From positions 864,001 to 928,000 of the forward strand of contig CAVSOU010000008.1 in NCBI GenBank assembly GCA_963729625.1: a stretch of DNA of 64,000 nt. The letters run 5' to 3'. Position numbers and translations under genes: made by a program. This stretch comes from an uncultured bacterium (lineage in GTDB: Bacteria; Chloroflexota; UBA5177; JANWHV01). Numbering within the stretch: the stretch's first letter is position 1; each line of letters begins with the position of its first letter. This document shows, one piece after another, positions 1 through 64,000 of the stretch. The notes below the pieces were generated by a model, which worked only from the letters and a program-made list of their open reading frames with translations, did no database searches and was not told the DNA's origin.

Positions 1-47
1 GTGTCGACGGCGATCAACGGTCGAACGCTCGCAACGGCGTCGTTCAC
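1..47 (-). CDS. 5' fragment of a gene running off the window edge, possibly TsaB-like (MNDAVASVRPLIAVD...)
   Basis: GTG at 47 on the minus strand. 'LIAVD(T)' resembles the ASKHA/TsaB N-terminal 'LAIDT'. Only about 15 codons are visible. Confidence 0.25.
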   Translation of the reverse strand, partial: MNDAVASVRPLIAVD

Positions 48-158
48 GGTGATCTCGGGCTAGCCAGCGCGGTCGATACGCACTGAGCATATCGGGGCGC
101 CGTCGGCCGCCGCCGAGTGCCCGAGCGCGCGGCCGCTCCACAGGGGGGACTGCCGCCG

Positions 159-1343
159 CTAGGACGCGCTTCGAGACTCACTCTCGATGATTCCTATTTC
201 TTCATCTGAGAGGTAGCACGCGGGATCAGGAGCCCACTGATCGCCCGTAAGCGCGGCGGCGCGGGCGCGGAAGTTGCCGTTGCAGATATCCAGGAAGCGG
301 CAGTCATGGCAGCGTCCTTTGAGCAGTTCCTTCCGATCTCGGAGGTCGAGCAGCAGCTGGTTGGTCGGGTCCGACCAGATAGTACTGAATGGCTTGAGGC
401 GCACGTTTCCGAGCGCTGCCTGCCACCAAAACTGGTCGGGGTGAACCTGGCCGCGGAAGTCGACGTGCGCAACAGCAATGCCCGAGGAATTGCCGCCGCC
501 ATGACGCGCCGCCGCGCGGATGCGCTCGGCTACTTCCAGCCCTTTTTCGCGTAGTGCCCAGAGATAAAGGTACCCGAGGTCGCTATGATTGTCCGCTGTA
601 GAGATTTCCACGGGCAGGCCGCGATGCACGCAGTCATCGGCACGTCGGATGATGGAGTCCACGACCACTCGTATCTCGGGAGGGCTGAGTAAGTCATCCT
701 GCAGGAATCGGCCGCGACCGGAGGGTACGAGATGGTAGAAGCAGACACGCTCGATACCATCGCGTTCCACGATCTCAAACAAGTCGTCGAGGTCCTGAAC
801 CGTGTGGCGGGTGAGTGTCAGGCGCAGGCCAGTTTTCAGCCCAGCGGCGTGGCAATTGCGCAAGCCTTGCATCGCGGCCTCGAACGCCCCCGCTTGACCG
901 CGGAACCTGTCGTGGGTGGCTTCTAGGCCGTCGAGGCTAATGTCCACATAGCCCACGCCAATCTCGGCGATGCGCTTGGCGATATATGGCGTGATCAGCG
1001 TGCCATTGGTGGAAAGCGTGACGCGCATCCCCAGGGAATGCGCGTAGACTGCCAGATCGAGAATGTCAATGCGCGTGAGAGGCTCGCCGCCGGAAATCAG
1101 CAGCTCAGGCACGCCGAACTCCGCGAAGTCTGTCAACATGCGCCGTGCTTCTTTAGTCGTCAGTTCGCCGGGAAAGGAGGTCGACTGCGCAGAGGCGTAG
1201 CAATGCGCGCACATGAGGTTGCAGCGGCGGGTCGAGGTCCAGACGACGACCGGTCGATGCCAGGCCTCGGTCTGGTTCTCGTCGAAGCGGAGGTGGTCCG
1301 TGGCGGTCTGCACGCGGCCGAGAAGTGTCGTTATCGCTAGCAT
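159..1343 (-). CDS. ahbC: Radical SAM/SPASM protein, AhbC/NirJ1-like (12,18-didecarboxysiroheme deacetylase, alternative heme biosynthesis)
   Basis: RPVVVWTSTRRCNLMCAHCY (CxxxCxxC), SGGEPL, VHPDQFW and C-terminal SPASM CHDCRFLDICNGNFRARA...DPACY. Start trimmed to ATG 1343 after a GGGGAC RBS. Confidence 0.85.
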   Translation of the reverse strand: MLAITTLLGRVQTATDHLRFDENQTEAWHRPVVVWTSTRRCNLMCAHCYASAQSTSFPGELTTKEARRMLTDFAEFGVPELLISGGEPLTRIDILDLAVYAHSLGMRVTLSTNGTLITPYIAKRIAEIGVGYVDISLDGLEATHDRFRGQAGAFEAAMQGLRNCHAAGLKTGLRLTLTRHTVQDLDDLFEIVERDGIERVCFYHLVPSGRGRFLQDDLLSPPEIRVVVDSIIRRADDCVHRGLPVEISTADNHSDLGYLYLWALREKGLEVAERIRAAARHGGGNSSGIAVAHVDFRGQVHPDQFWWQAALGNVRLKPFSTIWSDPTNQLLLDLRDRKELLKGRCHDCRFLDICNGNFRARAAALTGDQWAPDPACYLSDEEIGIIESESRSAS

Positions 1344-1481
1344 GATAGATGTCCCCCTTGGGCCCAGGCCTCTGCGTCTGGCCACTACATTGTAGGATCC
1401 TCGCTGCCGCCCGGTGGGACTAGGGCCGAAGGGCTCATAATGGCCGACCAACCCGACCATGGCTGCCAGAAGCCAGCAACG

Positions 1482-1490
1482 AGTATAGCA
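1482..1490 (-). promoter_or_regulatory. Extended -10 promoter element (TGCTATACT) upstream of ahbC
   Basis: The same 9-mer precedes both riboswitches and fits TGnTAnnnT. Confidence 0.5.
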
Positions 1491-1674
1491 GAATACTTGA
1501 CAGGATCATATGCAAGACGGACCATTGACGTAGTGGGCCTCGGGATCGAGCCGGAGTATCTACCTACCGGAGTCGCCGGAGGAGGCTCGAAGCGGGGCCC
1601 GTCGCGGGGAAGAGGTAGTACGACAGCTGTATGCTGGTAGGCATGAGCGTGTTTGCCGGACAGACCCCTGGTCC

Positions 1675-2601
1675 ATGTCCATATTTCTAACCTTGCTCGG
1701 CAAGATCCTTCCTCTCTATGTCTACATGGTCCTTGGATACGTTGGCGGGCGCTTCCTCGGCATGCAGCGTGAAACCGTCGGCGCGCTGCTACTGTACTTC
1801 TTCTATCCTGTCGTCTACTTTGATGTGATCGTCACGTCGCGGATCACGCCGTCGACACTCTCGCTGCCCTTGTTGTTTCTCGTGCTTTGCTGCGGCATGT
1901 GCATCCTGTTCCTTTCGATCGGCGCGCGCGCCTGGAAAGACCCCACGAAGAACATCCTCGCGCAGACGGCCGGAACCGGCAACTATGCATATTTCGCTAT
2001 TCCGGTGGCTGCAGCCATCCTCCCGCAGCAGGCGCAAGCATTGGTCGTGTTGTCTGGCGTGGGTTTCATTGCCTACGAAAACACGCTCGGATTCTTCGTC
2101 GCCGCGAGAGGCAACTACTCACCGTCCGAGGCGCTGAGCAAGCTGGCGAGGCTGCCCGCGCTTTACGCGGCTGTCGCGGCGCTAGCGATCAACTACCTGC
2201 ACGTCGAAGTCAGCAGCACAGTTCTCGACGCAGCAGGCAATTTCAAGGGTGGATTCTCGGTTCTCGGCATGATGACGATCGGTCTTGGCCTGGCGACCAT
2301 CGATGTCGGCAAGTTCCGGATCGACTGGACGTACGTGCTCCTGGCATTCGCGGCGCGATTCCTTGTCTGGCCCGTTCTCCTGTGCTGCATCGTCGCCGCC
2401 GACTCCTACTTCATCGGCTTCTATTCCGCCGAAGCGCACAAGGTGATGATCCTTATGTCCGTCATACCGCTTTCGGCGAACACCATCATCTACTCGATCG
2501 CTCTTGGCGCCGAGCCGGAAAAGGTGTCGGTTGGGGTGCTGCTCAGCACGCTCGTGGCCCTCGTGCTGATCCCACTCGCCGGGGTGCTCTACCTGCAGTG
2601 A
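1675..2601 (+). CDS. AEC (auxin efflux carrier/malate permease) family membrane transporter
   Basis: About 10 hydrophobic segments, GTGNYAYFAIP (GN.G..G.P) and C-terminal P.SANT...STLVALVLIP motifs. Confidence 0.85.
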   Translation: MSIFLTLLGKILPLYVYMVLGYVGGRFLGMQRETVGALLLYFFYPVVYFDVIVTSRITPSTLSLPLLFLVLCCGMCILFLSIGARAWKDPTKNILAQTAGTGNYAYFAIPVAAAILPQQAQALVVLSGVGFIAYENTLGFFVAARGNYSPSEALSKLARLPALYAAVAALAINYLHVEVSSTVLDAAGNFKGGFSVLGMMTIGLGLATIDVGKFRIDWTYVLLAFAARFLVWPVLLCCIVAADSYFIGFYSAEAHKVMILMSVIPLSANTIIYSIALGAEPEKVSVGVLLSTLVALVLIPLAGVLYLQ

Positions 2602-2741
2602 TGACGTGCCGGGGACTAAACTCCTGCCGCGGGAGACTGGCTGGGGCAGTTGCGGGACCATCGGAGTGTGCAGGTTCGGGTATGGCAGATGACAACACCT
2701 CCCGACTCACTGGAGCTCTCGGAATGGATAGAGCCGCCGGT

Positions 2742-3659
2742 TCACGGCAATTTATTCCCGGCTGCCAGATAGATGTCATACCATTCTTGGCGGGTCATCT
2801 TGACATCGGATGCCTTGCACGAATCCTTCACACGGTTTGGATTCGTTGTACCAATAATGGGCTGCATTCGTGCAGGATGCCGCAACAGCCACGCTATCGC
2901 GATTGCTGTGTTCGTGACACCTCTGGATGAAGCGATTGCATTTATCGTCGCGTTCAGAACAGGGAACTTGTCACTGTCCAGAAAGACGCCTTCGAAGAAT
3001 CCATACTGAAACGGCGACCAAGGCTGTATAGTTATTTCCTTAAGCCGACAGTAATCAAGGATGCTGCCGTCACGATCAATCGAAGCATCAATCTTCATAT
3101 TCACGTTGATACCTGTATCGATCATGCCAGTATTGGTGACGCTCAGTTGCAGTTGATTGATGATGATCGGCTGCTTGACGAATCTGGTCAGCAGTTCAAT
3201 CTGCATGGGGTTCTGGTTGCTCACGCCGAAATACGCGACTTTTCCGCTGTCCTGCAGGATCGTGAAGGCTTCGGCCACTTCTTCTGGCTCAACCAGCGCA
3301 TCTGGGCGATGCAGCAGTACAACATCGAGATGATCCGTTCGCAGCCGCTTGAGACTTCCGTCGACCGCCTCCAGAATGTGCTCTTTCGAGAAATCGAAAG
3401 ATCCCTGGCGGATCCCGACCTTGGTCTGCAGGATCATGGTGTCACGCAGGCGCGGCGTCATTTCGAGCGCTTCGGCAAACTTCTCCTCCGACTTGCCCCC
3501 GCCATAGACATCGGCATGGTCGAAAAAGTTGATACCCTCGTCCAGCGCAGTGTGAACCAGCGTCGCAATATCCTGACTGGGCATACTAGCAATCCGCATG
3601 CATCCAAGCGCTATTTCGGAAGCATCAAGGTCGCAGCGTGCAATTCTGATCTTGTTCAT
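2742..3659 (-). CDS. Aldo/keto reductase, YdhF/YcsN-like
   Basis: IALGCMR, FDHADVYGGG, QTKVG, LLHRPD, GVSNQ, PIIGTTN motifs. AAGG RBS before ATG 3659. Confidence 0.92.
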   Translation of the reverse strand: MNKIRIARCDLDASEIALGCMRIASMPSQDIATLVHTALDEGINFFDHADVYGGGKSEEKFAEALEMTPRLRDTMILQTKVGIRQGSFDFSKEHILEAVDGSLKRLRTDHLDVVLLHRPDALVEPEEVAEAFTILQDSGKVAYFGVSNQNPMQIELLTRFVKQPIIINQLQLSVTNTGMIDTGINVNMKIDASIDRDGSILDYCRLKEITIQPWSPFQYGFFEGVFLDSDKFPVLNATINAIASSRGVTNTAIAIAWLLRHPARMQPIIGTTNPNRVKDSCKASDVKMTRQEWYDIYLAAGNKLP

Positions 3660-4247
3660 GGACCTTCCTTTGCCTTGAGGACTATCGTCGACGGTTCCGC
3701 TCTGACTCATCGTTCCGTTGAAACACCTACTCAACCGTTCGGCCCAGGCAAGTCCCCCGACTACTCAGGACCCTTACCGTCGGCCGCCGAGCATCCTGGC
3801 CCTGCCAGGGAACCCTGGACTACGGGGAGAACGCCAATAATCGTGTCGTACGACCAAAGGCGGCCCGTCGGCCAGTCCTGCAGCATCACTGACCCGGGCT
3901 GATCCGACGTGACAGTGCTGTTCCCTGAACACGCCCGACTCCGACCAGCAGCGTGCATCTTGTCTGACTGCTCACCAGAGGATAACACACGCTTCCCTGG
4001 TGAGCGGCCGTGCCCGCATGGCGCGCCCTGACCGTCGTCGGACGATCGGCATCACTCTGAATGCCGCCGGTTTCTCCACGCATATCTCGGGGGACGCCAC
4101 GAGCATCGCCCTCAGCGCCGACGGCCTGCCGACCCAAATCAGCACGCCGATCCGCGTGATGCAGACCGGCCGCTACGACGGCGCCAGCCGCGCCACGCAC
4201 GTCGATGCGATTAGGCCCGCGGCGGTCAGTGCGCCGCTGAACAACGC

Positions 4248-6884
4248 CTACGATTGCGTCCGCGACAGGAGCTCCAGGAACACCTTGTTGCTCGGCGTCT
4301 TGCTCAAGCGATCCACGAACTGTTCGGTCGCCGGTATTGCCTGAATTCCGGCCATTCGGCGCCGCAGGAGAACAACCCACCGCAGCGTGGCCGGGTCAAG
4401 CAGAAGCTCTTCTTTTCTGGTGCTGGACTTCGTGATATCGATCGCCGGGAAGATACGCCGCTCCGCCAACCCGCGGTCAAGATGGAGTTCCATATTACCT
4501 GTGCCCTTGAACTCCTCATAGACCACACCGTCGAGACGGCTCTCTGTGTCGACCAGACAGGTGGCAATAATCGTCAGGCTACCTCCCTGCTCGATGGCGC
4601 GGGCTGCTCCGAAAATGCGGCGAGCCGTAGTAAGCGCGCTTGCGTCCATGCCACCGGACAGCGTTCTGCCACCGCCGCTGCCTCCGAGGTTGTAGGCGCG
4701 CGCGAGCCTGGTAATACTGTCCAGCAGTACGACGACATCCTTACCCATTTCCGCGAGACGCCTGGCGCGCTCGAGTGCCATCTCGGCAAGATGTCCGTGT
4801 CGCTCAGTCTCCTCGTCGAAACTAGAAGCAAAAGTAATTGCCTCGGGCAGCGACACGCGAAGATCCGTTACCTCCTCCGGCCGCTCGCCTACGAGGCACA
4901 GTATGAGACTGGCGTCGGGATAGTTGGTCACCACGCCATGACCTATGTGCTTGAGCACGGTGGTCTTGCCCGCCTTGGGCGGCGAGACGATCAACGCGCG
5001 CTGGCCGAAACCGACCGGCGCGATCATGTCGATCATCCTGGTGGTTAGCGGCTGCTGCCCGGTCTCCAGATGAATCATTCGGTCCGGGTAGATCGGTGTG
5101 AGATCCTCAAAGCGCTTCCGGGTGCGCATCTGCTCGAACGGCACATCGTTAATTGTGAGTACGCGCTCGACCGTCACCGGTCCTCGCCCGCGTCCCGGTC
5201 GCGCTTCGACACGCACAATGTCGCCGTTGCGAAGATCGAAGCGCCGAACATCGCGCACGCTTATGAGCGGGTCATCGCTCCTCACGCGCAAATCTTCCTC
5301 GCGAAGGAAGGCCTCTCCGTTTGGCACGAAGTCCAGCATGCCGTGTACCTCAAATACCGGCATTCGCTGCTGCGGCACGAATTCGACCGCGGGTTGGCGC
5401 TCCTCAAACGCGTAACTTTGCGGCGGCAGCGGATTGGCGACGGGAGGCATGCCGTTCCCGGTACCCAGGCTCATACCGTTCCCGCTGCCCTGGCCCATGC
5501 CATTCCCGCTGCCCTGGCCGGCGATGGGCGCTGACCCACGCCCGCGCCGCCGCCGGCGGCGGCGATTGCGTGCATCAGCATTCTGATTGGTGCTCAAGTC
5601 AGTCGGCTGGCCCTGCGGAGTCTGTCCGGGTTGATTGCGAGGATTGATTGGCTGCACGCGCTGGCCCTGCTGCGGTCGTTGCTGATGCGGTTGTCGGAAC
5701 TGGCCTGGCTGCCTGCCGTGCGGTGGTCGATACGTGGCAGGCGGGGTCTGGCCATTGTACTGCTGAGGAGCCACGGGGCCAACAGGTGCAGCAGGCACAC
5801 TGGTTCCGGGAGAGCCTGCGGCAGGCGCCTCAGCCGCGGGCATAGCGTCCTGGCTCGGCTGACGATCCGCGGCCTTGATCGTAGTCTCCGGAGTCTGCTC
5901 CGAAAGAGCCGCCGAGCCACTCCCGGCGGACCCCGGCTCTGGCGCGACGGGCGCGATGCCGGTGGTCTGACTCGATTGAGCCGATGGCGTGGCGCCACTC
6001 GCCTCGCCCTTCACGCCTACATCTGCTCTCGGCGCGCCCCGACGTGGCCGCCTGGCGTGGTCGCGCACGAGCACCGCTGATGCTTCCGGCGCCGTTTGTT
6101 CGGCGGAGGCGACGACAGTTTCCTGCCGCTCGGCTACGACGCCTTGCTGTGCCGCCGCCGGGGTCTCGGCCACCGGTGATGGCGCGGGCGCACCTGCCTG
6201 CGCCGCGAGCGCCTGCGAGGGTTTCGGCACGCTCGCCGCCCGTTTCGAGGACCTTTGCCGCAAGGGAGATACCGTTTCCGCGCGTGGAGTCTCGGCGGGT
6301 GGGGCCACTGCTGGCTCTGTCGGTGCGGATCGTGCATCCGTGGGCGGCATCGCAGTCTTTCCGCTGGCCAGCGGTCTGGTCTCGGCGGACGGCGGTGCTG
6401 CCAGGTTGCCACGGCGACTCCGCGCCACGGGTTTCTTCGTCTGCACAGGCGCATCCGAGGCACTGGCGTCGTGTGACGCTGCAACGTCCCCAGACGCGAC
6501 TGGCAGCGGCGCGGCGGCGGCCTTTGCGGCGTCACTCACAGGTGGCTGCACGCTCTTTGCAGCCTTTACGTGTGGTTTTGGCCCTTTTGCCGGTATTTCT
6601 GCCGCTCCTGACTCGGCCGAAGGCGCCGACTTGGCTAGGGAAGGGGCAGTCGTCTTGCGCTTGGACGCAGGCTCGGATTGGTGAACAGACGGTTCCGGTG
6701 GCGCTAATACGGCGGAATGTACCGCGCCGGCTGTGCGCGTTCGCCGTGGTTTCGCCGGCCCCGGCTCTGCGGTCTGGATCGCGGGAGTCGTTCCCTCAGG
6801 CTCGACGGCGGCTTTGGAGCCGCGTGCCCGCGCTGGACGTGCCTGCGCGACCTTGTCCTCACTCAAGAGCCGTACCTCTGTCAT
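4248..6884 (-). CDS. rho: Transcription termination factor Rho with a ~500 aa disordered N-terminal extension
   Basis: RNA-binding OB fold (GMLD...FLR...RRFDLRNGD), LTPIYP, Walker A PPKAGKTT, GERPEEVTD, LLDSITRLARAYN, EEFKGTGNMELHL, SSTRKEELL. Confidence 0.97.
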   Translation of the reverse strand: MTEVRLLSEDKVAQARPARARGSKAAVEPEGTTPAIQTAEPGPAKPRRTRTAGAVHSAVLAPPEPSVHQSEPASKRKTTAPSLAKSAPSAESGAAEIPAKGPKPHVKAAKSVQPPVSDAAKAAAAPLPVASGDVAASHDASASDAPVQTKKPVARSRRGNLAAPPSAETRPLASGKTAMPPTDARSAPTEPAVAPPAETPRAETVSPLRQRSSKRAASVPKPSQALAAQAGAPAPSPVAETPAAAQQGVVAERQETVVASAEQTAPEASAVLVRDHARRPRRGAPRADVGVKGEASGATPSAQSSQTTGIAPVAPEPGSAGSGSAALSEQTPETTIKAADRQPSQDAMPAAEAPAAGSPGTSVPAAPVGPVAPQQYNGQTPPATYRPPHGRQPGQFRQPHQQRPQQGQRVQPINPRNQPGQTPQGQPTDLSTNQNADARNRRRRRRRGRGSAPIAGQGSGNGMGQGSGNGMSLGTGNGMPPVANPLPPQSYAFEERQPAVEFVPQQRMPVFEVHGMLDFVPNGEAFLREEDLRVRSDDPLISVRDVRRFDLRNGDIVRVEARPGRGRGPVTVERVLTINDVPFEQMRTRKRFEDLTPIYPDRMIHLETGQQPLTTRMIDMIAPVGFGQRALIVSPPKAGKTTVLKHIGHGVVTNYPDASLILCLVGERPEEVTDLRVSLPEAITFASSFDEETERHGHLAEMALERARRLAEMGKDVVVLLDSITRLARAYNLGGSGGGRTLSGGMDASALTTARRIFGAARAIEQGGSLTIIATCLVDTESRLDGVVYEEFKGTGNMELHLDRGLAERRIFPAIDITKSSTRKEELLLDPATLRWVVLLRRRMAGIQAIPATEQFVDRLSKTPSNKVFLELLSRTQS
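5448..5520 (-). repeat. Three ~24-nt tandem units inside rho encoding GQGSGNGM-GQGSGNGM-SLGTGNGM
   Basis: Seen directly: repeated ccgttcccgctgccctggcccat-like units. Confidence 0.8.
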
Positions 6885-7455
6885 TGCTCGAAATGTTTCC
6901 TTTCATCCTGATCTGCTCCGCACTGGTCCGCTAGGCGCGGGACGCCGGCGAAAACGAGGCACTGCGCACGGAAGAACCGTTCTTGACGCATGCCAAGCGG
7001 ATGCGGATCAGCCTTGTCATGCGAGCACATCCGCACTGAACACACGGTGGGTCAAGGGCTGTGCGTTTTCAGCACTAGGCGCTATTCGGAATCCGACGTC
7101 CTTCTTGCTTGGTCACTATGCCAGACCATGCCACTGCAAGTGCACGATCACCCGGCGAAACCTGACCTATCGAGCTTCCATGCTCGTCACCAAGCTGTGC
7201 CACTAGTGAGTGCGTACCCGCCGGCCACGCTGTCGCGATCAGCATGTGCTACACATAGCGGTGAGATCTGTTCGCCGCACCGGCCTGTCATACAATCACG
7301 CCGGGGTCAGAGAGCTCTTTGCGCCGTGCCTCATGCAGCCAACCCATGGCCAGACCGCACCGGCGGAAAGAACAACGATCTCCACCTGCATTGTATCGCA
7401 GTTTCAGCAATATGGAAGGGGGTGCGATAGCCAATTTCGCTATACTACACCAGAC

Positions 7456-8490
7456 ATGACATCTTTCGGTCCCCAGTGCCCCCCCGCGCGCATTGTCCGC
7501 GATGCTCAAGCGTGGGATGTGCTCGTTCGTAGCCACCCGCAGGGCGGATTCATGCAGTCCTCTTTCTGGGGTCGGTTCCGGCGCGGTTTTGGCTGGGTAC
7601 CGATCCGCATTGTGGTACGAGGACCGTACGCCCAACCCCCTCCGGCAGCGCAAGTGCTGCTTCGCCGAATACCGTTCAGCCCCTATACCGTTGGCTATGT
7701 GCCACGTGGCCCTCTGTTCGATTTCGAGAACGAAGGCGCACTGGCCGCCATTGTGGAGGGTCTCGATTGGCTGGCGAAGCGGGTGCGTGCTATCTCAATT
7801 ACTGTTGAGCTGCCGGAAACGCGGGATCCGCTGCTCGGCCCCCGTATGCAGCGGTTTGGCCTTCGGCCGGCCAAGCCGGTCCAGCACATATCGACTCGCG
7901 TATTGGATATCTCGCCTTCACTCGACCAGCTACAAGGTCAGTGGAAGCCGAAGTGGCGCTATAATACGCGGCTCGCCGCGAAACACGGCGTGTCCGCGCG
8001 GGAGGCACGGGACGAGGCCGACTACGCGCGCTGGTACGGGTTGATGCGCGATACGAGCGTGCGTGACCGGTTTACGATCCGCTCCGAGGAATACTACCAT
8101 CGATTCTGGCTGCAAGGGCGTCGAGAAGGTACGACCGTCCTGCTGCTTGCCGAGCACGAGAACAGGCTGCTTGCGGGCATCATCGTTCATCACTTTGGCG
8201 ATGAGGCGACGTATCTCTACGGCGCGTCATCGAGCGAGAGCCGCAACGTGATGGCGCCACAGTTCCTGCAGTGGGAAGCAATGCAATGGGCCAGGGCGCG
8301 CGGCGCCAAGCACTACGATTTGTTTGGCATCGCCAGCACCGACGACGAGCACGATCCGCTGGCAGGAGTTACCCGTTTCAAGGCCGGTTACGGCGGCAAG
8401 GTCGTTCACTACGGTGGCGCTTTCGACCGCATCTACCATCCGCTGCTTTACGCCGCCATGCAGCGCGCCCGCGCTAGAAGTGTGGGCTAG
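7456..8490 (+). CDS. FemAB/FemX family tRNA-dependent peptidyltransferase (lipid II bridge formation)
   Basis: FMQSSFWG, YVPRGP, KWRYNTR, YLYGAS, LQWEAMQWA, YDLFG, FKAGYGG. TATACT lies just upstream. Confidence 0.9.
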   Translation: MTSFGPQCPPARIVRDAQAWDVLVRSHPQGGFMQSSFWGRFRRGFGWVPIRIVVRGPYAQPPPAAQVLLRRIPFSPYTVGYVPRGPLFDFENEGALAAIVEGLDWLAKRVRAISITVELPETRDPLLGPRMQRFGLRPAKPVQHISTRVLDISPSLDQLQGQWKPKWRYNTRLAAKHGVSAREARDEADYARWYGLMRDTSVRDRFTIRSEEYYHRFWLQGRREGTTVLLLAEHENRLLAGIIVHHFGDEATYLYGASSSESRNVMAPQFLQWEAMQWARARGAKHYDLFGIASTDDEHDPLAGVTRFKAGYGGKVVHYGGAFDRIYHPLLYAAMQRARARSVG

Positions 8491-8713
8491 CGAGCATGCG
8501 CGAGGGGCAGTTCGGAAATACGATTGTGCGGTCGCTGTACACTACAGTATTGCATCCGATTACGGGGCCGGCGCGCACTGATTGTCGATCGCGGAAGCAA
8601 GGCACGTCGTGCGTGCCGGCAGCGAGCGGGTTCAATCCTCAGCCCTGCCTGTCATGGTCGAACGGACTGCAGAACGCCTGCTGACCGGCGCGATACGGAG
8701 TGGGAAAGCACGC

Positions 8714-9541
8714 ATGATCGCTACGCTTGGCGCATTGAGGGTCAAGTCGCTGGCAAGTGGAAGCTCGGCAAACGCCTTGCTCGTGGAGTCGCCCTCGGCC
8801 ACACTGCTCGTCGATGCGGGGCTCAGCGCGCGCCAGCTTGCCGGATTGATTCGACAGTGCGGAGTGTTCCAGTCACCGCTTGCAGCGATCCTGGTTACTC
8901 ACGAACATTCTGACCACGTCACCGGCGCGGACGTGCTTGCTCGCCAAACGGGTGCGTCGCTCATTGCCACAGCCGGCACGCTGAGGGCGATGCGGCTCGG
9001 CGCGAAGGTAGATCAACAGCCGCTCCGCCCTGGCAGCGTTCGCACGGTGGGTCCATTTGAGATCTATGCCTTCCCCGTTCCGCATGATGCCGCTGAGCCA
9101 GTCGGCTACCACGTCACATATGGCGACTGGCGAGTTGGTATCGCGACCGATCTGGGACACTGTTCCGCGCCCGTGCGCGAGGCACTCCGCGACACACACC
9201 TTACGATTATCGAGGCGAATCACGACCGCGGCCGATTGGCCGCGAATCGCGATTACTCGGCACTGCTCAAGAAGCGGATTGCCGGGGACCAGGGCCATCT
9301 CGCCAACGAGCAGACCGCCGAGCTGTTGCAGGAGCTCGCGGATATCGGGCAGGACCGGTGGGTATGGCTTGCACATCTGAGCCAGGAAAACAACCGTCCT
9401 TCGATTGCGATGGCGGCAGTGCATCGCCATTTCAGCCTGCTTCACCGCACACCACCGTTCGAGCTTCTTGTCGCTGAGCGCGATCGTCCCAGCGTTGAAT
9501 GGGACACGCGGTCGCTGTTCAGGCAGCGACAGCTATTTTAG
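8714..9541 (+). CDS. Metallo-beta-lactamase fold hydrolase, YycJ/WalJ-like
   Basis: LASGSSAN, VDAG, THEHSDH, HDAAEP, TDLG, EANHD, GHLAN, LAHLSQENN. Confidence 0.9.
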   Translation: MIATLGALRVKSLASGSSANALLVESPSATLLVDAGLSARQLAGLIRQCGVFQSPLAAILVTHEHSDHVTGADVLARQTGASLIATAGTLRAMRLGAKVDQQPLRPGSVRTVGPFEIYAFPVPHDAAEPVGYHVTYGDWRVGIATDLGHCSAPVREALRDTHLTIIEANHDRGRLAANRDYSALLKKRIAGDQGHLANEQTAELLQELADIGQDRWVWLAHLSQENNRPSIAMAAVHRHFSLLHRTPPFELLVAERDRPSVEWDTRSLFRQRQLF

Positions 9542-9557
9542 GAAGGGACACCAATCC

Positions 9558-10685
9558 GTGAAACTGTACGAGCATCAGGGAAAGGATCTCTTTCGCGCGG
9601 CAGGCATGCCGGTGCCGCAGGGCGAAGTGGCGACGACGCCTGATGAAGTCGCCGCAATCGCATCGCGCCTCGGCCGCGTCGTGATCAAGGCGCAGGTGCA
9701 TGCCGGGGGACGGGGCAAGGCCGGGGGGGTCAAAGTGGCGTTGCCATCGGAAGCACGCGACGTCGCCGGTGCCATTCTGGGCATGACCATCAAGGGACTC
9801 ACGGTTGAAAAGGTGCTTGTCGAGCCTGCTCTGCACATCGCGAGCGAATATTACGCCGGCATCGCCAACGATCGGTCCAGCAAACGCTTCGTATTGATGC
9901 TGAGCGCTATGGGTGGCATAGACATCGAAGAGGTCGCCCACTCCAATCCTCAGGCCATTGTTCGGGTTCACATCGACCCTGCATACGGCCTACTGGGCTT
10001 CGACGTGCGCGAGGCAATGAAGACCGCGGGCTTCGACCGGTCAAAAGCTCGCGACCTTGGCGCGACGCTCAAGAGCCTCTACGAGACTGTCATACGCCAT
10101 GATTGCCTCTTGGCCGAAATCAATCCTCTGGCCATTACCGACGAAGGCGACGTCGTAGTTGCGGATGCCAAGGTCGACATCGACGACAATGCCGTCTACA
10201 GGCACCCAGATCTGCTGCCCTGGCGCGATGGCTCGTTCGACAATGAGATGGACCGGCTGGCGAGCGAGCAGGGCCTGACGTACGTACACCTTGGTGGCGA
10301 TATTGGCGTCATAGGCAATGGAGCCGGCCTCGTCATGAACACGCTCGACGTCGTGACGGCAAGCGGTGCAAGGCCCGCCAATTTCCTCGACATCGGCGGC
10401 GGCGCCCAGGCCGGGCAAGTCGCCAAGGCGGTCAACATGGTGCTCAGCGACCCTCATGTCGTGGGTATCATCTTCAATATTTTCGGCGGTATTACGCGCT
10501 GCGATGAAGTTGCAAAGGGCATGCTGCAGGCAGCACGTGACCTGGAGATTCGCGTCCCAGTGGTGGTGCGCCTCGCCGGCACGCAAGAGGCAGAGGGCCG
10601 TCGACTTCTGCAGGGCAGCCGCTTTATGCCGGTCGCCGGCGTCGAGGAAGCGGCACAGTCTATTCAACAGTTGCTTGGTCGCTAG
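9558..10685 (+). CDS. sucC: Succinyl-CoA ligase (ADP-forming) beta subunit
   Basis: KLYEHQGK, KAQVHAGGRGKAGGV, EINPL, GNGAGL, ANFLDIGGG, NIFGGITRCD. GTG start after GGAAGG. Confidence 0.96.
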   Translation: MKLYEHQGKDLFRAAGMPVPQGEVATTPDEVAAIASRLGRVVIKAQVHAGGRGKAGGVKVALPSEARDVAGAILGMTIKGLTVEKVLVEPALHIASEYYAGIANDRSSKRFVLMLSAMGGIDIEEVAHSNPQAIVRVHIDPAYGLLGFDVREAMKTAGFDRSKARDLGATLKSLYETVIRHDCLLAEINPLAITDEGDVVVADAKVDIDDNAVYRHPDLLPWRDGSFDNEMDRLASEQGLTYVHLGGDIGVIGNGAGLVMNTLDVVTASGARPANFLDIGGGAQAGQVAKAVNMVLSDPHVVGIIFNIFGGITRCDEVAKGMLQAARDLEIRVPVVVRLAGTQEAEGRRLLQGSRFMPVAGVEEAAQSIQQLLGR

Positions 10686-10730
10686 AGTGAGCCTGCAATG
10701 CGGGCGCGGCGACCGGAAGGAGCACCGCAA

Positions 10731-10970
10731 GTGGGTCAAAAGAGTGAACAGTACCCGGATATCGTAGACAATGAATTCTTCGTGGCGTGGGATGATCCTG
10801 ATACTGAAACGGTATCCGTGGGCTTCCTGGAACGCAGCATGGTAATGGACTTCGACTATGCCGAGTTCCTCGAATTGGCCGAGGCTGTCGACACAATTCG
10901 CGACTACATCAACAAGAGTCGAGTACGCCGGTCCTCCGGCGCAAACGGCAAATCGGCTGAGAGCAACTAG
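10731..10970 (+). CDS. Small acidic hypothetical protein (79 aa)
   Basis: Strong GAAGGAG RBS before GTG, protein-like composition, fills the gap between sucC and coaE. Confidence 0.65.
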   Translation: MGQKSEQYPDIVDNEFFVAWDDPDTETVSVGFLERSMVMDFDYAEFLELAEAVDTIRDYINKSRVRRSSGANGKSAESN

Positions 10971-10997
10971 GGTTATCGCTGGGGGACGGGTTCGGCG

Positions 10998-11627
10998 TTG
11001 CTCAAGATAGGTGTCACGGGAAACATTGCCTGCGGCAAGTCCACAGTCGATGCGATGATTAGCGAACTGACGGGCGCGACGATCATCGATGCCGATCGCG
11101 TGACGCACCACCTGCTCCGTGACGATGTGCAGGTGCGCGAGGCGGTGATCGAGGCCTTCGGACCTGGAATCCTCCACGCGGACGGGCGTATCGACCGCGC
11201 AATGCTGGGCCGCGTCGCGTTCAGCTCCGCGCAGGAATTGCTTCGCCTCGAGCAAATCGTGCATCCGGCGGTGCGCAGCGCAATCCGGAAGACACTGTCC
11301 GAGTTAGGTGAAGACGGCGCGGTCGTGGTCGATGCGGTCAAGCTTCTTGGAGGGGACCTCGGCGGTTCAGTGGACTATGTGTGGTGGGTAACTGCCGATC
11401 CGAAGCAGCAACTCGAACGATTGATGCGGGCGCGAGGCCTCCCCGAAGAAGAGGCGCGATCCAGAATCGCCGTTCAACCTTCCCTGGACCTGTATCGTAG
11501 TCAAGTTCATGCTATTATTGACAATTCCGGCAGCTTGGCGGAAACTCGCAACCAAGTTGTTGCGGCCCTGAGCGTAGGTTTTATCCGAGCGAGACTGCCA
11601 GGCTTGCCAGGTTCAGCCGATAGTTGA
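10998..11627 (+). CDS. coaE: Dephospho-CoA kinase
   Basis: IGVTGNIACGKST, IIDAD, IDRAMLG, LEQIVHPAV, IIDNSG. Confidence 0.95.
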   Translation: MLKIGVTGNIACGKSTVDAMISELTGATIIDADRVTHHLLRDDVQVREAVIEAFGPGILHADGRIDRAMLGRVAFSSAQELLRLEQIVHPAVRSAIRKTLSELGEDGAVVVDAVKLLGGDLGGSVDYVWWVTADPKQQLERLMRARGLPEEEARSRIAVQPSLDLYRSQVHAIIDNSGSLAETRNQVVAALSVGFIRARLPGLPGSADS

Positions 11628-11645
11628 GGAATGGAACGCCAGTAG

Positions 11646-12107
11646 ATGAATGACAAGCCCATACCGCTCACCGCCGAAGGTCGCGCTCAGATCGAGGCGG
11701 AATACCAGCACCTGATCAACGTGCGACGCGCGGAGGTCGCGGCTCAGATTGGCGCTGCGGCGGAAGATGGCGATTTGTCCGAGAACGCCGCATACGATCA
11801 TGCGAAGGACGAACAGGCACTGCTCGAGGGGCGTATCGCCCAACTAGAGCACTTCCTTCGTAATGCCGTGCTGATCGAGGCGCCGGCAGGCGGCACGGTT
11901 CAGCTCGGCGCCATGGTTACTATCGAGCAGGATGGCGAGCAGGACACGTACACGATTGTAGGTCCGCTCGAGGCGGCGCCGACCAAAGGCCGGATCTCGA
12001 ATGAGTCGCCGATTGGGCGAGCCCTCCTCAACCACGCAGCGGGCGACGTCGTGGAGGTCAATGCGCCGGCCGGGATGCGCACCGTGAAGATCTTAGCGAT
12101 ACGCTGA
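11646..12107 (+). CDS. greA: Transcription elongation factor GreA
   Basis: GDLSENAAY, ISNESPIGRALL, APAG. Confidence 0.97.
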   Translation: MNDKPIPLTAEGRAQIEAEYQHLINVRRAEVAAQIGAAAEDGDLSENAAYDHAKDEQALLEGRIAQLEHFLRNAVLIEAPAGGTVQLGAMVTIEQDGEQDTYTIVGPLEAAPTKGRISNESPIGRALLNHAAGDVVEVNAPAGMRTVKILAIR

Positions 12108-12116
12108 CCTTATCGC

Positions 12117-12761
12117 ATGCACCTCTATATTGTCCGGCACGGTCAGTCAACCGGGAACATTACTACGGACGATGTGCCGGACGGTGAACTAACCCCGCTC
12201 GGCCGGCGGCAGGTGCACGAGACTGCCGCTCTTCTGGCGCGTGAAGGCATCACTCACGTGCTGAGCAGCCCGCTCGTGCGTGCACTGGCCACGGCTACGG
12301 CCATTGCAGATAGGGCAAGGATCGATCGGATCGAGGTGTGGCGGGAGTTACAGGAAGATCGGCGGTCGCTGCATCGCGGTTTCGGCCGCGCCGACTTGCT
12401 GAGGCTCTTTCCCAAAGCCACATTCGCTGATGGCTTCGAGGAATCCGGGTGGGATCACGGCGGCGAGACGTACGAATCCGCGCTCGAACGCGCCGTCTCG
12501 GCCGTGGCTGCGCTTCGTGCCCGGCACGAGTCCGGGGATCGTGTGGTGGTTGCCACGCACGGCGCCTTCGGCTGCTACATGCTGCGCGCGCTCTTGCATG
12601 TGCCAGCCCAACTATCCGCATGGTTCCGCATGAACAACTGCGGAATCAGCCGGATCGAGTTCGTAGAACCGCGTCCTGAAGACATGGCGTCGGGCTACGA
12701 TAGCGCGGTGACTGAAGTCATCTGCATGAACGACGTCTCGCACATGTCCGAGATCTCATGA
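12117..12761 (+). CDS. Histidine phosphatase (phosphoglycerate mutase) family protein
   Basis: VRHGQS, SSPLVRA, ATHG catalytic motifs. Confidence 0.9.
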   Translation: MHLYIVRHGQSTGNITTDDVPDGELTPLGRRQVHETAALLAREGITHVLSSPLVRALATATAIADRARIDRIEVWRELQEDRRSLHRGFGRADLLRLFPKATFADGFEESGWDHGGETYESALERAVSAVAALRARHESGDRVVVATHGAFGCYMLRALLHVPAQLSAWFRMNNCGISRIEFVEPRPEDMASGYDSAVTEVICMNDVSHMSEIS

Positions 12762-12866
12762 GGTCGCAGCACTGCTACACTTGGTTCGGCAGGGCGTTTC
12801 GAACGCCTGGGGCGTTGTTGTCTCTACGTTGCGACGGCCGCCACGGTGTTTCAGATTGGGAGGCTC

Positions 12867-13844
12867 ATGCGGGCGGTACGTATCCACAGCATCGGCGGAC
12901 CTGAGGTACTGCAGCTGGAAGAGGCGCCCACGCCGGAACCTGGCCGCAACGAGCTGCTGATTCGCCTCCGTGCCGCGGCCGTCAGTCGAAGCGATCTGCT
13001 GCTTCGCGAAGGACGCATTCCAATAGGAAAGAGCATGCCGCATATTCTTGGCGGTGATGGCGCCGGTGCGGTGATTCGCGGTACGGGCGGCGACGCGCGG
13101 CCAGGCGACCGCGTGTTCGTCAGTGGCGATGTGTTGGGGCGGCTGCGCGACGGCACCTACGCCGAGTTTATCACCGTACCTGCTTCGCTCGCGTTTCCCA
13201 TGCCGCGCGACATGCGCTATGAGGATGCGGCTGCTCTGGGTATGACCGCCTACACGGCATGGCAGGCGCTGGTCGATCGCGCCGCCATTCAGTCGGCCCA
13301 ATGGGTCATTGTCCACGCAGCGGGAAGCGGCGTAGGTGTAGCAGCGATTCAGATAGCCAAGCTTCTGGGCGCCAGGGTCATCGCGACCGCCAGCGCCGAC
13401 GCCAAGCTCGACCAGGCCCGGCAGCTCGGCGCGGACCACGCGATCAATTACTCGCGGACGAACTTCGTTACCCAGGTGCGCCACATGACGAACAATCGGG
13501 GCGTGGACGTCGTCATCGATACGGTGGGCGGAGATGTGTTTCATCGCAGCCTCGAGTGCCTGGCGGTAGGCGGCCGCTTGATCTCGGTTGGCACCGTAGG
13601 AGGATCCGCCGTGAATGTCGACCTCCAGCACCTCGTGTCGCGAGGCATCAGCGTCATAGGCCTGAACGCCGGCATTTTACCGCCCTATCAGGCGGCGGAT
13701 CGCTATCGGCAGCTTTACGACCTCGTCGCTCACGATCGCTTGCACGCCGTGATCGACCGCGTGCTCTCGCTTTCCGATGCACCGCTCGCTCACAAGCTTC
13801 TCGCCACGCGAAGCCATTTCGGCAAGATCGTGCTGAGGACCTGA
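12867..13844 (+). CDS. NADPH:quinone oxidoreductase / MDR (zeta-crystallin-like) dehydrogenase
   Basis: GGPEVL, PHILGGDGAG, HAAGSGVG, GVDVVIDTVGG, GKIVL. GGAGG RBS. Confidence 0.9.
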   Translation: MRAVRIHSIGGPEVLQLEEAPTPEPGRNELLIRLRAAAVSRSDLLLREGRIPIGKSMPHILGGDGAGAVIRGTGGDARPGDRVFVSGDVLGRLRDGTYAEFITVPASLAFPMPRDMRYEDAAALGMTAYTAWQALVDRAAIQSAQWVIVHAAGSGVGVAAIQIAKLLGARVIATASADAKLDQARQLGADHAINYSRTNFVTQVRHMTNNRGVDVVIDTVGGDVFHRSLECLAVGGRLISVGTVGGSAVNVDLQHLVSRGISVIGLNAGILPPYQAADRYRQLYDLVAHDRLHAVIDRVLSLSDAPLAHKLLATRSHFGKIVLRT

Positions 13845-14023
13845 AGTCCGCGCTCTCGATGCCGCCGATCGGCACACGTTTCCCGTCAAGGGGCGGACAA
13901 TGGCCTCCGAAGATAGCATTCAGCCGTGCGCAGGCGCCTGCCAGCCGGGATAGCGCGAGGCCGGGGAGACGTCCGAAGTGGTCGGCGGGTGGGAGCACAC
14001 ATGCAGCGATGGGACGTATAGCG

Positions 14024-15076
14024 ATGATCTCTTCACTTAGATATGGCATTGTCGGTTGTGGCGTCATAGGACCGACCCACGCCGAGGCAGTCTCAGGGTT
14101 GGCCGGCGCCGAACTGATTGCCGTCTGCGACGTCGTTCTGGAGCGGGCGTCCAAACTGGCCGGCCGATTTGGCGCGATCGCGTACCAGGATCTCGGTGAG
14201 ATGCTAGCGAACGAACGATTGGATCTGGTCAGCATCTGCACGCCGAGCGGCAACCATGGCACGCACGCGTGCGCGGCGATGTGCGCCGGCGCGCACGTGA
14301 TAGTGGAGAAGCCGATGGAGATCACGCGACCCGCACTGGACGAGATGCTGCGCGTGCAGCGGGCGTGTGGCGTGCAACTAGCGGTGATCAGCCAGCACCG
14401 CTTCGATTCGGCCAGCGTGCAGGTCCACGATCTGGCACTCGAGGGCGCATTTGGCCGTTTTGTTCTCGGCGTCGCCCATGTTCCCTGGTGGCGGTCTCAG
14501 GAGTACTACGATAGCGGAGCCTGGCGAGGGACCTGGGCGCTCGACGGCGGCGGCGCGCTGATGAATCAGGCGATCCATTCCGTCGATCTCCTGACCTGGC
14601 TTTTAGGCCGCGTGAAGAGCGTCCGTGCGTACTCGGATACACTGGTCCACCGCATGGAGACTGAAGATGTTGCGGCAGCCGTTCTTCGTTTTGCTAACGG
14701 CGCGCTCGGCACGATCACGGCGACGACAGGCGCCTACCCGGGTGTCACGACGCGCGTTGAGGTATTTGGCGATAGCGGCTCGGCAGTGATCGAGGCGGAC
14801 AACCTGGCCTACCTGCACCTGCGTCGTGATGATGCCGGAGAGGCCGGACCGTACGGAGTCGCTTCAGGGAAGACGTCCACGGCACGTGCGGGAGAGACCG
14901 CTTCGAACGCGGCCGCCGTGGCGATCTCGAGCCACACCCTGCAGATTGCCGACATGATCCGTGCTGTTCGCGAAGGCGGAACGCCGCTGCTGGGCGGCCA
15001 GGAGGCGCGGCATGCGGTCGACGTGATCCTGAGCATCTATGAATCTGCCCGCACAGGCAAGGAGGTCGTGGTCTGA
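14024..15076 (+). CDS. Gfo/Idh/MocA family oxidoreductase
   Basis: GIVGCGVIG, CTPSGNH, VEKPM, WRGTWALDGGGALMNQAIHSVD. Confidence 0.92.
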   Translation: MISSLRYGIVGCGVIGPTHAEAVSGLAGAELIAVCDVVLERASKLAGRFGAIAYQDLGEMLANERLDLVSICTPSGNHGTHACAAMCAGAHVIVEKPMEITRPALDEMLRVQRACGVQLAVISQHRFDSASVQVHDLALEGAFGRFVLGVAHVPWWRSQEYYDSGAWRGTWALDGGGALMNQAIHSVDLLTWLLGRVKSVRAYSDTLVHRMETEDVAAAVLRFANGALGTITATTGAYPGVTTRVEVFGDSGSAVIEADNLAYLHLRRDDAGEAGPYGVASGKTSTARAGETASNAAAVAISSHTLQIADMIRAVREGGTPLLGGQEARHAVDVILSIYESARTGKEVVV

Positions 15077-15918
15077 TGGTTACCCTATCGGCGTTTGCGG
15101 ACGAGATATCACCTGAGCTGGACGAGCAGATCGCGGTACTGCGCGAGGAGGGCATCCATCACCTCGAGCTGAGGAGCGTATGGACGACCAACGTCCTGGA
15201 TCTAACGGACGCGCAGCTTCAGATTATCTCCGCGGCACTGGACAAGGCGGAAATCGCGGTCTCTGCCATTGGCTCTCCGATTGGAAAAGTACCGATCGAT
15301 GCCCCGTTCGATATACACGTTCATCGGTTTGAGCGAGCGGTGACCGTGGCGCGCTATCTCGGCGCGCCCTTCATCAGGATCTTCTCGTTCTATCCTCCTG
15401 CTGATTCGCGGCCCGGCATCAACATGGACATGGCTCTGCATCGCGACGACGTGCTTCTGCGCTTGCGCGAGCTGACCGCACGAGCGCGGGCCGCGGATGT
15501 TGTGCTCCTGCACGAAAACGAGAAGGACATCTATGGTGACACGATTGCTCGCTGCGTCGACCTCTGTGAGAGTATTGCGGATCCACATTTCGGCGCGGTG
15601 TTCGATCCTGCCAATTTCATCCAATGCGGCCAGCGTCCATTCCCCGACGGGTTCGGCGTGTTGGAGCCCTGGCTGCGCTACGTCCACGTGAAGGATGCCC
15701 TTGCGGATGGAACGGTAGTGCCCGTCGGTTCGGGGGTTGGCGACTGGCCCTCGGTACTCCAGCGTCTGCAGGGCGCCGGCTACGAAGGGGTGCTCTCGCT
15801 CGAGCCACACCTGGCGGAAAGCAGCCGCTTTAGTGGATTCAGCGGGCCCGATCGATTTCACGAGGCGGCCGGCGCGCTCAAGAATCTGCTTCGCGCGCTG
15901 GACTGGAACTTTGCCTGA
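15076..15918 (+). CDS. Sugar phosphate isomerase/epimerase (xylose isomerase-like TIM barrel)
   Basis: SAFADEI, GSPIGK, IRIFSF, HENEK, FDPANF, HVKD, LEPHL. TGATG coupling to the upstream gene. Confidence 0.9.
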   Translation: MVTLSAFADEISPELDEQIAVLREEGIHHLELRSVWTTNVLDLTDAQLQIISAALDKAEIAVSAIGSPIGKVPIDAPFDIHVHRFERAVTVARYLGAPFIRIFSFYPPADSRPGINMDMALHRDDVLLRLRELTARARAADVVLLHENEKDIYGDTIARCVDLCESIADPHFGAVFDPANFIQCGQRPFPDGFGVLEPWLRYVHVKDALADGTVVPVGSGVGDWPSVLQRLQGAGYEGVLSLEPHLAESSRFSGFSGPDRFHEAAGALKNLLRALDWNFA

Positions 15919-16041
15919 GCACTGACAAAGAGCGATCAAGGATGCTTGTCGGGGGCTGGAGCGATGCCTGCACCACCGACCGTGCCTGATCGCCTAAGCG
16001 TCTCCAGAATTGACCTCCAGCTGCGGCAGAATGGATGGAAG

Positions 16042-16207
16042 GGCGACCCACCGGGAACCGCCGGGGTACCTGCCCGAAGGGCGGGTCGTCGCGGGTCGTG
16101 GTACCCCGGGCTGCGGCGGGTTGCGCGCACTGTGGGCATTTCATCCGCCGGGATGGCGCTCGACCCGCTTCGCGGGTACCCCGGCGTCATCGGGGACTGC
16201 GGTCGCC
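16042..16207. repeat. Nested inverted-repeat element (REPIN-like or structured RNA)
   Basis: CGCCGGGGTACCTGC-CCGAAGG-GCGGGTCG (16059-16088) is the near reverse complement of CGACCCGC-TTC-GCGGGTACCCCGGCG (16161-16186). Outer pair GGCGACC/GGTCGCC. Confidence 0.6.
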
Positions 16208-16423
16208 GTTCTCAGGGCTAAACCGCGGGATGCCAGTAGGTGCGCCTTGCACATGACCGCTGAACTCGCTTACGCTGTAGGGCGTGAGACGCAAAGCGCT
16301 TGATCTCACCGGTGTTGCCCTGATCATCGCTTGCATTGCCTGGATTGGCCTTACTCAGCCGTTCGCCGGGCGCGATGCGCCGCGCATTACCACCTGGGCC
16401 ACGCCCGCGGCCTCGCCTCACCC

Positions 16424-18778
16424 GTGAAGCGCGCGACGACCGGCACTGAGCCGGCTCACCGGAGCCTTACTGTTCGCTATCCCCTTGCTCTCGTGTACCT
16501 TTCCCTATGCCTGATTGCCTGTATGTACCTGGGCAGCCTCGGTCTTGCGCCCGCGCTTCCGGCCGGCCTTGCCGCGTCAGGCGCTGCGGGGCTTGTCGCG
16601 TTCCGCCGCTGGCCGCTGGCGATCCTCGTGCTGCTCGCGGGACTGGCAGGTAGTTCCGGCGCCTGGCGCTACCAGGACGCGTCGTACCGCGACAGCCCCG
16701 ACCAGGTGGCGCATTATACGGGCCGCAGCGGCGTAGCCGTGGGCGTGGTGGACAGCGAGCCGCAGTCCGCGGGGCACGGCGTGAACCTCACGGTGCGGAT
16801 TGAATCCCTCACGCTGAATGGGTTTGCACGTCCAGTGCAGGGTCGTGTGCTCGTGCACTACGCGGGTGCACAGGACGTAGCGTACGGCGATCGCATTTCC
16901 CTCACGGGCAAGCTGACGCTGCCGCTCAATCTATCCGGCTTCGATTATCGTGCCTATCTGGCACATCTGGGCATTCGCGCTACACTCGACTATCCGTTAC
17001 TGTCGATTCAGGAGCACAGTCAGGGCAATCCGCTAGAGGGACTTGCGTACCGGCTGCGCGATGCCATTCGGCGGGCAATACGTGGGATGCTGCCGCAGGA
17101 GGCTGCCGCCCTGCTGATCGGCATCCTTCTGGGGGCGCCGACGCGTTCGCTTGGATCGTTGACGGCGCCGTTCGTGTCAACCGGCATGATCCATATCGTC
17201 GCCATTTCCGGCCTGAAAGTCGCCCTTGTCGCCGGCGTGTTCAGCCGCTGCTCGGCCACGCTGCCGCTGCGAATCCGTTGGGTCGCCCCGCTCATCGCGG
17301 TTTCAGCCTACACACTTATCAGCGGCGCGACTCCGTCCGGGCTGCGGTCTGCCCTGATGTGGATGCTTGCGTTGGCCGCACTCCAGCTTGGGAGGCAGAG
17401 CTACGTGTGGGTCAGCCTCGCCGTGGTAGCCGCCGGGATGGCCTTCTGGAATCCCGAGTTGCTCTGGGACACGGGATTTCGGCTGTCGGTCATGGGCACG
17501 GCAGGCATCGTAGCCTTCTCCGGGCGGTTGGAACACGTGCTTCACCACCTGCCGCGCATCCTTCGCGAGTCTGTCGCGGTCACCCTTGCCGCTCAAATTG
17601 CCACTGTGCCGATCACGGCTTCGGGTTTCGGACAGATCTCGCTCGTCGGTCCCCTGGCAAACGGCCTGCTCCTCCCGCTGCTTGGGCCGATAATGGGTCT
17701 CGGCGGCTTCGCGGCGTTGGTGGCGGTTCTGAGCCCGCCGGCAGGCCATGTGCTTGCCTTCGTGGTGTTTCCTCTACTCATGCTCTTTGTCGGCGTGGTC
17801 CGGGCTCTATCCGTGCTTCCGTTGGCGGCGTGGTCAACGCCCAGTGTCGTGGCCGGCTTTGCCCTTGGCTACTATGCGCTGTTAATCGTAGTGGCCCTCC
17901 GGAAGTCGAAAGTCGAACTACCGGCATTGAGCGGCGCGAAGCTGTTCTCCGAGGCGTGGCACACAGTGCCGCGAGGTCTTGCTGCCGGCTGTGTCGTGGT
18001 AGCTATCACGGCCCCAGTGGCGTTGAGCCGCCCTCCGGAGCAACCACAGCTGACCGTCGCCGGTAGCGGCGGCGACACCGTCGAGCTTATCCAGGGCAGC
18101 CGCCAGGAGGCAATCCTCGTGGATGGCGGGGCACTTCCGGTTCCGCTCCAGACACTGCTCGGTCGGCACCTGCCCTTCTGGCAACGTGGCCTGTCCGCGG
18201 TGTTCGTCTCCGAGCCCGATATCGCTCACCTGGGCGGACTGGCAGGCGTGGCCTCACTGTACGACGTGGGGGAGGCGTTCGATGCCGGCGCGATCTACCC
18301 GTCGGCTGCCTATGCCGCATGGCGGGCTGAGGTGCGCGACGCGCGCCTCAATAGGCTCCAGGTGACGTTGGGCCGGCGAATCGGCTTCGGTGAGGGCATC
18401 GCGGTCGACGTGCTGCAACCAGTGGCGCTCAGTCTGGATAATGACCCAGCGCCCGTCGCATATTACCTCAGGGTTGGCACGCTCACCGCGCTGGTGCTCA
18501 ACCGCGAGGCGGTCGTCGCCGAGCCGACGAAACTGGTTGCCGATGGGCGCTGCATCGATATCCTGATCTTGCCCGCGCGCATGGATGTCGATTCCGCCCT
18601 CGCTGTCGCCCGCTATCTGCACCCCCGAACCGTGGTACTCCCCCAGGCCGGGAAGGGTAGAAGCGGCCCGACTGCCTCGCAACTGCAGGCGACTCTGCCC
18701 GGCGCCCGTGTGTGGACGGCGGCGGAAGGATCGGAGCTGACGCTCAGCGCGTCCGATGGTCGTTGCGCAGGCGTGTGA
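16424..18778 (+). CDS. comEC: ComEC/Rec2 competence DNA-uptake channel protein
   Basis: OB/DUF4131 region (GFDYRAYL), TGMIHIVAISGL, PSGLRS, GFRLS, GPLAN, degenerate MBL-like C-terminus (ILVDGG). Start uncertain. Confidence 0.9.
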   Translation: MKRATTGTEPAHRSLTVRYPLALVYLSLCLIACMYLGSLGLAPALPAGLAASGAAGLVAFRRWPLAILVLLAGLAGSSGAWRYQDASYRDSPDQVAHYTGRSGVAVGVVDSEPQSAGHGVNLTVRIESLTLNGFARPVQGRVLVHYAGAQDVAYGDRISLTGKLTLPLNLSGFDYRAYLAHLGIRATLDYPLLSIQEHSQGNPLEGLAYRLRDAIRRAIRGMLPQEAAALLIGILLGAPTRSLGSLTAPFVSTGMIHIVAISGLKVALVAGVFSRCSATLPLRIRWVAPLIAVSAYTLISGATPSGLRSALMWMLALAALQLGRQSYVWVSLAVVAAGMAFWNPELLWDTGFRLSVMGTAGIVAFSGRLEHVLHHLPRILRESVAVTLAAQIATVPITASGFGQISLVGPLANGLLLPLLGPIMGLGGFAALVAVLSPPAGHVLAFVVFPLLMLFVGVVRALSVLPLAAWSTPSVVAGFALGYYALLIVVALRKSKVELPALSGAKLFSEAWHTVPRGLAAGCVVVAITAPVALSRPPEQPQLTVAGSGGDTVELIQGSRQEAILVDGGALPVPLQTLLGRHLPFWQRGLSAVFVSEPDIAHLGGLAGVASLYDVGEAFDAGAIYPSAAYAAWRAEVRDARLNRLQVTLGRRIGFGEGIAVDVLQPVALSLDNDPAPVAYYLRVGTLTALVLNREAVVAEPTKLVADGRCIDILILPARMDVDSALAVARYLHPRTVVLPQAGKGRSGPTASQLQATLPGARVWTAAEGSELTLSASDGRCAGV

Positions 18779-19087
18779 AACATGGCGGTATGCCGGCGGG
18801 GCCGTTTGGCCGGCGGCTTTGGTCTTGAAGGCATATAAGAATTCCCGCCGACGTGGTTCGACCCAGTGCCAGCCTCACGATCTCCACGCTGCCGCGGTGT
18901 CTCGTGCCAGCGGGGCGCAATGGTGCGCCGTGCAGAACAGGCCAGAGGTATTCGCCTTGCGGCCTTGCGCCCAGCGTTGCGGGTGGGTTGGCACGAGACA
19001 GCGCATCGTGCTACGCTGGAGGGCCTTGCACACCACGTCCAGCCCTGTCGGCTGTTCTCGGGCGATAGCGATTGCAGGAGGCCGGAG

Positions 19088-19900
19088 ATGGGTGAACCGA
19101 CCAATGATCCGGGCGATCTCAACGAGGAAGCCCGCAGACTGTGGGAGCAGAAGGCCGCCTTCTGGGATGAACGCCTGGAAGCCGGAAATCTCTTTCACCG
19201 GGTGCTCATCGGCCCCGCTACCGAGCGTCTGCTTGCCATCCAGCCGGGAGAAGTGGTGCTGGACGTCGCGTGCGGAAACGGAGCCTTGGCACGCCGGTTG
19301 GCACAGCTGGGCGCATCTGTCGTAGCCGTCGATTTCAGTCAGGCCTTCATCGATCGTGCCAGAGCACGCACTGTAGAGCACGTCGACCGTATCGAATACG
19401 ACATCATCGATGCAACCGACAGCGCGCAGCTCATGGCCCTCGGCCGCCAACGCTTCGATGCCGCGGTCTGCAGTATGGGGCTTATGGACATGGCGGACAT
19501 CGGCGCACTTGGCAGCACGCTGCCCATTCTACTGCGGCACGGTGGGCGTTTCGTCTTCTCGGTCCAGCATCCTTGCTTCAACTCAAATGGGATGGCCATC
19601 GTCGGGGAGCAAGGGCAATTTGGCGACATCTTCACGGCAACGTTTGCGGTGAAGGTGTCGCGATACCTCAGTATTCCGCCGGGTAAAGGCGCAGGCATGC
19701 CCGGCGAGCCGGTGCCGCACTACTATTTTCATCGACCGCTGAGCCAGCTCCTGGGCGTATTCTTCAGGGCGGGATTCGTGCTTGACGGTCTGGAAGAGCC
19801 GCGGCTCGAGGCGGATTCCCAGGGTTCCTCGGCTTTGACGTGGGCAAGCGTGCGCGACATTCCGCCGGTCCTGGTAGCGCGGCTGCAGTTGAGACAATAG
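19088..19900 (+). CDS. Class I SAM-dependent methyltransferase
   Basis: VLDVACGNG, GGRFVFSVQHPCF, FHRPLS. GGAGG RBS. Confidence 0.9.
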   Translation: MGEPTNDPGDLNEEARRLWEQKAAFWDERLEAGNLFHRVLIGPATERLLAIQPGEVVLDVACGNGALARRLAQLGASVVAVDFSQAFIDRARARTVEHVDRIEYDIIDATDSAQLMALGRQRFDAAVCSMGLMDMADIGALGSTLPILLRHGGRFVFSVQHPCFNSNGMAIVGEQGQFGDIFTATFAVKVSRYLSIPPGKGAGMPGEPVPHYYFHRPLSQLLGVFFRAGFVLDGLEEPRLEADSQGSSALTWASVRDIPPVLVARLQLRQ

Positions 19901-19910
19901 CAGCGGCACG

Positions 19911-20642
19911 TCACGCGCTATCAAGGGCCTGGCCAAGAGCGAAAAGCTCGCGAATTCCGCGGTCGGCCAGCCCTATGAGCTCGTTCATGATGGCGACGGA
20001 GAATGGCTTGCCTTCCGCGGTGCCCTGCACCTCAATGAAATCGCCGGCACCGTTCATCACGACGTTGAAGTCCACGTCCGCGCGGCTGTCCTCCTCGTAG
20101 TTGAGGTCCAGACGTGCCTCACCGTTAACCATGCCCACGCTGACCGCCGCTACCGGTGTCAGCAGAGGCGAGTTCGTCAGGACCCGGTCCGCCATCAGCT
20201 TGGCGACGGCCTGCTTGAGCGCCAGGTACGCGCCTGTAACCGCGGCGGTGCGTGTGCCGCCGTCCGCCTGGAGCACGTCGCAGTCGATGGTAAGCGTGCG
20301 TTCACCCAGTGCCTTGAGGTCGACGGCCGGCCGCAGGGAACGGCCGATGAGACGCTGGATCTCGTGCGTGCGACCGGTAGGCCCACCGCGCACAGCTTCC
20401 CGGCCATTACGCGTGGGCGTTGCCCGCGGCAGCATGGCATATTCGGCGGTGACCCAGCCTCGGCCCTTTCCAATCAGCCACGGTGGCACGCGCTCTTCCA
20501 CGCTCACCGCGCACGCCACACGCGTGTCTCCCATTTCAATCAGCATTGAGCCCTCGGCGAAGCGGAAGAACCCCGGGGTCAGGCGCACCGGCCGCAGTTG
20601 GTCGTTCGCGCGATTGGCTGACCTTCGTCCGCCGTTTCCCAT
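19911..20642 (-). CDS. rph: Ribonuclease PH
   Basis: [46 protein letters not shown]. Confidence 0.97.
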
Positions 20643-21091
20643 TACCGTTTCCACTCTCCTCGCCACGCTTGCCGGGGTCGCCCGGCACGCGCAGCAACTT
20701 TCTCGCACGCGTCTCAACGTTGCTTGGACCATGTCGTCAGCGCGCGCGCGTCGCGGCGCCGGTAACGCTTGACAATTTGGTCTGCCGATAATTCAGTTAT
20801 GCCAGAAATCGCTCCGCAACTTCCGCCGCTCGACACCACCTGCGCCCGGCGGATCGCGCCGGCGTCTTATGGCGGCAACGCTACCTGGCTGTTCGATTCG
20901 TTTCAGCCGGTCTATCGCCCGCGGGTGAGAAAGTGGGAGAACGCAGAACATTGTGGGTGGCAGGGAATTGCGCGCTGCGTTCCTCGCGTCCGCCACCTGG
21001 TGCGCACGAAAGAGTGCACGGATGCCGGCTCTCGCATACGATAGTCATGCAGGGTCGCTGCAACGTCCTACTGCGAGAGGAGTGAACGGAA

Positions 21092-23869
21092 TTGCGCTCA
21101 TGCCGCTCATGGCACGTCGGACCGGCGTTGCTGACAGCGCTCATCTTGTTAGCACCATCGAGCATACCGGCGGCGGCCGGGGTGAAACAGACGTCGCCGT
21201 CCACGGCCGGTAGTGCGTGCACTGCGTGGAACATAGTGCCGGGTAACGCCTCCGGCCTCGTGGCGCTGTCCGCTGCCTCAAGCCGCGACGTGTGGGCGGT
21301 AGGGACTATACAGGTCTCGGGTCATGATCAGGGCAGTGTCCAGCATTGGGACGGCACTCGTTGGCAGGTGGTGCCGAGCGTGAATCCAGCCTCGTCGGAT
21401 ACGCGGTTGCTGGGCGTGGCGGCAGTTGCTCGGGCGGATGCCTGGGTCGCCGGTGTGACCTACGCTCTCGGCTCGGCCACTGCTTGGCCGCTCCTGGAAC
21501 ACTGGAACGGCACACGCTGGAGTCGCGTTTCAGGCATTGGCAGCGGGTATGCGCTCAACGCCATTGCTGCCGTGTCCGGATCGGAGGTCTGGGCAGTCGG
21601 CGGACCGGCAAACGGAAGCGGCGGAGCCGTCGCCCTTCACTGGGACGGGCACGCCTGGCACGCGTCGGCATTACCCGCCGCGGGATCGCAGGGCGGCACG
21701 TTGCAGGGCCTGGCTTCCTTCGGCGCTGACGACGTCTGGGCGGTTGGCCAGATCGTCTCGAGCAACGTCAGACCGCTCGTCGAACACTGGGACGGGCATC
21801 ACTGGCTCGTCAGCTCGCTGCCGCCGATCTCCGACCAGATCGCGCGCCTCACGGCCGTGGCCGGCATGTCCGACAACGACCTGTGGGCAGTTGGATACCG
21901 GGGCTCGGGCATGAATTCGTTTGGCAATTCCCTCGTGCTGCACGGGACTGGGTCAGGCTGGCATGTCGTGGCCGGCATGACCGGCGCCCAGCTGGGTTTC
22001 TCCAGCGTCGCGGCAGTCTCGGCCCGCGACATCTGGGTTGCGGGAGGCACGTCGATCGCGCACTGGGACGGAACGCACTGGGCCGACGTCTCCGTGCCCG
22101 AGGGAGGTGCAACCGCACTGGCAGCGATCGGTCCCCGAGACATCTGGAGCCTCGGCGTGCATTTTGCGCGCGATACAGGCTCCTCCTGCTACGCGGGCAG
22201 CATGGCCGTTCATTCCATTGCCATGCCCGACGTAGGCACCCGTGACGGGGGCATGAGCCCGTTGCCTGATGGCCCAGGCGCTCTCTCGCTCGACCCGGTG
22301 CGCAGCCGGGCATACGTGCGTGATGGAAACGGAAAGGTCTCCGTGGTCGACACGAAGAAGAACGCCGTGATTGCCACGTTGAGCCTCGGAGCCTCGGGCG
22401 CGATGGCAATCGACGAGCATAGCGGTCGGCTCTATGTGCCGACAGCGCGCGCGGGCCTCGCGGTGCTCGACGCCGCGACCGGAGCCGCACGCAGTCCGGC
22501 CCTTCCGGCCTCTGCCTCGCCGTCACAGGCCGCCTTTGATGCGACTGCCGGCCGTCTCCTGGTAGCTGAACCATCCTCCGTTGCTATCCTGAACGCGGCC
22601 GGCGCTCTCGTGGCCACGGTTCCGATTAGCAACCCCACGAATCTGGTGGTGGATAGCCGTACGGGCCGCGCGTTCGTTTCCAGCAATGTATCGTCACCCT
22701 ATCCAGGCATGAACGTTGCCGGCCCAGAGACGCGCCTCGTGGTGCTCGATACGGTAACCGGCGCCGTGCTGCGCACTATCGCTGGACTTGGCGGACCTAC
22801 GGCCGTCGACGAGAAGGCCGGCCGGGTGTTTATCGGCTTTGTAGACTCCACTGCGGCTGTGCGAATCAGCCAGCTCGACGCTGCATCAGGCCAACTGGTT
22901 CGAACATACACGGCCGGCCGCGACGGGGATGCGTTCCTGAGCGACATCGTCGAAGATCCTGGTACCGCTACCGTGTTTGCCACGACGTTCTTTGGGTTGC
23001 TGGCGCTCGACCCGACGACCGGCGTATTCCGCGTGCTGGATCGTTCAACCCCGTCCGCTATCGCCGTCGACCCCCGGCATGCGCGCCTGTTTGCAACGTT
23101 TCCCGTCGACCGGAACCACTACGGCGTACCCGTTAGCCCGGGCGAAGTTGCGATGTACGATCAGAGGACCGGCGTGCGTCAGGCGACGATCCGCATTGGC
23201 ATCGGACCTGATGTGGCTGCCGTAGACGGCATCTCCGGCAAGGTCTTCGTTCTTGACACGCACGGTCTCGAAGTGATTGATCCCGGCGCCGTGGCGGCCG
23301 GTAGCGTCATTCAGCCGGCGCCGTCCGACGTTGCGACCGCTCTGCCCGGCGCCAAGTACTTTGCTTCCACGCATCACAATCTCTCCGGACCGTTCCTGGC
23401 GTTCTGGCAGCGCTATGGGGGCCTTGGCGCCCTGGGGAATCCGATCAGTGAGCCCGTCGTGCTGGACGCGCACCTGTCGCAGTATTTTGAGCGCGCCTTG
23501 CTGCGGATTGTGGACGGCACGGTTGTGCCTGCCCCACTCGGCCGCATCCTTACGACAGGCCGCAACTTTGCGCCGGCATCCGCATCCGCGGCCAGTGCCG
23601 GCACGCGCTACTTCGCGCAGACCCGGCACTCGCTAGCCGGGAGATTTCTGACGTACTGGAAGACGCATCACGGCGATGTTTTGCTCGGAGCTCCGATATC
23701 GGAGGTGGCGCTCGAAAGCAATGGCGATGGTACTGGGAGGAAGTATCCAACGCAATGGTTTGAGAACGGGCGACTGGAGTATCATCCAGAGCTTGCCGGC
23801 ACTGCATACGCGGTGGAGGCGGGTCTGGCCGGCGTGCAAGCCATGCACAAACAGAGCTGGTTCAGGTGA
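21092..23869 (+). CDS. Secreted multi-propeller protein with C-terminal Chloroflexota-type cell-surface repeats
   Basis: Signal peptide, repeated VWAVG...HWDG blades, YVTN-like second propeller, two YFxxTxH...FLxxW...G.PISE...Q.FE repeats. GAGGAG RBS. Confidence 0.8.
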   Translation: MRSCRSWHVGPALLTALILLAPSSIPAAAGVKQTSPSTAGSACTAWNIVPGNASGLVALSAASSRDVWAVGTIQVSGHDQGSVQHWDGTRWQVVPSVNPASSDTRLLGVAAVARADAWVAGVTYALGSATAWPLLEHWNGTRWSRVSGIGSGYALNAIAAVSGSEVWAVGGPANGSGGAVALHWDGHAWHASALPAAGSQGGTLQGLASFGADDVWAVGQIVSSNVRPLVEHWDGHHWLVSSLPPISDQIARLTAVAGMSDNDLWAVGYRGSGMNSFGNSLVLHGTGSGWHVVAGMTGAQLGFSSVAAVSARDIWVAGGTSIAHWDGTHWADVSVPEGGATALAAIGPRDIWSLGVHFARDTGSSCYAGSMAVHSIAMPDVGTRDGGMSPLPDGPGALSLDPVRSRAYVRDGNGKVSVVDTKKNAVIATLSLGASGAMAIDEHSGRLYVPTARAGLAVLDAATGAARSPALPASASPSQAAFDATAGRLLVAEPSSVAILNAAGALVATVPISNPTNLVVDSRTGRAFVSSNVSSPYPGMNVAGPETRLVVLDTVTGAVLRTIAGLGGPTAVDEKAGRVFIGFVDSTAAVRISQLDAASGQLVRTYTAGRDGDAFLSDIVEDPGTATVFATTFFGLLALDPTTGVFRVLDRSTPSAIAVDPRHARLFATFPVDRNHYGVPVSPGEVAMYDQRTGVRQATIRIGIGPDVAAVDGISGKVFVLDTHGLEVIDPGAVAAGSVIQPAPSDVATALPGAKYFASTHHNLSGPFLAFWQRYGGLGALGNPISEPVVLDAHLSQYFERALLRIVDGTVVPAPLGRILTTGRNFAPASASAASAGTRYFAQTRHSLAGRFLTYWKTHHGDVLLGAPISEVALESNGDGTGRKYPTQWFENGRLEYHPELAGTAYAVEAGLAGVQAMHKQSWFR

Positions 23870-23912
23870 CGACAGTGGTGCGGCAGGTCAGAGGCCACGG
23901 CAGGAATGAGAC

Positions 23913-24542
23913 GTGACGGAGCGCGCATTTCAGACCTTGCGGCAGACCGGCAGGTCGGAACTGGAGATCAAGCGATCGCGATTCCTGGGACATGCCGAGC
24001 CGGTTGCCGACGAGGGCGCATTTCGGCGGCTGCTGGAGCGCGTGAAGGCAGTCCATTCTGAGGCCAGCCACAATGCCTTCGCCTATCGCCTGGGTCGCGA
24101 TGCCGGCGCTGCCCGCTTCTCGGACGACGGCGAGCCTGGCGGCACGGCCGGCAGGCCTATGATGGAGATCTTGATTCGCGAGGACGTTGTCGACGCGGCA
24201 GTCGTGGTAACGCGATATTTTGGCGGCACTTTGCTGGGCAGCGGTGGGCTCACACGCGCCTACAGCCAGGCGGCTTCCCAGGCGCTGCGCGCGGCCGGCC
24301 TCGTGCGCATGATCCCGCACGCGGAAATGGTGGTCACTCTGGAATACACGCATTTTGGCGCCGTCGAAAAGGCTCTGCAGAGGGCTGGCATCGGTCTGCA
24401 CGAGGCAGCGTTTACCGACGTCGTGACCGTGAAGGCGCGTGTGGCCGCGGGCGGGGAAGCGGCATTCGCCTCCTTGCTTGCGGACCTGACGGCAGGCTCA
24501 GCTCAGGTCGAGATCGGCGGTACGGTGTATCTGGCGGAATAG
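23913..24542 (+). CDS. yigZ: YigZ/IMPACT family protein
   Basis: IKRSRF, HNAFAY, SDDGEPGGTAGRP, VTRYFGGTLLGSGGLTRAY. Confidence 0.93.
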   Translation: MTERAFQTLRQTGRSELEIKRSRFLGHAEPVADEGAFRRLLERVKAVHSEASHNAFAYRLGRDAGAARFSDDGEPGGTAGRPMMEILIREDVVDAAVVVTRYFGGTLLGSGGLTRAYSQAASQALRAAGLVRMIPHAEMVVTLEYTHFGAVEKALQRAGIGLHEAAFTDVVTVKARVAAGGEAAFASLLADLTAGSAQVEIGGTVYLAE

Positions 24543-24570
24543 CCACGCATCCCCGACCGATGGGTGTCCG

Positions 24571-24579
24571 TGCTATACT
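24571..24579 (+). promoter_or_regulatory. Extended -10 (TGCTATACT) for the cobS operon
   Basis: Immediately upstream of riboswitch 1 and duplicated upstream of riboswitch 2. Confidence 0.65.
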
Positions 24580-24602
24580 CGCCCTAACAAGCACCACGCG
24601 CG

Positions 24603-24725
24603 TTCTCAGAGGTGCCGCGGTCGTCAATGCCACGGCGTAAATGGGTAAGTCCGGTGCAAGACCGGCACAGTCCCGCTACTGTAACCAGCCATTCCGGCTG
24701 GGAGTCAGAAAACCGGCCTCTGGGG
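24603..24725 (+). promoter_or_regulatory. Cobalamin riboswitch 1
   Basis: AGGTGC...TAAATGGGTAAG-CCGGTGCAAGACCGGCAC-AGTCCCGCTACTGTAA...GAGTCAGAAAACCGGCCT B12-box pattern, upstream of cobS. Confidence 0.95.
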
Positions 24726-24782
24726 CTTGCTTCATGCCTTCGGAAGAAAGGGCGGCTCGCGATTTCACGCTTTGATCAAGCG

Positions 24783-25529
24783 TTGCGCCACCATGCAGAC
24801 GCGCTGCTCGTCGCGGCAGGCTTTCTGACCGTTGTGCCCGTGCCTGCCGGCCAGTCCCGGAGCCGTACGTCGCTTGCCGAGGCGGTCGCGTACTTCCCCG
24901 TAGTAGGGGCTCTGCTCGGCTCGTTTGTGGCCGGGCTCGATTCTGCGTATGGGCATGTGTTTCCGCGGCCCGTCGCCAGCGCTATGGACCTGATGCTCTT
25001 CGCCGCGCTCACCGGCGGCATGCACCTGGACGGCCTTATGGACTCGCTAGACGGCCTGTTCGGCGGGCACGATCGAGAGCGGCGCCTGGAAATCATGCGC
25101 GACAGCCGGGTCGGAAGCTTTGGCGTGATTGGTGCGCTACAGGTCCTGCTGCTCGAATACGCCGCTCTATCGACGCTGGCCGGCCAACATCGGGCCGCGG
25201 CGCTGATCGCCGCGCCCACACTCGGACGCTGGTCCATGGCGCTCGCCGTGTGGGCCTTTCCCTACGCGCGGGAGACGGGACGCGGCACCGCATTCAAGAC
25301 GGGGCTGAGCGCGTACCACGTCGTGCAAGCCGGCTGCTGGACCTTGCTGATTGTGTCCGCGGTTGGTTGTGCGGGCGTGCGACTGGTCGCCATCACCGCG
25401 GTTGCGGTGCTGATCCTCGGTCGGTGGATTCGACAGCGCCTCGGCGGCCTCACTGGAGATACGTATGGTGCCGCGTGCGAGATAGCCACAGCGTTGACGT
25501 TTGTTCTTTGCGCGGCAGGTGCTGTGTGA
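24783..25529 (+). CDS. cobS: Adenosylcobinamide-GDP ribazoletransferase (cobalamin synthase)
   Basis: FLTVVP, TGGMHLDGLMDSLDG, IMRDSRVGSFG, GGLTGDTYGA. Start is TTG 24783 or ATT 24762. Confidence 0.95.
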   Translation: MRHHADALLVAAGFLTVVPVPAGQSRSRTSLAEAVAYFPVVGALLGSFVAGLDSAYGHVFPRPVASAMDLMLFAALTGGMHLDGLMDSLDGLFGGHDRERRLEIMRDSRVGSFGVIGALQVLLLEYAALSTLAGQHRAAALIAAPTLGRWSMALAVWAFPYARETGRGTAFKTGLSAYHVVQAGCWTLLIVSAVGCAGVRLVAITAVAVLILGRWIRQRLGGLTGDTYGAACEIATALTFVLCAAGAV

Positions 25530-25632
25530 TGCGCGGATCTTGGCGCCGGACCAGGATCACGTGGCGGCTATCAGCCTGCACGTCCCTCCCAATCTCCCGG
25601 TCACAGCCTGGGCGGAATGTGGAGCGTGGCTC

Positions 25633-27378
25633 ATGGGCGAGGTGATCCTGGTTACCGGTGGCGCCAAGAGCGGGAAGAGCCTGTTTGCCGAGCAGTTGGC
25701 AGGCGCCCTTGGATCGTTCATCGTCTATGTGGCAACGGCCGAAGCGCACGACGCCGAGATGGTGGCGCGCGTGGCTCGGCATCGCGCGCGACGGCCTGCG
25801 ACCTGGTTCACCGTCGAGGCGGCTCGCGACCTGCGCAGCGCACTGAAGACCGTGCCGTCGACTGCCGACGCAGTGCTCGTGGACTGCTTGACCATTTGGG
25901 CTTCGAACCATTTGCTTGCGTTGGCCGAGCCCGATACGGCCGGTTGGTGGACTGCGGTGGAGGGCCTGCAGGCGACACTGTGCGACGAGATGGGCACGAT
26001 CATCGATGTGGCTCACGCCGCATCCTGGCATCTGGTGATGGTTACCAACGAAGTCGGTTACGGCGTGGTGCCTGAGACGCCGCTCGGGCGAGCATTCCGC
26101 GACCTGCTTGGCGCCCTCACTCAGCGCGCAGCCACGCTGTCTGATGCGGTGTTCCTCGTGGTGGCTGGGTTAGGAACGGAGATCAAGCGAGCCGCCGTTG
26201 ACGCAGGTGAATACGCGCGGACGGTGCGCCCGCCCGCCAGGTCTCAGCCGGTAACAGTGAATGGAGATGAGATGGATCGGATTCTTGAGGTCGCACGTCG
26301 TATCGGGCCGCTTGATGCGCAAGCCATGGTGGCGGCGCGGGAGCGGCAGGATAGCTTGACGAAGCCACAGGGCAGCCTGGGCCGTCTCGAAGCGCTTTCG
26401 GTCGCGTTGGCCGGCATCACAGGCAAGTCGCGCCCACGCTTTCCGCGCAAGGCCGTATTCGTCTGCGCTGCCGATCACGGCGTGGCAGCCGACGGAGTGT
26501 CTGCCTATCCGCAGGAAGTCACCGCGCAGATGGTCCTCAATTTTGTTCAAGGCGGAGCCGCGATCAATGTGCTCGCCCGTCGTGTCGGGGCGCGTGTGGT
26601 CGTCGCGGACCTCGGCGTGGTAGGCGACCTTCCACCGGACATCGCCATTGAGCGGAGGAAGATCGCTCGCGGCACGCAGAACTTTGTCAAAGGGCCCGCA
26701 ATGAGCGGCGATCAGGCGCGTGCTGCCGTGTGCGTCGGCATCGACCTGGTAGAAGCGGAGCTTCTTCGTGGCCTGGACCTCGTGGCGACAGGCGACATGG
26801 GTATCGGCAACACTACCGCCTCCAGTGCGATCGCGGCTGCGATCACCGGCAGGCCTGTCGCGGAGGTAACGGGCCGCGGCACCGGCGTGGACGACAGCGG
26901 GCTGCAGCGCAAGGTCGCGGCCATCGAGCGTGCACTGGCGGTCAACCAGGTGATTGGCAGCGCTCCACTTGACGTACTGGCGAAAGTCGGAGGGTTTGAG
27001 ATCGGAGCATTGGTCGGGGTGATACTGGCGGCGGCCTCTCATCGGCTTCCGGTGGTCATCGACGGATTCATCTCGGGCGCCGCCGCGCTGATCGCCACCG
27101 AGCTCTGTCCCCAAGTGCGCGACTACCTGATAGCCGCCCACTCGTCCGTCGAGATCGGACATCGCGCCATGCTCGAGCGAATGGGGCTCGCGCCGCTGCT
27201 GAACCTCGACCTGCGGTTGGGCGAGGGCACCGGAGCGGCGATGGCCATGCACCTGATCGACGACGCGGTAGCCGTGCTTGACGAGATGGCGACATTTGCC
27301 GATGCGGGCGTGTCCGAGAAGGGGACCGAGCAGGAAGCGCGCGATACGGAGGGACATAGGGGAGGTCCGGTCGCGTAG
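25633..27378 (+). CDS. cobU-cobT: CobU-CobT fusion (adenosylcobinamide kinase/guanylyltransferase + nicotinate-nucleotide-DMB phosphoribosyltransferase)
   Basis: CobU: TGGAKSGKS, YVATA, HRARRP, VTNEVGYG. CobT from about 26272: LTKPQGSLGRLE, ADHGV, GDMGIGNTT, LRLGEGTGA. No stop between the two. Confidence 0.92.
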   Translation: MGEVILVTGGAKSGKSLFAEQLAGALGSFIVYVATAEAHDAEMVARVARHRARRPATWFTVEAARDLRSALKTVPSTADAVLVDCLTIWASNHLLALAEPDTAGWWTAVEGLQATLCDEMGTIIDVAHAASWHLVMVTNEVGYGVVPETPLGRAFRDLLGALTQRAATLSDAVFLVVAGLGTEIKRAAVDAGEYARTVRPPARSQPVTVNGDEMDRILEVARRIGPLDAQAMVAARERQDSLTKPQGSLGRLEALSVALAGITGKSRPRFPRKAVFVCAADHGVAADGVSAYPQEVTAQMVLNFVQGGAAINVLARRVGARVVVADLGVVGDLPPDIAIERRKIARGTQNFVKGPAMSGDQARAAVCVGIDLVEAELLRGLDLVATGDMGIGNTTASSAIAAAITGRPVAEVTGRGTGVDDSGLQRKVAAIERALAVNQVIGSAPLDVLAKVGGFEIGALVGVILAAASHRLPVVIDGFISGAAALIATELCPQVRDYLIAAHSSVEIGHRAMLERMGLAPLLNLDLRLGEGTGAAMAMHLIDDAVAVLDEMATFADAGVSEKGTEQEARDTEGHRGGPVA

Positions 27379-27427
27379 GCTGGAGTCAGTGCGCGCTCGC
27401 TACAAGGACATGCACGGAGGCTGAACG

Positions 27428-27436
27428 TGCTATACT
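27428..27436 (+). promoter_or_regulatory. Extended -10 (TGCTATACT) for the btu operon
   Basis: Identical to 24571-24579 and at the same spacing from the riboswitch. Confidence 0.65.
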
Positions 27437-27459
27437 CCCCTCACAAGCCCAATATTGGG

Positions 27460-27583
27460 TTCTCAGAGGTGCTGTGGCCGCCAAGACCACGGCTTAAACG
27501 GGCAAGTCCGGTGCGAAACCGGCACAGTCCCGCTACTGTAACCAGCCGGGACGGCTGGGAGTCAGAAAACCGGCCTCTGGGGT
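27460..27583 (+). promoter_or_regulatory. Cobalamin riboswitch 2
   Basis: Near-identical core to riboswitch 1 (CCGGTGCGAAACCGGCACAGTCCCGCTACTGTAACCAGCC...GGCTGGGAGTCAGAAAACCGGCCTCTGGGG), upstream of btuF. Confidence 0.95.
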
Positions 27584-27640
27584 CTGCCAAGCGCCTTCGG
27601 TAGAAAGGGGCCGGTTGCCATGAGCTTTACACCATAGGGC

Positions 27641-27680
27641 AACCCCTTCGTCCACCGTGGACGAAGGGGTTCTTCATTTG
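27641..27680 (+). terminator. Intrinsic terminator in the riboswitch 2 expression platform
   Basis: AACCCCTTCGTCCA/TGGACGAAGGGGTT perfect stem followed by CTTCATTT. Confidence 0.8.
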
Positions 27681-27775
27681 GCGAGAGGTCCTCGGCTGTT
27701 CGTCGCGGGCAGTGTGTGCTCCGCGCCACCCGGCACCCGATAGTGTTGAAGCTCAGCAACTCATGGAGATGCATC

Positions 27776-28681
27776 GTGACCAAGCGATTTGTTTCAGTAC
27801 TGGCTCTGATATGGCTAAGCGCCGGAGCCGCTATCACGCCCGTTGCGGCGCGCACCGCCGCTTCCGCGATTACGGTAGTTGACGATAACCACACGACGTT
27901 GACCCTGGCCTCTCCGGCGAAGAGGATCATCTCTCTGGCGCCAAACGTGACGGAAATCCTCTTCTTCCTCGGCCTGGGCAGCCGCGTCGTGGGTGTCAGC
28001 AGTTACAGCACGTTCCCGCCCGCCGCGACCCACTTGCCGATCGTGATCGATAACGGCGTGCCCAGTATCGAGAAGATCATCGCGCTCAAACCGGACCTGC
28101 TGATCTCGGCGGATATCGTGGGCAAGCCGGTGGTGACCAAGCTGCGCAGCCTGCACCTCAACGTGCTGGCAACCAATCCGCACGACATCCCGGGCATTTT
28201 GCGTGACATCGAGCTGGTCGGCGACGCCGCCGGGATCGCCGATGTAGCGACTCGCGACGTCGAGGCACTGCAGCACCGCATTGATGCCGTCGAGGCCAAG
28301 ACGCGAACCGTCAAGGCCCGGCCTACGGTCTACTACGAGCTTGACAGCACCTACTACACGGTCGGTCACGGCAGCTACATGGATACGCTGATCGCGATGG
28401 CCGGTGGAACAAACGTGGCAGGTTCGATCATCAACCCATATCCGCAGCTGTCGGCAGAGAAGCTGCTGGTCGCCAACCCGCAGTACATTATTCTCGGGGA
28501 CGCGGCATACGGCGTTTCGCAGGCGAGCGTGGCGAAACGTCCCGGCTGGGCGGAGATCGCGGCGGTAAAGAACCACCACATCGTGGCCTTCAACGACGAC
28601 CTGGCTAGCCGGCCGGGCCCGCGGATCGTGGATGGCCTGGAGCAATTGGCACATATCCTGCATCCGGAGTTGTTCCGGTGA
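27776..28681 (+). CDS. btuF: Cobalamin ABC transporter substrate-binding protein
   Basis: Signal peptide, RIISLAPNVTEIL, EKIIALKPDL, SRPGPRIVDGLE. Under a B12 riboswitch. Confidence 0.9.
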   Translation: MTKRFVSVLALIWLSAGAAITPVAARTAASAITVVDDNHTTLTLASPAKRIISLAPNVTEILFFLGLGSRVVGVSSYSTFPPAATHLPIVIDNGVPSIEKIIALKPDLLISADIVGKPVVTKLRSLHLNVLATNPHDIPGILRDIELVGDAAGIADVATRDVEALQHRIDAVEAKTRTVKARPTVYYELDSTYYTVGHGSYMDTLIAMAGGTNVAGSIINPYPQLSAEKLLVANPQYIILGDAAYGVSQASVAKRPGWAEIAAVKNHHIVAFNDDLASRPGPRIVDGLEQLAHILHPELFR

Positions 28682-29763
28682 TCGGCATCTCGCGGGCGGT
28701 GACGCGGCAAGGTGTCCGCGTCGAGCGACGACCCTGGCGCCCCGGCCGGACCATTGCCGTGCTGGGCGGGCTGTCGCTCGTGCTCGCGTTCGTGTCGGTC
28801 CTGGCGATCGGGCTGGGCGAGGTATACATCTCGCCCGGCTCGATCGTGGGCATGGCGCTGCAGTGGCTGCCCGCGCATCCCGCGCGCGCCTGGTCGGACG
28901 TCGATCTGACGATCATCACGCTCTACAGGGTTCCCCAGGTACTTACGGCGATCATGGTCGGCAGCGCGCTTGCGGTCGCTGGAGCCGCGTTCCAGGCACT
29001 GTTTCGCAATCCTCTTGCGGATCCGGGTATCGTGGGCACATCGGCGGGCGCGAGCCTGGGAGCGATCATCGCTTTGGCGCTGCCAATTCAGGTTGAATGG
29101 TTCGGGTACAGCATCGTGTCACTGGCAGCATTCGCCGGTGCGATGGGCACGATGCTGCTGGTGTACTCCCTTGCCCGGGTCGGCGGCAGGCTGCCAAGCA
29201 CTTCGCTGCTGCTGGCCGGCTTCGCCGTTAGCGCCGGACTCAACGCTATCGCGGCCCTGATCGAGACGATGAGCGACCAACTGCGCCAGATGTACGTGTG
29301 GCTGTTGGGAAGCCTCGACTTCACAACCAGTTCGCAGCTCATCGCCGCCATGCCGATCTTCGCGGTAGGCATGGCGGGTCTTTTCGTGCTGGCCGGGGAT
29401 CTCAACGTGATGCTCTTGGGCGATGAACAATCGACGTATCTTGGCCTCAACGTGACCCAGAGGCGCGTGGCAATTCTGGTGCTTGGATCGTTGCTGACGA
29501 GCATGGCCGTCGCGCTGGGAGGCATGATCGCCTTTGTCGGCCTCCTCGTGCCGCACATTACGCGGCTGCTGTTTGGCGCCAACCACCGTTTGCTGTTGCC
29601 TGCCTCCGCGCTGGTGGGCGCCACGCTGATGGTAGTCGTCAACACCGTCGCCCACGTCGTTCTGGAGCCCCAGGTCCTTCCAGTGGGCCTGATCACCGTG
29701 CTGCTGGGCGTCCCCTGGTTCCTGGTGTTGCTCCGAAGGAAGAAAGGCAATTATGTGTTCTAG
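28678..29763 (+). CDS. btuC: FecCD/BtuC family ABC permease
   Basis: FQALFRNPLADPGIVG, WLLGS, IAFVGLLVPH, PVGLIT. GTGA overlap with btuF. Confidence 0.92.
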   Translation: MIGISRAVTRQGVRVERRPWRPGRTIAVLGGLSLVLAFVSVLAIGLGEVYISPGSIVGMALQWLPAHPARAWSDVDLTIITLYRVPQVLTAIMVGSALAVAGAAFQALFRNPLADPGIVGTSAGASLGAIIALALPIQVEWFGYSIVSLAAFAGAMGTMLLVYSLARVGGRLPSTSLLLAGFAVSAGLNAIAALIETMSDQLRQMYVWLLGSLDFTTSSQLIAAMPIFAVGMAGLFVLAGDLNVMLLGDEQSTYLGLNVTQRRVAILVLGSLLTSMAVALGGMIAFVGLLVPHITRLLFGANHRLLLPASALVGATLMVVVNTVAHVVLEPQVLPVGLITVLLGVPWFLVLLRRKKGNYVF

Positions 29764-29814
29764 CGTTGTCTCGTGCCACCCTGTGACAGCGCACATGCCT
29801 TTGGAGCCGGGCGG

Positions 29815-30711
29815 ATGACGGCCTTTCGACCTTTCTCGGGCAGAAGCACCGGCTCCGTGGCGACCCCGGCGGTTGGTCCAGTGCACGCGATCGGCAGCAG
29901 CCAACCGTCTGCGATGCCTGCAAGTAGCGAGCTCCGCGTATTGTTGGAGGCGCGAGATCTGACCTGTGGCTACGGCGCGCAACCCGTGCTATCGCACATC
30001 AATCTGTGCCTAGCCCGCGGCGAGACTATCGCGTTGCTCGGTCGCAACGGCAGCGGCAAGTCGACGCTTATCCGCACACTGGCAGGCGGACTGCCCGCGC
30101 TATCGGGAGGCGTGAGGCTGGATGGTGTACCGATCAAGCAACACGATCGCCGCGCACTCTCCCGGCGGCTGGCAGTCGTTCCACAGAAGATGGAGGTTCC
30201 CTTCGCATTCAGCGTTCGCGAAATCGTCGAGCTCGGCCGGGCGCCTTACACGCGCTTTCTTGGCTTGCCGAACGAATCGGACGAGCGCGCTGTCGAATCG
30301 GCTCTTGAGGCCTGTGACTTGCGGTCGTTTTCTTCGCGCGCATTCCAGCAGCTCAGCGGCGGCGAGCAGCAACGCGTGGCGCTGGCAATGGCTCTCGCGC
30401 AGGAGCCGGAGATCCTGTTGCTGGACGAGCCCACGGTTCACCTTGACCTGGCGCACCAGATCTCGCTGCTCGAGCTGGTGCGACGATCGCGCACGTGCCG
30501 CGGGCTCGGCGTGGTCGCGGCGATGCACGACGTGAACCTTTCCGCGCTGTACTTTGATCGGCTCATCGTGCTGGGTGAGGGCACGACGCTCGCGTCGGGC
30601 ACGCCTCTGGACGTTCTCTCTCCCGCGTTGATCGAGCGAGCGTTCGGTACACCTGTTGAGGTGTTCTCGCATCCGCGGATGGGCGTGCCGCAGATCGTGC
30701 TGTTGCCGTGA
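29815..30711 (+). CDS. btuD: Cobalamin/iron ABC transporter ATP-binding protein
   Basis: GRNGSGKST, LSGGEQQR, LLLDEPT, MHDVN. Start uncertain (29773, 29815 or 29914). Confidence 0.9.
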   Translation: MTAFRPFSGRSTGSVATPAVGPVHAIGSSQPSAMPASSELRVLLEARDLTCGYGAQPVLSHINLCLARGETIALLGRNGSGKSTLIRTLAGGLPALSGGVRLDGVPIKQHDRRALSRRLAVVPQKMEVPFAFSVREIVELGRAPYTRFLGLPNESDERAVESALEACDLRSFSSRAFQQLSGGEQQRVALAMALAQEPEILLLDEPTVHLDLAHQISLLELVRRSRTCRGLGVVAAMHDVNLSALYFDRLIVLGEGTTLASGTPLDVLSPALIERAFGTPVEVFSHPRMGVPQIVLLP

Positions 30712-30729
30712 TCGATGGAGACGATCCAG

Positions 30730-31596
30730 CTAGACAAAGAGTGAGTGCATCTCCTGTTCGGCGACAAGCTTTGCTATTTGGTCGTCGCTGACCTTCTGGC
30801 CAGGTCGGTAGCGCTCCGCAGCATCCAGGACGAGCGGCAGCACGTCGATGTCGCCCACAGTGTTCAGGAAGACGTCCGGCCGGTTGAGGACCCACGCGAC
30901 CGCGATGTCAATGCCGGCCTGTTCTTCCAACGGCTCGTACCAGGTCGTGCGCGTGTGCCGCGCACCTTCCGGCCAGGGGCGGCGGAGAATGCCCTTTATC
31001 GTCTGCACCGCGACATTGCGTTCGCGGCACACTGCGAGCACTGCCTCGAAGTCCTCCTGATAGTGCGGTATGCGCATCACCGGGTGGTTGTAGGGCAACA
31101 GGACCGAGTCGAAATCGAATCGCTCGAGGCTGCGCTTGTGCATGGCGGCCACGGTAGCACCGTGGCCGGTTACTCCGATGAAGCGCACGAGCCCCTGGTC
31201 GCGCGCTTCAATGGCCGCCTCAAGGGCGCCCCCTGGGCCCATTGCCACGTCCCATTCGCCCGGATCGACGAGATTGTGAAGCTGAAGCAGATCGACATAA
31301 TCAACCTGAAGGCGCTCAAGCGAGCGACGGATCTCGTCGCGTGCCGGCTCGTAGCGGCGCTGACCAGTCTTGGTGGCGAGGAAGAACGTCTTCCGATGGT
31401 CCTTCATCCACGGCCCGATGCGTAGCTCCGCATCACCATAGCTGGCCGCGACGTCGATATGGTTGATGCCATAGCGCAGCAGCAGAGCGAGCGTACGATC
31501 GGCCTCGACCTGACTGCGTTCTCCCAGAGCGGCGGCGCCGAAAATGGCACGGCTGCTCTGATGTCCGGTTCGACCAAATGCCAAAGTTGGGATCAT
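30730..31596 (-). CDS. Aldo/keto reductase
   Basis: [40 protein letters not shown]. Confidence 0.9.
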
Positions 31597-31750
31597 GCTC
31601 TTAACCTCCCACGATGTTGCTCGTCGAACCATGGCGCATCACGAGCGCCAGAGGCACAGGGCTGTCTCCGTGCGACCGGAGGGTTTCCCAGATCAATCTA
31701 CCACGCGGCTGCGGAGCCTGGATCTCCGACTCCGACCGCCACGCCGTTCG

Positions 31751-32248
31751 TCAGGCGTACCTCTCCCACACATCGTTATGACGAGCGCGGTCGAAGAGAA
31801 TGGAGAAGGGATCGCTGGGGCGCCGGGGTACGCTTCGCAACCGCATGTGCGCCTCGTCCGGAGTTCGATTGGCCTTTCTGTGATTACATACCAGGCAGGC
31901 CGCCACGCAATTCTCCCATGAGGTCGCGCCTCCGCGCGATCTGGGCACGACATGATCGATCGTCAACGGGCCCGCGGTGTCGCCGCAGAATTGGCACGTA
32001 TGGTCATCGCGGTTGATCAGCGTGCGGCGCGACAAGGGCACGGTAAATCGCTCGTACGGAACGTGCACGTAACTGACGAGGCGGATCACGATCGGGGAAT
32101 CAATAGACATCCGCTCAGAGTGCAGCTGCGCAGACCCGTCGACCTCGATCGGCTCAGCTTTCTCCTTGAGGAGGAGAACAATCGCGCGCTGAATGGAGAT
32201 GAAGTTTAGTCGCTGGTAGGTGGCATTGAGTACAAGTACGTGGCCCAC
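31751..32248 (-). CDS. Stand-alone HNH endonuclease
   Basis: VLVLNATY, RDDHTCQFCG, TIDHVVPRSRGG, WENCVAACLVCNHRKANRTP. Confidence 0.92.
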   Translation of the reverse strand: MGHVLVLNATYQRLNFISIQRAIVLLLKEKAEPIEVDGSAQLHSERMSIDSPIVIRLVSYVHVPYERFTVPLSRRTLINRDDHTCQFCGDTAGPLTIDHVVPRSRGGATSWENCVAACLVCNHRKANRTPDEAHMRLRSVPRRPSDPFSILFDRARHNDVWERYA

Positions 32249-32419
32249 CTTCTGCAATTCCTCTCTTACCAGCCAGCAGGGACACCACGGGATCTGGCCC
32301 ACGCCCGGCCAGGCTGGCTTTGCCGAAACCCAGTCATTTTGTCAAGTTGTCGACCTCTTCGCGTAGCTCTTTGCCGCGACCTCGTCCATGGAAGACGCTG
32401 GATTTCGAACATGTGCCAG

Positions 32420-32456
32420 ATGAAGAAGGTGCCGGCCACAGAGGCCAGGCACCTTC
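32420..32456 (-). terminator. Putative intrinsic terminator hairpin
   Basis: GAAGGTGCC-(T)GGCC-loop-GGCC-GGCACCTTC followed by TTCAT on the minus strand. Confidence 0.45.
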
Positions 32457-32979
32457 AATGAATGACGACGGACCCCCATATGAGATGGGGTATCTGAACG
32501 GCGCCCATGCGCTCATGCCTGCACCCTGTGCCCTTTGCCCGTCCATCGAACTGCGATGCATGGTCGCGCATAGGAATCCTCGTGAGGCGTAGCCCTGAGC
32601 CGTCCACAATCTGCACTAATTCTAGGCAGTGGCCCCTTGATGTGTCAATTCGCGCGTCACAGTCTGAAGCGCGCCATTTCCCCTGGCGGCAGAGGTGCCC
32701 ATCGGCTACAATGAGCGCAATCAAGCCAACTGCCAGCCGCCTGAACAGCGGAAATCGGTACAGAATCGTCGATTGGGCGCGGCGCAGGCGGTCGGCGACT
32801 CTGACAGGAATACCGGAGTGGCGCCGCCACTTGGAAGGCGGCAATCAGGTGAGCATACTGCATCCGAGCGCCGGTGGCGCCGCTAATTCTGACCGAGGTC
32901 CGAGGGGCAATGCTGGCTGCCGAGGATCGAATCATAGAGAGGTCTTGCTACCGTTATGCCGCGCGCCCGTAAGGCTCAC

Positions 32980-35322
32980 ATGGCTTCGAATCGGGATGTG
33001 CTCAGGCTCCCGGCGCTGCCGCTGATCAACACTGTCGTTTATCCCCAGGTCGGCATCAGCCTCTACGTCACGCGCGACCCCTCGATCCGTGCGGTGGAGG
33101 AAGCAGCTAACAGGAATCTCTCACTTCTCGTGGTAGCCCAGCGCGACCCCGGGAAGGAAGACGTGACACCGGACGATCTGTACCTCATCGGCACGGAAGC
33201 CACCGTTGGCAGGATCCTCAAGCTCCCGGACGGCCATACAAACGTGCTCGTGCAGGGCGTTCGCCGCGTCCGCATTCTTGGATTCGATCAGCTCAATCCC
33301 TACCTTGTCGCGCGTGTTGAGCCGATCGCGGAGAATCTCGACAAGCCGCTCACGACCGAAGCGCTCATGCGCGCTGTCCTGGCGCTGTTCGACAAGTGTG
33401 TCAAGGCAAGCAAGACGCTTCCCGAAGAGCACTTTATCGCGGCAATGAACGTCGAAGAGCCGGGCAGGTTGGCTGACTTGATTGCCAGCAGCCTGGATCT
33501 CTCTATGGCTCAGCGGCAGGATCTGCTTGAAACGCTTGACCCCGCCGAACGCCTGGAGAAGATCAATATCCACCTGAGCCGCGAGCTGGAGCTGCTCGAT
33601 TTGCAGAATCGCATACACTCGCAAGTCCAGCAGGAGGTCGATAAATCGCAGCGCGAGTTCTTCTTGCGCGAGCAGCTCAAGGCTATTCAGAAAGAGCTCG
33701 GCGAGACCGACAGCTTCACCAAGGACCTTAGCGACCTGCGAGAACGCCTCGACGCGCTGACCCTCCCGGATGACGTGCGCGACAAGGCCACTGTTGAGCT
33801 GCGACGGCTGGCCGCAATGCCGATGGCCTCGCCTGAGGTCGGCATCATCCACACCTATCTGGACTGGCTGATCAATCTTCCATGGAGCGCTGCCACTGAG
33901 GACAAGCTCGACATCCGTGTGGCATCGCGTGTGCTGGACGAGCAACACTATGGGCTGCCGAAAGCCAAAGAGCGGATTCTCGAGTACATGGCCGTCCGGC
34001 AGCTTTCCGCCAGTACTCGGAGCCCCATTCTCTGTTTTGTGGGGCCGCCGGGCGTCGGCAAGACCAGCCTGGGCAAGTCAATCGCTCAGGCCCTGGGGCG
34101 CAAGTTCGTCCGCATCTCCCTTGGCGGTGTACACGACGAGGCAGAAATCCGTGGCCATCGCCGCACGTATATCGGCGCGCTGCCCGGCCGCATCGTACAG
34201 ACCATGCGACAGGCCGCAATGATCAATCCAGTCTTCATGCTGGATGAAATCGACAAGCTGGGTGCCGATTTCCGTGGCGACCCTTCGGCCGCCCTGCTCG
34301 AGGTCCTCGATCCGGAGCAGAATCACGCGTTCTCCGACCACTACCTGGACGTTCCGTACAACCTTTCGAAGGTGCTGTTTGTCTGCACCGCCAACATGCT
34401 GGATAACGTTCCACCAGCTCTGCGTGACCGGCTTGAGGTCATTGAGCTCGCCGGATACATCGAAGAAGAAAAGATTCACATCGCGGAGAAGTTCCTGGTG
34501 CCTCGCCAGCGCGCGGATCACGGTCTGCCTGAGAAGGTGCGATTCACACCCGCCGCGCTGCGACGCATCGTGCGGGAGTACACGCACGAGGCCGGCGTCC
34601 GCAATCTCGAGCGCGAGATCGCGACGATAGCGCGCAAAGTGGCGCGGTCAATCGCCGAGGGCCGGAAGGGAATCTCGGTTATTGGTCAGCGGGCCATCGA
34701 ACGTTATCTCGGCCCGCCGCGGTTCAGTTACGGCTTGGCGGAAGAGCAGGACGAGATTGGCGTCGCGACAGGCGTGGCCGTGACCGGAGCCGGCGGTGAT
34801 CTCATCGCCGTGGAGGTGGCGCTTGTTCCTGGGAAAGGCGCCATGATCCTGACCGGTCAGCTTGGGGATGTGATGCGCGAATCTGCTCAGGCAGCGCTGA
34901 GTTATGCGCGGTCACGCTCGAAAGAGCTGGGATTGGACGACAAATTCTATGAATCGTATGACGTCCACATCCACATACCTGCCGGCGCAGTACCCAAGGA
35001 TGGACCGTCGGCGGGCATCACCATGGCCACGGCCCTCATCTCGGCGCTCACCCACAGGCCGGTGTACAGGCACCTGGCCATGACGGGGGAGATTACCCTG
35101 CGCGGTCAGGTGCTACCCGTCGGCGGCCTCAAGGAGAAGGTGCTTGCCGCGCATCGCGCAGGGCTAACGACATTTGTGGCACCATCAAAGAATCAGAAGG
35201 ACCTACCGGACGTGCCTCGAGATGTTCAGCGCGATTTGCGTATCATATTTGTCGATCACATGGACAAGGTGTTACCGCTCGCGCTTGGGGATCATGTGGG
35301 TCTTAAAGTCGTGAAAGGCTAA
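32980..35322 (+). CDS. lon: ATP-dependent protease La (Lon)
   Basis: LON N domain, [33 protein letters not shown] (catalytic Ser), GGLKEK. Confidence 0.98.
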
Positions 35323-35507
35323 GTCTGGTATTTTCGCCCAGGGGGCCCGGAGGGTATACTGAAGGGCAATCTTCCGACACAAGGTACACCGGAGATCCAG
35401 GCACTAAGGCACGGTTTCAGGGATGCTGCGTTCCTATAGCGCGTTTTCGCTGCATGGGCATGGCATCGGTACGGCGCACAGTCTTTGACGGTGTTGAGGA
35501 GGAGTGC

Positions 35508-36032
35508 ATGGCAGTTGAATCGGTGCGACCTTCCACGACGGTCAGCCGCAATCGGTTCATGGTGGCCGTCTTAGGGGGAATCAGCACGCTCATTGGCCTG
35601 TTCTATGTCGGCGCGCTGCTCAGGTACCTCTACCCAAAGAACACGGACGAGCCGGCTCAGCCGGTTACTCTCTCGAGCCAGGGAGTGACCGATCCCAATA
35701 CCAAGGAGCTGCTGGCATTCCAGAACGGCGTAGCCGGACCCTTCAATCATCCGACGGTTCCCGATGGAAGCGTTGTGGTCGGACTCTTCGTCGAGAAGAT
35801 CGATGCCAACGGCGCGCTTACGGAAGACAACATTCGTGTGGTCGAGCAGACATGCACGCATCTCGGGTGTCCGGTTGCCTGGGCGCCCAAGGATAATCGC
35901 TTCGAGTGCCCGTGCCATGGCAGCCAGTTCAACCGCGACCTCTCGGTCTACCATGGACCGGCCGCCGATTCACTTCATGCGCACCACTTCACTCTGGGCA
36001 ACGGCACGATCACCATAACGGGGAGGGTATAG
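35508..36032 (+). CDS. qcrA: Rieske iron-sulfur subunit of a Rieske/cytochrome b complex
   Basis: N-terminal TM helix, CTHLGC and CPCHGS boxes. GAGGAG RBS. Confidence 0.93.
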   Translation: MAVESVRPSTTVSRNRFMVAVLGGISTLIGLFYVGALLRYLYPKNTDEPAQPVTLSSQGVTDPNTKELLAFQNGVAGPFNHPTVPDGSVVVGLFVEKIDANGALTEDNIRVVEQTCTHLGCPVAWAPKDNRFECPCHGSQFNRDLSVYHGPAADSLHAHHFTLGNGTITITGRV

Positions 36033-36039
36033 GTCGAGA

Positions 36040-36801
36040 ATGGCACGCCAAGCTCGCATCAACCCCGCGATGCGCTGGGTCGACGATCGGTTGCACGTGG
36101 CCGGGGTCATAGACGCCGCGCTGAGCCACCCGGTGCCCAAGCGGGTGCATCCTCTGGATTATCTTGGTGAGTCGACGCTCTTCGTGTTCATCAACCAGAT
36201 GGTCACTGGAATCCTGCTGGCGATGTTCTACAACGCATCGGCTCATACGCCGTATTCTTACGATCCCAGCACGGGGAAGGCGGCGCCGACCATCGCATGG
36301 AACAGCATCAATCACATCATGAACGACGTCCCGCTTGGATCGCTGATCCGCAGCATGCACTACTGGGGCAACTACTTTATGGTCGTACTGGTCTTCGCCC
36401 ATATGCTGCGCGGCTTCTATGGCGGCGCCTATAAGTATCCGCGCGAGCTCACCTGGCTGACCGGCGTGGCTTTGCTGCTGGTCACTTTGGGTTTCGCTTT
36501 CACGGGCTACTTGCTGCCCTGGGACCAGAAGGCATACTGGGCCACTCAGGTGGGCGTCAATATCGGGGCGACCGCGCCGATTCTGGGCCCGACCATCGGC
36601 CTGCTGCTGCGCGGCGGCCCCACGCTCAACGGCGACACCTTGACGCGGTTCTTTGCCATTCACATGCTGGTGTTGCCGGCGTTGATCGTGACGCTGATAG
36701 GCGTGCACATACTGCTTACCAATATCCAGGGCGTAAGCGAGGCCGATGGTCTCGTGCTGGAAGGCGACGAGGCGGTGGTGCATGAAGGAGGGCGTCACTG
36801 A
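36040..36801 (+). CDS. qcrB: Cytochrome b N-terminal (b6-like) subunit
   Basis: RSMH...HMLR heme ligands, FTGYLLPWDQKAYWA, TLTRFFAIH(14 aa)H. Confidence 0.93.
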   Translation: MARQARINPAMRWVDDRLHVAGVIDAALSHPVPKRVHPLDYLGESTLFVFINQMVTGILLAMFYNASAHTPYSYDPSTGKAAPTIAWNSINHIMNDVPLGSLIRSMHYWGNYFMVVLVFAHMLRGFYGGAYKYPRELTWLTGVALLLVTLGFAFTGYLLPWDQKAYWATQVGVNIGATAPILGPTIGLLLRGGPTLNGDTLTRFFAIHMLVLPALIVTLIGVHILLTNIQGVSEADGLVLEGDEAVVHEGGRH

Positions 36802-36803
36802 GC

Positions 36804-38063
36804 ATGGATAACTCGCCCGCGCCGCGCGGCATGCGGCCGCCCGACAAGAAACCGGTACGCATTACCGTTCCGGAGCGCCAGCATTCGCGCTACGGCGATC
36901 CGTTCTTTCCCAAGGTGCCGTTCCAGGCAATGTTCTACATCACCGCAATCTTTGCCGCGCTCCTCTTCCTGGCGATCACCAACCCGGCGCCGCTCCAGGA
37001 TCCGGCGGATCCGCTGAACCACGCGGCTATCGATCCGAAGCCCGAATGGTACTTCATGTTCTTGTTCCAGCTTCTGAAGTACTTCCCGGGCATATGGGTG
37101 CCTGTTGGCACGGTGGTCATTCCAACCATAATTGTTCTCCTGCTGCTGTTCCTGCCGTTCTACGACACGAACTGGGCGCGGAAGATAGTGCGCAGACCAG
37201 TTGCGCTCCTCTCGATGACCGCAGGCATGATCGGTGTCATGGTCCTGACGTGGGGCGGCCTTGGCTTCCCCAAGCCCAGCTTTGTGACCACCAGTACCGT
37301 GGCCACCGGAACGTCCGGGGCCGGGGCGGCAGACAAGTGGCAGAAGGTGACGCATATCTTTCAAGCGCGCTGCGCGACGTGCCACATCTCCACCAATTCC
37401 GGCGGGCTCAAGCTCGATAGCTACGCGTCGCTGCTGGCAGGCGGCACGGTTGTCCCCGGTTCGGTGATCGTGCCCGGCGACCACGCGAAGAGCATTTTGT
37501 GGCAGATTACCAGCACGGCCGGCCCGTGGCCCGGTGGTCAGCGCATGCCGTTTGGCGGCCCGTACCTGTCGACATCCGACGAGGCAACCATCGCGTCCTG
37601 GATCGACGGTCTCAAATCGTCTGGCGGGGCAAAGTCCTCTGGTGGCACTGCGCCGGCGACTGGGTCTACGCCTGCCGGCGCCGCTGCATCGACCGCCGTC
37701 TCTTCGGCGACGAGCGGCGCGACCGGTGGCGGATCGACGCCGGCAGCGGCCGGAAGTACAGTGTCGTTCAAGACGGACATCCAGTCGATCTTCCAGTCGC
37801 AATGCTCCGTCTGCCATATCCAGTCGGTAAATGGAGGCCTCAGTCTCAGAAGCTACGATACGCTGATGAAAGGGAGCACCAGCCTGCCAGGCACAGTGGT
37901 GAAGCCCGGCGATCACGCGAACAGCATCTTGTGGCAGATCACGCAACCGAACGGGCCGTGGCCAGGCAGCGCGCGAATGCCGTTCAGCGGACCTCCCTAC
38001 TTGTCGCCCGCGCAGATCGCCTCCATCGCGGCCTGGATCGATCAGGGTGCGAAGAATAACTGA
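36804..38063 (+). CDS. qcrC: Subunit IV (PEWY) fused to two c-type cytochrome domains
   Basis: KPEWYF, LPFYD, then CATCH and CSVCH, each followed by GGL.L.SY..L..G...PGDHA.SILW...RMP...I..WID. Confidence 0.88.
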   Translation: MDNSPAPRGMRPPDKKPVRITVPERQHSRYGDPFFPKVPFQAMFYITAIFAALLFLAITNPAPLQDPADPLNHAAIDPKPEWYFMFLFQLLKYFPGIWVPVGTVVIPTIIVLLLLFLPFYDTNWARKIVRRPVALLSMTAGMIGVMVLTWGGLGFPKPSFVTTSTVATGTSGAGAADKWQKVTHIFQARCATCHISTNSGGLKLDSYASLLAGGTVVPGSVIVPGDHAKSILWQITSTAGPWPGGQRMPFGGPYLSTSDEATIASWIDGLKSSGGAKSSGGTAPATGSTPAGAAASTAVSSATSGATGGGSTPAAAGSTVSFKTDIQSIFQSQCSVCHIQSVNGGLSLRSYDTLMKGSTSLPGTVVKPGDHANSILWQITQPNGPWPGSARMPFSGPPYLSPAQIASIAAWIDQGAKNN

Positions 38064-38075
38064 GGGCGAGTGGGG

Positions 38076-38318
38076 ATGGCTGCTTCGAAGACGGACCGGC
38101 GCGCGATGGTGGTCACGGGGTGGGTAATGACCGTCATTGGATCGGGAACCGTGCTGTTCTGGGTGCTGTACGAAGCCGCGATGGACTTCGGTAATGCGCC
38201 TTTGCCGACGCTGGTGGGCGTGCTGGTGGTGCTCGGGCTGTTATGCCTTTTGGTGCCGCTGCCGCTCTGGCTCGCCACCCGGCGCGCCCGCGCGAGGAAG
38301 AGCCCAATCCACCAGTGA
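38076..38318 (+). CDS. Small 2-TM membrane protein at the end of the qcr operon
   Basis: Two hydrophobic segments and a basic tail, 12 nt after the qcrC stop. Confidence 0.6.
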   Translation: MAASKTDRRAMVVTGWVMTVIGSGTVLFWVLYEAAMDFGNAPLPTLVGVLVVLGLLCLLVPLPLWLATRRARARKSPIHQ

Positions 38319-38429
38319 CATGAGGGCGGTGCCTGAGCGGCCTCAACTGGGGGTCGATTCTACGGAATTCGTGCTCAGGCCGGCATCTGGCCCCACCTCG
38401 AGGCAGGGGCCAGATGCACACGCCGCGTG

Positions 38430-39242
38430 TCAGCTATCGAGATTGTCGTCGTAGGTGTCGCCGAGGTCGTCCGCATCCCCACTGTCGTCCGGCTCGGCCT
38501 CGTAGGCGCCGTACGCATCTTCCTCGTCTTCGATCATGCGATCTTGCCGCACCAGAGTGTCCTTAGTGTAGGGCTTGAACCCGCTGCTGGTCTCGGGTGG
38601 GAAGGAAACACGCCCAGTCAGCTGCGGCGCTTGGTGGGTCTCGCGGAGCATAACACGTATGTAGCGGCCCTCAATGCGAACAACCGCGGCTTCGTACTGA
38701 TTGCCGCCGCCTATCAACTCGACCAGTCGCGCGCTGAGCTTGCCGTCGAGCATGCCCAGCTCCTGGCCACTTGTCGTATAGACCGCGATGAGATCTCCGT
38801 GTGGCTCCAGCTTCACGCGATCGCCGGCTGATAGCTTGGCCACGACCTCCTTGGGGACCGCCGTGAAGATCGATCGCGCAACCGTCTTGCCCGTTTCTTC
38901 GATGAAGAAGCGCGCGTCGACGGAATCATGGCGGTCGCGAGAAACCGGCAACACGTCTTCCCTGATCAGGCTCAAGCGCTCGGCGTTGCGCTTGGCAATT
39001 GCGTTGCCCGGCTCGATGCGCAGGGCATGCGCATACGCTTCACGCGCGTCGCCAATGCGTCCGAGCTCGGCATAGGACTTCCCGAGACGATTCCAGGCTT
39101 CGACGTCGGGCTCGAACAACTCGACGAGCTTCCTATTCTTTTCCGCGGCCTCTTCCCACGAATTGCTCATGGCCGCTTTTATCGACTCTTCAATCACCCT
39201 GCGCCGGTTACGTTGGCGCTCTTCCTGCTGCAGCTCATTCAT
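38430..39242 (-). CDS. TPR protein with a HIRAN-like domain and acidic tail
   Basis: AWNRLGKSYAELG...AYAHALRIEPGN TPR, LSAGDRVKL...IAVYT.SGQELG.L...LS HIRAN-like segment, D/E-rich C-terminus. Confidence 0.75.
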   Translation of the reverse strand: MNELQQEERQRNRRRVIEESIKAAMSNSWEEAAEKNRKLVELFEPDVEAWNRLGKSYAELGRIGDAREAYAHALRIEPGNAIAKRNAERLSLIREDVLPVSRDRHDSVDARFFIEETGKTVARSIFTAVPKEVVAKLSAGDRVKLEPHGDLIAVYTTSGQELGMLDGKLSARLVELIGGGNQYEAAVVRIEGRYIRVMLRETHQAPQLTGRVSFPPETSSGFKPYTKDTLVRQDRMIEDEEDAYGAYEAEPDDSGDADDLGDTYDDNLDS

Positions 39243-39416
39243 TTCTGTATGATGTGTCCTTTCGTCACCATCACATAGGATACCTGCACCGAACGATCCG
39301 GTGGGCACACGGTGTTGCGAGTCGCCTCGCGCCGCGGTGTCCGTTATCCCCCCGTTCGACCACTGCACCGAGGTCGCGCAGCGCGGAAGCCTACTTCCTG
39401 TCGGACAAACGGTCCT

Positions 39417-40706
39417 CTACGCTGGGACTGCCTGGAGCGCCCATGGGCTTGTCTTCACCACGCGGGCGCGCACCAGCCGTCCACGAAGCATCTCCACACC
39501 TCGAGGCATATAGACAAGCTTGCCAGACCGCGTGCGCCCCCGCCATTGCGGCGTATCTTTGCGTGCCGATTGCGCGTCCTCGATCAGCGCCTCCACGGTC
39601 GTGTCCAGGAAAGCCGCGTTCCGGCGCGCGGCTATCGGCTCCTGAAGCGCCTCGACGCGATGGAGCCGCTCCTCCTTGACTTCTTGCGGAATGTCGTCAT
39701 CCCAGGTGGCGGAGACTGTGCCCTCGCGCGGCGAATAGCACGCCGTATGCACTTTGTCGAATTCGCATGCCGCGAGCACGGAGAGCGTTTGTTGGAATTG
39801 TGCTTCCGTCTCACCGGGGAATCCCACGATGATATCAGTCGACAGCGCGACCCCAGGCACGGACGCTCTTATGCGCTCAGCGAGCTCCACGCATGCGGCG
39901 CCGGTGTATCCTCGCCGCATTCGGCGCAGCACGACGTCGTCGCCTGACTGGATCGCTACGTGAATGTGCTCGCATACGCGGGATAGCCGCGCGACCGCCT
40001 CGATCAATCGCTGGTCCATGTTGCGTGGATGTGAGGTCATGAAGCGCACGCGCTCGAGCCCGGGCACCGCATCGACAGCTTGGAGCAGATCGGCGAGGTG
40101 ACTGCGGTCCGGAAGGTCGCGCCCGTAGGTGTCGATGTTCTGGCCGAGAAGCGTCACTTCCTTCACGCCGCGCGTGACAAAGGCCGCGACATCTTCCACC
40201 ACGTCTTCCACCGGCCTGCTACGTTCTCGACCTCGCCGGTACGGGACGATACAGAACGTGCAGAACTTGTTGCAGCCCTGCATGACGGTGAGATAGGTGC
40301 TGACTGGCTGCTCGTAACTCATGACGGGTTCCTGTACGAGTGGAAGACCTGTAATCTCCCGCGCCTCGAGCTGGCTCAAAAAGTGGTCGATCGCGCCCGG
40401 CCGAAAAAAGAAGTCCACCATGGGTAGCTTTCGCTCCATGGCCGCGAGGTCCGGCTCGACGGAGCAGCCCGTCAGCGCGATCATCAAGTCGGGATCGTAC
40501 CGTTTACGATACGCCAGCGCGCCGAGCTGGCCTTGCACACGCTGCTCGGCGCTCTCGCGCACCGTGCAGGAATTGAGTATGACCAGGTCGGCGTCTTCGA
40601 GCGAGGCGACAGGCTTCAGGCCGCGTTTCCGCAGGGCAAGAGAAATCGCCGCACTCTCGGCTACGTTCATCTGGCAGCCGATTGTCCAGACATGAAAACG
40701 GTGCAT
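39417..40706 (-). CDS. miaB: tRNA methylthiotransferase MiaB
   Basis: TIGCQMN, NSCTVRESAE, GCNKFCTFCIVPY, LLGQN, STDIIVGFPGET, TRAM C-terminus. Confidence 0.95.
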   Translation of the reverse strand: MHRFHVWTIGCQMNVAESAAISLALRKRGLKPVASLEDADLVILNSCTVRESAEQRVQGQLGALAYRKRYDPDLMIALTGCSVEPDLAAMERKLPMVDFFFRPGAIDHFLSQLEAREITGLPLVQEPVMSYEQPVSTYLTVMQGCNKFCTFCIVPYRRGRERSRPVEDVVEDVAAFVTRGVKEVTLLGQNIDTYGRDLPDRSHLADLLQAVDAVPGLERVRFMTSHPRNMDQRLIEAVARLSRVCEHIHVAIQSGDDVVLRRMRRGYTGAACVELAERIRASVPGVALSTDIIVGFPGETEAQFQQTLSVLAACEFDKVHTACYSPREGTVSATWDDDIPQEVKEERLHRVEALQEPIAARRNAAFLDTTVEALIEDAQSARKDTPQWRGRTRSGKLVYMPRGVEMLRGRLVRARVVKTSPWALQAVPA

Positions 40707-40803
40707 GTGCGCGCTTGCCGCCCCTCCAGAATGTACAACGATGCTAACGGCATCACATTATGTTGTCAACCAGCCACGGTATACTGCACCCATCTGGACG
40801 CTC

Positions 40804-41697
40804 ATGTCGGACCTACTCGGGAGCGCCTCGTTGAACAATGAGCTCGAGTGCTGGAGTGCGTGGCTGCTACAGTCGCGTCTTCGCGGACCTCGCGGGAAAG
40901 ATACACTCGATTTTCTCACCTCGATTCGCGATCGAGTTTTGGACCGTGCGCAACTTAGCCCGGGCGACTACGTACTTGATATCGGGTCGGGCTATGGACT
41001 GCTTGCTTTCGGCGCACTCCACCGTGTCGGTAACGCTGGTCTGGTAGTCGTCGACGACATTTCGCAAGAGGTGCTGGACGAGTGCGCGCGGATTGCGGAC
41101 GCCGCCCAGGTCGCGCATCGGATGCGCTTCATTCGTAACAGCGCTGTGGAGCTTGCAGACGTACCCGATGCGTCGATCGACGCGGTTCTCACGCGCTCGG
41201 TGCTCATGTACGTGCACGATAAGCGCTCCGTAGTCGCAGAGATTCGCCGCGTGCTGCGCCCAGGCGGACGTATCTCACTGTTCGAGCCCGTCACCACGGT
41301 TGCAATGGATAGACCACTGTTCGGCGTCGATCCCGGGCCCGTTGCCGATCTTGCCGCTCGTGTCGAGGATGCTCTCGATGCATCACAGGGCTCGGACCCC
41401 TCCGTCGCGCCGGACTCCGACGAGCGCGAACTCTTTCGTCTCTTTGACGGAGCGGCGTTCTCGCGCCTGGATCTTGAGCTCCACCTTGGACTTCGGCGCG
41501 AGCGCAAAGACGGACACTGGTTTGACGCCATGCTGGACGGCGGCGTCCACTCGCACGCGGGCACCCTGCGGGAAGCCGTCGAAAAGGCGCTCAGCCCTGA
41601 GGACGCCGATCGCTACCTTGACTACTATCGGCACGCTGCGTCTGGCGCGGGTGTTGCAATACGACACGCTTATGTGTACTTGAGCGGGTGCATCTGA
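40804..41697 (+). CDS. Class I SAM-dependent methyltransferase
   Basis: VLDIGSGYG, TRSVLMYV, RVLRPGGRISLFEP. Start uncertain. Confidence 0.88.
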   Translation: MSDLLGSASLNNELECWSAWLLQSRLRGPRGKDTLDFLTSIRDRVLDRAQLSPGDYVLDIGSGYGLLAFGALHRVGNAGLVVVDDISQEVLDECARIADAAQVAHRMRFIRNSAVELADVPDASIDAVLTRSVLMYVHDKRSVVAEIRRVLRPGGRISLFEPVTTVAMDRPLFGVDPGPVADLAARVEDALDASQGSDPSVAPDSDERELFRLFDGAAFSRLDLELHLGLRRERKDGHWFDAMLDGGVHSHAGTLREAVEKALSPEDADRYLDYYRHAASGAGVAIRHAYVYLSGCI

Positions 41698-41777
41698 CGC
41701 GCCGGCGACCGCGTCCGAATCGCGCGTTTCGGTCGCAATGGACTGCTTGAAGCCGGTATCGCTGAAGAATAGGGGTG

Positions 41778-41786
41778 TGCTATAAT
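41778..41786 (+). promoter_or_regulatory. Consensus extended -10 (TGCTATAAT) upstream of the vWA operon
   Basis: Perfect TGnTATAAT about 150 nt before the vWA start. Confidence 0.6.
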
Positions 41787-41932
41787 CGAACCGCCCAGAG
41801 CATGGGCAGTGCCACGGCTCTTGGCTGGAAGCGAGACGTCGTCCCCTGTGCATTTGAGTTATCCGGTGTGACATGACTCCGGAATGGTCGCTCAAGTCGT
41901 GCAGTGCTACCTGTAAGGAGAGCTGATCCTCC

Positions 41933-43219
41933 ATGCCGACTACCCTTGAGATCATACCCGCTTACGCCAACATCCCCGTTGCTTCCCCTGCGGCGAACTA
42001 TGCGGCAGTCAGGATCCATCCGGATATCGCTGTCCGGGCCCGCCCACAGGTGCAGATCGGCCTCGTTATCGATACCAGTGGCAGCATGGATGGTCAGATA
42101 CAGGCGCGCGGTCAGAGGAAGATCGATCTTGTGAAAGCCGCGGCTGCCAACGTCGTGAACCAGCTTCAGGATGGCGATGCCATCTGCCTCATTGCCTTCT
42201 CGGATCGCGTTCAGATTCTTGTGCCTGCAACCGTAGTAGGGAGCGATCGGACCCGGCTCCTTAACGCGATACGCAATCTTCGCGCCGACGGCGGCACGCT
42301 GATGGGCGATGGTATCGCGGCGGCCCAGCAACAGTTCTATGCCCTGCCCGCGCAAAGTGCCGTGCGCAAGATCGTGGTGCTCACCGATGGCCAGACCAAC
42401 GACGAGGATCGCTGCTATCAGCTCGCGGAGCAGACGCAAATACCGCTCATGCTCGGAGGCATCGGCGATGACTATAACGGACGCCTACTCACCGAGATGT
42501 CCCGGAGCGCGCGCGGAGTGTCCGAGTATATGGATCGCGCCGAGTCCGTGGGAGATTTCTTCAAAGAAGTCCTGGTAACCGTCCAGTCAACCATTCTCAC
42601 GAACGCGGTGCTGCTCATGGACTATCGCCAGCGGTTCCGCCCAAAGCGGATCCATGAAGTAGCTCCCGAGCTGAAGTCGTTTGACTTTACCCCAGTCACG
42701 CCTACCAACCGCCATACCGAAGTGAAGCTGGGCGACGTTCAGCGTGATGGAATGACCCTGCTCGTGGAGTACATTTATGAGGGCGGGGCCGGGTTTGCTA
42801 GCGAGTTCCAGGTGGCCACTCTGACCTTACGGTACGACCAGCCGCCGAACAGCGGGCTTGAAGTCCGCTCAGACGACTTCACCGTGCAATTGGCTGACGT
42901 AACGGGTTTTCCGCCGATGAATCCCGATGTCAAGCAATATGTGGACCACGCGGCAGTCGAGACTGCTCAGACGCAACTGCTGCAGGCTGCTCAGGCCGGC
43001 GACGTGTCGGGCGCGACGCAGAAGCTCAATATTCTGCAGCAGAGCCTCGAGCGCGTTGGAGCGGATCCGAACTTCATTCAGCAGACGGTCAGCACGATGA
43101 AGCTGCAGCTCAAGGACGCGGGGAGTACCGCCGCAATCGCCGACTCCTCGGCTACCAAGAAGTTGACAAGCGGCACGAGAAAACTCGTGCTGCCTCAGAA
43201 TCAAGATCAGGGTTCTTGA
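41933..43219 (+). CDS. von Willebrand factor A (MIDAS) domain protein
   Basis: DTSGSM, GGT, LTDG MIDAS residues, beta-rich middle, helical C-terminus ending TKKLTSGTRKL. AAGGAG RBS. Confidence 0.92.
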   Translation: MPTTLEIIPAYANIPVASPAANYAAVRIHPDIAVRARPQVQIGLVIDTSGSMDGQIQARGQRKIDLVKAAAANVVNQLQDGDAICLIAFSDRVQILVPATVVGSDRTRLLNAIRNLRADGGTLMGDGIAAAQQQFYALPAQSAVRKIVVLTDGQTNDEDRCYQLAEQTQIPLMLGGIGDDYNGRLLTEMSRSARGVSEYMDRAESVGDFFKEVLVTVQSTILTNAVLLMDYRQRFRPKRIHEVAPELKSFDFTPVTPTNRHTEVKLGDVQRDGMTLLVEYIYEGGAGFASEFQVATLTLRYDQPPNSGLEVRSDDFTVQLADVTGFPPMNPDVKQYVDHAAVETAQTQLLQAAQAGDVSGATQKLNILQQSLERVGADPNFIQQTVSTMKLQLKDAGSTAAIADSSATKKLTSGTRKLVLPQNQDQGS

Positions 43220-43360
43220 GGGCATACCCGCCGTTTCTTGCCGGGAGCGGGACGAACCGGAACGGCAGTCCTGCGACGTGGGGAATCTCAGCGGTTGGCG
43301 GCTTCAGCCCTCTCGGCGTTGGCGGAGCGTAGCGGAGTCAAGTGAAAGGATCGTTTGACC

Positions 43361-44125
43361 ATGGTTAAGTGCCCGCAATGCGGTGCGGAGAACTTCCCCG
43401 GTATGGCGTACTGCGAGCAATGTGGCACGGCGCTCCCCACTCCGGAGGTCGCGGTCGCACCGACTCCGGAGACCGCTCAAGCTCCCACGGGCGATACAAG
43501 CGCGGCGGATGCGATTTCCGGCGCTCAAGCACTGATCGACCAGCTCGGAGACGACACGTCCAATGCCGGGCCCACCGCGCAGGAAGCAACGCACCCGGTT
43601 GCGGCCGCAGACGGCGTTGCCTCAGGCCCTGCTGCAGTCGCCGCGCCTGCTGACAACGCGGCGATCGACGCTTCGCCGGCCGCCGCCTCTGCTGCAGGTT
43701 CCGCGCCCATCGACGTCCCTGCCTCCGCTGCGCCCGCACCGGCTCCGCCTGACGGCGCCGCAAGCGGATTCCCGCAGACAGCTGTACCTCTGCCTGCGGC
43801 CACGCTCACGATCACGTTCTCTGACGGCGCCACATTTACTGTGAAGCAAGATGTAGTCAATGTCGGCCGTGCCGACATTGCTCAGAACTGGCATCCAGAG
43901 TTGGACGTCATTCCGTTTGGCGGAGGGGATCCGAATTTCGGCGTGTCACGGCACCAGGCAGTGATACGGCGCGATGGCAGCGCGTTCTCAATCCTCGATG
44001 TCGGCTCAACCAATGGCACGTACGTCAACGGACGCATGCTCGACTACAATAAAGCGGTCGAGCTGCATGACGGCGATGCTATTGCCTTCGGCGCGTTCAA
44101 CGGCAAGATCGGTATCGGTGCCTAA
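43361..44125 (+). CDS. Zinc ribbon + disordered linker + FHA domain protein
   Basis: CPQCG...YCEQCG and the FHA signature VGR...VSRHQA...DVGSTNGTYVNG. Confidence 0.92.
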   Translation: MVKCPQCGAENFPGMAYCEQCGTALPTPEVAVAPTPETAQAPTGDTSAADAISGAQALIDQLGDDTSNAGPTAQEATHPVAAADGVASGPAAVAAPADNAAIDASPAAASAAGSAPIDVPASAAPAPAPPDGAASGFPQTAVPLPAATLTITFSDGATFTVKQDVVNVGRADIAQNWHPELDVIPFGGGDPNFGVSRHQAVIRRDGSAFSILDVGSTNGTYVNGRMLDYNKAVELHDGDAIAFGAFNGKIGIGA

Positions 44126-44155
44126 CGGACGAGTCGATTGCGAACGAGGAGCACT

Positions 44156-44839
44156 ATGGGCAGAATCTGGCGCGTGTTTGGACGCGGCACGAGCGGAGAT
44201 ACGGACCGTCAGAGCGGTACAGATAGGCAAGACAGCACGCACGTGGGAGCCTTTTCGATGAGTGAGACAGGTGGCCAGGCGTCCGCCTCCGACCGCGGGC
44301 CCGACGATACCGCGGAGGACCCCGGCAAAGGAAGTCGCCAGCCAGAGGCTCCGACTGCCGCTGCAGACGGCGAACAGGCCTTGCGGCATGCCGACGCGGT
44401 GCAACAGCCCGCTGTGCGTACTCAGGCTGAAGGTGGTAACACGACGCGCGCCGAGACCCTCCCGACCGCGCCGATACAAGATCCCGACTCAGCGCTCGTC
44501 GCGCCCTCACTCGCGGCCCCTGCGCCAGCAGGTGACGAGACCCTTCCCGTGGCGCCGCTGGTAGAAGCTCCCGATCTAACTCTCGCCCTAGCAGCCGAAG
44601 CCACCCTCCCTGCGGGAAACGAATCCCGCGAGGCGGCAGCAGGCGCTGCAGTGAGCAACGTCGAATCACCTGCGCCAGGAGCGCCGCAGGACCATGACAC
44701 TGCGCCGCAGGCAGAGGTTCCGCCCAGATCAGTGACTCCGACACCGGATCGCCGGAGAGCATCGCGCCTCTGGCCTCCGCGTCGGAGATGGCAATCGGTA
44801 CGCTGCTTGCCGACCGCTTCACCGTCCTGCGCGAGCTGA
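44156..44839 (+). CDS. Low-complexity ORF, probably the frameshifted N-terminal part of the PP2C gene
   Basis: GAGGAG RBS, Ala/Pro/acidic composition that turns Arg-rich after about 44720, overlap with the next ORF. Confidence 0.6.
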   Translation: MGRIWRVFGRGTSGDTDRQSGTDRQDSTHVGAFSMSETGGQASASDRGPDDTAEDPGKGSRQPEAPTAAADGEQALRHADAVQQPAVRTQAEGGNTTRAETLPTAPIQDPDSALVAPSLAAPAPAGDETLPVAPLVEAPDLTLALAAEATLPAGNESREAAAGAAVSNVESPAPGAPQDHDTAPQAEVPPRSVTPTPDRRRASRLWPPRRRWQSVRCLPTASPSCAS

Positions 44840-45900
44840 CGCCCGATGCGGCGTCCACGCTACTGGGAGGACCCCTTCCTTCCGACACAACGACTTTCTA
44901 TGCGGTCGAAGATCGTGTCTACAACGAGCATTGCTGGGCCTGTGGCTCGACGCACAACGATCCAAGCGATCACACGCAGCGCTTCTGTGTTGACTGCGGA
45001 GCGCCAAGACAGCACGAGTGGGTTCTCGCGCGCGCCGCCGCGCCGGCGGGCACCTCTGATGAGATTGACTACGGAGATGCCTTCTACCGCGTCCTGCACC
45101 GGCGCAAGCAGTTTGGCAGCGGCGGCATGGCGGTTGAGGTGGCTGCATTTAGCGCCGAGGGGCCCCATCACCCCAACGAAGATAGCTGTTGGACCGCAGT
45201 GATGTCAGGCTGCTACAACTCCAAGGCGGACGCAGTTTGCGTCGCGGTGGTGGCCGATGGGATGGGCGGCTATGCTCCAGGAAGCGGACTGATCAGTAAA
45301 GAGATCGTGAGCACTGTCGGCACCTACGTTTTCGGCCGGATCACCGTCGATCGCGAAAGCGCCCTCAGCGATGCTGATCTGCGCGGCACCGTGCGCGAGG
45401 CCATCGCGGAGGCCAATCGCAGAGTACTGGAAGAAATTGCCAGACATGGCGAGATGGGTGCGACGCTCGTTGTGGCGATAATCTACGGGCGCACGGCTTA
45501 TTTGGCGAACATAGGCGATAGCAGGGCGTACTACGTGTCGCCATCGGGCGAAGTCGAACAGATCACGCGTGACCAATCACTCGTCCAGCAGCAAGTCTCG
45601 CTTGGCCTGATGCGCGCCGATGCCGTGTTCACGGCAGCAGGTAACAATGTGATTCTCCACGCGGTGGGCGAGGAGCGCGTTGAAGAGGTGTTCGACTGGT
45701 ACGTACAGGTACTTGAGCCGAACTGCTGTGTGCTGCTCTGTACGGATGGCTACTGGAAAACCATGCGACAGGATATCTGGAGCATCTCCTCTCCACCTGT
45801 GGAATCATCGTTGCATGGCCTCGCAGAGAGGCTGGTGCAGACGGCGATTGACCAGAACTCGGATGACAATACGTCCGTCATCCTGATCGGCGTCGAGTAG
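44788..45900 (+). CDS. Zinc ribbon + PP2C/PPM family Ser/Thr phosphatase
   Basis: CWACG...FCVDCG, NEDS, VADGMGG, ANIGDSRAY, ITRDQS, LCTDG, DNTS. Confidence 0.9.
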   Translation: MAIGTLLADRFTVLRELTPDAASTLLGGPLPSDTTTFYAVEDRVYNEHCWACGSTHNDPSDHTQRFCVDCGAPRQHEWVLARAAAPAGTSDEIDYGDAFYRVLHRRKQFGSGGMAVEVAAFSAEGPHHPNEDSCWTAVMSGCYNSKADAVCVAVVADGMGGYAPGSGLISKEIVSTVGTYVFGRITVDRESALSDADLRGTVREAIAEANRRVLEEIARHGEMGATLVVAIIYGRTAYLANIGDSRAYYVSPSGEVEQITRDQSLVQQQVSLGLMRADAVFTAAGNNVILHAVGEERVEEVFDWYVQVLEPNCCVLLCTDGYWKTMRQDIWSISSPPVESSLHGLAERLVQTAIDQNSDDNTSVILIGVE

Positions 45901-45938
45901 CTGTAGTCGGCGTGCCGCCAGCATACTAGGGAAACGTC

Positions 45939-46502
45939 ATGGGCATCCTGGAACGTGCAGCGAACCTGCTCGAACGTGTGCAGGGCCGGACGACGGCGAT
46001 GACACAGCAGGCAGCCCGACGCGTGCGCTGCGCCCCAGAGATCGCGGCTCTCGATGGGCGCCTCGCGACTCTCCGAGCTCAGCTCGAGCAATCCGTGTCC
46101 GAGGTCGGAAAGCTCGCTTTTCGCCAGTGGAAGAACGGCGACGCCAGCCAAGCCGATGCCATAAAGGCGCTATGCCGGGCCATCGACGGCATGAACGGCG
46201 ACTACCAGCAGCTGCTCGGCGAACTTGCGGATCTCAGAGCCTCGGCGTCAGTTCCCACCGCGCGGGTGGAGCTGTCCCGTTCGAGCTGCTACATCGCTCT
46301 TGGCTCTGCACAGCCCGCGGCGTCGGCAGCTGAGCAAGTAGATGCTAGTTTGGCCTCGGCTCGTACCGGTGGCATCCTGGGTACGCATGGCGTTGGAGCG
46401 GAGCTGGTCACGCCAGGTCGGACGAAGCGATGTCCTGAGTGCTTCGCGGATGTACCAGGATCTCAGCAGTACTGCCCTACGTGTGGCATTCGCATGGAGT
46501 GA
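45939..46502 (+). CDS. Coiled-coil protein with C-terminal zinc ribbon
   Basis: Amphipathic N-terminus, heptad helices, CPEC...YCPTCG. Confidence 0.8.
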   Translation: MGILERAANLLERVQGRTTAMTQQAARRVRCAPEIAALDGRLATLRAQLEQSVSEVGKLAFRQWKNGDASQADAIKALCRAIDGMNGDYQQLLGELADLRASASVPTARVELSRSSCYIALGSAQPAASAAEQVDASLASARTGGILGTHGVGAELVTPGRTKRCPECFADVPGSQQYCPTCGIRME

Positions 46503-46511
46503 GATAGATTG

Positions 46512-47018
46512 ATGGACGTGCTCAAGGCTGCAGGTAGGGTGGGCTCGGCCGGGCGTCACGTGGTGGCCGCCGCGGTGCAGCAGAAGCAACTGGAGACAGA
46601 ACGAGAGGTCCTCGCCGAGCTGCGTTCCGACGCTCTTACCCTGAGGGCGCAGATCGGCGAGGAGATGTTCAAGCTCTGGAAGGCTGGACAACCGTGCCCG
46701 CGCTGGCTCGACGAGATCTGCCAGTCCCTGGAAAGCACTTCCGCGGCTATTGCCCGGCAGCGCGCGATCATCGCTCAACTAGTCGAGGGCGGCGTACCTG
46801 CCGGCGACAACGAGACTCACCAGACCGTAACGGCGCCAGCGATCGAAGTGGTCGAGGCGCCTGCCACGCTCCTTGAGGCCGAGCCTGCTTCGCCTCCGCG
46901 GATTACGGCCGGCACGATACCGCAACCCGACCCGCCGTGCGTCACGTGCCCTAGCTGTGGTGAAGCCGAAGTGGGCGGAAGGCGCTTCTGCGGTTTCTGC
47001 GGAACAAAGCTTTCGTAG
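46512..47018 (+). CDS. Coiled-coil protein with C-terminal zinc ribbon (paralog of the upstream gene)
   Basis: IGEEMFKLWKAG...ICQSLE matches VGKLAFRQWKNG...LCRAID of the upstream gene. CPSCG...FCGFCG. Confidence 0.8.
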   Translation: MDVLKAAGRVGSAGRHVVAAAVQQKQLETEREVLAELRSDALTLRAQIGEEMFKLWKAGQPCPRWLDEICQSLESTSAAIARQRAIIAQLVEGGVPAGDNETHQTVTAPAIEVVEAPATLLEAEPASPPRITAGTIPQPDPPCVTCPSCGEAEVGGRRFCGFCGTKLS

Positions 47019-47129
47019 GCTGCTGCTACCACACGCATCCGGGCGCGGGCTGGCGGAGATCCGTGCCCGCCAGGTACACTAACAGCGCGCCTGGCCGGCA
47101 ACAACGATGGCTATAGTTGGAGATAGAGC

Positions 47130-48326
47130 ATGCCCGACGACGAGAGCGATGATCAGCCTGGTGAGAATCCGGGCGTAGAGCCCGAGGGGGACTCGGAGGA
47201 GCGGCCCAGCAAAGGTCCGGTCACCGTGCAACGGCGCACGCGCAGGCCGCGCCCGGTGCCGCGTACGGGGTATGTCCCCGGTCGCCGGCCGCGCGTGGAA
47301 GAGACCCATTCGATGAGTCCCTACGTCGTGCCGGTCGTGGCACTTGTCGCACTCGTGGCGCTGCTCCTAGCGCTCGTCGTCGCCAAGGTGCACAATTCGA
47401 CTACCGCATCTCCGGGCCCAACGGCGACGGCGACGGTAGCCCCGGTGACCCCCAGCGCGACACCGCGCCCGACGAGCACGCCGATGAAGATTGCGACGCC
47501 GCTCACGACGAAGGCCGGCGTGGCGGCAGAGGTGAATGGCGAGTCGATTCCTATGAGCCTCTACGTGGACTACTCCAACTCAGCGCTCAACCAGCTTCAG
47601 GTGGATCACCAGGACGCCACCACGGGCGCGACAATCAAGGCTGTCGACGTGCGAACAGCGGCGGGGAAGGCGGCTGTGAAGAAGACGCGGCAGCAGATTC
47701 TGGACAGTTTGGTCAAGAACTACCTTCTCGTCGCGTACGCGCGGGATCATCATCTGATGCCGACCCAGCTGGAAATCACCACCGTTCTCTCCGGGTACTA
47801 TAGCCAGGGCGGCGGCAAGGACGCCTTCATGAAGATGGCGCAGGACCAGGGATTCTCGGCTGCCGACGTCAATGAGATAGCGTCGACAACGGCAGCCATC
47901 CAATCCGTGATGACCAAGGTGACCGCGAATGTTTCCTGCAAGCCATGCGGCGAGCGACACGCGCGTCACATTCTGCTCAAGGCGACGGACCAGAAGCTGG
48001 CGTTGACTGTAGCGAAGCACTTGCAGGCAGACAAGGGGTCAGATTTCGCGGCCTACGCCAAGAAGTACTCGACCGACACCGGTAGCGCCAAGCAGGGCGG
48101 AGACCTGGGTTGGTTCGCCCAGACCGACATGGTGAAGGAATTCGGCGATGCTGCGTTTGCGCTCAAGATCGGCCAGGTGAGCAATCCGGTAAAGTCTACC
48201 TACGGCTGGCACGTGATTCAAGTCCTGGGCGAGCGTGCTTCGGCGACTCAGAAGAGCGACTACTTCACTGCATGGGCGAGCAAGCTGCAGAAGACATCGG
48301 TTGAGCACACGTACGTGAAGATATAG
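47130..48326 (+). CDS. Membrane-anchored PrsA/SurA-like parvulin peptidyl-prolyl isomerase
   Basis: TM helix, Thr/Pro linker, AEVNGESI, ARHIL, YSTDTGS..QGGDLGWF, VKSTYGWHVI. Confidence 0.92.
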   Translation: MPDDESDDQPGENPGVEPEGDSEERPSKGPVTVQRRTRRPRPVPRTGYVPGRRPRVEETHSMSPYVVPVVALVALVALLLALVVAKVHNSTTASPGPTATATVAPVTPSATPRPTSTPMKIATPLTTKAGVAAEVNGESIPMSLYVDYSNSALNQLQVDHQDATTGATIKAVDVRTAAGKAAVKKTRQQILDSLVKNYLLVAYARDHHLMPTQLEITTVLSGYYSQGGGKDAFMKMAQDQGFSAADVNEIASTTAAIQSVMTKVTANVSCKPCGERHARHILLKATDQKLALTVAKHLQADKGSDFAAYAKKYSTDTGSAKQGGDLGWFAQTDMVKEFGDAAFALKIGQVSNPVKSTYGWHVIQVLGERASATQKSDYFTAWASKLQKTSVEHTYVKI

Positions 48327-48359
48327 GCGATCGGCGTATCTCTTCGGCTGAGAGATCTG

Positions 48360-48388
48360 GGAGGCCGCCTCTGTTCAGGGCGGCCTCC
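48360..48388. terminator. GC-rich hairpin after the PPIase gene
   Basis: GGAGGCCGCC/GGCGGCCTCC 10-bp stem with no U-tract. Confidence 0.4.
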
Positions 48389-48522
48389 TGGCGTCGGGCG
48401 AGAGGTTCGTCGCCGTCGCCTGAAGCAGCACGGAGTTTGGCGTATCGCTCTTGGACGATGCTGGTACACTCCTCACCAGGCTGGAGAGAAGGCCCAGCTT
48501 CCAGCGGTCTGCGAGGAGTTCC

Positions 48523-50433
48523 GTGTCCGTAGTACTGGTTGATTCGCTCCTGTCAGCGCGACTGTTTCTCGTTCCACAGCTTGCCGGCGAGCGCCTCTAC
48601 TTCGTGAGTAACATGAGCGGACGGCTGAGTCTGTACGCCATGGACGCAAGCGGAAGTGTACCGGAACCGCTGTTGCCTCCCGGCATTGCGCTGCAGAATC
48701 CTGAGCTGGTCGGCGGGCATTTGTTTCGCGTGTGCGCGGATCTGGGCGTTATCTGCGTGATGATCGATCGGGATGGCGACGAGAACTACCAGCCAATGGT
48801 TATCCCGCTTGATGGAGGTATACCGGAGTCCGCATTCAGCGATCACTTTGCGGATTGCCGCGTGCATCTTGAAGGCGGCGACGTCGAAACTGGGATCGTG
48901 TACCTCGTTGCCGAGATGCGCCACGAATCACTGAGCACCGCGTACCAGGCCGACCTGAGGACGCGCGAGCTCACGCCGATGTTTGCCAGTCGGTACAGCC
49001 TCAACGTGCGAGCATGGTCCGAGGATCACGTCTGTGCGGCCATCACCGAAGAGTACTCAGTCGGCGACGTCGTGCTCAGGCTGTGGGACAGAGCTCGGAA
49101 CGGCGCCCGGTTGCTGTTCGGAACGCCGATTGAGGAACGCGGGCAGTCCAAGGACGTTCCTCTCACCGGCTTCAGCTCTGGGTGTTTCACGGACGACCAG
49201 CGTAGCTATCTCTGCGTTACGGGCATTTTCGACGACACGTTCGGCCTGGGGCGCATCCATCTCGATGCTCCTCACATGATCGACCCGGTGCGAATCCTGA
49301 ACGCCCGGCATGAAGGAAGGGGCATCCTTGTCTCGATTCAGCGGCTGAAGAACGACCGCTACCTGGCCGGCTACAATATCGATGGAAGCTCCTGGCTCTA
49401 CGAAGGCAGGATCGACGAAGCGACGCTCGAGCTGACGCTCGCGCGTACGCTTTGCGGCACCGAATCGCTCGCTGATGGCGTGCTGGAGTCTACGCACTAT
49501 GACACGTCGAGTGATCGGCTTGCTTTTTCTTTCTCCAACGCGGTTTCGCCGACACAGCTGTTCGTCGTCGACCGTTCCTCCGCAAGCATTCCGCGCCAGT
49601 TGACGCGCGAGCGCGTGTTGGCTGTGCCGCGAGCACATCTATCGCGCGGAGAAGACGCGTCGTTTACGTCGTTCGATGGTCTCAGCATTTCCGCTCGGCT
49701 CTACATGCCCGCGCCTGCCCTCGGTTTTGAAGGACCGCGACCGCTCGTCTACTATATCCACGGCGGTCCTCACAGCCAGGAACGACCGGACTTCGCCTGG
49801 TTCTCCATGCCGTTGATTCAGATTCTCACGCTGAATGGCTTCGCCGTGTTCGTCCCCAATGTGCGGGGCAGCAACGGCTATGGGCTCTCTTTTGTGAAGA
49901 AAGTGGATCGTGACTGGGGCGGCGCTGATCGGCTTGACCACGTGCATGCGATGCGAATTCTTGGCAGTGACCAGCGTCTTGACGTGACTCGCGCAGGCGT
50001 CGTCGGTCGCTCCTATGGCGGGTACATGACGCTCACCCTGGCCGCGCGCCACCCCGAGCTGTGGTCCGCTGCTGTCGACATGTTTGGACCATACGATCTG
50101 CTCACCTTCCTGGAACACATACCACCGACCTGGCGACCCGAGTTCAAGATCATGCTCGGGGACGCGGTACACGACCGAGACTTTCTCGTCGAGCGGTCGC
50201 CGGTCACCTACATTGGCAATGTGTCCTGCCCGATGCTGGTAATCCAAGGGAAGAACGATCCGCGCGTCGTCGAATCGGAATCACGCGCGGTGGTGGCGTC
50301 GCTTCGAGCGATGGGGAAGAGCGTCGAGTATCTGCTCTTCGAGAACGAAGGTCACGATGTTCTGAAGCACGAGAATCGGGTGACCTGCTACAGCGCAATC
50401 ACCGGCTTCTTCGCCAGGCACCTCCGGCCATAG
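48523..50433 (+). CDS. S9 family (acylaminoacyl/prolyl oligo) peptidase
   Basis: IHGGP, PNVRGS.GYG, GRSYGG (Ser), NDPRV (Asp), EGH (His). Confidence 0.93.
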   Translation: MSVVLVDSLLSARLFLVPQLAGERLYFVSNMSGRLSLYAMDASGSVPEPLLPPGIALQNPELVGGHLFRVCADLGVICVMIDRDGDENYQPMVIPLDGGIPESAFSDHFADCRVHLEGGDVETGIVYLVAEMRHESLSTAYQADLRTRELTPMFASRYSLNVRAWSEDHVCAAITEEYSVGDVVLRLWDRARNGARLLFGTPIEERGQSKDVPLTGFSSGCFTDDQRSYLCVTGIFDDTFGLGRIHLDAPHMIDPVRILNARHEGRGILVSIQRLKNDRYLAGYNIDGSSWLYEGRIDEATLELTLARTLCGTESLADGVLESTHYDTSSDRLAFSFSNAVSPTQLFVVDRSSASIPRQLTRERVLAVPRAHLSRGEDASFTSFDGLSISARLYMPAPALGFEGPRPLVYYIHGGPHSQERPDFAWFSMPLIQILTLNGFAVFVPNVRGSNGYGLSFVKKVDRDWGGADRLDHVHAMRILGSDQRLDVTRAGVVGRSYGGYMTLTLAARHPELWSAAVDMFGPYDLLTFLEHIPPTWRPEFKIMLGDAVHDRDFLVERSPVTYIGNVSCPMLVIQGKNDPRVVESESRAVVASLRAMGKSVEYLLFENEGHDVLKHENRVTCYSAITGFFARHLRP

Positions 50434-50599
50434 TTGAGGCCGCGACCGGGCTGGTCGGTCTCAGACCGTCGATCTGGACGGCTTCTCGGATCCGGACAAT
50501 CTCGAGCCGAGAGCAACCGCAGGTTCGCGGGCCTGGAGACAGGTCAGCGCCCCGGAGCAGGCCAGGGCGCTGAAGGACCGCAGGGAGGGCTCTCAGATA

Positions 50600-50803
50600 T
50601 CAGGAAGGACCTTTGATCAAGGGGTGCTTTCGGTGCCCGCCGCGGACGTCCCGCGACGATGAAATATCATATGCGAAAATGCTTCGCCCGAGGACTGGGC
50701 GATATGACCCAGTCACCGCCTCACGCTTGTCGGCCGGGATTTGACGAAGTCGCTTCTGCAACGCGGATTCCACAGGCTCGGCTTCGACTTCCAGGATTGT
50801 CAT
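50600..50803 (-). CDS. Small hypothetical protein (67 aa)
   Basis: GAAGGA RBS 8 nt before ATG. MTILEVEAEPVESALQKRLRQIP... Confidence 0.45.
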   Translation of the reverse strand: MTILEVEAEPVESALQKRLRQIPADKREAVTGSYRPVLGRSIFAYDISSSRDVRGGHRKHPLIKGPS

Positions 50804-50923
50804 CGGTTGCGTCCTTCGTTTTACGATAGTGCACGCTTGCGTCGATGTCACGCGTCTCATGCACGTATAGACGACGTCGATACACGCATTGTGGCGTGCC
50901 ATTGGAGTGGTCGAAAGTAGGGT

Positions 50924-50973
50924 TGTGGACAAGTACCGGCGCAACTCGCGCAGATGCGGGCAAGTTGTCCACA
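50924..50973. promoter_or_regulatory. Two inverted DnaA-box-like 9-mers (TTGTCCACA)
   Basis: TGTGGACAA at 50924-50932 and TTGTCCACA at 50965-50973. Confidence 0.55.
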
Positions 50974-50993
50974 TAGGCGACCAGGTCGACGAC

Positions 50994-51896
50994 CTACCGG
51001 CCGCCAACGATCACGAGTACCGCGACGACAAGCGGCCAGCACAAATTGAAGAGCGATTCGCCGACACTGCCGGTGCGAACGCGAACGCTGCGGGGAAGCA
51101 AGTGCAGACTGGACCGCGATTCACCCGGCCACCACAGCGGTATGCCGCGAATTGTAAGCGCGTCTGCCACCAAGTGTGAGATATAGCCGAATCCAAATGC
51201 CGCGCCGATGCCGGGTAGTGCTGGAACCAGTGCGGGCCCAAGCGCGATCGACAGCAGGCAGAGCGCGATCGCCGCGGGAGGCGCATGCGTCCAGCCTCGA
51301 TGGTGTCCTGGCAAGCGATTGACGAGACCAGACACTCCGCCGGCCGCGACGAGGGCCGCGGCCGCTCCAATCGAGCCGATCGCCAGGGCATAGGCTTGCC
51401 GCCACTGCTCCTCCCACACGAGCAAGCCTTCTGGCGGCAACCAGCGTGCCACGACCGCCTCGGCGCCGGCCAGGAGGGCCAGCAGCCATAAGAGCAGCGT
51501 GAAGGGCCGGTCGAGGCGCCCGGCATAGCCGCCGAGCAAGGCCGACATGAGGCGGCCACCGGCGTTTGCGGCGGAAAGCGTCAACCGCACTGGGCCGCAG
51601 CCGGGCGCTCGGCTCATGCCGATGCCCGCGCGCTGGAGCGCGCGGCTTTGGCGAGCAGGCAGTCGCGTGACCAGCGAACCCGGCTGATCGATATCGGGAA
51701 GCACGCTACCCAGTCCGGCGGCAGCGACGAGGGCGATCCAGACGGCAGGACTGAATTGAGGAACGCTCAGGGCGCGCGATCCTGCCAACGTGTATGTGAC
51801 GTGGTCGTATCGGTGTGCTGAACCCGCGATTCCCGTGAGCGCTGCAAGGGGTGCGGATGTCGCCACCCCGAAGGCAAGGTGGGTCCGTCCAAGCAT
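50994..51896 (-). CDS. YdjM-like membrane-bound metal-dependent hydrolase
   Basis: MLGRTH, GSVLPDID, HRGWTH, GYISHLVAD, GIPLWWP. Confidence 0.88.
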   Translation of the reverse strand: MLGRTHLAFGVATSAPLAALTGIAGSAHRYDHVTYTLAGSRALSVPQFSPAVWIALVAAAGLGSVLPDIDQPGSLVTRLPARQSRALQRAGIGMSRAPGCGPVRLTLSAANAGGRLMSALLGGYAGRLDRPFTLLLWLLALLAGAEAVVARWLPPEGLLVWEEQWRQAYALAIGSIGAAAALVAAGGVSGLVNRLPGHHRGWTHAPPAAIALCLLSIALGPALVPALPGIGAAFGFGYISHLVADALTIRGIPLWWPGESRSSLHLLPRSVRVRTGSVGESLFNLCWPLVVAVLVIVGGR

Positions 51897-52378
51897 CTAG
51901 GGGCGCCCGAACGCGGAGAGGCCGGGGGCACGAGTGCGTGCGCTGCCGTCGTGCTCCTTGCGCCGGTGCTGCACGCACTGCAGACGGCGGTCAGGGTGAT
52001 GCGTCGTCGAGCCGTTTGCGACCATATGGTTCCATCCTTTGATGACGCGGCGGCGTTCCGCGCCTCCACATTGTATACGGCGAAGGAGGAGGCACGCCGC
52101 CCAGCACGGTCCTCGAGATGCGAGCATTCGCGGGAGCCGTTCCGCTTCAGTTCTGTGTGAGATTGTGATGTAACGATGGCTCACGGCCTGCCCGTGCTTG
52201 TACTATGCACGTGTGGATCTGCTCGGTGTGCTGACTGGGGACGGCGGATGAATCGGCGTGCAGGCTGATCGGGTAATGGGCGGGGTCAACAGCAACAGCA
52301 TCTTTGCGTGGCCAGCAGTGGCTAGGCGCTTGACGCCCGATCGAGTGAGGTGCGGAGAAAACGGCGTTAGGGCGTGAG

Positions 52379-53317
52379 ATGGACGTGACCAAGGCGCAAG
52401 GGCAGTCGACGGAGGTTTCCCAAGTCGTTGCGTCGCCACGTGCCATGCCGGCCTTGATCCTGAAGGCCATGCGACCGCGACAGTGGACCAAGAACCTGCT
52501 CTGCGCGGCTGCGTTGGTCATGGCGAATCGGTACAGAGACGGCGTTTCGGACCTCAGAATGTTGCTCTGCGTCGTGCTCTTCTGCGCGCTTTCCGGCACG
52601 GTGTACTTGCTCAATGACTCGCTCGACGTCGAGCAGGACCGATTGCACCCCACCAAGCGCTTCCGACCGGTGGCATCCGGCCGGTTGCCGGTTCGCGTGG
52701 CCCAGGCGGCAGCGGCGGTGATCGGCGTTTGCAGCCTGCTGGTGAGCCTCAGCCTTGGCTATCCCTTCCTTGAGACGGCGGCCGCATACATGGTCTTGCA
52801 GCTTGGCTATATCTTCTATTTCAAGCATGAGGTGCTGCTGGATGTGTTTGCCATCGCGCTCGGCTATGTGCTCCGCGCGGCAGCGGGTGCGGTAGCGATA
52901 CGTGTCGAGATTTCCGTCTGGCTGTACCTGTGCACGATCCTCGGCGGTCTCTTCCTGGCGCTTGGCAAGCGCAGGGGAGAACTGATCGAATTGGAGGATC
53001 TGGCTGCCGACCATCGGCGTAATCTGGGCGAATACAGTCTGGCGCTTGTCGACCAGCTGATCACCATCGTGTCTTCGTCGACGATCGTCGCCTACTCGCT
53101 GTACACGTTCACTGCGCCGAACCTTCCGGCGAATCATCAGATGATGGTTACGGTTCCCTTCGCCGTGTATGGCGTGTTTCGGTATCTGTATCTGGTACAC
53201 GAGCGCGGGCAGGGGGGCAGTCCCGAGGAAGTACTGCTACGCGACCATTCGCTGCAAGTCTGCATAATCTTGTGGGGTCTGATAGCGATCGCCGTGGTGA
53301 GTAGGCTTGGCTCGTAA
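52379..53317 (+). CDS. UbiA family polyprenyl-phosphate phosphoribosyltransferase (DPPR-synthase-like)
   Basis: RPRQWTKN, NDSLDVEQDRLHPTKRFRPVASG, GKRRGEL, YGVFRYLYL. Alternative start at 52445. Confidence 0.9.
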   Translation: MDVTKAQGQSTEVSQVVASPRAMPALILKAMRPRQWTKNLLCAAALVMANRYRDGVSDLRMLLCVVLFCALSGTVYLLNDSLDVEQDRLHPTKRFRPVASGRLPVRVAQAAAAVIGVCSLLVSLSLGYPFLETAAAYMVLQLGYIFYFKHEVLLDVFAIALGYVLRAAAGAVAIRVEISVWLYLCTILGGLFLALGKRRGELIELEDLAADHRRNLGEYSLALVDQLITIVSSSTIVAYSLYTFTAPNLPANHQMMVTVPFAVYGVFRYLYLVHERGQGGSPEEVLLRDHSLQVCIILWGLIAIAVVSRLGS

Positions 53318-54287
53318 GCTTTTCCTCTCGGTATTCTTTGGGCTCATCGTGCTCAGCGCCCTCGCCTTGATCGGCGACGCGCCGCGTGTTGCCAACGCAC
53401 TGCGCCGGTTCCCGCCGGGATACCTACCGCCCATCCTTATGCTGACGCTCTGGAACTACGCGCTGCGCTTTGTAAAGTGGCACATGTACCTGCACAGGCT
53501 TCGCATTGCCATCGTGTTTGCCGACAGCATTGGGATATTCCTCTGCGGCCTCTCCATGGCGATCACCCCGGGCAAGGCAGGCGAGCTACTCAAGAGCATT
53601 CTCTTGCGCCGGCGCGTGGGCACGCCACTTACGACGTCGGCACCAGTAGTGCTGGCCGAGCGACTGACCGATGGCCTTGCGATGATGGGACTTGCGGCCA
53701 GCGGCCTGATCCTGTATCGACGAGCCGTGCCGCCGATCGTGGTGCTGTTGATCGTGTTTGCGGCAATCGTCGCCGTGTCGCAGGCTCCATTTGTGCGCAC
53801 CCACATGCTGCCCTGGCTGCAGGCACATCCTCGCCTTGCCAGACGCGCGGACGAGATCGGGCGCCTCTTCGCCAGTGCGCGACTTCTCTTGGCGCCGGAC
53901 ATGCTTGTTGCGGCTGTATGCATCGGTCTCATCTCGTGGAGCGGCGAATGCATCGCGTTCTACCTGGTGCTCCATGGCCTCGGTATGGGCACAGGGTGGG
54001 AGCTATTGATCCAGGCGGCATTTGTGCTTGCTGTGTCGACCCTGATAGGCTCCGCGTCGCTCTCGCCTGGTGGGCTTGGGTCAGCGGAAGCCAGCTCAGC
54101 GGCATTGCTGGTGGCCGTGACCCACACGCAGCTCACGACCGCAGTGGCGGCCACGCTGCTGATTCGGCTGTGTACGCTCTGGTTCGGCGTGTGCGTGGGC
54201 CTCGCGTCACTGTGGTTCTATCGGCATCGGCTCGGAGGATGGCAGGAGCCTGAATCTGCTTCTTCAGCTGCCTCGCAGCCGACCTGA
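53307..54287 (+). CDS. LPG_synthase_TM (flippase-like) membrane protein
   Basis: RFVKW, TPGKAGELLK, ERLTD, PGGLGSAE, RLCTLW. Confidence 0.88.
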   Translation: MARKLFLSVFFGLIVLSALALIGDAPRVANALRRFPPGYLPPILMLTLWNYALRFVKWHMYLHRLRIAIVFADSIGIFLCGLSMAITPGKAGELLKSILLRRRVGTPLTTSAPVVLAERLTDGLAMMGLAASGLILYRRAVPPIVVLLIVFAAIVAVSQAPFVRTHMLPWLQAHPRLARRADEIGRLFASARLLLAPDMLVAAVCIGLISWSGECIAFYLVLHGLGMGTGWELLIQAAFVLAVSTLIGSASLSPGGLGSAEASSAALLVAVTHTQLTTAVAATLLIRLCTLWFGVCVGLASLWFYRHRLGGWQEPESASSAASQPT

Positions 54288-54524
54288 CAGAGCGAGTGAG
54301 CGGCAAGCTCACGGAGTGCATCGTCGCGGAGCGGGAAACGGGACTTTCACGCAGGGAGCAGGGAGCTCCGAGATCCATGTCCCAGCGGTTGGCCCGGCCC
54401 ATACGATGTGTGTGAGTAAGGGTGAGATGTCCGCACTCGCTTGACCGCAAGCGTGAATGGCTGGGTATACTATCACGGCACGCCATGGAAACGCGGGGTG
54501 CCGGCGAGCCTGCCAAGGACGGAT

Positions 54525-55871
54525 ATGCTTCAAGAAGACGACTGGACCTACGGGCCCAACGGGCTGCCCATGGAGGTCCCGAGCCTGCACACGCAGCCGA
54601 CGCTTGTCCTGGCACCCGTCCCAATGCCACGCCCGCCAAAGAAGAAGCGACGATGGTTGCTTCGTATCGGTCTCGTTCTACTGTGCCTGTTCGTCGTCCT
54701 AGTTGGAAGCTTCGGGTTCTTCTGGGTTGACCCGCCCGCGCTCGGCTGGATTAGCCAGCCGTTTCTGCCATCGGCTTCCAACGTCGTTCCGTGGAACGGG
54801 TCTGATCCTATCAATATTCTTGCTCTGGGAGAAGACCAACGGTATCCAGGTGAGAAGACGCATTCCGACACGATCATTGTCATGACCGTCAATCCGAGCA
54901 ACGGGAAAGTGCGCCTGGTCTCGATACCGCGCGATCTCGCGGCGAGTGTTCCCGGCTATGGAGAGATGAGCAAGATCAACGAGGGGAATTATCTTGGCGG
55001 TCCAAGATACGAGGCATACACGATTGAGCACGCGCTGGGCATTCCGATCAATTACTATGTGGTTCTGCGGTTTCAGACATTCAAGACCGTGATAGACGCG
55101 CTCGGCGGTGTCGATATCAACGTCGACCAGAAGATAGACGATCCGACCTACCCGGCATTGCAGGGTAATGGGTATGCTCCTCTGCACCTCAATCCGGGTA
55201 TGCAGCACATGGATGGAGCGACTGCGCTGGCCTATGTACGCGAGCGACACTCGTACACGACGGGCGATGAGGTGCGGGTCCAGCATCAGCAGCAGCTGAT
55301 CTCGGCGATGAAATCGCAGGCGCTTCGGCCCGGCACGCTGTTCCGCCTCCCGGCCATTTACAACGCGGTGCGCAATGCGTTCCAGACGAATTTGCCGGGC
55401 AGCATGCTGCCCGTGGTCTTTCTGGAGATGATCAAGTCCGGGAGCATGGAGCACGTCTATTTCAGCGACACAAACGGGATGGTGACGCAGTGCATTGGAT
55501 ATGACGCCGGTGCCGATCTCTGTCCTACGCCCGCCTTCCAGCCGCGCATCAGCGAGCTGTTCCAACAGCAGCCACTCGACAACGAACATGCGACGGTGTT
55601 CATTCAGAACGGAAGCCATCTCGCGGGCGAGGCTGCGGCCGTGGCTGCTACGCTTGCGACCTGCCATCTCAACGTCGTTGGTAGCGGTAACGCCGACACG
55701 AACGACCATGCGCACACCGCAGTGATCGTCAACAGCGCGTACCCTGCCGCACCGTACACAACGCGGCTGCTGCGGCAGATGTTCCAGGCTCGGTTACTGA
55801 CGATGCGCATGCCCGAGACACATGCGCAGATCGTGCTGCTGCTTGGCAACGACGTGCCGCAAGTGCAATAG
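54525..55871 (+). CDS. LCP (LytR-CpsA-Psr) family glycopolymer transferase with LytR_C domain
   Basis: TM helix, INILALGED, SDTIIV, SIPRD, KIN, ALAYVRER, C-terminal IQNGS...GNAD...LLGND. Confidence 0.92.
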   Translation: MLQEDDWTYGPNGLPMEVPSLHTQPTLVLAPVPMPRPPKKKRRWLLRIGLVLLCLFVVLVGSFGFFWVDPPALGWISQPFLPSASNVVPWNGSDPINILALGEDQRYPGEKTHSDTIIVMTVNPSNGKVRLVSIPRDLAASVPGYGEMSKINEGNYLGGPRYEAYTIEHALGIPINYYVVLRFQTFKTVIDALGGVDINVDQKIDDPTYPALQGNGYAPLHLNPGMQHMDGATALAYVRERHSYTTGDEVRVQHQQQLISAMKSQALRPGTLFRLPAIYNAVRNAFQTNLPGSMLPVVFLEMIKSGSMEHVYFSDTNGMVTQCIGYDAGADLCPTPAFQPRISELFQQQPLDNEHATVFIQNGSHLAGEAAAVAATLATCHLNVVGSGNADTNDHAHTAVIVNSAYPAAPYTTRLLRQMFQARLLTMRMPETHAQIVLLLGNDVPQVQ

Positions 55872-56040
55872 GGGCTGTGTCATTCGGGGTGTGGCGGTGG
55901 TCCGCGGGAATTCCGGGGGAAGCTCAGCGCGCAATTGTCCGGCGAGTTCGCAGGTCAGTCGGGCCGCACTTGCGATGGGCAGGCCGGCGTGGTAGGATCT
56001 CCCCATTGGGCCGGCGCCTCGGGATAGCGCGCGGCTGAAT

Positions 56041-56113
56041 GCGGGTGTAACTCAGTTGGCAGAGTGTCTGCTTCCCAAGCAGAATGTCGCCGGTTCGAGC
56101 CCGGTCACCCGCT
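56041..56113 (+). tRNA. tRNA-Gly (anticodon CCC), CCA not encoded
   Basis: Acceptor GCGGGTG/CACCCGC, D arm CTCAGTTGGCAGAG, anticodon arm TCTGC-TTCCCAA-GCAGA, T loop GGTTCGAG. Confidence 0.97.
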
Positions 56114-56603
56114 CTCTAAACGTGTCAAAATCGCTCTTTTTCGACCTGGAGGATCTGTCTTCCCCGCCGCTTCCCCGCCAGACGTCGCGGCGACTGCCGC
56201 GGGAAGGCGCCTGAGAGCCTCTCCAAAGCGCCATGGGCCGGCCTTGATGGCATGGCCTGAGTGTCATGCGGCAGCGGTTTTCTCTTGAACGCCGGTCGTC
56301 CGTGTCATGTGCCCCACGCGCGCAGCGCGGGACAGGCCGTCTGAGTGTCTGCCGTTGCGAACAGGGTAATGAAGGGCCTGGAGTCGGCACACAACATGCA
56401 ATCTCGATGCTTTGGCCATGTATGAAATCTCGGGGCGACGCATGAGTATGCTGTTGACCGATTGCACTGCGCAGGCGTGATCTCGACCTAGCACCCGCCG
56501 GGAAGCAGCCTCCACTTTGAGGCTTGGGCCGTTATCTGAAACTTCGGCAGGCGTCCAGCGCGCCCTCGAACGCGGCGATCGCTCGGCTAGAGACTGCAAA
56601 CGG

Positions 56604-57576
56604 CTATCGTTTGCCTACACGCCGAACACTTGGCGCACGCGTTCGATCGGTGACGAAGGCCTGCACGTCGGGGTAACGAGCGTCAGCACTCATGCTCAGG
56701 GCGCGCGCCAACGCGGACTCAACGGCCGGGTTCAATTCTGGCACGAGGTCACACGCTGGCGGGAACTGGAACGGCATATGCCGCTTCGGGTCCCTGCCGG
56801 TGAGCATGTGATTCAGACTTGCAGCGAGCGCGTACTGGTCTGGCCGCGGCTCCGCCATGCCCTGGTACAGTTCAGGTGGTGCGTAGCCCGGCGTCCCGAT
56901 CGTGGTACCGCCTGTTGCCATGGCTGGCCTCGCCACGCCGAAATCGATGAGCATAACCTGCCCATCCGGACGGAGCATGAAGTTCTCCGGTTTGAGATCG
57001 CGGAACACGGTAGGTGGAACGCGACTGTGCAGGTAATCGAGCGCCTCGGCCAACTGCTTTGCCCACCCAAGGACCTCCGACTCGGGTAATCCCGGCGCAC
57101 CTCGCGACGCGATCTCGCTCTCAACGGTCCTGCCCGGTACCATCTGCAGGACAAGTCAGCCACTCGTCTGCTCCTCCAACCAGTCCTTAATGTCGCTGAT
57201 ATGCGGATGGGAAAGGCTAGCCAAGATGGTCGCTTCGCGCTGGAACAATACACGCCCTTGCGGCGCAGCGTCCGGCAATGGTATGTGCTTCAGCGCGCAT
57301 GCTCGGCACGCGAGGCGTTCATCAACAGCCCGCCTGTCACACACTGCCCATGTTGCCGGAGCCAAGGCGAGAACCCACGCGGTAACGACCGCCAACGAGC
57401 AGGCCAGGTTGAACGACTACCGTCTGTGGTCCCTGCGGCCCACGCGTTGGCTGAGCCTGGACAACTCCAGCGTTCTCGCTGCTTGGCGCTGCAGCGAGCG
57501 AGATTCCGTAGTGCGGGCACTGTTTGTCCGAGGCGATCACTGGCCGGCCGCACGATGGTCAGGCACCACTTGCCAT
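56604..57576 (-). pseudogene. Zinc ribbon + Hanks-type Ser/Thr kinase pseudogene
   Basis: GGAGG RBS, MASGA*PSCG...QCPHYG, GRY...LGSGNMGSV, ALK, REATIL..LSHP, FRDLKPEN, IDFG, GTPGYAPPE. Stops at 57559, 57337 (with frameshift) and 57156. Confidence 0.9.
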
Positions 57577-58004
57577 GGCCACCCCTCCGAGATTGGGGCT
57601 AGGGAAGAAGAGACGGCGGTCGCCATCCGGAACATCAGCTGTGCGATATCCAGCGTGCCTAGTAGCCAGACGCAGCAATAATACGCTTGCGCACGTACTT
57701 ATGCCAATAGGCGACGCGACGCCGAATTGGCAGCGTACGGTCAAGACGATGCCAGGAACCTGGCGGGCGCTGGGACCTCGCCAATACGAAAGTCTCCGCT
57801 AGTCAGAGCCTACCCTGCACGCTCAGTCGCTGGTTGCTCAATGCCAGAGCCCACCAGAGATAGGCCGGATCGGCGCACAAACGTCGCGGTCCATCAGTCC
57901 TCTGGGCGTTGCGTGCCAATCCCTCGCTGTGAGCAACCAGCGTTAAGAAGCGAGGTGGCTCAAGGGCCACCTCGTTGTGCGCAGGCCTGGCGTACACTCT
58001 CAGG

Positions 58005-61000
58005 CTAGTTCGTGACCGAGCTATGCGTCAGCGTAAACCTGCTCTGAGCGCCGCTTGCTAGCGTCACGCCCACGGCGACGCATTCGTCTGCACTGGCGCA
58101 GCTCACGGCTCGCGGCTCTAGTCCTGCCACGTTCAGTGGTTCCGCGATCCAGGAGACACCGCCGTCCTCGCTGTCAAGCACAAAGGCCCCGTCCCCCGAC
58201 CCCCCGCCCCAGGCTCCCACAGCAAAGCAGATCCGGGTATCGGGGCAACTGACCGCTTGCAGCCCCCAGGCGCTCGTCGCCTGTATGCTCCACGTAGCAC
58301 CGGCGTCCGCAGTTCGCAGGATAGAGCGATCTCCAACGGCCACGCAGACGCGCTCGCTTGAACAGCTCACACCGACTGGATTGGTCATGAGGCCGGTATC
58401 TAGCCACCGCTGAGTCCATCTCACGCCACCGTCGTCGCTGGTGAGGATGACACCGTACGCTGGCAACGCGTCCGGAAAACCTGGTGAGTCCGCCATTCCG
58501 CCCACGGCTACACAGGCGCGAGCACTCGCACAGACCACGCCGTTAAGGACGGTGTTGCGATCGACAGTCTGGCGCGTCCAGTGGACCCCACTGTCGCGAC
58601 TGACAAAAATGACCCCTGGCTGTCCCCCAGCGACGCACAACCCTTCGCTCCTGCAACTGACGCTGGCGGCCCCCCACGCGCCAAACCCCGACTGATCCCG
58701 CATCCCAAGCCGTTCAGTCCACGTCATACCGCCATCACTGCTACTCAGGATGATGCCGCCTTTCGACCCGTTACCGGCGGTGACGCACGCACTGTCGCTT
58801 GCGCAATCGACGGCATAGAGTTCAATCGCGCTCGGTACTCCCCTACCGGTCCAGCTGACGCCTCCGTCCGTGCTTGTGAAGACCTCGCCACCGTGACCAC
58901 CATTGCCGACGGCCACGCACCGGCGCGCCGTGGGGCAGCTTATGCCGTGCAGTATTGCGTTCGCCCCCAAGTCACGGCGAGTCCATTTGCTCACCCCATA
59001 GGCGTTGGTCAAGATGGTTCCGTCAGAGCCCACAATTACGCACGCGTTTGCGGCGGCGCACGAGACATCGCTCGGCAAGGAACCCGGGTGCTCCTGGTTC
59101 CAGCTGGCCCCACCATCCATGCTGATTAGGATGCCGCGGGAGTAGACGGCCACGCATGCGGTAGGAGTCGGACAGCTGACGCTGGCTAGATCATCGTTGC
59201 TTATGAGCGGATTGCTGTGGCGAATCCAGCTCACGCCTCCATCGGCGCTGGTCAGAGTAATGCCGCTCGGGCCCACGGCTACGCATGTGACCAGGTTGGA
59301 GCACGTGACACTAGTCAGGCTCTGATTGGGGCCGCGCACCGGACTGATTTGCTGGGTCCATGTGGCGCCACGGTCGACACTCGTCAGCACGGCGTCGCCC
59401 ACAACTACGCACCTGTTCACGTTCGGGCAGCTCACGCTGTCGAGAATCGCATTGTCAGACACCGGACTCGGGCGCTGCGTCCAAGTCGCACCACCGTCAG
59501 CGCTCTCTTCTATTACACCGTGGTCTCCAACAGCCACGCACACGTCTACCGTCGCACAGCTTACCCGGTCGAGCAACGCACCGCGATCACCCGTGGGAGG
59601 AACCGAAGGACGGACGATCCACGTCCTCCCACCGTCGGAGCTTGTGAGAACGCTGGTGCCTTTTCGCCAGGAATCGCCAAGGCCCAGTGCCACGCAGCTG
59701 CCACCGCCTAGGCAGGTAACGCTCACCAGCTGGTCGCCCGTCCCAGACGTTCGATTGATCCACGTAGCGCCGACGTCTGTGCTCTGAAGGATACTACCCC
59801 TTGCGCCCACGGCCACGCAGAGGTCGATCTTCGGGCAGCTCACGCTGTTCAAATCGTATCCCGTGTCAGATGCAGGGTCCGCGCGCGCGATCCACGTTGA
59901 ACCACCGTCCCGGGTGGTCGCGATGGTTCCATCCCCGCCCACAGCCACGCAGAAGCTCTGGCCTGTGCAGCTGATGGCGTTTGGCAGCCAGTGCGACAGC
60001 CCCGAGGCGTGGCTGGCCCAGGTGGCGCCTCCGTCAGAACTGCTGATGAGGGTGCCCTCCCCGCCCACGGCCATGCAGAAGCTCTTGCTCGCGCAGCTCA
60101 CACCGCGCAAATCTTCGCTCGTGCCGGAGTCTCGCGCGGACCACGTCAGGCCGCCGTCCACGCTCATCAGCACGGTGCCGCCGGCGCCAACGGCCACGCA
60201 AGCGCTCTTGCAGTCAACACCATAAAGGGCCGGAGTCGTGTTCGGGCGCGTTCCCCAGGTCGCGCCACCGTCTCCGGTAACGAGCAGCCCGCCGCTATCG
60301 CCCACTACCACGCATATGCCCGTTCCCGAGCAGCTCACGGCATTCAGGGAGGAGCTGGCGTCCGTATTGACTTGTCGCCAGGTGATTCCTCCATTCTCCG
60401 TCGTGTTAACGCGACCGTTCTCCCCCACAGCCATGCAGTACTTCGTGCTCAGGCAACTGACACCTCGTAGGACTGAGTCAAAACTGGACGTCGGCTGCCG
60501 CCAAGTGCTACCGCCATCCGCGCTGACTGCCACGCTGCCTTCGTCGCCGGAGGCACCGACAACGACGCACAAAGCCGGCGCCGCGCAACTGACGCTGTAA
60601 ATGTCCTGACCGGCGGAGAACGCTTCTACGGCAGGATTCACACGGCGCGTCCACGTGGCCCCGTCATCACTACTGACCAGCAGCGTACCGTTCCTGCCCA
60701 CGGCTACGCATTCGGGCGTGGTTGCGCAGCTGACGCCAGCTAGCGGTTCACGCCTCGCCGGCACAGCGTGCCATATCCACGCGGTGTGCAGCGCGGAAAG
60801 CTCGCTGGAGTGCGTGGGTGTAGGTGGCGGCACTGGCGTTCCACCGCCCGTAGAGTTCCCCGGCGTCGCCGTAAGCACCGGGCCGAGCGGGGAGTAGGCA
60901 ACAGGGTGCGAGCCTCCTCCGCCAAGGATTCGCACGATCGCTGTCGCCGCGACGATCAGCACTACAAGGCAGGCAATGACTACTAGACGACGCGAGGGTC

Positions 61001-61220
61001 TTGACAGGGGTTCACGTCTTGTTCGTAGGCTCGGAGATGCCGAGCCGGGTTCGTCCGCGCTCGCAGTCTGCTGGTGGCCGAGACGAGAACTCGGCGTGCT
61101 CTTCTCCGCCGTGCCGCCTTCTGCGCCTAAGGAAGCAGGCAGTGCGGCGCCACACCTGCCACAGAACGCGTGATCTGGCGCGCTATCGAACCCGCACTGC
61201 CCACACCGAGACGTTGGCAT
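58005..61220 (-). CDS. Zinc ribbon + TM + extracellular BNR/Asp-box beta-propeller repeat protein
   Basis: CGQCG...FCGRCG, one TM helix (LVVIACLVVLIVAATAIV), Pro/Thr linker, 21 VSC-x(3-5)-C-xAVG units with about 20 S.DGG.TW boxes. Confidence 0.88.
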   Translation of the reverse strand: MPTSRCGQCGFDSAPDHAFCGRCGAALPASLGAEGGTAEKSTPSSRLGHQQTASADEPGSASPSLRTRREPLSRPSRRLVVIACLVVLIVAATAIVRILGGGGSHPVAYSPLGPVLTATPGNSTGGGTPVPPPTPTHSSELSALHTAWIWHAVPARREPLAGVSCATTPECVAVGRNGTLLVSSDDGATWTRRVNPAVEAFSAGQDIYSVSCAAPALCVVVGASGDEGSVAVSADGGSTWRQPTSSFDSVLRGVSCLSTKYCMAVGENGRVNTTENGGITWRQVNTDASSSLNAVSCSGTGICVVVGDSGGLLVTGDGGATWGTRPNTTPALYGVDCKSACVAVGAGGTVLMSVDGGLTWSARDSGTSEDLRGVSCASKSFCMAVGGEGTLISSSDGGATWASHASGLSHWLPNAISCTGQSFCVAVGGDGTIATTRDGGSTWIARADPASDTGYDLNSVSCPKIDLCVAVGARGSILQSTDVGATWINRTSGTGDQLVSVTCLGGGSCVALGLGDSWRKGTSVLTSSDGGRTWIVRPSVPPTGDRGALLDRVSCATVDVCVAVGDHGVIEESADGGATWTQRPSPVSDNAILDSVSCPNVNRCVVVGDAVLTSVDRGATWTQQISPVRGPNQSLTSVTCSNLVTCVAVGPSGITLTSADGGVSWIRHSNPLISNDDLASVSCPTPTACVAVYSRGILISMDGGASWNQEHPGSLPSDVSCAAANACVIVGSDGTILTNAYGVSKWTRRDLGANAILHGISCPTARRCVAVGNGGHGGEVFTSTDGGVSWTGRGVPSAIELYAVDCASDSACVTAGNGSKGGIILSSSDGGMTWTERLGMRDQSGFGAWGAASVSCRSEGLCVAGGQPGVIFVSRDSGVHWTRQTVDRNTVLNGVVCASARACVAVGGMADSPGFPDALPAYGVILTSDDGGVRWTQRWLDTGLMTNPVGVSCSSERVCVAVGDRSILRTADAGATWSIQATSAWGLQAVSCPDTRICFAVGAWGGGSGDGAFVLDSEDGGVSWIAEPLNVAGLEPRAVSCASADECVAVGVTLASGAQSRFTLTHSSVTN

Positions 61221-61365
61221 CTCTGGGCTCCCCTGGCCCTGCACGAAGGCCCGGCCATAAGCACGCGCATGCTTGATCGCCTCAAAGCCTAGCCGAAACG
61301 GCAGCAGAGAGTAAGGGCCATTCGTCACCGCGATAGCCGCTGAGTACCTCATTCACTGCCTGGGA

Positions 61366-62565
61366 ATGTACGCGATCGGCGGCGATCTTCTTTCCGAACG
61401 CCTATGCGTCAGCCGGTTCGCGACTTGTGGACTCAGTGGGTTCGCGGGCGCTGCTGCGGCAACTGCCCAGCGTCAGCAGCCGTGTGACCGCACTCTGGGA
61501 GGAGACCCTGCGGCCGGGGAGGATCTGGCAGACGAGCCTGCGGAAGCGTCGTGTGCTGAGTCGGCTCCTGCGCCAGCGGCAGGCGAAAGTAACGCGTCAG
61601 CCGCCGCGCCGCACCTGTGCACTGCCAGTAATCTCCCAAATGGGGTGCAGGGCCGGACCAACGAGCTGGTGGTCAGCCGGACCGACCCGGGTGCCGGAGT
61701 GGTCGGCCGTGAGGGCGTCCCGCTCGCGCTCTATCACAAGGTCCACGCCGGCATGGATGGCGGCACGGCGCGCATCATCACCGCGCTCGACGTCACGCCA
61801 GGCGACATCCCCGACGAAGCGCTGCTGGACCGTATCTGCAAAGAGCATGAAGGCACGACCGGCCGGCTGGTGGCCGAAGTAATCGCCGACGCCAAGTTCG
61901 GCACGAATGCCAACTACACGCGGCTGGAAGCGCAGGGCAAGTGCGCCAGCATCCCACCGCATGAGGCCGGCGACCAGCACCGGGCTATCGCCCGGGACCA
62001 GTTCACGTACGACGCCGCGCGGGACCGCTTCGTCTGTCCCCAGGGCCATCCGTTGACGCACCAGGGCACCTCCCATACGGCGAACGCCACCGGATCCGTT
62101 ATCTACCGCGCCTCGCCGAAGACCTGCGGCGGCTGCCCGCTGAAAGCCGCCTGCTGCGGCGACGCACAGGCGCGCACCATTTCCCGACCGGACGATGGCG
62201 GGCTCTCCGATCGGGTCCGCGCCTACCTGGCCACCCCAGTGGCCAAACACAGCGTCCGCCAACGGCTCTACTGGGCGGAGCCACCGATAGCCGAACTGAA
62301 GGAGCGGCACGGGTTACGGCGGGCACAAGGTCGCGGGCGCGCCGCCGTGTTGATCCAGACCTTGGGTGCCGCGATGGCTTACAACATCAAGAAGCTGGCC
62401 TGACGTTGCCGCTGGCAGCCCCAGGAAACGGCCCTGGCCTAGCGGCCAGAGCCCAAGGCCGGCCATCGGCCATCGTACCGCAGCCTGAGGCCGTGTTTCC
62501 ACCAAGCAGTCTGTATCCTGCTGAGCACCCTTGCCAGCCTGCTCCCGCGAGTTCGGCAACACGCT
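61366..62565 (+). mobile_element. Truncated IS1182-family insertion sequence (transposase C-terminal part, frameshifted)
   Basis: SRTDP, ADAKFG, FTYD...FVCPQG, CGGCPLK..C, ELKERHGLRRA..RG, AYNIKKL. Probable right end ...GAGTTCGGCAACACGCT. The N-terminal half and left end are absent. Confidence 0.85.
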
Positions 62566-62913
62566 GACTGGAAGCATTTAGTGGTGTGAGGCCCTCGTTG
62601 ACTAGAGGCAATTCGACCAGATTCGTAGGATCTTGCCCATATCTTCCCCCGAGATTCAGGGTCCGACCTAAACAGCTTCTTCAGCCTGGCGCTGGTTGGC
62701 TCGCCCGCATATCCCTCCGTCGCTGTCTTCACGCCCCGAACTGAACGATCGCTCTTGCAGCCGTACCCGTCGCTCCAAATCTTGCGCATGCCATTCGGCG
62801 AGTAGGTGGTCTGCTGCTCGACCGCCGCACGGTCCTTTTCCGCCACCAACGGCGAACAGCATAACAGCCGAGCATTAGGCGGGCATTAGGCGGACCGGCG
62901 AACGTGCGACGCG

Positions 62914-63819
62914 CTAGCCCTGCCATCCGTCGCCGAGTCGCAGTCGCAAGTCGTCGTCAGATAGGCCGGCAGCGCGGTCACCTCGTTGGAGCCCAACCGC
63001 AGACTCCACCGGCCAGCCGCTCGCTTCCGCCAGCCACGCTGCACTCACGCTCCCGCTGCGTACCACATGTAGCGCCGGCGCTTCGTCCAGGAGCGGCAGG
63101 CGGATTCGCGTGTGATCGCTGAACGCTCCAGCCGACTCCATGCGTGCGTCATGGGCGACGAAATCGAAGGGCACCTGCTCTCGCATGGACGCCCAGTCGG
63201 CAAGTGCATGCAGGGAGTAGAATGGTCGGTTCCGCGCGTCGCTCAACGGAAGCACGCGGTACAGCGCTCCCCTTGCTCCACCAGCTGCGAGCAACTCCGC
63301 CAAGAGCGTCCAGGCAATATCGTGCATCCACAGGAAGGCGGCGTGAGGTGCCGCCCCGGCGATATCGATCGGCATATGATTGGCGCCAACCTCTTGATAT
63401 GGAGTCGTGGCCGAGCCACACGGACCGTGGCTCGGCACTGCAGCCTGACCCAGGGGTGCGACTACCTCGAGCGGCGCCGAGACGCTGGCATAGAGCTCGA
63501 CCAGCCGCTCGGGTAGACGGAAGGCTGGATGCACCAGTGAAACGTCGATCAGTGGAATGGCGGCTCGAGGAGACGCGAGAAACACCGGTATCCGTGGGTA
63601 TGCCCGCAGAGTGGCGGACTTCCCACCGCGCCCGCCCGCTTCGCGAGCCAGCTCGTGCGACGCTCTGCCCAGCACGTGAAAAACGCCGGAATAAAAGGCT
63701 GACGACCGGCCAGATGCCAGCTCGCGCGCCACAACGCCGAGATGCCGGATGTCATTCAGCCAGTACACCGGCAGGCGCCGCGCCCCCACGGTCAGCCATT
63801 CCGGCGGGGTCATTTGCAT
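62914..63819 (-). CDS. Hypothetical protein, possibly a divergent YrdC/Sua5 fold
   Basis: 301-aa ORF with a globular composition. C-terminal FDFVAHD...SDHTRIRL...VVRSGSVS echoes the YrdC 'D.++D...STV+DL...+R.G.+'. Confidence 0.6.
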   Translation of the reverse strand: MQMTPPEWLTVGARRLPVYWLNDIRHLGVVARELASGRSSAFYSGVFHVLGRASHELAREAGGRGGKSATLRAYPRIPVFLASPRAAIPLIDVSLVHPAFRLPERLVELYASVSAPLEVVAPLGQAAVPSHGPCGSATTPYQEVGANHMPIDIAGAAPHAAFLWMHDIAWTLLAELLAAGGARGALYRVLPLSDARNRPFYSLHALADWASMREQVPFDFVAHDARMESAGAFSDHTRIRLPLLDEAPALHVVRSGSVSAAWLAEASGWPVESAVGLQRGDRAAGLSDDDLRLRLGDGWQG

Positions 63820-64000
63820 GCGGTTCTCGCTTCCAACACGCGACCTTCGCGCCTCGGCGAGGGATCAACGGACCAAGTAGGTGGCACCGCTAGCACAGAT
63901 GAGTCTGCATGATGCCGAGGCAGCACGTTACTGCGGGCCCTGTCACGATCGAGCATGCGTGCTCATCCGTGTGTGAATGTCGACCTACCGAGACAGCCCC

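What the first reader, a model, noticed from the sequence alone, without database searches (positions are those of the whole stretch)
41778..47018. Candidate undescribed zinc-ribbon-tagged phospho-signalling or conflict operon: vWA, ZnR-FHA, ZnR-PP2C and two coiled-coil-ZnR genes
Seen: five co-oriented, closely spaced genes behind a consensus TGnTATAAT promoter. They encode an intact-MIDAS vWA, a phospho-Thr reader (FHA), an eraser (PP2C) and two paralogous coiled-coil proteins. Four of the five carry the same CxxC-x(10-15)-[FY]CxxCG ribbon next to Ala/Pro-rich linkers. No kinase is in the operon. Known: vWA+PP2C+kinase triads (TerY-P) act in stress response and anti-phage defence, and FHA domains bind pThr. 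Inference: the ribbon is a shared docking tag that assembles a complex on the vWA scaffold, and the Thr-rich vWA tail (ATKKLTSGTRKL) is a candidate FHA-bound phosphosite. I do not recognise this exact five-gene layout as a characterised system, although vWA/FHA/PP2C neighbourhoods in general are widespread.
Basis: partly seen in the sequence, partly recalled or inferred. Interest (0 to 1): 0.75.

Follow-up and report, generated by a model that had tools for sequence, protein, structure and literature searches.

The report
Bacterial ArnA/ArnB-like switch with coiled-coil partners
Five neighbouring genes of an uncultured Chloroflexota bacterium encode a scaffold and a phosphothreonine reader whose closest solved relatives are the archaeal ArnB/ArnA pair, plus a phosphatase and two unnamed coiled-coil zinc-ribbon proteins, so they likely form a bacterial protein-phosphorylation switch that is probably driven by a nutrient-sensing membrane kinase encoded inside the operon in some relatives and elsewhere in this genome.

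Summary
The five genes, promoter, MIDAS, FHA motifs and four ribbons are real. Two corrections: the phosphatase gene starts at 44156 and is split by a frameshift (one ORF in 23 of 23 orthologues), and a kinase does belong with the operon in part of the lineage. A zinc-ribbon/kinase/membrane/amino-acid-binding-domain receptor sits between the FHA and PP2C genes in 3 of 4 congeners; this genome keeps its orthologue (78%) on another contig. Profiles of the vWA and ribbon-FHA proteins each rank Sulfolobus ArnB and ArnA first among solved structures, and threonines line up with ArnB phosphosites. The kinase-less five-gene order recurs in 10 of 19 close metagenomic loci that reach the phosphatase. 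No defence evidence: PADLOC negative, housekeeping flanks. This scan has reported ArnA/ArnB-like operons on other genomes before, and a vWA/kinase/FHA/PP2C operon is described in Deinococcus. New here: the coiled-coil-ribbon pair and the receptor kinase. Verdict: new variant of a known kind; output unknown.

The parts
41778..41786 (+). Extended -10 promoter element TGnTATAAT, about 150 nt before the vWA start; function inferred
   Evidence: Sequence; kept in 9 of 9 close relatives, 25 copies genome-wide; no -35 match, so not listed by the consensus scan
41933..43219 (+). ArnB-type vWA protein, 428 aa: split beta-sandwich, vWA with intact MIDAS, C-terminal helical bundle with T362, T385, T388, T408, T412, T415
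   Evidence: 8S05_A, E 1.2e-29, profile positions 1-406; pLDDT 89; 4FX5 TM 0.72; 8S05 TM 0.68/0.76
43361..44125 (+). ArnA-type protein, 254 aa: N-terminal zinc ribbon (C4, C7, C18, C21), acidic Ala/Pro linker, FHA with GR, SRxH, NGT
   Evidence: (top hits 5A8I and 8S05_C, E about 1e-15, ribbon+linker and FHA both matched)
44156..44839 (+). 5' part of the phosphatase gene: short predicted amphipathic N-terminus and long acidic Ala/Pro linker; frame runs on to a stop at 44839
   Evidence: (matches the N-terminus of the 545-aa single ORF of G001)
44698..44790 (+). Interval that holds the frame change splitting the phosphatase gene (assembly error or real mutation: undecided)
   Evidence: no public contig covered it
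44788..45900 (+). 3' part of the phosphatase gene, 370 aa: CW-type zinc ribbon and PP2C domain with NED, DGMGG, DG and DDN metal-binding motifs; His in place of the usual motif-1 Arg, conserved in the lineage
45939..46502 (+). CC1, 187 aa: predicted helical hairpin (residues 3-103), low-complexity linker, C-terminal zinc ribbon
46512..47018 (+). CC2, 168 aa: distant paralogue of CC1 (20% identity) with the same layout
   Evidence: (one hairpin profile hits both, E 1e-32 and 1e-26)

Best explanation
The operon likely encodes a bacterial version of the ArnA/ArnB phosphothreonine switch, in which the vWA protein is the predicted hub, the ribbon-FHA protein its predicted reader, the PP2C the likely eraser, and a membrane receptor kinase, encoded elsewhere in this genome, the probable writer. 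Shown here: domain content, full-length homology and fold match to ArnB and ArnA, intact MIDAS/FHA/PP2C motifs, conserved gene order, and the kinase gene inside the operon of relatives. Inferred from the archaeal pair: in the resting state the FHA protein's ribbon docks weakly on the beta-sandwich/helical-bundle face of the vWA protein; a Hanks kinase phosphorylates threonines of the C-terminal bundle (T362, T385, T412, T415 are the candidates); the bundle loosens and the FHA domain clamps the phosphothreonines, giving a tight complex; PP2C resets it. Inferred from gene context: the input is an extracellular amino acid or similar small ligand bound by the kinase's Leu/Ile/Val-type binding domain. 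CC1 and CC2 are accessory (lost in some relatives); my guess is that they are adaptors whose hairpins oligomerise or sit at the membrane while their ribbons bind pathway members. The cellular output is not determined; a nutrient- or stress-dependent change of lifestyle is the most likely by analogy.
For: vWA profile ranks ArnB (8S05_A) first over nearly the whole length; single-sequence search agrees; model has the three-domain fold and matches 4FX5, 8S05, 5A8J, then Sec23/24. Ribbon-FHA profile ranks ArnA first. T362 (94 of 97 homologues) aligns with ArnB T322 and T385 (75 of 97) with T343 in the profile alignment; the tail LTSGTRKL (T415 in 87 of 97) resembles ArnB ITSEVTKKL holding T371/T375, and T385-T415 spans 30 residues against 32 for T343-T375. 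ArnB T322 and T375 are phosphorylated in vitro. A ribbon(-FHA) gene follows the vWA gene in 27 of 30 close metagenomic loci, the other 3 end there. 29 of 80 distant loci hold vWA, FHA and PP2C, 24 of the 29 also a kinase (my count). Receptor kinase between FHA and PP2C in G002, G003, G004; orthologue in G000 at C7:638158-640803 with intact catalytic motifs and one membrane helix; its outer domain matches Leu/Ile/Val-binding proteins.
Against: No binding or phosphorylation was measured or modelled. The three-domain fold is widespread and mostly not phospho-regulated according to PMC12852372, and the paralogue ArnE does not bind ArnA; the Catenulispora protein 4FX5 matches as well as ArnB. The tail alignment to ArnB T371/T375 is a motif resemblance without statistical support, and T343 is not phosphorylated in vitro. 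The receptor kinase is in the operon only in one subclade; most close loci lack any kinase gene there, and the genome has 25 kinase-like ORFs, 8 with a ribbon, so the cognate kinase is not fixed. The phosphatase gene is frameshifted in this assembly.
Confidence: 0.68

Rival explanations
1. Deinococcus-type push-pull module: the FHA protein and the PP2C act mainly on autophosphorylated kinases of the cell (FHA boosts, PP2C erases), and the vWA protein is a passive scaffold whose tail is not the main phosphosite.
For: Shown in vitro for DRA0333 and DRA0334 in a vWA/kinase/FHA/PP2C operon (bioRxiv 10.64898/2026.01.23.701218). The genome has 25 kinase-like ORFs and only 2 PP2C hits, and the operon often has no kinase gene.
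Against: It does not explain the conserved threonines of the vWA tail or the highly conserved ribbon of the FHA protein. DRA0334 has a KI-FHA domain; this PP2C has no FHA hit. The two models can coexist.
Confidence: 0.15
2. In this strain the operon is decaying: the kinase gene has left and the phosphatase gene is truly broken, so the switch lacks its reset or uses a shortened phosphatase made from the internal ATG at 44788.
For: The frame change is in the assembly; the internal ATG has no well-spaced ribosome-binding site; clear frameshifts were uncommon among 94 orthologous ORFs tested (ours and 1 other after inspection).
Against: The closest relative G001 (vWA 96%) has the same kinase-less layout with an intact 545-aa phosphatase; the 3' part keeps all catalytic motifs and 74% identity; other split genes exist in this assembly, including 2 of 25 kinase-like loci, as expected for indel errors.
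Confidence: 0.1
3. Anti-phage or conflict system of the TerY-P kind: vWA, PP2C and a kinase form an infection-triggered switch.
For: TerY-P triads and some GTPase-centric conflict systems use vWA + PP2C + kinase with a zinc ribbon (PMC11090510; PMC7159879). CC genes and the kinase vary in presence.
Against: No PADLOC family at E below 0.001 for any of the six ORFs (best: Cas12c coiled-coil 0.0013, PDC-M21C 0.005). Flanks are housekeeping (miaB, cytochrome b/Rieske, Lon, PPIase); GC is that of the window; flanking genes are syntenic in G001 and G002; present in 5 of 5 genomes of the genus; vWA protein 96-83% conserved; no match in plasmid or phage collections; no nuclease, ATPase or toxin domain.
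Confidence: 0.07

Closest known systems
ArnA/ArnB module of Sulfolobus acidocaldarius with kinase ArnC and phosphatase PP2A (PDB 8S05, 5A8I, 5A8J; PMC12852372, PMC6509490)
   Same: Adjacent genes for a ribbon-linker-FHA protein and a beta-sandwich/vWA/helical-bundle protein; each is the other's top solved relative by profile; intact MIDAS; Thr-rich bundle of similar length ending in a T[RK]KL-like motif.
   Different: Bacterial; about 20% identity; the phosphatase is a co-encoded PP2C with its own ribbon and long linker, not a PP2A; the likely kinase is a membrane receptor with a solute-binding domain; two coiled-coil-ribbon genes; no archaellum, so the output must differ.
DRA0331-DRA0334 operon of Deinococcus radiodurans (bioRxiv 10.64898/2026.01.23.701218)
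   Same: vWA, membrane Ser/Thr kinase, FHA protein and PP2C with a long N-terminal part in one operon.
   Different: Order differs; DRA0334 is described with a KI-FHA domain, this PP2C has a ribbon; no coiled-coil-ribbon genes described; the text has no occurrence of 'zinc' or 'ArnB'. Sequence homology to DRA0331 was not tested.
PknG-GlnH-GlnX-GarA/OdhI amino-acid sensing of Actinomycetota (PMC6069109, PMC9769921; abstracts' starts only) and kinase + ANF-receptor fusions of Nostoc (PMC1262709, passages)
   Same: A solute-binding domain feeds a Ser/Thr kinase, with an FHA protein downstream.
   Different: Here sensor and kinase are one membrane protein with an N-terminal ribbon, the binding domain is of the Leu/Ile/Val type, and a vWA hub is present.
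TerY-P triad (as defined in PMC11090510, passages)
   Same: vWA + PP2C (+ kinase) and zinc ribbons.
   Different: Three-domain ArnB-type vWA, FHA reader, ribbon N-terminal to the kinase instead of C-terminal, no restriction or tellurite genes nearby, no PADLOC match.

Membership tests
ArnA/ArnB module | vWA protein with split beta-sandwich, vWA and C-terminal helical bundle | tested here: met
   (8S05 TM 0.68/0.76, E 4e-26)
ArnA/ArnB module | Intact MIDAS | tested here: met
   D47/S49/S51/T122/D152 in 96-97 of 97 homologues
ArnA/ArnB module | Partner with N-terminal Cys4 zinc ribbon, disordered linker and FHA with pThr-binding residues, encoded next door | tested here: met
   adjacency in 27 of 30 close loci
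ArnA/ArnB module | Extended Thr-rich end of the helical bundle (present in ArnB, missing in ArnE) | tested here: met
   T362, T385, T388, T408, T412, T415 kept in 21-24 of 24 close homologues; length comparable to ArnB; exact register at the very end is not statistically supported
ArnA/ArnB module | Ribbon binds the vWA protein at the beta-sandwich/bundle face | not tested
ArnA/ArnB module | Bundle threonines are phosphorylated and bound by the FHA domain | not testable with these tools
   Needs biochemistry
ArnA/ArnB module | Represses archaellum expression / controls pili | not testable with these tools
   Bacterial host; output unknown, hence 'ArnA/ArnB-like', not a member in the strict sense
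TerY-P triad | TerY-like vWA, PP2C-like and kinase genes together, kinase with C-terminal ribbon or OB-fold | tested here: not met
   No kinase in the window; in relatives the ribbon is N-terminal and the C-terminus is a solute-binding domain; definition
TerY-P triad | Match to defence-system models or defence-island context | tested here: not met
vWA-MoxR / GTPase-centric conflict systems (PMC7159879) | MoxR, iSTAND, FtsH or DO-GTPase component and variable effector domains | tested here: not met
   No NTPase or effector among the six ORFs or their flanks; paper seen as passages only
PP2C (PPM) phosphatase | Metal-binding Asp of motifs 1, 2, 8, 11 | tested here: met
   NED, DGMGG, DG, DDN present; motif-1 Arg is His (the usual Arg is recalled, and seen in distant homologues); below the NCBIfam Stp1 cut-off, 132 against 230 bits
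PspA/Vipp1/ESCRT-III (considered for CC1/CC2) | Sequence or fold match beyond a generic helical hairpin | tested here: inconclusive
   Pfam PspA_IM30 E 0.076; Shrub Z 11.0, rmsd 1.0 over 73 residues, tied with designed hairpins; no PspA/Vipp1 chain among the 60 shown of 74 profile hits

The most novel reading that the evidence does not exclude
This would be a complete bacterial receptor-to-hub pathway on the Sec23/24-core fold, with trans-acting ribbons as an addressing code that some of the genome's 36 ribbon proteins share.
Probability: 0.22. Interest if true: 0.68.

Novelty: new variant of a known kind. Interest (0 to 1): 0.4.

Why it matters
How ArnA/ArnB turns phosphorylation into an output is still open in Sulfolobus (PMC12852372), and my literature searches found no paper that describes a bacterial ArnA-plus-ArnB pair as such. 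This lineage offers a compact, mesophilic-looking set of parts with a named candidate input (a solute-binding receptor kinase), a co-encoded eraser and two uncharacterised adaptors, all expressible for reconstitution. It also puts a first pathway context on a widespread unnamed hairpin-plus-ribbon protein family. The kind of system is not new, and this scan has met it repeatedly, so interest is moderate.

Tried and rejected
Complex prediction (vWA with the CC2 ribbon) was not available; nothing was folded, so ribbon docking is untested. The protein Atlas gave no answer for CC1. Sequencing runs: no RNA holder listed; contigs of four DNA runs did not cover the frameshift. Rfam: no family in 40000-49000. 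No intrinsic terminator in the vWA-FHA gap or after CC2 by the consensus scan. PspA/ESCRT-III reading of CC1/CC2: only generic hairpin matches. Pseudokinase remnant in the PP2C N-terminal part: a kinase profile hit only 1 of 7 proteins tested, a distant homologue, not the window's; left as unproven. Whether the kinase was gained in or lost from the operon: the tree is the quick one, the careful search did not finish, the root is unsure, and at least two changes are needed; undecided. CC homologues elsewhere in the phylum (26 genomes outside the genus among 301 searched) are single genes with no vWA, FHA or PP2C within 1.5 kb; 3 of 26 lie next to a kinase. vWA profile found no match at E 1e-30 in 16 other genomes of the class, 58-97% complete: not found in those searched. 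FraH: only one review passage found. Six distant metagenomic loci (L205-L210) of the 36 returned were not analysed. Programmed frameshifting was rejected because 23 of 23 orthologues are single ORFs.
Full report
Observation. The ORF list and sequence show the five co-oriented genes. Pfam gives VWA (E 7e-20), FHA (7e-15) and PP2C (4e-11) above cut-off, and sub-threshold zinc-ribbon matches for the FHA protein, CC1 and CC2. The four ribbons have 9, 13, 9 and 9 residues before the aromatic. The genome (5.4 Mb, 87% complete) has 36 ORFs with this motif, so four in five adjacent genes is no accident, though the motif is common in this organism. The TGnTATAAT at 41778-41786 is rare genome-wide (25 copies) and conserved in the 9 closest relatives examined, but not as an exact match in 14 more distant ones. 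Named homologues at 83-86% identity are Chloroflexota.

The phosphatase gene is longer than an ORF finder shows. An ORF from ATG 44156 overlaps the PP2C ORF in another frame; the PP2C frame is open from 44698. In G001 one 545-aa ORF starts with the same N-terminus and ends with the PP2C; G002, G003, G004 and 19 metagenomic loci also have single ORFs of 534-729 aa. No public contig covers the site. Of 94 congener ORFs mapped to this genome, 6 were flagged as multi-frame; inspection left ours and one other clear split, and 2 of 25 kinase-like loci are split as well. An assembly indel is somewhat more likely than a real lesion, but this is undecided.

The core pair. The vWA protein's best PDB match is 8S05_A, Sulfolobus ArnB; a 97-sequence profile matches it over positions 1-406 at E 1.2e-29, just ahead of Catenulispora 4FX5 (with a profile of close relatives only, 4FX5 ranks first and 8S05 second). 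The AlphaFold model (pLDDT 89) has a split beta-sandwich, the vWA domain and a C-terminal helical bundle, and Foldseek returns 4FX5, 8S05, 5A8J and then Sec23/24 among the leading rows. A 56-sequence profile of the ribbon-FHA protein ranks ArnA (5A8I, 8S05_C) first, matching ribbon, linker and FHA. PMC12852372 (abstract, introduction, results 2.1-2.3, discussion read) shows that the ArnA ribbon binds ArnB weakly at the beta-sandwich and bundle, that ArnC phosphorylates bundle threonines (T353, T363, T375 early; T322, T335 later), and that the FHA domain then binds tightly. Here T362 aligns with T322 and T385 with T343, and the tail resembles ArnB's T371-T375 stretch; T362, T385 and T415 are kept in 94, 75 and 87 of 97 homologues. 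The same paper says the fold is widespread and mostly not phospho-regulated, and the paralogue ArnE does not bind ArnA (PMC6509490 passages), so the fold alone proves little; the adjacent ArnA-type gene and the long Thr-rich tail are what carry the inference. Supplements of these papers were not read and may list bacterial homologues.

The kinase. In G002, G003 and G004 a gene for an 876-902-aa protein lies between the FHA and PP2C genes: ribbon, Hanks kinase, one membrane helix, periplasmic-binding domain. All 5 genomes of the genus have it; in G000 it is at C7:638158-640803 (78% to G002's) and in G001 also apart from the operon. Its catalytic motifs are intact and its outer domain matches Leu/Ile/Val-binding proteins (E 1e-14). 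Kinases fused to such domains are known (PMC1262709 passages), and solute-binding control of PknG is a precedent (search listing).

Conservation of layout. The metagenome scan returned 36 loci; I analysed the 30 close ones. A ribbon(-FHA) gene follows the vWA gene in 27; the other 3 end there. 19 reach the PP2C gene. The exact kinase-less five-gene order stands in 10 of these 19, which collapse to 5 clusters at 95% vWA identity, at 65-67% identity to the window. A receptor-type kinase follows the FHA gene in 4 loci (2 cut by the contig end) and a different, probably inactive ribbon-kinase in 1. One CC gene only is seen in 4 loci, 2 more are cut by contig ends within CC1, and none follows PP2C in L182 or in G002. 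So vWA-FHA-PP2C is the fixed core, and the kinase and CC genes are variable. Among 80 distant loci, 29 hold vWA, FHA and PP2C and 24 of those a kinase, in Chloroflexia, Ktedonobacteria and Nitrospirota (my count); none has the CC pair in the operon.

CC1 and CC2. They are distant paralogues, predicted as a helical hairpin, a flexible linker and a ribbon. Proteins of this layout are widespread but the hairpin has no Pfam or NCBIfam family and only generic structural matches. Elsewhere in the phylum they are mostly single genes among housekeeping genes. Their pairing with the switch is thus a trait of this lineage, which fits an accessory role.

Shared tag. That points to distinct, selected binding surfaces and neither proves nor excludes a common site.

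Defence. PADLOC gave nothing credible for the six ORFs and only domain-level matches of housekeeping enzymes among 38 other window proteins. Flanks are miaB, cytochrome b/Rieske, Lon, a methyltransferase and a PrsA-like isomerase, partly syntenic in congeners. No plasmid or phage homologue at the thresholds used. TerY-P as defined in PMC11090510 (passages) does not fit.

Prior knowledge. A vWA/kinase/FHA/PP2C operon has been studied in Deinococcus (bioRxiv 10.64898/2026.01.23.701218; abstract, introduction, passages and most of the discussion read), without examining the vWA protein in the parts I read. Searches for ArnA/ArnB with vWA and FHA, for vWA+FHA+PP2C+zinc ribbon+operon, for Chloroflex*+FHA+vWA and for ArnB+Sec23 found no paper on this layout; the library lacks most subscription journals. 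Earlier notes of this scan reach the ArnA/ArnB reading for at least 16 other genomes; I had reached it before opening them, and they gave the Deinococcus lead. None found by sequence or by 'coiled-coil' words covers this lineage.

Verdict. Real, conserved, and best read as a bacterial ArnA/ArnB-like phosphothreonine switch (0.68) with lineage-specific additions. New variant of a known kind; interest 0.40.

Noticed in passing
G000:C7:638158-640803 (L041): Stand-alone receptor kinase (ribbon, Hanks kinase, membrane helix, Leu/Ile/Val-type binding domain), orthologue of the kinase inside the operon of G002-G004; G001 has a second, partial-length relative at C12:139751-140923.
   Followed up: yes
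G000:C11:86931-88721 and 88879-90147 (L037 8932-12148): Second ArnB-type vWA protein with what looks like an N-terminal J domain (HPD motif, read by eye) and a similar tail, divergently beside a Ser/Thr kinase; a second vWA match is present in all 5 genomes of the genus.
   Followed up: partly
G000:C10:9621-10049 and C8:1007921-1008838: Two more hairpin-plus-ribbon proteins of the CC family outside the operon.
   Followed up: no
G000:C10:988497-998800 and C8:951896-1025258: Dense clusters of ribbon-tagged genes: six within 10 kb on C10, and about ten, several with kinase or FHA domains, near the end of C8.
   Followed up: no
window 56604-57395 (- strand): Ser/Thr kinase gene in two pieces; another split kinase at C6:6746-8241.
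   Followed up: partly
window 58005-61352 (- strand): 1115-aa ORF with an N-terminal ribbon and repeats matching Ycf48/F510_1955-type propeller families below cut-off, next to the split kinase.
   Followed up: no
window 43220-43360: 141-nt GC-rich gap between the vWA and FHA genes that can fold (-52 kcal/mol, no shuffle control); no Rfam match.
   Followed up: partly
L199 12050-13201: A different ribbon-kinase, lacking a DFG motif and so probably inactive, fills the kinase slot between FHA and PP2C in a more distant relative.
   Followed up: partly
L064, L072, L073: Nitrospirota loci with PP2C, vWA, ribbon-FHA, an FHA-vWA-FHA-ribbon fusion and a kinase.
   Followed up: no
window 4248-6884 (- strand): Rho with an unusually long N-terminal extension (878-aa ORF, Rho domain from residue 510).
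   Followed up: no
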